From assembly GCA_045617165.1 (NCBI GenBank), contig JAZLIE010000152.1, forward strand, positions 1 through 32,000: 32,000 nt of DNA. Direction: 5' to 3'. Positions 1 through 32,000 of the stretch are shown piece by piece (the stretch's first letter is position 1; each line of letters begins with the position of its first letter). Both the position numbers and the translations under genes were made by a program. The DNA comes from Candidatus Enterocola sp. (lineage in GTDB: Bacteria > Bacteroidota > Bacteroidia > Bacteroidales > Paludibacteraceae). The notes beneath the pieces were generated by a model, which saw only the letters and a program-made list of their open reading frames with translations, ran no database searches and was not told where the DNA came from.

Positions 1-144
1 TACTCACAGTCATCAGTGTTTCCGCTTTAGAAAAAGCATACTTGCCAGAACTGATTTCAAAAACAGATATGCCTGTTTCAAGTCAAAATGTCAAAGAACT
101 TTCTTTATTTGATTTTTTATAAAAATTTAACGCATCAGTACTAG

Positions 145-1092
145 TTAAAAATTAGAACTTACATCATCAATATTGATTATTGAGTGGACAATTGCATAAA
201 TTGTGAGTCCGGCAAGTGACTTTATACCTGTTTTCTCTGATATGTTTTTTCTATGAGTAATTACAGTATTTGTTGAGATGAACAGTTTTTCTGCAATCTC
301 CTTACTTTGCAACCCCTGAACAAGGCAACGCAAAACATCAATCTCTCTTGCTGAGAGAACAACATCCTCACCTTTTGCAACCTCTGTTCCACCCTGCACG
401 CCAAACTCCCCACTTGCATCCTTTTCAAGTTTCTCCACAAGAGGAATCAGTATATTGTCCTCAATATGCGAGTGTATCTTAAGATCATATTCCAGTTCTG
501 ACAGACACTGTAGCATTTTCCTACGCAGATGAACAGAATCACTGAACGAAAGATACTTAATAAGAAGCCCCTGAAGATCATCAAGTTTGTCATCAATATT
601 TGAATGATGGCGTTTATACTCCTCAACACTATACCTCTTACTTATATTTTTCCCCGATGTCAAAGCCCTGATATATGGGAACACAATATTATTCTCATAA
701 TCAAAGTGTTCTGTAATCTCTTTTATATATCCCTCAGTAAAATCCCTAAGCATTTTGAGCGTTGGATTCTCCCTCAGTATACTATTCACATACTCCCTTA
801 TTTCAGGCACTTTCTCATCAAGGTAATACTTATGGCAGTTTCCAAGATATAACAATATGGCATCAATATCATTATTGTGATAATCAATTGTACCAGTCTG
901 CGTCTCCCCATCATATAAATGAATAAAAGAGAGAAACAAGTCAGTACATATGTTATACTCCAAGCAAATTTCCTTGACACTTTTGCTTTTGACAATAAGT
1001 TCTATCCCAAGATGCTCCAACAGAAGCATCTGATTCTTGTTTGCCAGAATAATATCAGCAATCTTGCTATTCTCTGAGTAATTATGTTCCAT
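145..1092 (-). CDS. LuxR/GerE-type HTH transcriptional regulator with N-terminal hemerythrin-like (HHE/RIC-like) domain
   Basis: 315-aa ORF. The C-terminus LSAREIDVLRCLVQGLQSKEIAEKLFISTNTVITHRKNISEKTGI is a LuxR/GerE HTH. The N-terminal ~230 aa carries paired H..E..hydrophobic-P helices (EITEHFDYENNIVFPYI; KIHSHIEDNILIPLV) that I recognise as a hemerythrin/HHE cation-binding signature. The ATG (1090-1092) lies 1 nt after the CDF stop (1094-1096), so the two genes form one operon. Confidence 0.75.
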   Translation of the reverse strand: MEHNYSENSKIADIILANKNQMLLLEHLGIELIVKSKSVKEICLEYNICTDLFLSFIHLYDGETQTGTIDYHNNDIDAILLYLGNCHKYYLDEKVPEIREYVNSILRENPTLKMLRDFTEGYIKEITEHFDYENNIVFPYIRALTSGKNISKRYSVEEYKRHHSNIDDKLDDLQGLLIKYLSFSDSVHLRRKMLQCLSELEYDLKIHSHIEDNILIPLVEKLEKDASGEFGVQGGTEVAKGEDVVLSAREIDVLRCLVQGLQSKEIAEKLFISTNTVITHRKNISEKTGIKSLAGLTIYAIVHSIINIDDVSSNF

Positions 1093-1093
1093 A

Positions 1094-1981
1094 TCAACAA
1101 TTCAATTCACTGCATATATGAGTCTCCAACTCCAAAGTGGCGTGATTGACGCCACAAGCAGCCAAAGCCTCTTTTACACCATTTTTAACGTTCTCTTGGT
1201 CTGCGCCCTCTTTTATAACAATATGTACAGTAAGGGCATTATCTGTTGTGCTTATTGCCCACACGTGCAAATGGTGGAATGACGCCACCCCATCAGCCTC
1301 TGATATTGCAGATTCAATCTTTTCAATATCAACACTCTCAGGCACACCGTCCATTGTCAAACGCAGACTGTCTGTCATAAGATTCCAAGTAGATTTAACA
1401 ATAATCAGAGCAACTATAAAACCAATAACAGGGTCAATTATGTACCACCCTGTATAGTGTATTATAATACCCGCAACCACTACACCAAGAGATACAAGTG
1501 CGTCCATAGCCATATGCAGGTACGCTCCTTTGACATTCAAGTCCTTGTCTTTGTGGTCAGTAAACAGGTATGCGGTAATTCCGTTGACAATTACCCCGAT
1601 ACCTGCCACTATGGCTACGGTAAAGCCCTCAAGTGGCTCAGGGTGAATAAGTTTATTTACGCTCTCAACTATGATGGCACCAACAGCAATAAGCAAAATC
1701 ACAGCATTTACAAGAGAGACAAGAATAGTGCTCTTTTTATAGCCGTATGTATAATACTTTGTGGCAGCCTTCTTATATAGTTTTATTGCAAGCAGAGAAA
1801 GTGCCAGAGAAGCAACGTCACCCAAGTTGTGACCTGCGTCAGCAAGCAGCCCCATAGAACCTTGCCACAAACCCACACCAGCCTCTGCAATAATGTAGAG
1901 TATGTTTATTACAATACCAATAATAAAAACCCTGCTCAAGTCTCCAGCCACCACAGTATGGTGATGATGATGTTCACTCAT
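1094..1981 (-). CDS. Cation diffusion facilitator (CDF) family divalent-metal efflux transporter (CzcD/ZitB-like)
   Basis: 295-aa ORF with about six hydrophobic segments and a His-rich N-terminus (MSEHHHHH). The motifs LLADAGHNLGDV and AYLHMAMDALVS resemble the TM2/TM5 metal site of CDF proteins. A C-terminal cytoplasmic domain contains HHLHVW. Confidence 0.9.
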   Translation of the reverse strand: MSEHHHHHTVVAGDLSRVFIIGIVINILYIIAEAGVGLWQGSMGLLADAGHNLGDVASLALSLLAIKLYKKAATKYYTYGYKKSTILVSLVNAVILLIAVGAIIVESVNKLIHPEPLEGFTVAIVAGIGVIVNGITAYLFTDHKDKDLNVKGAYLHMAMDALVSLGVVVAGIIIHYTGWYIIDPVIGFIVALIIVKSTWNLMTDSLRLTMDGVPESVDIEKIESAISEADGVASFHHLHVWAISTTDNALTVHIVIKEGADQENVKNGVKEALAACGVNHATLELETHICSELNC

Positions 1982-2009
1982 TACATTATATGTTTTACAA
2001 TTTACAATG

Positions 2010-2017
2010 CAAAGTTA
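2010..2017 (-). promoter_or_regulatory. Bacteroidota -7 promoter box (TAACTTTG on minus strand) for the CDF/LuxR operon
   Basis: The plus-strand caaagtta reads TAACTTTG on the minus strand and matches TAnnTTTG. It lies 29 nt upstream of the CDF ATG at 1981. Confidence 0.5.
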
Positions 2018-2037
2018 TGTCATCACAAACAAATTAT

Positions 2038-2059
2038 CAATACCTAATTTTAGGTATTG
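2038..2059. promoter_or_regulatory. Perfect 10-bp inverted repeat (CAATACCTAA tt TTAGGTATTG), candidate operator between divergent metal-transport genes
   Basis: I checked the pairing by hand: all 10 arm positions are complementary, with a 2-nt spacer. It sits between the two divergent -7 boxes at 2010-2017 and 2080-2087. Confidence 0.45.
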
Positions 2060-2079
2060 TATGCAAAAAAACCTGATTG

Positions 2080-2087
2080 TAATTTTG
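2080..2087 (+). promoter_or_regulatory. Bacteroidota -7 promoter box (TAATTTTG) for the FeoB-like gene
   Basis: Matches TAnnTTTG. It lies 25 nt upstream of the GTG at 2112. Confidence 0.5.
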
Positions 2088-2111
2088 TCGACATAAATGT
2101 AAATTATAATC

Positions 2112-3323
2112 GTGGCACTCTACAAAGCAAATAAAGATAGTCAACGCTGCAACTGCAGTTGCACAAATTGTCCTCTGAAAGAAGATGAATTCAAGGCGAC
2201 AAAGGTTATTGACAAAAAGGTTACTAAGGCTATTGACAAAGTTGTAACAAACAACTTCTGGGGCTTCCCTATATTCATTCTCTTTATGTGGTTTATGTTT
2301 GAGTGCACATTCACACTTGGGCAGTACCCTATGGATTGGATTGACACCGGCGTTGATTGGTTCAAAGATGTTGTTGAGGCAAATATGGCAGAAGGACCTC
2401 TACGCAGTCTGCTTGCCGATGGAATAATAAGTGGCGTTGGCGGAGTTATTATTTTCCTGCCAAACATTCTTATACTCTACTTCTTTATATCACTTATGGA
2501 GGATTCCGGCTATATGTTACGCGTCGCCTTCATTATGGACAAGATTATGCATAAGATGGGACTTCACGGCAAGTCATTTGTTCCTATGCTTATGGGCTTT
2601 GGTTGCAGCGTACCCGCCATTATGTCAGCACACACTCTTGAGAGCCGCAGCAGCCGCATTATAACTATGCTTGTCACACCATTTATGAGTTGCGGAGCCA
2701 AACTGCCTGTTTACGTAATATTCACCACATTGTTCTTCCCTAAGCACGGTGCCATTGTAATGCTCTCTCTCTATCTTATAGGAATTGTTGTGGCTGTATT
2801 CTCATCAAGACTTTTGAAAAGGCTCTTCTTTAAGGAAGATGAGGTTCCATTTGTAATGGAACTGCCGCCATACCGTGTACCCACTCTTAAATCAGCTCTG
2901 CACCATATGTGGGAGAATTCAAAAGAGTATCTTCAAAAAATATCTACTGTGATTCTTGCCGCCTCTATAATTATCTGGGCGTTGGGTTACTTTGACTTGA
3001 TAATTCCAATAGGACGAGCCGTGGAGCCACTACTTGCACCACTTGGTTTTGACTGGAAGATGAGTGTTGCGTTGCTTACCGGACTGCCTGCGAAAGAGGT
3101 TATTGTAAGCACACTTTCAGAACTTACAATGGAGGCCTACACACCTCTTGTGGCATTTAACTTTATGCTATTTGTGCTCCTATACTCACCTTGCATTGCA
3201 ACCCTCGCCACCATACGTCATGAGAGTGGAAACATAAAGTGGGCACTCTTTCAAGCGGCATACACCACACTGCTTGCCTGGACTCTCTGCCTTATAGTCT
3301 ACCAAATAGGAATACTATTTTAG
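2112..3323 (+). CDS. FeoB-like ferrous-iron permease, membrane (Gate/nucleoside-recognition) domain only, no GTPase domain
   Basis: 403-aa ORF with a GTG start; the start is uncertain. FeoB membrane-domain blocks are present: GVGGVIIFLPNILILYFFISLMEDSGYMLRVAFIMDKIMHKMGLHGKSFVPMLMGFGCSVPAIM and APLGFDWKMSVALLTGLPAKEVIVSTL. There is no P-loop in the ORF. The N-terminus is Cys-rich (QRCNCSCTNCP). Confidence 0.8.
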   Translation: MALYKANKDSQRCNCSCTNCPLKEDEFKATKVIDKKVTKAIDKVVTNNFWGFPIFILFMWFMFECTFTLGQYPMDWIDTGVDWFKDVVEANMAEGPLRSLLADGIISGVGGVIIFLPNILILYFFISLMEDSGYMLRVAFIMDKIMHKMGLHGKSFVPMLMGFGCSVPAIMSAHTLESRSSRIITMLVTPFMSCGAKLPVYVIFTTLFFPKHGAIVMLSLYLIGIVVAVFSSRLLKRLFFKEDEVPFVMELPPYRVPTLKSALHHMWENSKEYLQKISTVILAASIIIWALGYFDLIIPIGRAVEPLLAPLGFDWKMSVALLTGLPAKEVIVSTLSELTMEAYTPLVAFNFMLFVLLYSPCIATLATIRHESGNIKWALFQAAYTTLLAWTLCLIVYQIGILF

Positions 3324-3354
3324 ATTTTTTATTTGCAGAATAAAAAAATAGTTG

Positions 3355-3362
3355 TACTTTTG
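3355..3362 (+). promoter_or_regulatory. Bacteroidota -7 promoter box (TACTTTTG) for tRNA-His
   Basis: Matches TAnnTTTG. It lies 29 nt upstream of the tRNA 5' end. Confidence 0.45.
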
Positions 3363-3390
3363 TGCCGTCATTTATGTGATGACACTTTAT

Positions 3391-3467
3391 GGTGAGCGTA
3401 GTTCAGTTGGTTAGAGCATCGGATTGTGGTTCCGAGTGTCGTGGGTTCGAGTCCCACCGTTCACCCA
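3391..3467 (+). tRNA. tRNA-His (anticodon GTG)
   Basis: I folded the cloverleaf by hand. It has G-1, acceptor GTGAGCG/CGTTCAC, D-arm GTTC/GAGC, and anticodon stem TCGGA/TCCGA with loop TTGTGGT (anticodon GTG). The variable loop is GTGTC, the T-arm is GTGGG-TTCGAGT-CCCAC, and the discriminator is C. The encoded extra 5' G opposite C73 is His-specific. The 3' CCA is not fully encoded. Confidence 0.93.
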
Positions 3468-3471
3468 AAAC

Positions 3472-3510
3472 AAAAGGCTTTGGCATTTGCCAAGGCCTTT
3501 TTTGTTTTTT
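3472..3510 (+). terminator. Rho-independent terminator after tRNA-His
   Basis: The stem AAAAGGCTTTGGC / GCCAAGGCCTTTT has one G-U pair and a 4-nt loop. It is followed by TTTTGTTTTTT. Confidence 0.8.
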
Positions 3511-3515
3511 ATAGA

Positions 3516-3554
3516 CATTTTGACTAATAAAATTCCGCCATTTTGACTAATAAA
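3516..3554 (+). repeat. Two exact 16-bp direct repeats CATTTTGACTAATAAA separated by 7 bp
   Basis: The copies lie at 3516-3531 and 3539-3554. The TTTG of the second copy is about 19 nt upstream of the -7 box at 3565, which is the position of a -33 element. Confidence 0.6.
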
Positions 3555-3564
3555 GGATTTTTAT

Positions 3565-3572
3565 TATCTTTG
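3565..3572 (+). promoter_or_regulatory. Bacteroidota -7 promoter box (TATCTTTG) for the AAA ATPase gene
   Basis: Exact TATCTTTG, 27 nt upstream of the ATG at 3599. Confidence 0.55.
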
Positions 3573-3598
3573 CAATTGAAAACAACATATTGATAAAT

Positions 3599-4888
3599 AT
3601 GGATAATTCAAAATATAAAAAAAGGATTATTGATGAAATTTTAGACAAAAAACTATCAGGGATGGGGGCTGTAGTAGTTGAGGGTGCCAAATGGTGTGGA
3701 AAAACCACAACCTCCGAACATCACGCCAAAAGCGTTTTGTATATGGATTCGCCAAAGGACAGAAACAGCAATATCCAACTTGCACAATTTAATCCTGAGT
3801 TATTATTAGAGGGGGCAACTCCCAGATTGATAGATGAGTGGCAAATAGCTCCTGAATTGTGGGATGCCATTCGCTTTACCGTAGATCATCGTTCCGAAGA
3901 CGGGCAATTTATCCTAACGGGGTCAGTATCGCCAATTAGCGAAGAAAATGAATCAAAAATACTCCATTCGGGAACAGGCAGATATGCAAAGCTAAAAATG
4001 CGTCCCATGACGCTTTGGGAATCGGGTGAATCTAATGGATCTGTCAGTCTTAAAGGTTTGTTCCAAACCGATTACAAAGTTTCATCTCTCAATAACCATT
4101 CACTATCGGACATCGCATTCCTTGTATGCAGAGGTGGATGGCCTAAAGCGGTATTGCAAAAAAAAGAAATCGCTCTTGACAGAGCGTTTGACTATTATGA
4201 CACAGTAGTAAATATTGATGTCAATTTACCGGACAGAGTGGAAAAAAACGAAAATCGGGTAAAACGTCTGATGCGATCGTATGCCAGGAATCAGGGGACA
4301 CAAGCTTCATTAAGTGCCATCTGTGCTGATATGATGGCAAATGACAGCCATACACTTGATGACCGCACAGTATATTCTTATATATCAGCACTTAAAGCCA
4401 TTTATGTGATTGAAGATTGTCCTGCGTGGAATCCAAATTTAAGAAGCAAAACTGCCATAAGAACCACAGATACCCGATACTTTACAGACCCATCTATTGC
4501 CGTTGCGGCATTAGGTATTGGTCCTGATGACCTTATGCACGATTTAAATACTTTCGGTTTGCTGTTTGAAACCCTATGTATGCGTGATTTAAGGGTTTAC
4601 GCACAATCCATTGATGGTGAAATACGACATTATAGAGACAAAGATGGTTTGGAATGTGACGCTGTTGTACATCTGCGTAATGGTTCTTACGGACTGATAG
4701 AAATAAAATTGGGCGGTGAAACACTGATAGAGGATGGAGCCAAATCATTGAAAAAATTAGCATCAAAAATAGATGTTGGTAAAATGTCCGAGCCTGCTTT
4801 TTTAATGGTATTGACAGCAACGGGGCAATACGCTTTTCAACGTCCGGACGGAGTGTACGTGGTACCTGTCGGTTGCTTGAGAAATTGA
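3599..4888 (+). CDS. AAA-family ATPase with C-terminal DUF4143-like domain (COG1373-type)
   Basis: The ORF track starts at TTG 3590. I prefer ATG 3599 (MDNSKYKKR) because of the promoter spacing. The Walker A is GAKWCGKTTT and a Walker-B-like FILTGS is present. The overall layout is that of the widespread ATPase plus DUF4143 family. Confidence 0.8.
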   Translation: MDNSKYKKRIIDEILDKKLSGMGAVVVEGAKWCGKTTTSEHHAKSVLYMDSPKDRNSNIQLAQFNPELLLEGATPRLIDEWQIAPELWDAIRFTVDHRSEDGQFILTGSVSPISEENESKILHSGTGRYAKLKMRPMTLWESGESNGSVSLKGLFQTDYKVSSLNNHSLSDIAFLVCRGGWPKAVLQKKEIALDRAFDYYDTVVNIDVNLPDRVEKNENRVKRLMRSYARNQGTQASLSAICADMMANDSHTLDDRTVYSYISALKAIYVIEDCPAWNPNLRSKTAIRTTDTRYFTDPSIAVAALGIGPDDLMHDLNTFGLLFETLCMRDLRVYAQSIDGEIRHYRDKDGLECDAVVHLRNGSYGLIEIKLGGETLIEDGAKSLKKLASKIDVGKMSEPAFLMVLTATGQYAFQRPDGVYVVPVGCLRN

Positions 4889-4930
4889 AACACAACACGC
4901 CCCGACTTCCAAGTGGGCGTGTTGTTGTTT
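4888..4930. terminator. Bidirectional rho-independent terminator between convergent genes
   Basis: The stem is AAACACAACACGCCC / GGGCGTGTTGTTGTTT (11 bp, one bulge, then 4 bp). An A-run lies on the 5' side and a T-run on the 3' side. Confidence 0.8.
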
Positions 4931-4937
4931 TACTATC

Positions 4938-5372
4938 TTACTCTGAGCGAACCCACGTTTGGGAGCGTCCTATGAGTCCTAATTTGTCAATGGAACCACG
5001 CAGGGTTACAGTGTTTTTATCGGCATTGTATGATATTTTTCCGTAGTAGGTCTTCTTGCTCTCAGGGTCATAGCAACGCCCTTTGAGGTCTTTGCCCGCA
5101 GGTTCCAAATCTCTGAGTATAACCATTCCTATAACGCCCTCATAGCCGGCAGGTGATTCAGTAAGAGTGGTATATGTACCATCACCGTTTGGGGCGTAGA
5201 GGCACAGTATTTTACCATAATATTTGCCGTTCACAGCCTTGTATATGTAAACCGTACTGCGTTTGTCACCGCTCTTGTCATCAACGCTATCCCATTTTCC
5301 AAGCATCTTATCTACCTGCGCCCCTGCACTAAGTGCAACCAGCAACAACGCAACTAACAACCGTACCTTCAT
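4938..5372 (-). CDS. DUF2147 domain-containing exported protein
   Basis: 144 aa with signal peptide MKVRLLVALLLVALSAGAQ. The motifs GKWDSVDDKSGDKRSTVYIY..NGKYYGKI and RGSIDKLGLIGRSQTWVR are typical of DUF2147. Confidence 0.75.
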   Translation of the reverse strand: MKVRLLVALLLVALSAGAQVDKMLGKWDSVDDKSGDKRSTVYIYKAVNGKYYGKILCLYAPNGDGTYTTLTESPAGYEGVIGMVILRDLEPAGKDLKGRCYDPESKKTYYGKISYNADKNTVTLRGSIDKLGLIGRSQTWVRSE

Positions 5373-5384
5373 ATTAATTATTAA

Positions 5385-5837
5385 TTATAATTCCGCTTTG
5401 TAGTATTCAAGTATTGGCGAAGCCGCTATTGATGTGATTATATAGTCAGCCATAGAATCCTTGAACGCCTCTTTGAAGCGTTTGAGAGCATCAGGCAAAT
5501 CCTCTGCACGCACAAGAAGTGTCTCTGGTACAAGACGCTCTGTGCCGCTGTTCTCATCAACAACTGTAATCTTTATCTTGACTGTGAACCAATTCTCACA
5601 AAGGTCGTCATCTTTGAAGATAAGTTCAGCAAGACGTGCCTGTTTTATATTTGTGATAACATACTCACCCTTTATATATTGGGCAACCTCTTTTACAATT
5701 ATAGCCTCTGCCTCAGTAAAACTCAGCGCATCAACCAAATATACCTCATTAACCTTTTTCAGTTTTCCACAATCCTTGTCATTAGGGTCGGTTATCTGCT
5801 TCTCATAACGAATCTTGCATTCAAAATATTTTGCCAT
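5385..5837 (-). CDS. Small conserved Bacteroidota protein (DUF4494-like)
   Basis: 150 aa beginning MAKYFECKIRYEKQ, with YLVDALSFTEAEA. The family assignment is from memory only. Confidence 0.55.
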   Translation of the reverse strand: MAKYFECKIRYEKQITDPNDKDCGKLKKVNEVYLVDALSFTEAEAIIVKEVAQYIKGEYVITNIKQARLAELIFKDDDLCENWFTVKIKITVVDENSGTERLVPETLLVRAEDLPDALKRFKEAFKDSMADYIITSIAASPILEYYKAEL

Positions 5838-5856
5838 AGTTTTAATAATTTTATGG

Positions 5857-5864
5857 CAAAGATA
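5857..5864 (-). promoter_or_regulatory. Bacteroidota -7 promoter box (TATCTTTG on minus strand) for the DUF4494/DUF2147 unit
   Basis: The plus-strand caaagata lies 20 nt upstream of the ATG at 5837. Confidence 0.55.
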
Positions 5865-5876
5865 GGGAAAAATTTG

Positions 5877-5884
5877 TAATTTTG
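5877..5884 (+). promoter_or_regulatory. Bacteroidota -7 promoter box (TAATTTTG) for prfC
   Basis: Matches TAnnTTTG, 19 nt upstream of the ATG at 5903. It is divergent from the box at 5857-5864. Confidence 0.55.
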
Positions 5885-5902
5885 TGACGCAATTTTTCCC
5901 CT

Positions 5903-7480
5903 ATGAATTTTACAGAAGAGATAAACCGCAGGCGTACCTTTGCCATAATATCGCACCCAGATGCAGGTAAGACCACACTTACTGAGAAACTGTTGCTTTT
6001 TGGAGGCGCCATACACGTGGCAGGTGCGGTTAAAAGCAATAAGATTAAGAAGACAGCCACCTCAGACTGGATGGAGATAGAGAAGCAGAGAGGTATCTCT
6101 GTAGCCACATCTGTTATGGGTTTTGAGTACCGTGATTTCAAAATAAACATTCTTGACACTCCTGGTCACCAAGACTTTGCAGAGGATACCTTCCGCACCC
6201 TTACAGCCGTTGACAGCGTTATAATAGTTATTGATTCAGCAAAAGGTGTTGAGACTCAGACTCGCAAACTTATGCAGGTCTGCCGTATGCGTAAGACCCC
6301 TGTAATGGTCTTTATGAATAAGATGGACCGTGAGGGGCGTGACCCTTTTGACCTTATGGATGAGGTTGAGGCTGAACTTGGAATAAAAGTCCGCCCTCTG
6401 AGTTGGCCTATAAATATGGGACAGAACTTCAAGGGTGTCTACAACATTTACAAAGAGGATTTGAACCTCTATACTCCAAACAAACAGACAGTCTCAGAGA
6501 CTATTGAGTTCAAAGATTTGAACAGCAAGGAGTTGGAGAATTACATCGGGGAAAAAGACGCCGCAAAACTGCGTGAGGATTTGGATTTGATTCAAGGTGT
6601 CTATAATCCGTTCAATGTAGATGAATATTTGAAGGGAGACCTTGCCCCCGTATTCTTTGGCAGTGCCTTGAATACTTTTGGTGTAAAGGAGTTGCTTGAC
6701 TGTTTTGTTGAAATAGCCCCTTCACCACGCCCTGTTGAGGCTATTGAACGCCGTGTAGACCCGCTTGAACCTGCATTCTCTGGCTTTGTGTTCAAAATTC
6801 ATGCTAATATGGACCCCAACCACCGCTCATGCATAGCTTTTGTAAAGATATGCAGCGGTAAGTTTGAACGCAATGTAAACTACAAGCACGTAAGGTTCAA
6901 CCGTCTGATGAAATTTGCCGCCCCTACGGCATTTATGGCACAACGTAAAGAGACCGTAGATGAGGCATACGCAGGTGACATAGTGGGATTACCTGATAAC
7001 GGAAACTTCAAGATTGGAGACAGCCTCTCTTCTGGTGAGGATATTCATTTCAAGGGACTGCCGAGTTTCTCTCCTGAAATGTTCAAATACATAGAGAACG
7101 CAGACCCTATGAAGCAGAAGCAACTGCAAAAGGGCATAGACCAACTTATGGACGAGGGTGTGGCTCAACTATTCACAAACCAATTCAACGGACGCAAGAT
7201 TATAGGTACCGTAGGTCAGTTGCAGTTTGAGGTTATTCAGTACCGTCTGCTACACGAATATAACGCCCAATGCCGTTGGGAGCCTATTCGCCTTTACAAG
7301 GCGTGCTGGATTGAGAGTGATGACGCCACTGAACTTGAAAATTTCAAGAAACGCAAGTACCAATATATGGCTAAGGACAAGGAGGGGCGTGACGTATTCC
7401 TTGCTGACTCATCATATATGCTTGAGATGGCACAAGAGGATTTCAAGAAAATACGTTTCCATTTTACCTCAGAGTTCTAA
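5903..7480 (+). CDS. prfC: Peptide chain release factor 3
   Basis: 525 aa. The translational GTPase motifs are [25 protein letters not shown] and NKMD. The full-length layout and RF3-specific C-terminal region are present. Confidence 0.95.
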
Positions 7481-7486
7481 TCCCGC

Positions 7487-7510
7487 ATCACCGAATCACC
7501 GAATCACCAT
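7487..7510. repeat. Short tandem repeat ATCACCGA x2 plus a partial copy
   Basis: atcaccga atcaccga atcaccat, in the prfC-S1 gene spacer. Confidence 0.6.
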
Positions 7511-7515
7511 CAATA

Positions 7516-8355
7516 ATGCAAATAGGAAAAACTCAAATATTGAAAGTAAACCGACACGCAGAGGCGGGAGTGTATTTAGCAGATGCGAATGGCACTGAAA
7601 TTTTATTACCGAACAGGTATGTGCCTGAAATCTGCCATATAGGAGACACATTAGAGGTGTTTGTTTACACCGATGGCGAAGATAGACCCATAGCCACCAC
7701 TGTCAAACCATTCGCAGAAATCGGACAGTTTGCGTTGATGACAGTCAAGCAAATTACTGATTTTGGAGCCTTCCTTGATTGGGGCATAATGAAAGACCTG
7801 CTTGTTCCGTTCAGTGAGCAGAGAGGAGATTTAAACGAAGGTGACAAGGTGTTCGTCTATGTATATGAAGACAGCGTCACGCACCGTGTAGTGGCGTCGG
7901 CACGTTGGGAGAAATTCATTAACCCCGATGTCTCATCACTGAAACACGGGCAAAAGGTAACCCTTACCATTGCCTCAAAGAGTGATTTAGGATTCAAGGT
8001 GATTATTGACGGCACCTATAAAGGACTGATTTTCAACAGTGATGTATGCCGTCCCTTGAAAATCGGGGATAAGACAGAAGGATACATTTACAAAGTACGT
8101 GATGACGGCAAGGTTGATGTACGTTTGAAGAGCGAGGGGTATGAGAGCATAAGCGGAGAGGCGGAGAAAATTCTTTCAAAACTGAAGGCAGAGGGAGGTT
8201 TCATAGCCGTCACAGACAAGTCATCGCCCGAACTGATAAATGAACTTTTTGGTATGAGCAAAAAGACCTACAAGAAAGCGGTGGGAGACCTATATAAGAG
8301 GCACATTGTAGCGTTATATTATAATGGTCTTAAGTTATTGATAAATAAGAAATAA
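7516..8355 (+). CDS. S1 RNA-binding domain protein (CvfB/YitL family)
   Basis: 279 aa with repeated S1-like beta-barrel segments. The C-terminal winged-helix-like tail is SKKTYKKAVGDLYKRHIV. Confidence 0.75.
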   Translation: MQIGKTQILKVNRHAEAGVYLADANGTEILLPNRYVPEICHIGDTLEVFVYTDGEDRPIATTVKPFAEIGQFALMTVKQITDFGAFLDWGIMKDLLVPFSEQRGDLNEGDKVFVYVYEDSVTHRVVASARWEKFINPDVSSLKHGQKVTLTIASKSDLGFKVIIDGTYKGLIFNSDVCRPLKIGDKTEGYIYKVRDDGKVDVRLKSEGYESISGEAEKILSKLKAEGGFIAVTDKSSPELINELFGMSKKTYKKAVGDLYKRHIVALYYNGLKLLINKK

Positions 8356-8371
8356 GAAATAAGAAATAAGA
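8344..8371. repeat. Tandem heptamer AATAAGA x4 spanning the S1-gene stop codon
   Basis: There are four exact copies at 8344, 8351, 8358 and 8365. The stop TAA (8353-8355) lies inside the repeat. ATTTCTT follows and can pair with AAGAAAT. Confidence 0.7.
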
Positions 8372-8383
8372 ATTTCTTGTTTA

Positions 8384-10183
8384 ATGCGTAAACACCTGAT
8401 TACATTACTAATCTCCATTGCGGCTTTGTCAGCCAATGCCCAACTGAACACTGACCGATTGCTGGATATGGGGCGTAACGCGCTCTATTTTGAGGATTAT
8501 GTGGTGTCTATTAGATATTTCAATCAAGTTATTGAGGCAAAACCGCACCTCACAGACCCCTACTTCTTCCGGGCAATAGCAAAACTATATCTTGAAGACT
8601 ATAGCGGCTGCATATCAGACTGTAACTCAGCACTTGACATAAATCCGTTCCTTCCCAAGGTCTATTATCTGAGAGGATATGCTAAAAGATACCTTAAAGA
8701 TTGGAACTCCTCATCAGATGACCTTAAGAAAGCTCTTGAATTTGACCCTGAGAATAAAGAGATTTACATAGTGATAATTGAGAACTTGCTTCAGCAGGAC
8801 AAACTTGAAGAGGCATACACTCAAGGAATGGAGACTATTGAGAAGTTTCCGCACTATGCGGAGACATACATTCTTCTAACACAGGTGTTTCTTATGAAGA
8901 ATGACACTATAAAGGCGGAGAATGTTCTCAATACGGGTCTGGAATACAACAAGGAATCAGAGAACGGCTACGCCATACGTGGTATGCTCAGATATGAGAA
9001 AAAAGAGTACGCCTCAGCGCTTGAAGACCTTAACACAGCCGTCAAACTTAACGGTTTCCGCTCTGATTTTCTGATAAACCGTGCCATAATCAAAATGGAG
9101 ATGAATGACCTAAGAGGCTCTCTCTCTGATTTTAATGAGGCCATAAAACTTGACAACAAAAACTCAAACGCATACTATAACCGTGCTATTCTGAAGGCTG
9201 AGATTGGTGATGACAACAACTCAATAGATGACTTCTCAGTATGTCTGGCTCTTGACCCAAGCAACTACACAGCCTATTTCCAGCGTGCCATACTCCACTA
9301 CAAAGTGGGAGAATACAAAGAGGCTATAGCAGACTACAACACCATTATAAAGAGGTACCCCGATTTCACACCTGCATACTACGGACGTGGCGATGCCAAA
9401 AAGAAATTGCGTGACCGCAGCGGTGCTGAGAAAGACTATTTTGACGCAGGTCAGATTGAGAGTGACATAAAGAGCGGCAAACGCAAGCCACGACAAGGCA
9501 GTGAAGATGAACTTCAACCTACAAAAGAGGCTCGTGCCATAGTTCAAAAATTGAACACAAACGCATCAGAAAAGTATAAAAATGAGATAAGAGGTCAAGT
9601 ACAAGATAAGGATATTGACATTACACCACTGCCATGTTTTGTCATAGCCGTGGCAGACTCATCAGCAAAGACATTCCGTAAGCAGCAATATCATAAAGAT
9701 ATTGAGAAGGCTAACCAGCAATTGGAGGAGAAACTCAGTTTCTGTCTCTATGATAATGTAAAGACAAAGATTGATTTCGGAGGCACTACGGTTGTCTGCA
9801 CAGAGCCGCTCTGTTTCTTTAATCGTGGTAGTGAGAAGAGCGTTCAGTTACGTAATATTGTGATAAACGGTGGGCAAATTCTCATATCTGACTGCATATC
9901 AGCTATTAATGACTTTACAATGGCATACCAGCTTGACAACACACTTGTTTACGCTCTCTATAACACGGGTTATGTCTATATGGTAGCAAAGGATTTCAAA
10001 TCTGCCATAGAATACTACACTAAGGCAATTGAGCAATATGACCGTTTTGCTGAAGCGTATTACAACCGTGCCCTCATCTACATACTGCAAGGCGATAAAG
10101 AAAAAGCCCGTATAGACCTCAGCCGTGCTGGCGAACTTGGTCTATACGGAGCCTACAATGTTATGAAACGCTACGCTAAATAG
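8384..10183 (+). CDS. Exported tetratricopeptide-repeat (TPR) protein
   Basis: 599 aa with signal peptide MRKHLITLLISIAALSANAQ. Many TPR-like units (A..YYNRA.., AYF.RA..) occur at both ends. Confidence 0.8.
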   Translation: MRKHLITLLISIAALSANAQLNTDRLLDMGRNALYFEDYVVSIRYFNQVIEAKPHLTDPYFFRAIAKLYLEDYSGCISDCNSALDINPFLPKVYYLRGYAKRYLKDWNSSSDDLKKALEFDPENKEIYIVIIENLLQQDKLEEAYTQGMETIEKFPHYAETYILLTQVFLMKNDTIKAENVLNTGLEYNKESENGYAIRGMLRYEKKEYASALEDLNTAVKLNGFRSDFLINRAIIKMEMNDLRGSLSDFNEAIKLDNKNSNAYYNRAILKAEIGDDNNSIDDFSVCLALDPSNYTAYFQRAILHYKVGEYKEAIADYNTIIKRYPDFTPAYYGRGDAKKKLRDRSGAEKDYFDAGQIESDIKSGKRKPRQGSEDELQPTKEARAIVQKLNTNASEKYKNEIRGQVQDKDIDITPLPCFVIAVADSSAKTFRKQQYHKDIEKANQQLEEKLSFCLYDNVKTKIDFGGTTVVCTEPLCFFNRGSEKSVQLRNIVINGGQILISDCISAINDFTMAYQLDNTLVYALYNTGYVYMVAKDFKSAIEYYTKAIEQYDRFAEAYYNRALIYILQGDKEKARIDLSRAGELGLYGAYNVMKRYAK

Positions 10184-10185
10184 CC

Positions 10186-10563
10186 TTAAAAAGGCAAATC
10201 ACTACCGCTATCCTCAGCCTCTATGGCAGGGGCAGGAGCAGGTGCTGGTGTGGCTGCTGGTTTGGACTCTTTCTGCTGTGGAGCGGACTCTCCGGCAGCC
10301 TCAATCTTCCACGCTCTTACTGATGTGTACCAACGACCGTTGAACTCACGGGACTCCACGTCAAAATAGACGGTTAGAGCCGCACCCATAGTACATTTTG
10401 CACTAAATTCATCGTGTCTGCTTCCGAAAAGTTCAAAAGCTACCTTACGCGGGCGGTCTCCATCTGTCTCAAGCACAAATGTTTGTGACTTCCACTCATT
10501 TCCAGCCTTACTTGTACCCTTCTGAAGGTCACAAACGGCAATAATTTTTCCTGTTATATCCAT
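10186..10563 (-). CDS. DUF3127 domain-containing protein
   Basis: 125 aa with the motifs MDITGKIIAV, GNEWKSQTFVLET and ESREFNGRWYTSVRAWKIE. The C-terminal tail is Ala/Pro-rich and acidic. Confidence 0.8.
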   Translation of the reverse strand: MDITGKIIAVCDLQKGTSKAGNEWKSQTFVLETDGDRPRKVAFELFGSRHDEFSAKCTMGAALTVYFDVESREFNGRWYTSVRAWKIEAAGESAPQQKESKPAATPAPAPAPAIEAEDSGSDLPF

Positions 10564-10574
10564 AATTGATTCAA

Positions 10575-10602
10575 TTGAAAATTGAAAGTTGAAAATTGAA
10601 AG
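10575..10602. repeat. Tandem 14-mer TTGAAAATTGAAAG x2 (equivalent to heptamer TTGAAAR x4)
   Basis: Exact copies lie at 10575-10588 and 10589-10602, in the lon-DUF3127 spacer. Confidence 0.7.
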
Positions 10603-10613
10603 TTATTAGTTTT

Positions 10614-13034
10614 TTATTTTAACGCTAAGTTAAATACTTCTGTTACATTTGATACATAATGGAACTCAAGTCCTTTTATGTAAACGGGTTTAATCTCATC
10701 AATGTTCTTTTTGTTCTCCTTACAAAGAATGAGAGTTGTGACACCTGCACGTTTGGCTGCAAGTATTTTCTCTTTAATACCGCCTACCGGAAGCACGTCA
10801 CCAAGCAACGTAACCTCTCCTGTCATTGCTATATGAGGTTTCACCTTCCTCTTTGTAATGGCAGATAATAATGAAGTTGCCATTGTTATACCTGCCGATG
10901 GTCCGTCCTTTGGAATAGCACCCTCTGGCACGTGTATGTGAATAACAGCATCATCAAAGAACTTGTCTTTTATACCCAACTCTTTAGCGTGTGCCTTTAT
11001 ATATGAGAGTCCAAGTGACGCTGACTCCTTCATAACATCGCCCAGATTTCCTGTGAGGGTGAGACTTGGTGTCTTGCCACGACTTATACTTGTCTCTATC
11101 TCCAATGTACACCCGCCTACAGCGGTCCATGCAAGTCCTGTCACCTTTCCTATCTTCAAATCCTTAGCCTGCGTGTCAATGCTGTATATCTCTGTGCCAA
11201 GCAACTCCTTAACCTGTTCCACTTCTATTGCAGGCTCAAAACTCTCATCCATAGCCACCCTCTTTGCAACCTTTCTTGCAACACCTGCTATCTGCTTGTC
11301 AAGGGCTCGCACACCGGACTCCCTTGTGTAGTGGTCAATAATATATGATACAGCCTTTTTTGACAAGTTTGCCTGTTCCTTGGTAATGCCGTGGTTCCGC
11401 CACTCATTAGGTATAAGGTGACGCATTGCTATCTCAACCTTCTCCTGCTGAATGTAACCGCTTATGTTAATCAGTTCCATTCTGTCAAGCAGCGCGGGTG
11501 CTATGGTGTTCAGCGTATTCGCTGTTGCTATGAATAGCACCTTTGAGAGGTCAAAATTAATGTCAAGGTAGTTATCGTGGAAAGAACTGTTCTGCTCAGG
11601 GTCAAGCACCTCAAGAAGCGCCGATGCCGGGTCTCCCTTATAGTCAGCCCCCACCTTGTCTATCTCATCAAGAATGAATACAGGATTTGACGAGCCAACC
11701 TTAAGAATATTCTCTATTATCCTGCCAGGCAAAGCACCTATGTAAGTTCTGCGGTGACCGCGTATCTCAGCCTCATCGTGTAATCCGCCAAGTGATATAC
11801 GGGCATATTTTCTACCCAATGCCTGAGCCACTGATTTTCCAAGTGATGTCTTACCAACACCCGGAGGTCCGTAGAGGCAGAGTATCGGGGATTTCATATC
11901 GCCTTTAAGTTTAAGCACGGCAAGGTGCTCAACTATTCTCTCCTTTACATCATCAAGCCCGTAGTGGTTCTTGTCAAGAACCCTTTGCGCCTTCTTTAAG
12001 TCAAAATCATCTTTTGTATACTCATTCCAAGGCAAATCCACAAGTGTCTGGACATAGTTCAACTGAATGGAATAGTCAGGGGCGCTTGATGAGAGTGCCT
12101 GAAGTTTGCGCATCTCCTTCTCAAAGAACTCTTTGGTCTCCTGGTTCCACTTCTTTGTCTTAGCCTTCTCCTCTATACTCTTGTAATCCTGCTCCTGCGT
12201 GGTTCCACCCAACTCTTTCTGAATGGTCTTCATCTGCTGTTGCAGGAAATATTCACGCTGCTGCTTATCTATGTTCTCCATAGCCTTTGACTGAATGGCG
12301 TTCTTAATCTGCAACAGATTAAGTTCCTTGGTCAAAGCGGCTAACAGGCGCTCCGCACGGTCTTGCAACTCAGGTATTTCCAGAAGTGCCTGTTTATCTT
12401 CAAGAGATATATTTATGTTGCAACTTATGAAATTTATTATGAATGCGGGAGAATCTATGTTCTTAACGGCGAACATCATCTCCTGATGAGAACCTCCGCT
12501 CAAACGAACTATCTGCTGAGCCGCATCCTTGATGGCTGCTATATGAGCCTTGAACTCGTGAGTGCGTGGCGCAGTCTGAGTGTGAGGCCACAAATTCACC
12601 TTTGCCATAAAATATGGCTCTTTGCTCACTATCTCTTTAATTGAGAAACGGCATCTGCCTTGCAAAATAACTGTGGTTGAGCCATCTGGCATCTCAAGTA
12701 TCCTCAGAATCTGGGCTATTGTACCAACTGTGAAAAGGTCTTCAACTGTAGGTTCCTCAACAAGTCCGTCTTTCTGAGCCACGGCACCTATGACACCGTT
12801 GTTGGCGATAACCTCTCTCACAAGTTTGAGAGATTTCTTGCGTCCTACATTTATAGGCAGAACAATGCCCGGGAATAACACAACATTACGGAGCGGAAGC
12901 AGAGGAACATCTTGATTATTCTCTATCAACTTCAGATACTCCTTGTCCTCATCGGCTATCATAGGAATAAGTGTGGACTCCCCTCCCCTTTCAGGAGCGG
13001 CCTCAATCAAAATTCTACTATCTATACTCTTCAT
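10614..13034 (-). CDS. lon: ATP-dependent Lon protease (endopeptidase La)
   Basis: 806 aa with a LON N-domain. The Walker A is GPPGVGKTS, the Walker B is FILDEIDK, and the catalytic Ser lies in PKDGPSAGITM. The ATG overlaps the pheS stop by 1 nt (TAATG). Confidence 0.96.
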   Translation of the reverse strand: MKSIDSRILIEAAPERGGESTLIPMIADEDKEYLKLIENNQDVPLLPLRNVVLFPGIVLPINVGRKKSLKLVREVIANNGVIGAVAQKDGLVEEPTVEDLFTVGTIAQILRILEMPDGSTTVILQGRCRFSIKEIVSKEPYFMAKVNLWPHTQTAPRTHEFKAHIAAIKDAAQQIVRLSGGSHQEMMFAVKNIDSPAFIINFISCNINISLEDKQALLEIPELQDRAERLLAALTKELNLLQIKNAIQSKAMENIDKQQREYFLQQQMKTIQKELGGTTQEQDYKSIEEKAKTKKWNQETKEFFEKEMRKLQALSSSAPDYSIQLNYVQTLVDLPWNEYTKDDFDLKKAQRVLDKNHYGLDDVKERIVEHLAVLKLKGDMKSPILCLYGPPGVGKTSLGKSVAQALGRKYARISLGGLHDEAEIRGHRRTYIGALPGRIIENILKVGSSNPVFILDEIDKVGADYKGDPASALLEVLDPEQNSSFHDNYLDINFDLSKVLFIATANTLNTIAPALLDRMELINISGYIQQEKVEIAMRHLIPNEWRNHGITKEQANLSKKAVSYIIDHYTRESGVRALDKQIAGVARKVAKRVAMDESFEPAIEVEQVKELLGTEIYSIDTQAKDLKIGKVTGLAWTAVGGCTLEIETSISRGKTPSLTLTGNLGDVMKESASLGLSYIKAHAKELGIKDKFFDDAVIHIHVPEGAIPKDGPSAGITMATSLLSAITKRKVKPHIAMTGEVTLLGDVLPVGGIKEKILAAKRAGVTTLILCKENKKNIDEIKPVYIKGLEFHYVSNVTEVFNLALK

Positions 13035-14053
13035 TAAAGGGCTGAATCAAACTGTTTAAGGAATCGCAAGTCATTCTCAGAGAACATTCTGAGGTCTTTG
13101 CAACGGAATTTTAGATTGGCTATACGCTCCACACCCATACCAAAGGCGTAACCTGAGTAAACCTTTGAGTCAATGCCGCAAGCCTCAAGAACGGCAGGGT
13201 CAACCATACCGCAGCCAAGAATCTCAACCCAACCTGTATGTTTGCAGAAAGCGCAACCCTTGCCACCGCACAAGTCACAAGAGATATCCATCTCAGCACT
13301 TGGCTCCGTAAACGGGAAGTATGACGGACGCAGACGAATTTGAGTATCCTCACCAAACATCTCCTTTGCGAAATAAAGAAGCGCCTGCTTCAAATCAGCG
13401 AATGATACATTCTTGTCAATATAGAGACCCTCCACCTGGTGGAAGAAACAGTGGGCACGATATGAGATTGCCTCATTTCTGTAAACTCTACCCGGACAAA
13501 GCACACGGATAGGAGGTTTCTGTGTTGTCATAACGTGAGACTGCACGCTTGAAGTATGTGTCCTGAGAAGAATATCGGGGTTCTTCTCTATGAAGAAAGT
13601 GTCCTGCATATCACGTGCAGGGTGCTCCGGCGGGAAGTTCAACGCCCCGAACACGTGCCAGTCATCTTCTATCTCAGGCCCCTCAGCCACAGTAAAACCA
13701 AGACGTGAGAAGATGTCAATTATCTCATTCTTAACAATGGAGAGCGGGTGTCGTGTTCCGAACTCAATGGGGCTCTCAGAACGAGACATATCAACCATAT
13801 TCTCTGCTGAAACCTGACTATCAAAAGCCTCCTTCATTTCAGAGAGTCTCTGCTGTGTAACATTCTTAAGTTCATTAAGCATCTGACCTACAATGCGTTT
13901 CTCATCGCCTGCAACATTCTTGAAATCATTAAACAGTTGGGATATCTCACCCTTCTTACTTAAATATTTAATACGCATCTGCTCCACCTCATCGGCACTG
14001 GAAGCGGTCAGATTCCTAACCTCATTTAATAACGCTTCAATTTTCTCTTTCAT
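13034..14053 (-). CDS. pheS: Phenylalanine--tRNA ligase alpha subunit
   Basis: The class II aaRS motifs are FPPEHPARDMQDTF, RTHTSSVQ, GRVYRNE and GYAFGMGVERIA. The ORF track extends to 14128. I place the start at ATG 14051-14053 (MKEKIEALL) because a minus-strand TAAATTTG box lies 24 nt upstream of it. Confidence 0.93.
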   Translation of the reverse strand: MKEKIEALLNEVRNLTASSADEVEQMRIKYLSKKGEISQLFNDFKNVAGDEKRIVGQMLNELKNVTQQRLSEMKEAFDSQVSAENMVDMSRSESPIEFGTRHPLSIVKNEIIDIFSRLGFTVAEGPEIEDDWHVFGALNFPPEHPARDMQDTFFIEKNPDILLRTHTSSVQSHVMTTQKPPIRVLCPGRVYRNEAISYRAHCFFHQVEGLYIDKNVSFADLKQALLYFAKEMFGEDTQIRLRPSYFPFTEPSAEMDISCDLCGGKGCAFCKHTGWVEILGCGMVDPAVLEACGIDSKVYSGYAFGMGVERIANLKFRCKDLRMFSENDLRFLKQFDSAL

Positions 14054-14076
14054 TTCGTCTATTTTTTTTGAAACTG

Positions 14077-14084
14077 CAAATTTA
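14077..14084 (-). promoter_or_regulatory. Bacteroidota -7 promoter box (TAAATTTG on minus strand) for pheS-lon
   Basis: The plus-strand caaattta matches TAnnTTTG on the minus strand. Confidence 0.5.
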
Positions 14085-14109
14085 CTAAAAATATTAAACC
14101 ATAGAGCCA

Positions 14110-14838
14110 TTAAAATTTCAACCTGCAAGATACCCCGACAGAGTTGTCTATCGCCCTATCCTTAGTGGCTGGTATAACAGCGGGAGACAAGTGCATTGAC
14201 AAATCAGGAGAGACATCGTAGTCCCTCAACTGAGAGTCAACGTATGAGTCAATAATAGAGAGCATATATAGAACAACCGTTGCAAGAATACTCAAATCAC
14301 GGTTACGCTGATACCCTTCCATCTTGCTTTTGAACGTGCGCTTATAATAATCTATGTTTGATGATGTTATCTCAACCCCCGATGGCAACAGATACTTATA
14401 GTAGTCAGCGTTAGGGTCTGTGCTACATAAATCAGTGTACCCCCTCCTGTATTCAACATACAACTCATTATTCCACGATATGGCATACCCAAGCCCAGCG
14501 AAACCACCATATACTATAGGCAGTTTCCAATACTGACGGTTATATATCTGACCTGCCCCTGGAAATATGGCGGCTATCCACGCAGCCATCTCAGGTTTAG
14601 GAATCCTGTTTATGCGCCTGAGCCTATCCTGGCGTTTTTGCTCCGCCTCAACCTCTTTCATCAGATATAGAGTATCAAGCGTAACAACATCTGTATCAGA
14701 CATTAATGATGACAGTTCAGCAAGAGCGACATTAGCGGAAACAGTATCAACCGTTGCAGCAACAGTAATAGAGTCAGCAGCGTAAGCACATACTACTGAG
14801 AATATTAGAAAAACCGTATATGCCGCTACCCTACGCAT
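14110..14838 (-). CDS. DUF5683 domain-containing protein
   Basis: 242 aa with a signal peptide and the motif AAIFPGAGQIYNRQYWKLPIVYGGFAGLGYA. It occupies the usual position downstream of parB in Bacteroidales. Its ATG overlaps the parB stop (TAATG). Confidence 0.8.
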   Translation of the reverse strand: MRRVAAYTVFLIFSVVCAYAADSITVAATVDTVSANVALAELSSLMSDTDVVTLDTLYLMKEVEAEQKRQDRLRRINRIPKPEMAAWIAAIFPGAGQIYNRQYWKLPIVYGGFAGLGYAISWNNELYVEYRRGYTDLCSTDPNADYYKYLLPSGVEITSSNIDYYKRTFKSKMEGYQRNRDLSILATVVLYMLSIIDSYVDSQLRDYDVSPDLSMHLSPAVIPATKDRAIDNSVGVSCRLKF

Positions 14839-15701
14839 TACTGAATCTTATCAAGCAGAGAGAGAATGTTTTCAAACTGCTCATCACTCTTAAATGACAG
14901 TACAATTTTACCAGTACCCCTCTCTGAGTGGTCTATTGTGACTTTTGAGTTAAACACACTTGATAGTTTGGCACATAGTGACTCATAATCTGAACTCTTC
15001 TCTCTTTGAGGCTTTGCGGAAGGTTCAGACTTCTTTTGCTGAGCCAACTGTTCAAGCCTGCGCACAGGCAGCCCCTCCTTAACCGTAAGTTCATAAAGTT
15101 CAAGCATTCTCTTGGTGTCCTCAACCCCTACAAGCGCGCGTGCGTGCCCCATATCTATCTTGCCCTCCTTAATACCCAATTGAATCTCAGCAGGCAGTTT
15201 CAGTAACCTTAAATAGTTAGCCACAGTGGCACGTTTCTTCCCCACCTTCTCTGCCAGACGCTCCTGAGTGAATTTATAATCATCAATCAAACGCTGGTAT
15301 GAGAGGGAAATCTCTATGGCATTCAAATCCTCACGTTGTATATTCTCCACCAGAGCCATCTCCATAAGAGTCTCATCTGTGGCGGTCTTTATATAAGCCG
15401 GAATTGACTCCAAGCCACACCTCTTTGCCGCGCGCCAGCGTCTCTCACCAGATATAATCTGATACCTGCCTCCAGCCATCTCCCTTAGCGTTATAGGCTG
15501 TACAACACCATACTCCTTTATTGAGGCGGCAAGTTCATCCAACGCCTCCTCATCAAAAACAGTACGCGGCTGATTAGGATTGGCGTCAATCAAATTCAAG
15601 GCAATCTCACTAATCTGAGATGACCCCGATGTCTGAACATTATCAAGTTCAATAAGAGCGCCAAGCCCTCTTCCAAGTGCATTTTTCTTAGGTTGTGCCA
15701 T
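14838..15701 (-). CDS. parB: ParB/Spo0J chromosome partitioning protein
   Basis: 287 aa with the ParB box GERRWRAA and an HTH region (ERLAEKVGKKRATVANYLRLLKLP). Its ATG overlaps the parA stop (TAATG). Confidence 0.95.
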   Translation of the reverse strand: MAQPKKNALGRGLGALIELDNVQTSGSSQISEIALNLIDANPNQPRTVFDEEALDELAASIKEYGVVQPITLREMAGGRYQIISGERRWRAAKRCGLESIPAYIKTATDETLMEMALVENIQREDLNAIEISLSYQRLIDDYKFTQERLAEKVGKKRATVANYLRLLKLPAEIQLGIKEGKIDMGHARALVGVEDTKRMLELYELTVKEGLPVRRLEQLAQQKKSEPSAKPQREKSSDYESLCAKLSSVFNSKVTIDHSERGTGKIVLSFKSDEQFENILSLLDKIQ

Positions 15702-16468
15702 TATTTAGAGTTCTTTTTAGTTATTTCCTGAGCAAGTTGGATATAATTCTGAGCCCCACGTGAATCAGCGTCATAGAGAATAACTGGAATGCCGTGGCTT
15801 GGAGACTCGCTGAGTTTAATATTACGCTGTATGACAGTCTCAAACACCATATCACCAAAATACTGCTTAACCTCACTGTAAACCTGGTTTGCAAGTTTCA
15901 AGCGGCTGTCATACATAGTGAGCAGAAAGCCCTCTATCTCAAGTGCCGTATTCAATCGGCTCTTTATTATCTTAATGGTATTCAATAGTTTGCTTATACC
16001 TTCCAAAGCATAATATTCAGCCTGTACAGGTATTATAACACTATCAGCGGCGGTAAGGCAGTTAATAGTAATAAGTCCTAAAGATGGAGAGCAATCAATA
16101 AGCACATAGTCATAATTATCCTTGACAGGTGCTATCAACCTCTTAAGCAGATACTCACGCTCTTGCATTTTAATCATCTCAACCTCAGCGCCCACCAAAT
16201 CAATGTGAGAGGGCAGCACATCAAGTTTATCCATCTCAGTATGCTGAATTGCCTTTTCAGCACTCTCACCATTTATAAGGCACTCATATATTGTGGTCTC
16301 CAACTTAGTAATGTCAATGTTCAACCCCGATGACGCATTAGCCTGAGGGTCAGCATCAACAACAAGCACACGCTTCTCAAGCACAGCAAGAGAAGCCGCT
16401 AAATTAATGGCGGTAGTGGTCTTCCCCACACCACCTTTCTGGTTTGCAATAGCTATTATCTTTCCCAT
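15701..16468 (-). CDS. parA: ParA/Soj chromosome partitioning ATPase
   Basis: The deviant Walker A is KGGVGKTT. I placed the start at MGKIIAIANQ (ATG 16466-16468) rather than the ORF-track 16486. A -7 box lies 23 nt upstream. Confidence 0.95.
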   Translation of the reverse strand: MGKIIAIANQKGGVGKTTTAINLAASLAVLEKRVLVVDADPQANASSGLNIDITKLETTIYECLINGESAEKAIQHTEMDKLDVLPSHIDLVGAEVEMIKMQEREYLLKRLIAPVKDNYDYVLIDCSPSLGLITINCLTAADSVIIPVQAEYYALEGISKLLNTIKIIKSRLNTALEIEGFLLTMYDSRLKLANQVYSEVKQYFGDMVFETVIQRNIKLSESPSHGIPVILYDADSRGAQNYIQLAQEITKKNSK

Positions 16469-16490
16469 AAATACACTTTTTAACAAGGTA

Positions 16491-16498
16491 CAAAGATA
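16491..16498 (-). promoter_or_regulatory. Bacteroidota -7 promoter box (TATCTTTG on minus strand) for parAB
   Basis: Read from the plus-strand caaagata. Confidence 0.55.
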
Positions 16499-16579
16499 GC
16501 GTTTAGCAATTGCAATTGCAAAAAAAACTTTTACACAAAATTTATATTATATGAATATTGATTTTTGACATAAAAATAT

Positions 16580-16587
16580 TATCTTTG
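16580..16587 (+). promoter_or_regulatory. Bacteroidota -7 promoter box (TATCTTTG) for the NifU-like/GGGtGRT operon
   Basis: Exact TATCTTTG, 52 nt upstream of the ATG at 16640. Confidence 0.5.
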
Positions 16588-16639
16588 TGACTTGTAAAAA
16601 AATATAACAATATTCACTTTAACTTAATTTATAAAAACA

Positions 16640-17341
16640 ATGGTTTATTCACACGAAGTAGAAAACATGTGTGTTGTAAAAAAAGGTCCTAACCACGGAC
16701 CCGCCCCTATACCTGAAGAGGGTAAATGGGTAAAGGCTAAAGAGATTAAGGACATCTCAGGCCTTACACACGGTATCGGTTGGTGCGCTCCTCAGCAGGG
16801 TGCTTGTAAATTAACACTTAATGTAAAGGAAGGTATTATACAAGAGGCGCTTGTAGAGACTATAGGTTGCTCAGGTATGACACACTCCGCCGCTATGGCA
16901 TCTGAGATTCTTCCTGGAAAAACTCTTCTTGAGGCCCTTAACACAGACCTTGTTTGCGATGCCATCAACACCGCAATGCGTGAGCTTTTCCTTCAGATTG
17001 TTTACGGCCGTACACAGTCCGCTTTCTCAGAGGGCGGTCTTACAATTGGCGCCGGACTTGAGGACCTTGGCAAGGGTTTCATAAGCCAGACAGGCACTCT
17101 TTACAGCACAAAAGTTAAAGGTCCTCGTTACCTGCAACTTACAGAAGGTTACATTACAAAAATGTTCCTTGATGCTGATGATGAGGTCTGCGGTTATGAA
17201 TTTGTACATCTTGGCAAATTTATGGACGCTATTAAGAAAGGCAAGCCAGCCGATGAGGCTCTTAAGAGCGTAACCGGCACATACGGACGCACAAAACCAG
17301 AGCAAGGTGCAGTTAAATCTATTGACCCACGTAAAGAATAA
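16640..17341 (+). CDS. NifU/IscU-like iron-sulfur scaffold-domain protein (atypical, 233 aa)
   Basis: Three Cys are spaced as in IscU-type scaffolds (GWCAPQQGAC; IGCSGMTHSAAMASE; LVCDAINTA), followed by an extra ~100-aa C-terminal region. It lies immediately upstream of the GGGtGRT gene. Confidence 0.65.
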   Translation: MVYSHEVENMCVVKKGPNHGPAPIPEEGKWVKAKEIKDISGLTHGIGWCAPQQGACKLTLNVKEGIIQEALVETIGCSGMTHSAAMASEILPGKTLLEALNTDLVCDAINTAMRELFLQIVYGRTQSAFSEGGLTIGAGLEDLGKGFISQTGTLYSTKVKGPRYLQLTEGYITKMFLDADDEVCGYEFVHLGKFMDAIKKGKPADEALKSVTGTYGRTKPEQGAVKSIDPRKE

Positions 17342-17354
17342 GGAGGACAAAGCC

Positions 17355-18365
17355 ATGATTAGAGAAGTAAAATTTGAAAGTCAGGACCGCCGTGAGAAAC
17401 AGATTCTTGCAGCGCTCAAAGAGAATGGAATCAATAGTATTCAAGAAGCAAATGAGATTTGTGAGAAAGCAGGACTTGACCCTTACAAGACTTGTGAGGA
17501 GACACAGATGATTTGCTTTGAAAACGCTAAGTGGGCATACGTAGTAGGTTCAGCCATAGCACTCAAGAAAGGTTGCAAAAACGCCGCTGACGCTGCAGAA
17601 GCAATAGGTATAGGACTTCAGGCATTCTGTATTCCTGGTTCAGTTGCTGATGACCGTAAGGTAGGTCTTGGTCACGGTAACCTTGCAGCCCGTCTTCTAC
17701 GTGAAGAGACACAGTGCTTCGCATTCCTTGCAGGTCACGAGTCATTTGCAGCAGCAGAAGGTGCCATTAAGATTGCAGAGATGGCTAATAAGGTTCGTAA
17801 GAACCCACTCCGTTGCATTCTTAACGGACTTGGCAAAGACGCCGCTATGATTATAAGCCGTATAAACGGTTTCACATACGTACAAACAGAGTTTGACTAC
17901 TTTACAGGCAAACTTAATGTAATTAAGGAGAAAGCCTACAGTGACGGACCACGCGCCAAAGTTAAATGCTACGGTGCTGACGATGTTCGTGAAGGTGTTG
18001 CCATTCTTTGGAAAGAGAACGTTGATGTATCCATAACAGGTAACTCAACCAACCCGACACGTTTCCAACACCCGGTTGCAGGTACATACAAGAAGGAGCG
18101 CATACTTGCAGGTAAGCCTTACTTCTCAGTTGCCTCAGGTGGTGGTACAGGACGTACTCTTCACCCGGATAATATGGCTGCAGGTCCTGCATCTTACGGT
18201 ATGACCGATACTCTTGGCCGTATGCACTCAGACGCTCAGTTTGCAGGTTCTTCATCAGTTCCCGCTCACGTAGAGATGATGGGATTCCTTGGCATAGGCA
18301 ACAACCCAATGGTAGGTTGCACAGTTGCATGTGCAGTTAATGTAGCACTTGCACTAAGCAAGTAA
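17355..18365 (+). CDS. GGGtGRT family protein (function unknown)
   Basis: The eponymous motif is present (SVASGGGTGRTLHPD). I placed the start at ATG 17355 (MIREVKFESQ), which follows AGGAGGAcaaagcc. The ORF-track start at 17307 overlaps the upstream gene. Confidence 0.85.
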   Translation: MIREVKFESQDRREKQILAALKENGINSIQEANEICEKAGLDPYKTCEETQMICFENAKWAYVVGSAIALKKGCKNAADAAEAIGIGLQAFCIPGSVADDRKVGLGHGNLAARLLREETQCFAFLAGHESFAAAEGAIKIAEMANKVRKNPLRCILNGLGKDAAMIISRINGFTYVQTEFDYFTGKLNVIKEKAYSDGPRAKVKCYGADDVREGVAILWKENVDVSITGNSTNPTRFQHPVAGTYKKERILAGKPYFSVASGGGTGRTLHPDNMAAGPASYGMTDTLGRMHSDAQFAGSSSVPAHVEMMGFLGIGNNPMVGCTVACAVNVALALSK

Positions 18366-18388
18366 TCACTAAAATTATTGACAAGATT

Positions 18389-18658
18389 ATGGCAAAATTC
18401 ACTAACATACCACATTCCGCAAATGTTAATAAGTCGGCGGATATGGACTATCGTTATGTGCATTTTGCCGTAATGGCAATAGAGTCTGGTGCTCAGAAAA
18501 TGAACATCTCGGGCAAACAGATGCATGACCGTTTACAAAAGCAGGATTTAATACATCGTCGCCTCTTTGGCCGCTACGAAGAGTTGCATAGTCAGTCGCT
18601 GCAATATGTAACGGATGACATAGTGGAAACACTTCAAAATTGGGAAGCTGCACAATGA
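18389..18658 (+). CDS. DUF3791 domain-containing protein
   Basis: 89 aa with the motifs YVHFAVMAIESGAQKMNISGKQMHDRL and GRYEELHSQS. Its stop overlaps the next ATG (ATGA). Confidence 0.7.
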   Translation: MAKFTNIPHSANVNKSADMDYRYVHFAVMAIESGAQKMNISGKQMHDRLQKQDLIHRRLFGRYEELHSQSLQYVTDDIVETLQNWEAAQ

Positions 18659-19155
18659 GAATATTTCATGGTTCAGATAGTATAGTAGATGCTCCCAAAA
18701 CTAATTTCGGTCGCAAAAACCTAGACTTCGGTTGTGGTTTCTATGTCACTAAATTGGAGAAGCAGGCTTCCAAGTGGGCTTTTGCTGTCGCCGAACGTAA
18801 AGGACCGTACTCTCCCGCCATTCTCAATGAGTATGAATTTGATTACGAAGCCGCAGTAAGTCGGTTTCGTATATTGTGCTTTGAGACATATAATCTGGAC
18901 TGGTTGGAATATGTGGTGGCATGCCGTAGGGGAAAACCTATATGGAAAGACTACGATATAATTGAAGGTGGTGTTGCTAATGATAATGTAATTGATACCG
19001 TGGAGGATTATGAGAATGGTCGTATAACGGCAGAACAAGCACTTGATCAATTACGGTTTAAGAAACCGAATCATCAGATTTGTATTATCAATCAGGATGT
19101 TGTTGATTTGTATATACAATTTGTACAACATAGAGTTTTGAAGGAAAAGGTATGA
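18655..19155 (+). CDS. DUF3990 domain-containing protein (possible H-Y-E ADP-ribosyltransferase-like fold)
   Basis: It starts at MRIFHGS (ATG 18655, overlapping the upstream TGA). The motifs are IFHGS, FGCGFYVT and DIIEGGVAND. Its stop overlaps the next ATG (ATGA). Confidence 0.7.
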   Translation: MRIFHGSDSIVDAPKTNFGRKNLDFGCGFYVTKLEKQASKWAFAVAERKGPYSPAILNEYEFDYEAAVSRFRILCFETYNLDWLEYVVACRRGKPIWKDYDIIEGGVANDNVIDTVEDYENGRITAEQALDQLRFKKPNHQICIINQDVVDLYIQFVQHRVLKEKV

Positions 19156-19358
19156 GAGATGCGGTTAAATGGCGCAAGCAGAGCCGACTGATTATGATGT
19201 TGGCAGAGTGGAAAGGTATCGCTCCTGAAGTGGCATTGGATTTGTTTTATACAACTAATACCTACCGTCTCCTCTGTAATCCTGCAACTGGTCTTGAACT
19301 GATGTCTGATGCATATATATTTGCCGACTTGCAAGAAGAGTTAAATGGAATAAAATAA
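19152..19358 (+). CDS. DUF3791-like small protein
   Basis: 68 aa with the motifs IMMLAEWKGIAPEVALDLFYTTNTYRLL and LELMSDAYIFADL. It is the usual third member of the DUF3791/DUF3990 triplet. Confidence 0.6.
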   Translation: MRDAVKWRKQSRLIMMLAEWKGIAPEVALDLFYTTNTYRLLCNPATGLELMSDAYIFADLQEELNGIK

Positions 19359-19528
19359 GCCACGCCGTGGGATGCTACCAATATAGGGTATGTCGTATCG
19401 GGCGGTGGTAGCAGGTGAAAATCCTGCAAAGACATATTAAAAGCGTTTATTGACGCTCTGTTCTGGCTTTCAGAAATCTCGCAAATTTATGTAAGAATCA
19501 GGACTTAGCAGCGATGAATGTCTATGGG

Positions 19529-19708
19529 GTATGTAGCACCCTGCACTACAACATATTATCACATGTACAAGCGTGTGAAATTTGTTGGATATATAGTGCA
19601 GCCATACATATTCGGCGTGGACTTCGCGTTGTCAGTTCTATTCTTACGGGCAACGCGAGAGCCTCTGAAAGCGTGGACTGACAACAGAGTGAGTTCCACG
19701 CTTTTTTT
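19529..19708 (+). ncRNA. Candidate structured RNA (leader or sRNA) ending in an intrinsic terminator
   Basis: There is no credible ORF here. I checked these helices by hand: GTATG/CATAC plus CTGCACTA/TAGTGCAG (19529-19607); CGCGTTG/CAACGCG (19625-19657); GTTGTCAG/CTGACAAC (19628-35 with 19678-85). GCGTGGAC occurs twice (19615, 19671) and either copy can pair with TCCACGC (19695-19701), which precedes a T7 run. Confidence 0.35.
19670..19708 (+). terminator. Rho-independent terminator
   Basis: An 8-bp stem AGCGTGGA/TCCACGCT with a 17-nt loop is followed by TTTTTTT (19702-19708). Confidence 0.65.
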
Positions 19709-19761
19709 ATGTCCATAGAATAGATGATTCTATTGATTATTAACCAAATAAAACAATTGCT

Positions 19762-21432
19762 ATGAAAACAAAAATCTTTCAACGAGGTGCATTTATGTGT
19801 CTATGTCTCGTTATGTTATTACCGAGCTCATGCTCAAAGTCTTTAAAACAAATAATTGCAGATGTTGAGCCTGCAACATTTATCGTCTATACATACGATG
19901 AATATGGTTCCCCTTCTGGTTCTGGATCGGGCTTCTTTATAGAACCAAGTGGAGTTGGAGTAACCAACTGGCATGTGTTAGACAAATCTGTAAAGGCTGT
20001 GATTAAGACTCCAACTGGAAAACAATTTGAGATAGATAGTGTTCTTTGTGCTTCTGCTAAAAAGGATATACTTGTCTTTCGAATAAAGAACAATGATGGA
20101 TCCAAGTTTAGTACTATATCATTCAGTAAAACAAAACCAGAAAAAGGTACACCTGTATATAATATTAGTGCACCTATGGGTATGGAATCGAGTGTGTCGG
20201 AGGGTATTGTAGCATCTTATCGTGAAGATGGACACGGTGAAATCGTACAAACAACTGCACCGATTTCTCCTGGATCAAGCGGAAGCCCATTGCTTACGGA
20301 CAAGGGCGAAGTATTTGCAATTGCAACATTTAAGCGTAGAGGAGGTGAAAATATGAACTTTGGTGTAATTATGACAGAAAACTTCCGTCAAGAGTTAGAT
20401 GGAAAAGAATTTTACAAAAAAAATAGAAAATTCAATTCAGGAAAGTCTGATTTGGTTCTGCTGAATATTTTACCTGATAAAGGTGCTGATATTATGCTCA
20501 ATGCGATTGAGTTCGGTCCAACAGCAACTACCCTATATTTAACTTACACTAACATGCATTTAACGAATAGTGATGGTGGCTGGATGATTTGGTGTGAGTT
20601 GAATAAGAAGGATAAGGGATTCTTTATTGAGGATAAGGATACCAAACAAAGATATTATGTTTCGTCTTCTACTCTTGAATCCGACAAAGAAAGATCAAAG
20701 ACAATAGGATTAGCTGAGATTCTCCAATTTAAAGTATATTTTCCTGTAATAAAGAATAAGCCTACCAATATCGATGTAATGTGGGGAGAGGATGACCGCA
20801 GTTATCATTTTACGGACATAAATTTGGATGATTATCGCAACAATCTCAATTTTGATGAACTAGGTTATCAGCGTGCCTATGCGCTATCTTGCACTACCGA
20901 TGCTGGTGACTTTGCAATGACAATATCTATGTTATCAGATATTTTGGAGGAAAACCCATCGGATGTGATATCTCTTAACATGATGGCTATTCTATCTCAT
21001 GTGTTGTCTAACAATACTGATGCAATGTATTATCTAGAGGAGGCGATTAATCAAAACCCTAATGATGAATTGGCTTATCTTAATCGTTCGCAAATGTATG
21101 CCAATTCAGAGAATTACAAAGAAGCAATTAACGACCTAACTTCTGCAATCAATCTTGCACCTGGTCAACCTGACTATTATTTCCAACGTGCGTGGTACTA
21201 TTACTTAATCGAGGATTATCAAAATTCATTAACAGATCTTAATACTTGCTTGGATAAATCAGAGAAAGAAGATGGCTTTGAGGATAGTGGTTACTTTTAT
21301 GAATTGCGAGGCTATGTCAATTATCACTTGAATAACAAAAAAGCAGCTCGTGCCGATTGTCAAAAAGCATACAAATTGTCAAAGGATAAAAAATTAGATC
21401 AACGTCTCCAAAATTTTTGGAGTATATTATAG
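19762..21432 (+). CDS. Lipoprotein: trypsin-like (S1/S1C) serine protease domain, unknown middle domain and C-terminal TPR repeats
   Basis: 556 aa. The signal peptide has a Cys (LLPSSC, C24). The catalytic triad context is TNWHV (H71), KKDILVF (D102) and PGSSGSPLL (S173). Residues ~230-370 are unassigned. TPR-like units run from ~380 to the end (AYLNRSQMY, YYFQRAWYY). Confidence 0.85.
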   Translation: MKTKIFQRGAFMCLCLVMLLPSSCSKSLKQIIADVEPATFIVYTYDEYGSPSGSGSGFFIEPSGVGVTNWHVLDKSVKAVIKTPTGKQFEIDSVLCASAKKDILVFRIKNNDGSKFSTISFSKTKPEKGTPVYNISAPMGMESSVSEGIVASYREDGHGEIVQTTAPISPGSSGSPLLTDKGEVFAIATFKRRGGENMNFGVIMTENFRQELDGKEFYKKNRKFNSGKSDLVLLNILPDKGADIMLNAIEFGPTATTLYLTYTNMHLTNSDGGWMIWCELNKKDKGFFIEDKDTKQRYYVSSSTLESDKERSKTIGLAEILQFKVYFPVIKNKPTNIDVMWGEDDRSYHFTDINLDDYRNNLNFDELGYQRAYALSCTTDAGDFAMTISMLSDILEENPSDVISLNMMAILSHVLSNNTDAMYYLEEAINQNPNDELAYLNRSQMYANSENYKEAINDLTSAINLAPGQPDYYFQRAWYYYLIEDYQNSLTDLNTCLDKSEKEDGFEDSGYFYELRGYVNYHLNNKKAARADCQKAYKLSKDKKLDQRLQNFWSIL

Positions 21433-21438
21433 TCCATT

Positions 21439-22584
21439 ATGATGAAACGATTTCCTATTTTAATCTTATTGATTATATGTCCCTATCTCCATGCCCAAGT
21501 GACGATTCGGTCTTCATTAGCATGGAGCCAATCCTTTAGTACTGGTTCGTGGACAAATAATGAAGGGCTAACATACTCATCTACTGCTTGGGGTGATACA
21601 TATTACAATCCAAAGTGGCAAGATATGAGTAAGCAGACTTCTATTCAATCAAGCAGTATTTGGAGATATTACAATGTCGGTCCTTCAAATAAGCGAAATT
21701 GGACATTCACCCTCCCGATTAATAACCTAAATGCAGAAAAAAATCATTATTATTATACTAATGCAAACCCTAGTTTAAAGCAACAGTCTCACCAAATCTA
21801 TTGGGGTATTTCTATCGGAATGATGATTGATGGTGTGGAGAAGAATGTTTATTTCTGGATGTCTCGTAGTGCAAGAGATTACTATTATGATGGAACACCA
21901 ACATATACTAGTGAAAACTATCTCTCATGCTCTGTAGAAAAGGGTGGTTGGACAACAACGAGCCATGTTTATCCGTCTTGTTCTCAAAGTGCAACAACAT
22001 CACTCTATATAGAATCTTCGACATATGGTCAGACAACTATTAAATGGGATGGATTTCAAATAACAAGTGTACCGTATTATGTGAGTAAAATCACGTATGT
22101 GAAGGTTATGGTTGGAACTCAGGCAAAAATTCAATTAGGCAAGGCTTCAGCATATAGTGGAGCTCCTATAGGCAGTACCTATGATGGTTCTGATCTTATG
22201 GAAAAAGAGCAATATAGCGCAGCAATTTCGAAACTCTATCAATCTTCTGGAGTTTATTTGGAAAAACCAGCTTTGAATTTAGCCTTTTGCTATTTGATAA
22301 CTGGGCAGCCTGATAAATGTATAGAGATGGCATCTGCTCTTGTTAAATATAACGGAGAAACTATTTCGTATGCGTATTATCTCCGTGGAATGGCACGAGA
22401 GAATAAATCTAACTACTTGGATGCATTAGAAGATTATCGATTAGCAGGAAGCGTTGCAACTGACGAATATAATAGATTATACAACACTATCTATAGTTCT
22501 AATAAGTCCGTGCAGACTAACAATAGTCAACAGAAAAAACAACAGTCAACACAACAAAATACAAAACCCGCATTAACAAGATGA
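21439..22584 (+). CDS. Exported hypothetical protein with TPR-like C-terminal region and Gln-rich tail ending KPALTR
   Basis: 381 aa with signal peptide MMKRFPILILLIICPYLHAQ. The N-terminal ~230 aa are rich in S/T/Y/W and look like beta-structure. It lies 6 nt after the protease gene, and its stop overlaps the next ATG (ATGA). Confidence 0.7.
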   Translation: MMKRFPILILLIICPYLHAQVTIRSSLAWSQSFSTGSWTNNEGLTYSSTAWGDTYYNPKWQDMSKQTSIQSSSIWRYYNVGPSNKRNWTFTLPINNLNAEKNHYYYTNANPSLKQQSHQIYWGISIGMMIDGVEKNVYFWMSRSARDYYYDGTPTYTSENYLSCSVEKGGWTTTSHVYPSCSQSATTSLYIESSTYGQTTIKWDGFQITSVPYYVSKITYVKVMVGTQAKIQLGKASAYSGAPIGSTYDGSDLMEKEQYSAAISKLYQSSGVYLEKPALNLAFCYLITGQPDKCIEMASALVKYNGETISYAYYLRGMARENKSNYLDALEDYRLAGSVATDEYNRLYNTIYSSNKSVQTNNSQQKKQQSTQQNTKPALTR

Positions 22585-23771
22585 AAAAGATAATATTAAT
22601 ATTCCTATCTTGTGTTTCTGTCGCTGCTTCAGCACAACATAAGACAAAATATACGTATAATATCACTTTAGGATGGAATGACACAATTCAAACGACATTA
22701 TGGATTCGTCAAAATCCATTTGAAGATTACGAAAAATCCTTGACTGCTCAATATGGTCAGTCAATTAAGTCGCAAATATCGGAGTTGCTCTCAGATGATG
22801 ATGTCAAGCGTATTGTAGATAGTGAAATAGATTATTACCAAGACCGACTTTTAAGTAATTCCTTTTACAATACAACGGCAACCAAGGAAAAACAAAAAAT
22901 AGATAATCGCTTAGCGAATCCGAATGTTTTACGTATGGAATTGGAAAAGGATATTGTTGAAATGGTAGGACAAAACATAAACCATCAGTATAAGAATGAC
23001 TATCAATGTTTTGGTTGGAATCTATGGAAATACAATTCTCTATTTCATCTTAAAGTAAAGAATCTAGCATTCAGAAATGCGTTGTACAATAAGGCCGTGG
23101 AAGTCTTATGTAAATTAGCGGCTTATTACCCTAAGGATTATCGTACCCATCTTGTTTCTGCGTTTTCCGAGTCGCTAAAGGTGTTAGATGACATTGCGTC
23201 GGGAAAACATTCGTACACAATACAGACAGATGAAAGCAAAAACTGGAAACCATTGGTGATTTTTGTAGATGGAGTTCCTGATATAGAACTTGGTTATGGT
23301 ATTACTGGTTTCCTTTTGCGTCGCGTGTATATGGATAACATACCATTGTCAGAGGTGAGAACTAAAACAATTTCTTTGATTGCAAAGTTAAAAGCCGTTG
23401 ATAACTCAAAAAATGACAATATTATGAGTAAATATGTGATAAACAATGAAATTGCTTTTTGTGTGGGAGCCAGTCGAAATTTTTTTGTGTCTTTAGCATC
23501 CAACAAGGAATTCGTTCCGTTCATTAGCGAATATGAGCAGAATTATTATGGAAATACCATTTTTACACGATACAACAATGGTCAAGTATTCTATCAAATC
23601 GAAAATGGTTATACGTGGCAAACAGAATTGAAAACTATAGTTCTTGACAAGTACTTTAATGTCATATATCATGAACCGTTGTCCCTCTCTCAACCAATTC
23701 AAATAAAGACACTACAGTCACAACAAAATCCATCTCCCCAACAAAACAGCAAATCAACATTGACACGATGA
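22581..23771 (+). CDS. Exported hypothetical protein with Gln-rich tail ending KSTLTR
   Basis: 396 aa with signal peptide MKKIILIFLSCVSVAASAQ. The composition looks mostly helical and I recognise no family. Confidence 0.7.
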   Translation: MKKIILIFLSCVSVAASAQHKTKYTYNITLGWNDTIQTTLWIRQNPFEDYEKSLTAQYGQSIKSQISELLSDDDVKRIVDSEIDYYQDRLLSNSFYNTTATKEKQKIDNRLANPNVLRMELEKDIVEMVGQNINHQYKNDYQCFGWNLWKYNSLFHLKVKNLAFRNALYNKAVEVLCKLAAYYPKDYRTHLVSAFSESLKVLDDIASGKHSYTIQTDESKNWKPLVIFVDGVPDIELGYGITGFLLRRVYMDNIPLSEVRTKTISLIAKLKAVDNSKNDNIMSKYVINNEIAFCVGASRNFFVSLASNKEFVPFISEYEQNYYGNTIFTRYNNGQVFYQIENGYTWQTELKTIVLDKYFNVIYHEPLSLSQPIQIKTLQSQQNPSPQQNSKSTLTR

Positions 23772-23884
23772 AAGACCAACATGTTCTGATAGTATTGTTT
23801 GCTCTATTCTGTCCCTTCGTGAACTTTAATTTAAATAACACTAATTTCAAAGGACTTTTATTTTATGGTGTCAGAAATAGCTAA
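23768..23884 (+). CDS. 38-aa micro-ORF (MKDQHVLIVLFALFCPFVNFNLNNTNFKGLLFYGVRNS), possibly a vestigial signal-peptide gene start
   Basis: I translated this by hand; it is below the ORF-track cutoff. The ATG overlaps the upstream stop (ATGA), as at the 22581 junction. The N-terminus is hydrophobic. Confidence 0.25.
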   Translation: MKDQHVLIVLFALFCPFVNFNLNNTNFKGLLFYGVRNS

Positions 23885-23911
23885 TAATTTTTTAAACAAA
23901 CTATTGTATCT

Positions 23912-26287
23912 ATGAAAACTGTTATTTTTTCTTATAATCCGTATTTGGTACAGACAAGTATCATAGTAGACGGACAAACTCCCGACTGTGAGAATTTACA
24001 AGTTTCACAAGGTGTTCGCTTACAAGAATGGGTAGAGGAGCTTCCTAAGATTCTCGCCAAAGAGTATAATGACAAGATTGATTTGCGTTTTATTGGAACG
24101 AAAATTGATTTTGAGGATGTACGCGTAGCATTCAAAGAGAGTGGCATTGCATATACTTTGACATTAGAGGAAGAAAAAGAGGATGTTGATGCGGCAGAGA
24201 AAACGATTGACAGAATCTTTAAAGACATTCAAAGTGGACCAATAGCTGATCTAAAGACCAAAGGAATAAGAGATACCTTTAAGAAAGCTAAATCCTCCGA
24301 GTTCGAGGTAAATGTAGTGGCAACTATGAGTTCTGGGAAGTCAACACTTATCAATGCTTTATTGGGACGCAAACTGATGCCAGCAAAAAATGAGGCCACA
24401 ACAGCTACAATTGTTAAAATCAAGGATGTAGATGGAAAGAAAGATTTCTCTGCGGTGGCCTATGATCGTAACCATAAGGTAGTTGAACACTTTGAGAAAG
24501 TAACTCTCAAGGATATGCAAAGACTTAACGATAACGAACGAATTTATTATATTGATATTGAGGGTGATATCAAGTTTGTTTCTTCTGAAGGTATGAGTCT
24601 TGTTCTTGTAGATACTCCAGGACCTAACAATTCTCGAGATTTGCATCATCAAGAAATGACTTTTAAGATGTTGGAGAATTCTGATAAGTCGCTGGTGCTT
24701 TTCGTAATGAATGGAAGACAATTAGGTATCAACGATGAAAAGATTTTCTTGGATTTTATCTGCTCTAACATGAAGAAGGGAGGAAAAAAGACCCGAGATC
24801 GCTATATATTTGCAGTTAATCAGTTGGATGCATTTAAACCTAATCCTGATGATGATGGGGAAGAATGCATCCAAAAAGCCCTTGATTCGGCAAGAGCAAG
24901 CCTAAACGAAAGGGGAATAAAAGATGCGAATATCTTCCCAGTTTCTGCTGGAGTTGCCTTGGAAAAACGTATAGACGACGAAGATGAAGAATTAATGCGT
25001 CCTTTCTATAAGAAATCGAAGAAGTATGCAGCAATGCGATTTAATGAATACAAAGAGTTTACACATTTACCGCAATCTGTACTAGAACAGATGAAATCTC
25101 ATATGGAGGAATTGGATGATAAAGACAAGGTGGAGTATTATTCAGGCATCTGTAGTATAGAAGAAGCTATACGTCTATACATCAACAAATATGCTCGTAC
25201 GACAAAGGTTTGTGACCTTGTTTTGTCGTTTAACAGCCAGCTAACCGAGTTGGCTACAATGGCTCGGATAGAAGATAGTATTCGCAAGGATGCAAGTTTT
25301 AAGCGTCAGTTAAATGAAGAGATTGAAAAGGCAAAGAAACTTATCTCTGATTCGAAGTTAACACAAGAGTTTACATCAAATGTATATAATACTAACTATA
25401 CCGCTGAGACAGAGCGTGATATAGCATATGCTATTAGTGATGCTAAAACTCAGTTTAGAGACTTGGTTAAAGGAAAGAGTTATAAAGTGGACTTGAAACA
25501 AGCCGAAGCTCAAAGTCAAAGCATTTGTCGTCAGTATGACCAATGCGCCGCACAAATCAATGTCCGCATAAATAGCATCATTCAAAACTCCTTCAAGAAA
25601 AGCCTATCTCAAGTTATCTCACAATATGTTAGGCACTTGTCAATTTTAGGAATCACTCCTCAATCTTTGAATCTGTCTACATATTCTGGAATAACCGTTT
25701 CTGCACCGAACATGCAGAAAAAAATGGGAGATAACAAGAAAACATATGATGAAAGTTATATTGTTGATGAAGAGTATCGTGTGAAGGTAGATTCAACAAA
25801 GGGACGAAATGGATGGATAGGCACAACTACGATGGCTGGTGTGGGAGCTACTATTGGCTCTGTAATACCAGTAATTGGTACTGCTGCTGGTGCCTTCTTT
25901 GGTGGTCTTATCGGACTAATCGCAGGCCGATCTTTCGGTCATGATGAATATTATGAAACAAAATATCGTCCAAAGAAGATTGAAAAGTACGTTGACTACG
26001 TTAACATGCATGAAGTCGCAACTTCAGCATCTCATGACTTTGATATCAAAATGAATGAGTTGGAAGATCGTGCTCGTTCATATATTAACGACGAAAACGA
26101 GCGTCTTAAGAAAAGTATTAAAGAGAAAATAAACGAAGTTGATACTTTGATGCTTAAGAAGTTGAATGATTTGCAGACAATGCAGAATCGTGATAAAGAA
26201 ACGGCAGAAGAAATTGCCCGTAAGACATCGGAAAAAGAATGGTTGGAGAGCATACAAAAACGTGTTAATGACCTGATTAATTTCTGA
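23912..26287 (+). CDS. Dynamin-family large GTPase (bacterial dynamin-like protein) with a glycine-zipper membrane hairpin
   Basis: 791 aa. G1 is ATMSSGKST (K143), the G2 region is NEATTATIV, G3 is DTPG and G4 is NQLD. A long helical stalk follows. The hydrophobic Gly-rich segment is GWIGTTTMAGVGATIGSVIPVIGTAAGAFFGGLIGLIAGRSF (about nt 25810-25940). The C-terminus is coiled-coil-like. An unassigned N-terminal domain of ~110 aa precedes the GTPase. Confidence 0.85.
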   Translation: MKTVIFSYNPYLVQTSIIVDGQTPDCENLQVSQGVRLQEWVEELPKILAKEYNDKIDLRFIGTKIDFEDVRVAFKESGIAYTLTLEEEKEDVDAAEKTIDRIFKDIQSGPIADLKTKGIRDTFKKAKSSEFEVNVVATMSSGKSTLINALLGRKLMPAKNEATTATIVKIKDVDGKKDFSAVAYDRNHKVVEHFEKVTLKDMQRLNDNERIYYIDIEGDIKFVSSEGMSLVLVDTPGPNNSRDLHHQEMTFKMLENSDKSLVLFVMNGRQLGINDEKIFLDFICSNMKKGGKKTRDRYIFAVNQLDAFKPNPDDDGEECIQKALDSARASLNERGIKDANIFPVSAGVALEKRIDDEDEELMRPFYKKSKKYAAMRFNEYKEFTHLPQSVLEQMKSHMEELDDKDKVEYYSGICSIEEAIRLYINKYARTTKVCDLVLSFNSQLTELATMARIEDSIRKDASFKRQLNEEIEKAKKLISDSKLTQEFTSNVYNTNYTAETERDIAYAISDAKTQFRDLVKGKSYKVDLKQAEAQSQSICRQYDQCAAQINVRINSIIQNSFKKSLSQVISQYVRHLSILGITPQSLNLSTYSGITVSAPNMQKKMGDNKKTYDESYIVDEEYRVKVDSTKGRNGWIGTTTMAGVGATIGSVIPVIGTAAGAFFGGLIGLIAGRSFGHDEYYETKYRPKKIEKYVDYVNMHEVATSASHDFDIKMNELEDRARSYINDENERLKKSIKEKINEVDTLMLKKLNDLQTMQNRDKETAEEIARKTSEKEWLESIQKRVNDLINF

Positions 26288-26289
26288 TT

Positions 26290-27258
26290 ATGCCATATTC
26301 AGAAGTTGAATTTTCTTCAGATAGAGTAAAACTAAGAAAGGGGGAAAACGAGAGGGCTGTGCTTTCATGGAATGCTCAAGGTGCGTCATCTGTGACTCTT
26401 TCGGCTCCCTCGTTGTCTCTATCTGTTAATTCAGAAGGGAACTATGTAGTTTCTCCAGAGCAAACTACGACATATAAATTAGTTGCAACATATCCTGATG
26501 GCTCAACACAAACAAAGCACATGCAGATAGAGATTCATCCGGCGGCATATTTGTCTTATGATGTTGTAGAACATATTGATGGAGATAATGTCTCTGCCGA
26601 ACTGATGTGGAGCATTGAAAATGCACAAAATGTACAAATTGATGGTGTGTTGGTTCCTTCAAAAGGTTTCAAAAGCTATTTAATCAATCATCAAGTGTAT
26701 GCACAAATCCAATATGATGATCCTTTCGGATCTCATAGCAAAACTATATGCATATGTCAGGAGAATAAATCGTTTTGGGTCTTATTGAAAGTCGTAAAAC
26801 TTCTGCTACGTCCGTTCACCTTTATTGGATTTGTAGGGAAAAAAGAGATGCGTTGGACTATTAGATTGTGTTTTATTGGTATTGCTTCCACATTGGGTAT
26901 CTTTATTGCCAATAATTCTTCAATGATAGAACAAAATGAATGGCTTCAACTGTTTAATGGGCATGACTTCTTTAGGGCACGTAATATTCTAAGCGTGTTC
27001 TTATACATTTGGATGATGCAACTAGGTAAACGCTGGAAAGACACTAATATATCACAATGGTGCGTATTGCTTTTTGTTCCATTAATTGTGTTTTTATGGA
27101 TACCAATAGGTATTTTAGTAAGCACTTTTGATACAGATTACGTTTTACTATACGCCTTATGGACTGAATACTTGGGATTATTTTGGTTGACATCATTAAT
27201 AGTTGCATGCATGAACTCTAAACATAAGCAAAAATATCAAAAGATAAAGGTCTGGTAA
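26290..27258 (+). CDS. Membrane protein: two tandem Ig-like/beta-sandwich repeats and a C-terminal multi-TM DUF805-like domain
   Basis: 322 aa, starting 2 nt after the dynamin stop. The repeats are VLSWNAQGASSVTLS...TTTYKLVA and ELMWSIENAQNVQIDG. There are four or more hydrophobic segments from residue ~160. The motif GKRWKDTNISQWCVLLFVPLI resembles the DUF805 RRLHD..SGWW..L..P signature. No N-terminal signal peptide is evident. Confidence 0.7.
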   Translation: MPYSEVEFSSDRVKLRKGENERAVLSWNAQGASSVTLSAPSLSLSVNSEGNYVVSPEQTTTYKLVATYPDGSTQTKHMQIEIHPAAYLSYDVVEHIDGDNVSAELMWSIENAQNVQIDGVLVPSKGFKSYLINHQVYAQIQYDDPFGSHSKTICICQENKSFWVLLKVVKLLLRPFTFIGFVGKKEMRWTIRLCFIGIASTLGIFIANNSSMIEQNEWLQLFNGHDFFRARNILSVFLYIWMMQLGKRWKDTNISQWCVLLFVPLIVFLWIPIGILVSTFDTDYVLLYALWTEYLGLFWLTSLIVACMNSKHKQKYQKIKVW

Positions 27259-27281
27259 TCATTTTTTGCTTAAACAATAAA

Positions 27282-27320
27282 GTGTAAACTCGAAGCGTTT
27301 TGAGATTACACTATTCTTTT
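27282..27320 (+). terminator. Probable rho-independent terminator closing the five-gene cluster
   Basis: The stem is GTGTAAACTC / GAGATTACAC (9 of 10 paired), followed by TATTCTTTT. Confidence 0.5.
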
Positions 27321-27420
27321 ATACTCTTTGTTATGAGTAAAAAGTATCGGATTTCGTTTTTCCTCTCTTCTTTCAACCTAGTCAAGACGCTTTTCATCAA
27401 AATATAGAAAGTAAATTAAG

Positions 27421-27492
27421 ATGGTGGGCTTCATATGGCATAGGCAACAACAATATTGTAGATTGCACGGTAGCATGTGCCGTATATGAATA
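27421..27492 (+). pseudogene. Diverged, frameshifted remnant of the 3' end of a GGGtGRT gene
   Basis: It aligns codon by codon with 18276-18347. An identical 16-mer TGGCATAGGCAACAAC occurs at 27436-27451 and at 18290-18305. After a 1-nt insertion it translates GIGNNNIVDCTVACAVYE*, compared with GIGNNPMVGCTVACAVNV in the intact gene. No upstream coding body is present. Confidence 0.8.
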
Positions 27493-27576
27493 GTTGAGCG
27501 TGGAATAAATATTTTTCAACTGTAACTGAAATAACTGAAATAGTTTATTTGATTTTGATTTTTTTCAAAAACAACT

Positions 27577-27584
27577 TATCTTTG
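27577..27584 (+). promoter_or_regulatory. Bacteroidota -7 promoter box (TATCTTTG) for the GHKL-ATPase/DUF4325 pair
   Basis: Exact TATCTTTG, 25 nt upstream of the ATG at 27609, with TTTG repeats about 20-30 nt further upstream. Confidence 0.55.
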
Positions 27585-27608
27585 TAGTTGGATAGTCGTA
27601 AAGATATA

Positions 27609-28331
27609 ATGAATATAGCTGAATCTGATTCTATTGTAGAGATTTTAGAGCATGTCTTGTTGACCGCCTCAAATTCGCCGTGCCTACCATCCAAATCCAA
27701 TGAAAGGGAGAAACTTTTGCTGACATTGTATCACGTGTTACTTGGCGAAAAACAAACAACAAGTGGACTGATTCCCATCTGTATGAACGAGCAAATGGGA
27801 GCAGATATAAAGAAATTGGAAGATAGCATTCAAAGTTCTTGTCACTGTCCTTTTCTTAAGCAAGCGATGTCGTACTTTATTAGCGAATTGATTTGTAACG
27901 TAGAGCAACATGCTGGGGTAGAACAAGGCTATGGCATAGTACATTATTCCGCCAAGAGTAATAGACTGCTTGTAGGCATAGCAGACGGTGGTATTTCTAT
28001 CTATGGAAGTTATGTTCGTGCACAAAAATATTTGGCGGAGGTTGGCAATAGTGATGCACAAGCACTTTATCTTGCTCAAAATGGATATTCTACAAAGAAC
28101 CTACCTAATGCAGAGAATCGTGGATATGGCATTTCCTCTAATTCTCGGATGATAGTAGATGGATTAGGCGGCACATTCGCCATTTTGTCCGGTAATGCAC
28201 TATATTATCATTCTGCACAAAGCAAGCGTATATTTGCCCTTCCTGAAGATTTTGTTTGGCCTGGCACCTTGGTCCTGGCAGATATTTCCGTTGAAGAAAG
28301 GAAATTTAGTTTATATGATTATATTGGTTGA
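27609..28331 (+). CDS. GHKL/HATPase_c-like ATP-binding protein (RsbW/SpoIIAB-like serine kinase fold)
   Basis: The N-box is ELICNVEQHA, the G1-like motif is IADGGISIYG and the G2-like motif is NRGYGISS. The ORF-track TTG at 27588 is only 4 nt past the -7 box, so I prefer ATG 27609 (MNIAESD). Confidence 0.65.
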   Translation: MNIAESDSIVEILEHVLLTASNSPCLPSKSNEREKLLLTLYHVLLGEKQTTSGLIPICMNEQMGADIKKLEDSIQSSCHCPFLKQAMSYFISELICNVEQHAGVEQGYGIVHYSAKSNRLLVGIADGGISIYGSYVRAQKYLAEVGNSDAQALYLAQNGYSTKNLPNAENRGYGISSNSRMIVDGLGGTFAILSGNALYYHSAQSKRIFALPEDFVWPGTLVLADISVEERKFSLYDYIG

Positions 28332-28334
28332 AAT

Positions 28335-28667
28335 ATGAAACATTTACTTAAAATAGCAGACCAATTTGGAACAGAGTTTCGCACTCGTTCGCTTGTGGAA
28401 CGATTGGGGGCTTCGCTTGTGCCGAAAGATGAATATATGTTCGATATGTCCGGCATTGAATTGATTTCTCGTTCTGCCGCTGATGAATTGTATAATATCT
28501 CTATGTCTCATCATGTAGAGATTATTCACATGACTCCTTTTGTGCAACAGATGTATGATGCAGTCAAATTAGGGCGATTTCAACCTCGCCAGCATTTGAG
28601 TAGCGATGTAGAGTTTATCCAATGCACAGACTTGCACTCCTTGAGTGCTCTCGTGCAGAAAATATAA
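28335..28667 (+). CDS. STAS-like DUF4325 domain protein
   Basis: 110 aa starting 3 nt after the ATPase stop. The motif FDMSGIELISRSAADELYNI is the DUF4325 signature (DF.GV..IS.SFADE). Confidence 0.65.
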   Translation: MKHLLKIADQFGTEFRTRSLVERLGASLVPKDEYMFDMSGIELISRSAADELYNISMSHHVEIIHMTPFVQQMYDAVKLGRFQPRQHLSSDVEFIQCTDLHSLSALVQKI

Positions 28668-28731
28668 TCCTCGACTTCGTACACTCTATAGTAAGTTCCG
28701 AAGATACTAAACACCTTAAAACTACGACTAT

Positions 28732-31290
28732 ATGAAAAAATCTTTACTTGCACTATGCTTACTCACAAGCATTGCGATGAACGCACAGACATTCTCCACA
28801 TTTGACTCACGTACCGATTTCCGTGATGAGTCAATCTATTTTGTAATGACCACCCGTTTCTTTGACGGCGATAAGACAAACAACGTACACTGCTGGGACG
28901 GACACAATGAGGGCGACCCTGAGTGGCGTGGTGATTTCAAAGGTCTTATTGAGAAGATGGACTACATTAAGGCGTTGGGATTCACTGCCATTTGGGTAAC
29001 ACCTATTGTAGAGAACGCCAGCGGTCTTGACTATCACGGCTATCACGCATCTGACTTCTCAAAAGTTGACCACCGCTATGAATCTCAAGGCGTTGGTTTT
29101 AAGGAGGTTGTAGATGCCGCACACGCACGTGGTATGAAAATTATTCTTGACATTGTAATCAACCACACAGGTAACTTTGGCGAGGCTAACCTATGCCCTA
29201 TGTTCAAGCGTGACTGGACAAAAGACCAGTCAAGTGCAGAGGAGTGTATGGTACGCATACCACAGAGTGAAGGCGGTGTGCTTCCTAACAATTATGAGTC
29301 TTTGCAACCAGGCGAGCAATATGCCGCACGTCTTTCAAAGATGAAGAACTCAAACGATGAGAAGGGACAGAAAAAGAACTATGACTCCCATAACTATTGG
29401 CATCACTTCGCCAATTTCAACTGGGACGACCCTACACGTTGGTTCGCTCAGATTGCAGGAGACTGCGTTGACCTTAACACAGAGAATCCTGCCGTGTCAC
29501 AATACCTTGTAAACTGCTACAACCAATTTATTCAAATGGGTGTTGACGGTTTCCGCATTGATACATCGGGGCACATAGCCCGTCTTGCTTTCAACAAGAA
29601 CTTTATTCCACAGTTCACACAACTTGGTGCTAATGCCTTTAACAAGCGTGGTGCCGCCGCAAGCAAATTCTTTATGTTTGGTGAGGTTTGCGCCCGCTAT
29701 AACAGTGACATCTGCTATCGTCAGCACGATAACCTCTCACCTTTCTACTACACTTGGGCTGAGAGCAAGAACTATGCGTGGGATTCAGACCCATCTTCTT
29801 GGGATAAAATAGTGGCTATGGAGGGTGATGAATGCAAGACCCATACAAACCATAAATCAGCGTGGGCTCAGGGTGATGATGACTTTGGCTATTTCAAAGG
29901 TCCTCAATCACAGAACGCTCTTCTTAACGGCAACACATATCACACACCAGACTACTCTAAGGCAAGCGGACTTAATGTAATTGACTTCCCTATGCACTGG
30001 ACTTTCAAGTCTGCTGAAGGAGCGTTTAATATGGGTCGTCCAGACCAGGATAAGTACTACAATGATGCCACATTCAATGTTGTATATGTTGACTCCCACG
30101 ACTACGGACCAGATGAGGACACCCGTTTTGACGGCACTGAGGATACCTGGGCTGAGAATATGGATTTAATGTTTACATATCGTGGCATACCTTGTATATA
30201 CTATGGCTCTGAAGTTCAGTTCCAAAAAGGCAAGATTTGTGACAAAGGCGCTCTTGAACCGCTTATCAATACAGGTAGAGCCTACTTTGGCGGCTATATG
30301 AAGGGTGATGTAACCGCCTCAAACTTTGGTGAGTACACCGCACAGGCTGGAACAAACGCAGAGGCATCTCTGTCACAACACCTGTCACAACACCTTATGC
30401 GTCTGAACAAGATTCGTCAGGCAATACCTGCCCTGCGTAAAGGACAATACTCTGTAACAGGTTGTAACAGAAACGGTGCAGTTGCCGCATTCAAACGCCG
30501 CTATACAGACAGTAATGTGGATTCATACGTACTTGTTGCAATATCTGGTAACGCAAACTTCACAGGCATTGAGAACGGAACATATAAAGATGCCATTACA
30601 GGCGATACAAAAACAGTATCTAACGGACAACTCTCCGTATCTTGTAACGGAAAGGGCAATATGCGTGTCTATGTACTCTCTACCGCCAAGACTCCTGCCC
30701 CTGGCAAGATTGGCAATGACACCTATTATCTATATAGTTCATCAAGAGGTGGCGTTACACCTAAGAAGTGGGACGGCACAGAGATGGAACTTGAAGATGA
30801 CCCGACCCCTCCGGGACCTGTAACAGAGCCTTGTCTTACCACTGCCGACGAGATGGCGGTCTTCTTCACCAAACCTGATGATTGGGGTAAGACCATAAAA
30901 GTTCATATCTGGGGCGGTACAAAGGGAACAAGTTGGCCCGGGCTTTCAGCAACAAGCCTTGGTAATGGCGTTTACAAATTCACTGTTCCGGCGGAATATG
31001 GCACACCTAAACAGATTATATGGAACAGCAATGGCAGTCCGCAAACTCAGGACCTTGATTTCAAGAACCACTATATGTACAATAAAGATGGTGCTACAAG
31101 TACCGTAATTACAAAAATATGCCCTCTTGTTGATGCGGAAGATGTTTATGAGGATACTGAGCAGGAATCTGTAAATGAGACTCCCGCAGACAACTTGTAT
31201 CACGACTTGCTTGGTCGTACATACGAATACCCTGTACATCCGGGTATATATATGCATAAAGGTTCAAAGTACCTGCATTTTGACTGGTAA
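28732..31290 (+). CDS. Secreted GH13 alpha-amylase family glycoside hydrolase with C-terminal starch-binding-like module
   Basis: 852 aa with a signal peptide. The GH13 regions are DIVINHTG (I), GFRIDTSGHI (II), FMFGEV (III) and YVDSHD (IV). The C-terminal ~100 aa (VHIWGGTKGTSWPGLSATSLGNGVYKF) resemble a CBM25/26-type module. Confidence 0.9.
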   Translation: MKKSLLALCLLTSIAMNAQTFSTFDSRTDFRDESIYFVMTTRFFDGDKTNNVHCWDGHNEGDPEWRGDFKGLIEKMDYIKALGFTAIWVTPIVENASGLDYHGYHASDFSKVDHRYESQGVGFKEVVDAAHARGMKIILDIVINHTGNFGEANLCPMFKRDWTKDQSSAEECMVRIPQSEGGVLPNNYESLQPGEQYAARLSKMKNSNDEKGQKKNYDSHNYWHHFANFNWDDPTRWFAQIAGDCVDLNTENPAVSQYLVNCYNQFIQMGVDGFRIDTSGHIARLAFNKNFIPQFTQLGANAFNKRGAAASKFFMFGEVCARYNSDICYRQHDNLSPFYYTWAESKNYAWDSDPSSWDKIVAMEGDECKTHTNHKSAWAQGDDDFGYFKGPQSQNALLNGNTYHTPDYSKASGLNVIDFPMHWTFKSAEGAFNMGRPDQDKYYNDATFNVVYVDSHDYGPDEDTRFDGTEDTWAENMDLMFTYRGIPCIYYGSEVQFQKGKICDKGALEPLINTGRAYFGGYMKGDVTASNFGEYTAQAGTNAEASLSQHLSQHLMRLNKIRQAIPALRKGQYSVTGCNRNGAVAAFKRRYTDSNVDSYVLVAISGNANFTGIENGTYKDAITGDTKTVSNGQLSVSCNGKGNMRVYVLSTAKTPAPGKIGNDTYYLYSSSRGGVTPKKWDGTEMELEDDPTPPGPVTEPCLTTADEMAVFFTKPDDWGKTIKVHIWGGTKGTSWPGLSATSLGNGVYKFTVPAEYGTPKQIIWNSNGSPQTQDLDFKNHYMYNKDGATSTVITKICPLVDAEDVYEDTEQESVNETPADNLYHDLLGRTYEYPVHPGIYMHKGSKYLHFDW

Positions 31291-31328
31291 ACAGCCCCCT
31301 TTTTAATTTTATATGAATAAAAAATGCG

Positions 31329-31353
31329 GCTTGTCCCACAATATGAGACAAGC
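31329..31353 (+). terminator. Hairpin downstream of the amylase gene (weak terminator)
   Basis: The stem is GCTTGTC / GACAAGC with an 11-nt loop, and the 3' flank is T-rich. Confidence 0.4.
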
Positions 31354-31421
31354 TGTATTTATCTTTGTATGTGTTAATAAATTGCATTGTACAAAAGTGC
31401 AACTTATTGAAATAATTTTTT

Positions 31422-31429
31422 TATCTTTG
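31422..31429 (+). promoter_or_regulatory. Bacteroidota -7 promoter box (TATCTTTG) for the DUF2075-like gene
   Basis: Exact TATCTTTG, 22 nt upstream of the ATG at 31451. A second copy lies at 31360-31367. Confidence 0.5.
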
Positions 31430-31450
31430 TAAGTACACGCAATAAAAAAT

Positions 31451-32000
31451 ATGGATAGGTCATTTTACTATAATTCTATTAAATCTTTTTGCGAAGAAGA
31501 TAAAGACAAATTCATTGGAAAAATGAACAATGCGCAGCAATCACTTTTTAGCAGCGTAGATCATTCTCAAAACAGCACTTGGAACTATGAATTTGATTAT
31601 TTAAAAAAAGAGCTTCAATCCATAGATGGACAAATAATATTTGAATTTTCAATCCCGCGATTAGGCAAACGAATTGATACCGTTTTGCTAATTAAGGGAG
31701 TTATTTTTGTAATAGAATTTAAAGTAGGCGCTGATGCTTTTCTTCGTGGAGACATCGAGCAGGTTTGGGATTACGCACTTGACTTAAAAAACTTTCATGA
31801 AGGCAGTCATAATGCTACAATTATCCCCATATTAATAGCAACAAACGCATCTGAAGCATCTAGTAAAACTACTATTTCTCAATATAATGATTCTGTATTA
31901 GAACCATTGTGTATCAACGGGAATGGATTAAAAAGCATCATTTCTACATGCATAAATCAGTTTCAACAAAACAATATTTCATTATCCAATTGGGCAATCA
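31451..32000 (+). CDS. DUF2075-type protein, N-terminal part (runs off the window)
   Basis: I translated this by hand and it stays open to the window end. It begins MDRSFYYNSIKSF, and FSIPRLGKRIDTVLLIKGVIFVIEFKVG is the nuclease-fold-like N-domain that precedes the DUF2075 (Schlafen-like helicase/ATPase) core. Confidence 0.6.
   Translation, partial: MDRSFYYNSIKSFCEEDKDKFIGKMNNAQQSLFSSVDHSQNSTWNYEFDYLKKELQSIDGQIIFEFSIPRLGKRIDTVLLIKGVIFVIEFKVGADAFLRGDIEQVWDYALDLKNFHEGSHNATIIPILIATNASEASSKTTISQYNDSVLEPLCINGNGLKSIISTCINQFQQNNISLSNWAI

Follow-up and report, generated by a model that had tools for sequence, protein, structure and literature searches.

A displaced tail of the GGGtGRT gene and its variable cargo in Candidatus Enterocola, a probable integrase-less relic of an integrative element

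In the 32-kb stretch of DNA analyzed here (the window), an intact GGGtGRT gene is followed by a block of genes and then by a second, partial copy of its own 3' end. Tyrosine-integrase elements and prophages, such as Bacteroides NBU1/NBU2-type elements and P4-like islands, insert into the 3' ends of tRNA or protein genes and restore the gene. The locus raises the question of how such a block came to lie there with no integrase of its own. A sequence-only reading had described it as a 9-kb, integrase-free insertion with all genes in one orientation. Searches of the block ORFs with Pfam, NCBIfam, PHROGs, and PADLOC bore this out in part, since they turned up no integrase, recombinase, or transposase, and every annotated block gene is on the + strand. 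As had also been reported, the intergenic regions 18366-18388, 19359-19761, and 23772-23911 hold no + strand TAnnTTTG box. The features discussed below are as follows.

16640-17341, + strand: NifU-like scaffold gene (Pfam NifU_N, weak match)
17355-18365, + strand: intact GGGtGRT gene (Pfam GGGtGRT, E=7.6e-190)
18274-18342, + strand: proximal duplicated tail, within the intact gene (local alignment)
18389-18658, + strand: DUF3791 protein, PADLOC candidate PDC-M13A (Pfam DUF3791, E=1.6e-12; PADLOC, E=2.3e-13)
18640-19155, + strand: DUF3990 protein (ADP-ribosyltransferase clan), PDC-M13B (Pfam, E=5.5e-46; PADLOC, E=7.3e-48)
19152-19358, + strand: 68-aa ORF, PDC-M13C (PADLOC PDC-M13C, E=1.7e-10)
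19355-19715, + strand: highly structured RNA-like element with a terminal stem-loop and T-run (folding, covariance)
19762-21432, + strand: module A gene 1, trypsin-like serine protease with fused TPR repeats (Pfam Trypsin_2, E=6.7e-24, and TPR)
21439-22584, + strand: module A gene 2, 381-aa protein (weak Pfam TPR matches)
22581-23771, + strand: module A gene 3, 396-aa protein with an N-terminal helix, from a very rare family
23912-26287, + strand: module B gene 1, dynamin-like GTPase (Pfam Dynamin_N, E=6e-18)
26290-27258, + strand: module B gene 2, 322-aa partner (DUF805 in homologues; weak N-terminal PHROG matches)
27321-27520, + strand: conserved right arm, the tail remnant with ~100 nt of unique sequence (sliding identity, alignment with L161)
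27419-27488, + strand: displaced, decayed GGGtGRT tail, an attR-type scar (~residues 306-328) with a frameshift and premature stop
27588-28667, + strand: two genes of low G+C (products of 247 aa and 110 aa) right of the scar (GC 0.35-0.38)

The duplicated gene end and the genes between its copies

Local alignment paired positions 18274-18337/42 of the intact gene tail with 27419-27483/88, at ~81% identity and with one 1-nt indel. The score of 68 lies ~24 standard deviations over that of shuffled sequences (mean 15.8, sd 2.2, maximum 27), and the distal copy is the top match of the gene tail within the whole window, so the proposed duplication of the gene end stands. Downstream of the indel, the distal copy reads YGIGNNNIVDCTVACAVYE and then a stop, which is the GGGtGRT C terminus without the gene body. 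The identical 16-mer that had been pointed out is indeed common to both copies, but it is not special statistically, as a run of at least 16 has a chance of ~28% in a 68-nt alignment at such identity. The suggestion that the copies diverged while coding agrees with the CTVACAV codons, where four of four differences are synonymous third-position changes (p ~0.012); the remnant has nevertheless decayed too, being altered at P, M, and G of GNNPMVG, a motif invariant among the intact alleles listed, and having a truncated end by allele comparison.

The first gene of the block, encoding PDC-M13A, starts 23 nt past the GGGtGRT stop, across a terminator-free gap, and PDC-M13C is the third member that completes the three-gene PDC-M13 candidate system. 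PDC-M13B is the putative toxin of the trio; its domain, DUF3990, has been placed in the Pfam ART clan (PMC7955679). Behind the trio lies the structured element, with a minimum free energy of -148 kcal/mol (z=-9.1 on the + strand versus z=-4.9 on the - strand) and no matching Rfam family. In its 3' 105-nt domain (19606-19711), 87.9% of cells pair across seven sequences, versus 41 to 49% when partners were slid, and seven pairs change on both sides. The whole stretch from 18366 to 19715 (trio and structured element) runs collinearly with the gene in another locus, L001, at a uniform 88 to 97% identity; that alignment is unbroken at both the 16-mer and the stop codon, and homology stops at ~19716. 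The left edge of the variable cargo is therefore ~19716, not 18366, and the 9-kb block does not represent a single insertion.

The cargo (19762-27258) consists of a trypsin-TPR module A and a dynamin/DUF805-like module B. The three genes of module A, with gene 2 accompanying genes 1 and 3, are found together in L161, a second lineage, and in L173 to L176, the latter in other contexts. For the 396-aa protein, just 10 homologues at E <= 1e-5 were present in a collection of 5.8 billion proteins; no HMM of Pfam, NCBIfam, PHROGs, or PADLOC matched it, and its AlphaFold2 model (pLDDT 82) had no fold match in the PDB. A role as a recombinase was rejected, as the confident model resembled no recombinase fold. 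Homologues of the dynamin-like GTPase are solitary or have a DUF805-like partner, and adjoin restriction-modification, HSP70-like/helicase, or AAA_14 genes. The DUF805 match is present in the L161 and L162 homologues of the 322-aa protein, whose residues 8 to 118 give weak matches to PHROG virion proteins.

Integrase-bearing elements at the same site

In other Bacteroidales, the GGGtGRT 3' end is a real attachment site (attB). A homologous 405-aa tyrosine integrase lies 350 to 400 nt past the GGGtGRT stop in 10 of 160 loci. A scan of viral contigs (IMG/VR) yielded 65 GGGtGRT loci, ~30 of them with the gene tail only; ~20 of these tails are contig internal, span residues ~277-283 to the end, and lie beside such integrases, the flanking ~405-aa ORFs having Arm-DNA-bind_5, Phage_int_SAM_5, and Phage_integrase domains. 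The last ~55 codons of the gene are the attachment site of these elements, which carry in a version of those codons and the terminator and thereby shift the resident tail to the distal junction; the canonical displaced tail comprises residues ~280-336 plus the terminator. No published report of the gene as an attachment site was found, the matches listed being proteomics, transcriptomics, and genome surveys.

Complete elements (~12 to 14 kb) share one order: the gene, the integrase, core genes (helicase-like, DUF3871, RadC, and DUF2442), a 195-aa recombinase, a structured RNA-like element of ~290 to 360 nt with a terminator, variable cargo, and the displaced tail. In one of them, IMGVR_UViG_3300032167_005224, the gene and the displaced tail bracket the element as a ~290-nt direct repeat with just four differences in its coding part, all synonymous. 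This matches the synonymous-only signature noted for the window, which also recurs in L034, and the use of the site by tyrosine-integrase elements supports the earlier view that the architecture fits 3'-end integration. Tandem arrays also occur at the site, the integrase of each further element lying behind a tail fragment.

The covariance model of the structured element in the window matched 30 further loci, in integrative elements, between the 195-aa recombinase and the cargo. These matches sit 400 to 600 nt past the recombinase and 1 to 4 kb ahead of the displaced tail, with + strand cargo in between. Homology stops 0 to 50 nt past the structured element in five of six element pairs, the same break as that between the window and L001. 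The PDC-M13 toxin-like trio occupies the position that integrase and core have in complete elements. The search for integrase-carrying versions did find elements with an integrase at the site, but at the sequence level the block resembles them in the structured element only, which counts against a relic.

The window shares with 3'-end-inserting elements an intact target gene and a displaced, slightly diverged 3' copy; the element-borne tail differs synonymously, and Arm-DNA-bind_5/SAM_5/Phage_integrase relatives use the exact site. It differs from them in having no integrase, element core, or canonical att extent. The intact relatives recall integrons in that variable, co-oriented cargo comes after a structured site, itself preceded by a tyrosine recombinase gene, with element homology breaking just past that site. 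Unlike IntI, however, their recombinase has 195 aa and a catalytic domain only, no repeated attC-like sites lie between the genes of the cargo, the position of the break varies over 0 to 50 nt, and a recombinase of this kind is absent from the window. Membership among the integrons is not supported.

Exchange of the region between lineages

Synonymous divergence (dS) from L001 is 0.26 to 0.56 for the NifU-like (0.38), GGGtGRT (0.34), and PDC-M13 genes (0.40 for PDC-M13C), versus 1.3 to saturated for the core flanks prfC, Lon, PheS, ParA, and ParB. Amino acid identity to L001 is 99.7% for GGGtGRT and 98% for PDC-M13A. The NifU-like gene is the first of the shared segment, high identity beginning exactly at its ATG (16640). 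Across 16640-27525, including the intact GGGtGRT operon, dS to other lineages is 0.05 to 0.9, far below the flanks. Against L161, identity over 19436-27520 changes in steps (94%, 98.4%, 86%, 59 to 82%, and 94 to 95%). Module A gene 1 is 98 to 99% identical at the nucleotide level and the dynamin-like gene 86% (dS 0.92); the gene of the 322-aa protein is the most diverged part (59 to 82%), although the right arm adjoining this cargo is 94 to 95% identical. The left arm is 97.5% identical between L161 and L001, whose cargo is different.

Since the intact GGGtGRT operon lies within a recently exchanged segment (dS 0.34 versus at least 1.3), we infer that homologous recombination rather than integration moves 16640-27525 now. 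Integration as the current means of mobility is accordingly not supported, and neither is an insertion in this genome, as the remnant and cargo are common to the window and L161. No empty site was found among the genomes compared, which include no sufficiently close relative.

Homology to L161 stops at 27521, the point at which an IS30-like transposase follows in that lineage. The two genes at 27588-28667 are not common to L161 and have homologues 4 to 5 kb downstream of GGGtGRT in L016; they are probably further variable content outside the bracketed block. The 247-aa protein matches PHROG 3364 (E=3e-20), with no match in Pfam, NCBIfam, or the PDB. The lower G+C content ascribed to the block is real (0.34 to 0.39 versus 0.42 to 0.46), but it starts at ~19.5 kb and runs past the remnant to ~28.5 kb.

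Origin of the block

We consider the block to be an integrase-less relic of an integrative element once inserted into the GGGtGRT 3' end, with a probability of about 0.65; its lack of an integrase is most readily taken as a loss from a known element type rather than as a new integrase-free mechanism. The ancestral element would have brought its own last ~55 codons and terminator, pushing the resident tail to the far end. The window would keep the right-hand end alone, namely, two cargo modules between the structured element (19355-19715) and the scar (27419-27488). Integrase, core, and small recombinase would have gone, presumably by deletion or replacement, so that the PDC-M13 trio abuts the GGGtGRT stop instead. 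The relic and the adjacent operon may then have passed among Paludibacteraceae lineages by homologous recombination. Several observations speak against this reading: the ~68-nt remnant is well short of the canonical displaced tail, the canonical 3' untranslated region and terminator are absent after both window copies, no integrase or small-recombinase fragments survive in the 32-kb window, and L034 and L036 likewise have no integrase.

It is unlikely that the locus arose with no integrase at any stage, through homology-facilitated illegitimate recombination, or one RecA crossover of a circular fragment, that brought in a foreign GGGtGRT gene or tail with its cargo; the gene would then have supplied the anchoring homology, and the resident tail would have stayed as a duplicate. 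Such an entry would suit the three integrase-less cases, whose remnants start at different residues (~306 in the window, 313 in L034, and ~283 in L036), the unremarkable 16-mer "core," the recent ancestry with L001 covering the whole operon rather than the tail alone, and the mosaic identity, a sign of active homologous recombination here. Nevertheless, tyrosine integrases use this same site in those 10 loci and in many viral contigs, the window has the element-specific layout of structured element, cargo, and tail, and the L036 repeat has the canonical extent, from residue ~283 through the terminator. The remnant is also older than the split from L161 and therefore did not arise on acquisition of the region by this genome.

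More doubtful still is a mobile "hitcher," an integrase-less satellite island excised and integrated in trans by related GGGtGRT-targeting integrases, with the tail copies as att sites. Tandem arrays would put trans-acting integrases beside such islands, a second lineage has the same cargo and scar, and module A is 98 to 99% identical across lineages. Yet the distal copy has a frameshift, is cut short on either side, and matches the proximal one at only 81%, and a PDC-M13 gene follows the intact stop in place of the canonical untranslated region, terminator, and arm region. Moreover, the window holds no integrase, and the exchanged segment is the whole GGGtGRT operon with internal identity steps, which fits homologous recombination and not tail excision. 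An artifact (chance similarity, a decayed in-place duplication, or a chimeric contig of two organisms) is highly improbable: the window is probably from a metagenome-assembled contig, a protein with 100% identity being on record from a 34-kb NCBI contig, and the evolutionary distance of 16640-27525 is unlike that of its flanks, but the alignment stands far above shuffles, L161, an independent assembly, has the same scar, GGGtGRT synteny with parAB, pheS, and lon is kept in L001 and L073, synonymous-only differences occur again elsewhere, and, at 92% rather than 100% identity with the other lineage, the region is no simple co-assembly with it.

Exchange of cassettes between conserved flanking genes by recombination has been described for the minimal mobile elements of Neisseria (PMC3787668). 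Like them, the site has no mobility genes, alternative cassettes in one place, and conserved flanking genes whose cotransfer leaves anomalously low divergence and mosaic identity; unlike them, it began as an integrase att site, keeps a tail scar, and has as its right conserved flank a 200-nt arm rather than a core gene. These bacteria are not known to undergo natural transformation.

Phage satellites and integrative elements also carry defense genes, as in the hotspots of P4-like satellites, and defense islands flanked by core genes are a comparable arrangement. The cargo is of defense type in every case compared: PDC-M13 in the window, PDC-S01 in L034, ZorAB-like plus DarT domain genes in L036, and HSP70-like plus kinase-AAA genes as the alternative cargo of L001, whose right end lies outside the sequence compared. 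Such hotspots resemble the site in its fixed slot near an element end with interchangeable, co-oriented cargo, in near-identical backbones with differing cargo, and in the known or candidate families carried (PDC-M13, PDC-S01, ZorAB-like plus DarT, and kinase-AAA). They differ in that the slot here has a structured RNA-like element as its left boundary, plus the 195-aa tyrosine recombinase in intact elements, and in that the trypsin-TPR and dynamin modules are candidate defense only, with no system-level match in PADLOC. The cargo genes are probably anti-phage or conflict systems, which homologous recombination through the conserved arms may have re-assorted.

Duplicated gene tail and genes of the block

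Local alignment of the end of the GGGtGRT gene (18274-18342) with positions 27419-27488 gave ~81% identity with one 1-nt indel, at a score of 68 against 15.8 ± 2.2 (maximum, 27) for shuffled targets, and 27419-27488 was the top match to the gene tail within the whole window. The 72-nt duplicate of the gene end claimed by the sequence-only reading was thus borne out. As seen, the target gene (17355-18365) is intact, with a Pfam match covering 325 of the 327 profile positions, and the distal copy is a tail without gene body which translates downstream of the indel as YGIGNNNIVDCTVACAVYE*. In this remnant, the GNNPMVG motif, identical in all intact alleles listed, is altered at P, M, and G, the end is truncated, and no significant similarity to the gene was found upstream of 27419. 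All four differences between the two tails in the CTVACAV codons are synonymous (p ~0.012), as had been noticed, and the same pattern separates the tails of the complete element described below. Comparison with possible source alleles was uninformative, since every allele matches the remnant at 40 or fewer of 48 positions, much as the window's own tail does (39 of 48 by hand count).

Two further claims stood in part. The 16-mer shared by both tails is present, but its special status as a core is not supported; a run that long is expected in ~28% of alignments of such kind, and the 16-mer, not being significant, was rejected as a crossover core. Likewise, the low G+C of the proposed block (18276-27492) is real, at 0.34 to 0.39 versus 0.42 to 0.46 outside, but the tract spans ~19.5 to 28.5 kb, beginning ~1.2 kb inside the block and ending ~1 kb beyond the remnant.

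Features of the block and its right flank
18389-18658, DUF3791 protein, first gene after GGGtGRT; match to component A of the candidate system PDC-M13 (PADLOC)
18640-19155, DUF3990 protein, ADP-ribosyltransferase clan; PDC-M13 component B match (PADLOC)
19152-19358, 68-aa ORF; PDC-M13 component C match (PADLOC)
19355-19715 (+), structured element
From ~19716, variable cargo (genes at 19762-27258), in order: trypsin-like protease fused to TPR; TPR-like; 396-aa unknown; dynamin-like GTPase; 322-aa partner
27419-27488, remnant (displaced tail)
27588-28667, two low-G+C genes right of the remnant, of 247 aa (PHROG 3364) and 110 aa

The PDC-M13 trio is complete in the window and is followed by a 360-nt noncoding stretch and then by the five co-oriented cargo genes. 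DUF3990 has been placed in the ADP-ribosyltransferase clan (PMC7955679). The 68-aa ORF was considered as a DUF3791 paralogue and rejected, as it has no BLASTP similarity to that protein and corresponds instead to PDC-M13C. Diverged DUF3791/DUF3990 genes (40 to 49% amino acid identity) also lie directly downstream of GGGtGRT in comparison locus L064 (9661-10376), as does a DUF3791 homologue in L111 (2500-2700), which suggests recurrent siting of this toxin-like module at GGGtGRT.

In the cargo, the trypsin-TPR protein has a PADLOC match confined to the protease part of RT-Protease_XI, the other four proteins have no PADLOC match, and neither the trypsin-TPR nor the dynamin module matches a PADLOC system as a whole. 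Homologues of the 322-aa protein carry a DUF805 match. The two modules occur apart elsewhere: the trypsin-TPR trio has different neighbours, and the dynamin gene, alone or paired with its partner, adjoins restriction-modification, HSP70-like/helicase, or AAA_14 genes. Such defence-type surroundings are only suggestive of a defence role for the cargo. Homologues of the 396-aa protein are very rare (10 in a collection of 5.8 billion proteins); the predicted model of the protein is confident (pLDDT 82), has no significant fold match, and lacks a recombinase fold, ruling out a hidden recombinase. No integrase, recombinase, or transposase was found among the block ORFs with Pfam, NCBIfam, PHROGs, or PADLOC, and tblastn of the window with three related integrases and a 195-aa recombinase gave no match; together with the 396-aa fold model, these searches confirm that the block has no integrase.

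To the right of the remnant, the GHKL-ATPase label given earlier to 27588-28331 found no support in searches with Pfam, NCBIfam, or PDB sequences. Homologues of the 247-aa and 110-aa genes (44 to 55% amino acid identity) were observed in inverted orientation at an unrelated locus, L016 (15084-15988, minus strand), 4 to 5 kb downstream of GGGtGRT; the pair may be another module frequenting the GGGtGRT neighbourhood.

Comparison with related loci

The nearest genome locus, L001, from a Paludibacteraceae MAG of horse faeces (contig JAKSNZ010000009.1), aligns with 16640-19715 at a uniform 88 to 97%, and the alignment passes without a break through the 16-mer, the stop codon, and the DUF3791 start. 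High identity sets in precisely at the NifU-like gene's ATG (16640) and stops a few bases past a T-run, at ~19716, beyond which the L001 cargo is unrelated (two unknowns, HSP70-like, kinase-AAA, and a J-domain-like ORF). A single insertion right at the gene end, as first proposed, does not fit this collinearity. The dS between the window and L001 is 0.26 to 0.56 for the NifU-like, GGGtGRT, and PDC-M13 genes and 1.3 to saturated for the flanking prfC, Lon, PheS, ParA, ParB, and TPR protein genes, indicating that the GGGtGRT operon is part of a segment exchanged long after the lineages diverged. We also observed that DUF5683-parB-parA (14110-16486) is inverted relative to L001 (6942-9252), with one inversion end abutting the start of the NifU-like/GGGtGRT operon, where high identity begins.

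A homologue search with the dynamin-like protein reached L161, an 8.9-kb Logan contig that aligns with 19436-27525, remnant included, and then continues into an IS30-like transposase.

Identity of window segments to contig L161
19436-19732, left arm, ~94%
19733-23931, three-gene trypsin-TPR module, ~98.4% (dS ~0.05)
23932-26331, dynamin gene, ~86% (dS 0.92)
26332-26631, short stretch covering the partner gene start, 94 to 99%
26632-27320, remaining partner gene, 59 to 82%
27321-27520, right arm including the remnant, 94 to 95%

The presence of the remnant in this alignment indicates that it is older than the split of the window's copy from L161. Up to ~19716, the left arms of L161 and L001 match each other at 97.5% and share differences from the window, and beyond it the cargoes of the two differ. 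The right arm (27321-27520) is common to the window and L161 and could be compared in these two only, the L001 sequence stopping before its right junction, as do the contigs with homologues of its kinase-AAA protein. The three-way comparison defines a cargo slot between ~19716 and ~27320, and the mosaic identity indicates that modules within it were re-assorted by recombination. By eye, transposases were identified immediately right of the displaced tail in two contigs, both ending there: the IS30-like one of L161 (8344-8930) and an IS1182/IS5-type N terminus in locus L034 (13005-13253).

The GGGtGRT 3' end as attachment site and the structured element

Among 143 loci, displaced tails besides that of the window were found in two, L034 and L036, neither with a detected integrase. 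L034 has a 96-nt repeat of 94% identity, with all four coding differences synonymous, and its cargo is a PDC-S01 ATPase; the L036 repeat runs from about residue 283 through the terminator, and its cargo comprises ZorAB-like, DUF6939, and DarT-domain proteins. The L036 tail (16487-16924) is broken up by several short repeated insertions, LFSSCSLGKTNKFLLRSLVR-like units in translation, which resemble small repeats that have settled in a pseudogene.

Integrases were found at the same site elsewhere. Scanning IMG/VR gave 65 GGGtGRT loci, ~30 of them tail only, and in ~20 of the latter the tail lies inside the contig, its first residue being at ~277 to 283. An ORF of ~405 aa starts 350 to 450 nt downstream of the tail, at times with a second ORF just upstream on the other strand; all seven of the ~400- to 405-aa ORFs tested are tyrosine integrases (Arm-DNA-bind_5, Phage_int_SAM_5, and Phage_integrase). 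In 160 GGGtGRT loci (80 genomes and 80 metagenome contigs), a homologous 405-aa integrase lies 350 to 400 nt past the GGGtGRT stop in 10 (L033 11428-12642, L041, L043, L051, L062, L098, L105, L144, L152, and L154), including Bacteroides fluxus (YIT 12057, L033) and B. rodentium; the viral loci are L213 to L238. The IMG/VR scan settles that the gene tail is a real attachment site. Elements at this site are often in tandem, a tail fragment being followed by the next integrase. The 160 loci, none from a close relative of the window's genome, yielded no empty site and contain none of the block genes, and the plasmid and phage databases gave matches to GGGtGRT only. Of 13 papers mentioning GGGtGRT, none of the 10 listed describes its end as an attachment site.

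A complete element, bracketed by gene and displaced tail, was present on a single contig, IMGVR_UViG_3300032167_005224. Its order is GGGtGRT gene; integrase; two unknowns, helicase-like, DUF3871, RadC, and DUF2442; 195-aa tyrosine recombinase; structured element; five small cargo ORFs; displaced tail; and the next element's integrase. All genes are co-oriented, as in the block, and the tails have ~290 nt in common, with all four coding-part differences synonymous. The 195-aa recombinase consists of a catalytic domain only, is FimB/E sized, and lies 400 to 600 nt upstream of the structured element; inversion, cassette exchange, and dimer resolution are candidate roles. The cargo of the intact element L214 includes a penicillin-binding-protein transpeptidase-domain protein and a Kinase-PolyVal protein (7521-8597 and 9244-9834), which indicates that the slot holds more than defence genes.

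Copies of the 195-aa recombinase and relatives of the structured element in comparison loci
195-aa recombinase: L224 5505-6092; L214 4923-5507; L215 5779-6363; L221 6023-6607; L144 18612-19196; L227 2463-1879; truncated in L075, 13193-13363
Structured element: L001 12047-12410; L011 8065-8319 (-); L145 3868-4100; L075 13496-13727; L169 1-97; L174 112-213; L214 5952-6055; L238 6532-6631

The plus strand of 19355-19715 folds to -148 kcal/mol (z = -9.1), versus -110 kcal/mol (z = -4.9) for the minus strand, and ends in a terminator; the L001 copy is similar in folding, and Rfam gave no match. Diverged copies were gathered by nhmmer, and seven sequences support three stems in the 3' 105 nt, with 87.9% of cells paired, versus 41 to 49% with the partners slid, and seven pairs that change on both sides. 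A covariance model located the structured element in 30 loci beyond the window and as a single copy in the window. In integrase-bearing elements, it lies 400 to 600 nt past the 195-aa recombinase, and the cargo occupies the 1 to 4 kb from it to the displaced tail; homology between elements breaks 0 to 50 nt past it in five of six pairs and returns in several pairs at the last cargo gene and tail. In many loci, the variable cargo begins on its left side at the structured element. Upstream of it, a TATATTTG box (19316-19323) could be its promoter.

Two known arrangements were considered for this region. Inverted repeats (19431-19446 and 19698-19713; 14 of 16 positions) surround 283 bp of the structured element and enclose a minus-strand TAnnTTTG box (19482-19489), which would face the cargo if the 19431-19713 segment were inverted. 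An inverton, however, should show an invertase next to conserved terminal inverted repeats and occur in both orientations. A pattern scan found no match to the right-hand repeat in L214 or other relatives, the alignments, as we read them, show that L001, L161, and L214 have lost the box, and the structured element keeps one orientation with respect to the 195-aa recombinase across the six elements in which both were located, so that this reading is mostly ruled out. An integron, defined by an IntI-type integrase, attI, and attC-bounded cassettes, was also ruled out; the window has no recombinase, and the structured element is single copy rather than one per cassette.

The combination of 195-aa recombinase, structured element, and variable cargo slot matches no known system that we can name. 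It is improbable, though conceivable, that the structured element (~290 to 360 nt) is the recognition site or partner RNA of an undescribed cassette-exchange or expression-switch system loading defence genes into Bacteroidales GGGtGRT-targeting elements; if so, the window would be a stranded slot of that system.

Origin of the block and its cargo slot

The block is best read as the stranded right-hand end of a GGGtGRT-targeting integrative element, which explains the displaced and diverged tail, the co-orientation of the genes, and the absent integrase. As in islands at gene 3' ends, a direct repeat of the target end is present at both junctions, the target is intact, and the same site is used by integrase elements in related genomes; unlike in such islands, no integrase is encoded within. 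The window has the layout of integrase-bearing elements (structured element, co-oriented cargo, and tail) without their left part (terminator following the gene, integrase, core, and 195-aa recombinase); the PDC-M13 trio abuts the stop codon instead. We infer that the integrase was lost from the element, leaving no fragment in the window.

A less likely alternative is an integrase-free origin, through homology-facilitated illegitimate recombination or a single-crossover insertion. In its favour, the three remnants in loci with no integrase begin at different points, and that of the window falls short of the canonical displaced tail in length; such an origin nevertheless leaves the element-specific layout unexplained. 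The decay of the distal copy and the noncanonical proximal junction make mobilisation of the block in trans by related integrases unlikely, and an artefact is very unlikely, the scar having been found again in an independent assembly.

Under the stranded-element reading, homologous recombination would now move the relic together with the GGGtGRT operon and swap cargo modules; the mosaic identity, the difference in dS, and the presence of other cargo behind a near-identical left arm all fit such exchange. This swapping resembles that of recombination-exchanged cassette (minimal mobile element) sites (PMC3787668), whose flanking-gene recombination signature and mosaic identity are both seen in the window. 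The cargo is plausibly defensive, as suggested by the complete PDC-M13 trio and by the matches of the L034 and L036 cargo, between gene and displaced tail, to defence or candidate defence families.

Overall, an apparently integrase-free island can be explained without a new mechanism, by element decay followed by homologous recombination. In Bacteroidales of gut and rumen, elements often attach at the 3' end of the GGGtGRT gene, itself conserved. The analysis also points to a defined cargo slot, whose edge is marked by an unannotated, covariation-supported structured element and whose candidate defence genes are PDC-M13, the rare three-gene trypsin-TPR module, and the pair with the dynamin-like GTPase. 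Together, these findings provide starting points for mining defence cargo and for tests of how the slots are reloaded.

Follow-up and report, generated by a model that had tools for sequence, protein, structure and literature searches.

A low-GC island of a Bacteroidales chromosome that probably juxtaposes two independent modules, a protease-TPR trio and a solo dynamin with an Ig-DUF805 partner

Introduction

Bacterial dynamin-like proteins (DLPs) mostly act as operon pairs and are associated with membrane stress; Cj-DLP1 of Campylobacter carries an assembly domain of 119 aa, and DynA of Bacillus subtilis consists of two DLP units fused (PMC6104087). A dynamin pair defends against jumbo phages (10.1101/2022.05.11.491447), and membrane binding by DynA is required in phage defence (PMC12998192). 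Here, a cluster of five genes, one of which encodes a dynamin-like GTPase, was analysed in a stretch of 32,000 nucleotides from Candidatus Enterocola sp. (GCA_045617165.1 JAZLIE010000152.1:1-32000), the whole of which is termed the window. A first-pass annotation of this DNA could match the cluster to no described system, and this still holds for the known systems compared.

Results

The cluster comprises five ORFs on the + strand (19762-27258) with successive gaps of 6, −4 (ATGA), 140 and 2 nt. The coordinates and spacing of these same-strand ORFs reproduced those of the first-pass annotation, and three further features that it had reported were recovered. The coupled micro-ORF in the 140-nt gap corresponds to a 38-aa ORF (23768..23884, +; MKDQHVLIVLFALFCPFVNF...), the ATG of which overlaps the gene 3 stop codon, and the hairpin said to close the cluster to a weak, terminator-like structure 3′ of gene 5 (27281..27312, +; −13.9 kcal/mol, z = −2.8) that is followed by a T-rich stretch. 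The apparent insertion proved to be a variable low-GC island of a Bacteroidales chromosome (~18.4-28.7 kb), with a GC content of 0.34-0.38 over 20-28 kb vs 0.40-0.47 in the flanks. Directly upstream of the cluster lies a PDC-M13-like candidate defence system, in which three adjacent ORFs (18389-19358) matched the PADLOC profiles PDC-M13 A, B and C with E-values of 2.3e-13, 7.3e-48 and 1.7e-10, respectively. PDC-M13 is a PADLOC candidate system for which we know of no published function. Given that the 140-nt gap contains neither a terminator-like site nor a TAnnTTTG promoter box, the five genes may be co-transcribed in this strain and could have gained a joint role locally.

Gene 1 (19762..21432, +) encodes P1, a 556-aa lipoprotein that is 70-87% identical in five further lineages of the trio; six of six homologues retain the lipobox Cys ([ST]-S-C). 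The S1 protease with TPRs called at first pass was confirmed by matches to Trypsin_2 (E = 6.7e-24) and TPR_2 (E = 6.3e-12) in Pfam, and the triad residues H71, D102 and S173 fall within the expected motifs. The HtrA-like protease domain (~30-205) is followed by a middle domain and by C-terminal TPRs (~370-556). HtrA/DegP structures in the PDB match P1 solely in the protease domain, to which its sole PADLOC match, RT-Protease_XI, is also confined. Membership of the HtrA/DegP (Do) family was considered for P1 and rejected, given that no PDZ domain match was found and that the score against TIGR02037 (70.4 bits) is far under the cut-off of 416.2.

Genes 2 (21439..22584, +) and 3 (22581..23771, +) encode P2 (381 aa) and P3 (396 aa), both predicted to be exported on the basis of N-terminal hydrophobic signals ending A-Q. 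P2 consists of a beta-rich N-terminal part, a weakly TPR-like C-terminal part (weak, sub-threshold TPR matches in Pfam), a Q/N/S-rich linker and the tag KPALTR. Its family is rare (32 representatives at E<=1e-3 among the 1.84 billion searched), and P2 homologues always lie between those of P1 and P3. In P3, a helical bundle and an alpha/beta domain precede a disordered Q-rich tail and the tag KSTLTR. The AlphaFold model of P3 (pLDDT 81.8, pTM 0.74) resembled no fold in the PDB at E<=0.001, the sequence matched nothing in Pfam, NCBIfam or PADLOC, and the family amounts to 10 clusters among 5.8 billion.

P2 and P3 are unrelated folds. Both end, beyond a flexible Q/N/S-rich linker, in the same K-P-x-L-T-[K/R] tag, which is highly specific: KPxL[TSK][KR] terminates 12 of 15 P2 representatives, 8 of 10 members of the P3 family carry the tag, and the pattern P.L[TSK][KR]$ returned 16 matches among 8845 ORFs, 15 of them P2 or P3 proteins. 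The one P3 homologue without a P1 neighbour (L095) lacks the tag. The TPR domains of PEX5 and Hop bind C-terminal peptides, PTS1 and EEVD, respectively. By analogy, the TPR domain of P1 might dock the C-terminal tags of P2 and P3, which would either build a protease complex in the periplasm or offer up P2 and P3 to be processed. At other trio loci, genes of 96, 167, 143 and 467 aa, a different one each time, overlap the P3 stop codon by 4 nt, and the micro-ORF has no sequence similarity to them. Given that full-length genes overlap the P3 stop in the same manner elsewhere, the micro-ORF may be what is left, at the 5′ end, of a fourth gene since displaced.

Gene 4 (23912..26287, +) encodes P4, the 791-aa dynamin-like GTPase with a Gly-zipper hairpin of the first-pass annotation. 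Both attributes were upheld, by a match to Dynamin_N in Pfam (E = 6.2e-18; 65.8 bits vs a threshold of 27) and by a hydrophobic hairpin at residues 644-672, the glycines of which are invariant in 15 relatives. An N-terminal domain of ~120 aa, the G domain and a predicted helical stalk complete the layout. The G motifs are ATMSSGKS(T), DTPG and NQLD, with GKS, DTPG and NQLD invariant in relatives, and the P-loop (ATMSSGKST) appears intact as judged from the sequence. A dN/dS of 0.044 indicates purifying selection. The closest solved structure, and the sole PDB sequence match, is Nostoc BDLP (2J68; E = 0.001, G domain only).

The wider family of P4 has a characteristic gene neighbourhood. A short dynamin-like GTPase is encoded directly upstream of 142 of the 158 dynamins at <=50% identity to P4, and a tail-anchored protein (~175-300 aa) directly downstream of most of them; these downstream proteins cluster in 69 of 80 genome loci. 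A HerA/FtsK-like ATPase (~1150 aa) is present in the dynamin operons of the four Bacteroidales loci inspected. Neither the short GTPase nor the tail-anchored partner was found in the window or at any of the 13 dynamin loci at >50% identity. When 156 dynamins were placed in a neighbour-joining tree, a single split set apart the solo dynamins, P4 included. Placement of P4 in the paired-dynamin operon family was rejected, since no short GTPase lies upstream and the downstream gene product, P5, is unrelated to the tail-anchored protein. The solo clade probably descends from a widespread operon of short GTPase, long dynamin, tail-anchored protein and, as at the Bacteroidales loci inspected, the HerA/FtsK-like ATPase, and has since lost these partners.

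Gene 5 (26290..27258, +) encodes P5 (322 aa), for which tandem Ig-like domains on a multi-TM DUF805 domain had been proposed. The AlphaFold model comprises two beta-sandwich domains and four helices and bears out the Ig-like and multi-TM parts, the sandwiches matching tandem Ig domains with a Foldseek probability of 1.0. DUF805 (PF05656) is matched by six of six P5 family members (best E = 3.2e-10), the window copy being sub-threshold (16.7 bits vs a cut-off of 25.7). The family amounts to 6 clusters among 5.8 billion, and the only homologues found lie immediately 3′ of a solo-clade dynamin (L081, L088, L089/90, L101 and L102). By the positive-inside rule, the Ig domains of P5 are predicted to face the cytoplasm. 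Genes 4-5 would thus constitute an inner-membrane/cytoplasmic pair that forms no bridge to the periplasm, and the proposal that the cluster joins a cytoplasmic GTPase to periplasmic proteins is not sustained. P4 is probably tethered to the inner membrane through its own Gly-zipper hairpin, with P5 as its partner and would-be adaptor or sensor, and could drive GTP-dependent remodelling or sealing of that membrane.

The first-pass annotation had further regarded the five genes as one envelope-spanning module, a claim that failed on co-occurrence and on the difference in dS between the halves. In the neighbourhood check that the annotation itself had prescribed, all five homologues were found together only in the window and in one near-identical contig (L088). 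Across 171 dynamin-bearing loci, L088 is the only one with the trio alongside the dynamin, and homologues of P1, P2 and P3 were found at 0 of 80 genome loci and 0 of 80 metagenome loci carrying a dynamin relative. In a small sample of close relatives (13 dynamin loci and ~6 trio lineages, largely on short contigs from metagenomes), the trio is intact in L092, L093, L094, L096 and L097-L100 (P3 identity 39-83%), which represent five lineages with neither dynamin nor P5 and with different downstream genes each time; the dynamin, for its part, is found by itself or accompanied by the Ig-DUF805 protein, and the trio is missing. When the window is compared with L088, nucleotide identity falls from 97-99% to 80-88% at ~23930 and homology stops at 27525. 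The dS values are 0.045-0.066 for P1-P3, 0.92 for P4 and 0.75 for P5, a ~15-fold difference. The cluster is modular, and its halves have separate histories and their own domain architecture.

Taken together, these data argue that the cluster most likely represents two evolutionarily independent accessory modules, genes 1-3 (module A) and genes 4-5 (module B), juxtaposed in a low-GC variable island. A single machine made up of all five products and spanning the envelope, with the cytoplasmic dynamin and the periplasmic protease/TPR proteins working jointly in an envelope damage response, defence or vesiculation, is very improbable. The single strand, the tight spacing within each half, the 140-nt gap with neither promoter box nor terminator-like site, the retention of the arrangement in L088 and the presence of the same RNA leader before both halves on other contigs would be in keeping with such a machine, but there is no co-occurrence beyond one near-identical relative, the dS of the halves differs 15-fold, the gene overlapping the P3 stop varies among other trio loci and, with the soluble domains of P5 predicted to be cytoplasmic, module B would never reach the periplasm. 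One solo-dynamin locus (L091) has a trypsin-like protease of unrelated architecture 4 kb upstream, which counts against the two-module reading, as does the possible co-transcription of the five same-strand genes in this strain.

A structured RNA-like element (19424..19716, +) ends in an intrinsic terminator ~50 nt 5′ of gene 1. The element has an MFE of −120 kcal/mol (z = −10), and in an alignment of 11 sequences 94% of cells are paired, with 17 pairs showing compensatory changes vs 8.4 ± 1.8 in shuffles (0 of 500). No Rfam match was obtained among 4227 covariance models, either at the gathering score or, once the filters were relaxed, at E<=1. The element is a previously undescribed structured RNA of ~300 nt with strong covariation. 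Its conservation may reach 5′ to ~19362. The RNA lies 5′ of the trio in the window, L092 and L098/99, of dynamin operons in L101, L105, L110, L120 and L130, and of an EF-Tu-like/HerA-like operon in L236, and in several of these loci it adjoins integrases or a resolvase (Bacteroidales integrative elements).

Given that both module types and other cargo follow the same ~300-nt RNA in integrative elements, they appear to be interchangeable cargo of one slot type and not parts of one machine. The sharing of this leader elsewhere could mean a shared regulon, which counts against the two-module reading. A broader proposal is conceivable, if doubtful: the RNA would be a new class of cis-regulatory leader, a multi-helix sensor with competing terminator and antiterminator, that gates a slot for variable cargo in Bacteroidales integrative elements. 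Hitherto unrecognised conflict systems would then make up this cargo, namely the protease trio with its tags and TPRs, the solo dynamin and Ig-DUF805 protein, the dynamin pair with tail-anchored protein and HerA-like ATPase, and the EF-Tu-like/Hsp70-like/HerA-like operon.

From context only, a defence or conflict role is plausible. Compatible with two separate modules is the possibility, somewhat short of an even chance, that both are independent anti-phage or anti-invader systems stacked in one defence island: module B, like DynA or Eleos, would seal or remodel the membrane upon infection, and module A would provide a periplasmic proteolytic barrier. Besides the PDC-M13-like candidate directly upstream, the defence contexts, judged by eye at ~12 loci, include a type I R-M system and Fic (L089) and a GajB-like helicase with an Hsp70-like protein (L081) beside solo dynamins, and a TIR protein (L096) and AAA_14/DUF4143 proteins beside trios. 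Both modules ride integrative elements, and the dynamin family is taxonomically patchy. A dynamin pair is already a proven defence system (10.1101/2022.05.11.491447), and phage defence by DynA depends on its membrane binding (PMC12998192). Against this, P2-P5 have no PADLOC match and that of P1 covers the protease domain alone, a counter-check found none of the genes on viral contigs, and exported TPR proteases serve many non-defence roles.

It is unlikely that the modules serve housekeeping instead of conflict, module B as a stress or membrane repair factor of the DynA or mycobacterial IniA type and module A as an ordinary envelope quality-control protease with accessories. The strong purifying selection on P4 (dN/dS 0.044), the link of bacterial dynamins to membrane stress (PMC6104087) and the proximity of the P1 protease domain to HtrA/DegP would fit such roles. 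However, all of the families are rare and scattered (of 5.8 billion, P3 has 10 clusters and P5 has 6), the genes sit in low-GC variable islands and integrative elements, the allele has been replaced between close strains, P1 is far under the HtrA family cut-offs and has no PDZ, and the modules do not look like core genes that a whole genus retains at one chromosomal site.

Discussion

Each of the two probable modules recalls described proteins in part. P1 resembles HtrA/DegP/DegQ in its protease domain with a His-Asp-Ser triad and in its predicted envelope location, but a middle domain and TPRs stand in place of PDZ domains, and P1 is a lipoprotein whose gene stays in one operon with those of two exported proteins that bear the tag. 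The trio also recalls PEX5-PTS1 and Hop-EEVD in that a TPR domain is co-encoded with proteins that end, beyond a flexible linker, in a common conserved motif; compartment and motif both differ, such that the resemblance can serve as a lead only.

P4 shares with Nostoc BDLP1 and Campylobacter Cj-DLP1/2 a G domain, behind which neck/trunk helices and a hydrophobic tip for membrane binding are predicted in P4, and with Cj-DLP1 an extra N-terminal domain (~120 aa). The putative tip of P4 is a 29-residue Gly-zipper hairpin in place of a short paddle, and P4 is solo, unlike the usual operon pairs of bacterial DLPs. B. subtilis DynA is another bacterial dynamin that associates with membranes and has been linked to their sealing and to phage tolerance. 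However, P4 has 791 aa vs the 1187 positions of the NCBIfam DynA model, against which it scored 34.7 bits (cut-off 1600), and DynA has no DUF805 partner.

Assignment of the cluster to Eleos (LeoA/LeoBC; leoABC of ETEC) was rejected, given that it encodes a single Dynamin_N protein and that P4 had no LeoA/LeoBC or other PADLOC match at E<=0.01. In the window, one dynamin gene, with no second GTPase gene, is flanked by those of P3 and P5, and the Ig-DUF805 partner is not part of Eleos; the tail-anchored protein and the HerA/FtsK-like ATPase (~1150 aa, Bacteroidales loci inspected) of the putative parent operon are undescribed for Eleos. Like Eleos, the locus lies in an island and encodes a dynamin-like GTPase, with a predicted helical stalk and a putative region for membrane binding, and the wider family of P4 is likewise a two-dynamin operon, members of which weakly match LeoBC/LeoA (E 7e-5 to 6.5e-10), with PADLOC scores of 20-37 bits for LeoBC among the distant paired relatives.

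Organization of the Locus

The sequence features reported for the cluster are real, but the unity of its five genes is not supported. The five same-strand ORFs of the first-pass annotation were confirmed on the + strand at 19762-21432 (P1, a protease-TPR lipoprotein), 21439-22584 and 22581-23771 (P2 and P3, exported proteins), 23912-26287 (P4, a dynamin), and 26290-27258 (P5, an Ig-DUF805 membrane protein), with the claimed spacings of 6, −4, 140, and 2 nt in order. The micro-ORF said to lie in the 140-nt gap is present (38 aa, 23768-23884), its ATG overlapping the stop codon of gene 3, as is the closing hairpin, a modest structure at 27281-27312 (−13.9 kcal/mol, z = −2.8). Two identities considered for the micro-ORF were rejected, as no significant similarity was found either to the Gly-rich membrane ORFs of 66-72 aa found beside other “solo” dynamins (members of the P4 clade encoded without the usual partner genes) or to the start of the fourth gene at other P1-P2-P3 loci.

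The GC content is 0.34-0.38 over 20-28 kb, compared with 0.40-0.47 on both flanks. Given that the remaining genes of the window are housekeeping genes (RF3, Lon, PheS, CvfB, and others), the region is a chromosomal island and not a plasmid. Three small genes at 18389-19358, encoding DUF3791 and DUF3990 proteins and a 68-aa ORF, match components A/B/C of PDC-M13, a candidate defence system in PADLOC, and lie directly 5′ of a structured RNA-like element that precedes gene 1. Downstream, at 27609-28667, two genes with their own promoter box encode P6 and P7 (240 and 110 aa), for which no match was found in Pfam, NCBIfam, PADLOC, or PDB sequences. Both are missing from the sister contig L088, where homology to the window stops at 27525 (L-numbers denote other contigs or loci carrying relatives or the RNA element). 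A tRNA-His gene followed by an AAA_14/DUF4143 ATPase gene was also observed at 3392-4888; the same ATPase family adjoins solo dynamins in L082-84 and a P1-P2-P3 trio in L094.

Distribution of the Five Genes

The first-pass annotation had read the cluster as one five-gene system, which was not borne out: beyond the window, homologues of all five genes co-occur only in L088, whose dynamin is 92% identical to P4. A dynamin alignment was used to scan one genome per species, yielding 80 loci from Bacteroidales, Treponema, Brachyspira, clostridia, Bacillus, Pseudomonas, Shewanella, Acinetobacter, Vibrio, and Helicobacter. No relative of P1, P2, P3, or P5 was encoded at any of these 80 loci; among 80 further metagenome dynamin loci, relatives of P1-P3 were likewise absent, and a P5-like gene was present in two close relatives only. 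The dynamin is accompanied by a P5-like gene alone in L081 (69% identity), L089/90 (70%), L101 (70%), and L102 (68%), and occurs without P5 in L082-84 (64%), L085-87 (54%), and L091 (∼68%). Intact P1-P2-P3 trios with P3 homologues 39-83% identical were found in L092, L093, L094, L096, and L097-L100. None of these has a dynamin 3′ of the trio, where the genes vary (YkuD, a 472-aa protein, a Sel1-repeat protein, a TIR protein, or lipoproteins).

Comparison of the window with L088 places a boundary between the two halves. Nucleotide identity is 97-99% from 19435 to ∼23930, falling to 80-88% over the dynamin and 68-78% over distal P5. Synonymous divergence is 0.045, 0.066, and 0.060 for P1, P2, and P3, respectively, as against 0.92 and 0.75 for P4 and P5, so exchange of the dynamin/P5 allele took place without the trio; dN/dS values of 0.04-0.18 throughout indicate that both halves are under purifying selection. 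Thus, the trio (module A) and the solo dynamin/Ig-DUF805 pair (module B) are independent cargo stacked behind a new structured RNA. Experiments designed around a single five-gene machine would be misdirected, and splitting the genes gives two clean testable units.

In L091, a 270-aa trypsin-like protease (5363-6175), 33% identical to the P1 protease domain, is encoded 4 kb 5′ of a solo dynamin and adjoins an Endonuclease_NS gene. This was the only other proximity of protease and dynamin seen, and is probably coincidental cargo.

With regard to transcription in the window strain, no TAnnTTTG box was found within 300 nt 5′ of gene 1, and neither such a box nor a terminator-like site was found in the gap before gene 4. 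The next downstream gene (27609) has a textbook promoter box, the canonical TATCTTTG. Given the lack of a promoter box or terminator-like site before gene 4, a single transcript covering all five genes is possible on sequence grounds. The evolutionary verdict of two modules is unchanged by such co-transcription.

Module A, the Exported Trio

The assignment of P1 as an S1-type protease with TPRs was upheld by matches to Trypsin_2 (E = 6.7e-24) and TPR_2 (E = 6.3e-12), and H71, D102, and S173 of the proposed catalytic triad occur in the expected motifs. A lipobox, [ST]-S-C, is conserved in all homologues. P2 gave sub-threshold TPR matches only. For P3, no match was obtained in Pfam, NCBIfam, or PADLOC; its predicted fold, which combines a helical bundle with an alpha/beta domain (pLDDT 81.8), retrieved nothing from PDB folds at E ≤ 0.001, and its family is very rare (10 clusters among 5.8 billion proteins). 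P2 and P3 are unrelated both in sequence and in predicted fold. The trio is a rare, uncharacterised exported protease-TPR unit.

P2 and P3 do, nevertheless, end alike. Their C-termini (22495-22584 and 23685-23771, respectively) carry K-P-x-L-T-[K/R] as their last residues, preceded by a variable Q/N/S-rich low-complexity stretch. This tag was observed in 12 of 15 P2 representatives, including ones as distant as 28% identity, and in 8 of the 10 members of the P3 family; the P3 homologue of L095, which has no neighbouring P1, has no tag. A search of 8845 ORFs from 180 loci for C-termini of the form P.L[TSK][KR] returned 16, and 15 of these were P2 or P3 proteins. In the manner of TPR receptors that recognise C-terminal peptides, it is proposed that the TPR domain of P1 may read the tag of P2 and P3. 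Module A would then offer a simple hypothesis for a protease-TPR lipoprotein, in which a common C-terminal tag is recognised by the TPR domain. The tag and the RNA element are the freshest leads from this locus.

Module B, a Solo Dynamin and Its Partner

That P4 is a dynamin-like GTPase is confirmed by a Dynamin_N match of 65.8 bits and by intact GKS, DTPG, and NQLD motifs. The Gly-zipper hairpin attributed to it is also present, as a 29-residue hydrophobic hairpin with glycines invariant in 15 relatives. The P5 model contains two beta-sandwich domains followed by four helices, and the beta domains match tandem Ig domains as claimed (Foldseek probability 1.0). The DUF805 assignment holds for the family, with 6/6 members matching, whereas the window copy itself falls below threshold. 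In P5, basic residues are concentrated ahead of helix 1, in the segment linking helices 2 and 3, and at the C-terminus. Applied to this sequence and model, the positive-inside rule predicts a cytoplasmic location for the Ig domains.

Members of the P4 clade differ in their surroundings from more distant relatives. A short dynamin-like GTPase (335-460 aa) is encoded directly 5′ of 142 of the 158 relatives at ≤50% identity, and most of the remainder sit at contig ends. The downstream product of these paired-dynamin operons is ∼175-300 aa with a C-terminal hydrophobic anchor, and the upstream GTPases and downstream anchored proteins form one BLAST cluster each in 69/80 genome loci. Examples are L001-L080 and L103-L180 (e.g. 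L120, 6969-14619). In the four Bacteroidales loci inspected (L105, L110, L120, and L130), the operon continues past the tail-anchored gene with another large one; the L120 product (∼1150 aa) matches DUF87/HerA, FtsK, and mad8. Both partners, the short GTPase and the tail-anchored protein, are absent from the window and the 13 loci at >50% identity, which a neighbour-joining tree of 156 dynamins separates from the rest by one split.

The possibility that the neighbours of P4 are diverged copies or relatives of these partners was rejected. P3 carries a signal peptide, lacks a P-loop, shows no BLAST similarity to the short GTPase, and is predicted to fold differently; P5 shows no similarity to the tail-anchored protein and falls in a separate cluster. 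P5 is a clade-specific partner of the solo dynamin, and the pair is uncharacterised. A small Gly-rich membrane protein of 66-72 aa also recurs upstream or downstream of solo-clade dynamins (L085, 9731-9940; L089, 1778-1996; L101, 3674-3874), with no counterpart in the window.

The surroundings of solo dynamins include a type I R-M system with Fic in L089 and, in L081, a GajB-like helicase together with an Hsp70-like protein; a TIR protein adjoins one trio. Scans of viral contigs for P3, P5, and the dynamin returned no relatives. From this context, together with the PDC-M13 genes of the window, a conflict or defence role is plausible for each module, though less likely than not.

The Upstream RNA Element

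The RNA element occupies 19424-19716 of the + strand (∼290-300 nt), perhaps starting from ∼19362, and folds with −120 kcal/mol (z = −10 versus shuffles). Its 3′ end is a hairpin plus T-run, an intrinsic terminator, ∼50 nt before the start codon of gene 1. No Rfam family was matched. An alignment of 11 sequences gave a consensus of 41 pairs with 94% of cells paired. Compensatory changes were observed at 17 pairs, compared with 8.4 ± 1.8 in 500 shuffles (0/500) and 2-7 in slid controls, and a long-range helix covaries at 7/8 pairs. The many G-U pairs indicate an RNA on the + strand. An invariant GGCGTGGGC can take either of two pairing partners, one within the fold itself and the other in the 3′ arm of the terminator, an alternative that would suit a terminator/antiterminator switch layout.

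A profile search located the element 5′ of trios (window/L088, L092, and L098/99), of the solo dynamin of L101, and of the paired-dynamin operons of L105, L110, L120, and L130. It adjoins twin tyrosine integrases in IMG/VR contigs L207, L209, and L221, and in L120 and L130 it is closely preceded by a serine resolvase gene. A canonical Bacteroidetes TAnnTTTG box is found 67-78 nt 5′ of the RNA core in four loci, the window not among them. Identification as an invertible promoter was rejected, as the minus-strand TAnnTTTG box of the window is not conserved in the alignment as read and all full-length copies are oriented alike relative to the downstream genes; plasmid or phage sequence was rejected for want of a match in annotated collections. 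A new cis-regulatory leader is one candidate identity for the element and a small RNA another, in either case at a cargo slot of mobile elements. As a conserved leader heading the variable-cargo slot of integrative elements, it would explain why two unrelated modules are adjacent. If it is a regulatory leader, it would give access to the means by which gut Bacteroidales activate mobile-element cargo.

Comparison with Known Systems

The PDB matches of P1 are to HtrA/DegP, in the protease domain only. Unlike this (Do) family, P1 lacks a PDZ domain, and it scores 70 bits against the Do family model, for which the cut-off is 416. For P4, the sole PDB sequence match is Nostoc BDLP (E = 0.001), and no PADLOC match to LeoBC/LeoA was found; members of the paired-dynamin operon give weak LeoBC/LeoA matches only. 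In the IMG/VR contig L236, the RNA element precedes a four-gene operon (648-8125) encoding an EF-Tu-like GTPase, a 334-aa protein, a 648-aa protein, and a HerA-like ATPase. The 648-aa protein has an Hsp70/actin-like N-terminal motif, recognised by eye with no Pfam match, and a weakly LeoB-like C-terminal region. The operon appears to be an analogue of the dynamin operon with swapped modules.

The paired-dynamin operon is widespread and uncharacterised, from Bacteroidales to Pseudomonas; it spans Bacteroidales, spirochaetes, clostridia, and gamma-proteobacteria and is missed by current defence-system profiles. A dynamin pair guards B. subtilis from jumbo phages (10.1101/2022.05.11.491447). In most cases, bacterial dynamins come as two partner genes in one operon, and activity often requires both (PMC6104087; PMC4159319). 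Given that the partner genes have been lost in one clade, P4 is an unusual solo derivative, and module B constitutes a natural experiment on how a normally paired bacterial dynamin might function by itself, equipped with its own membrane hairpin and a new type of partner.
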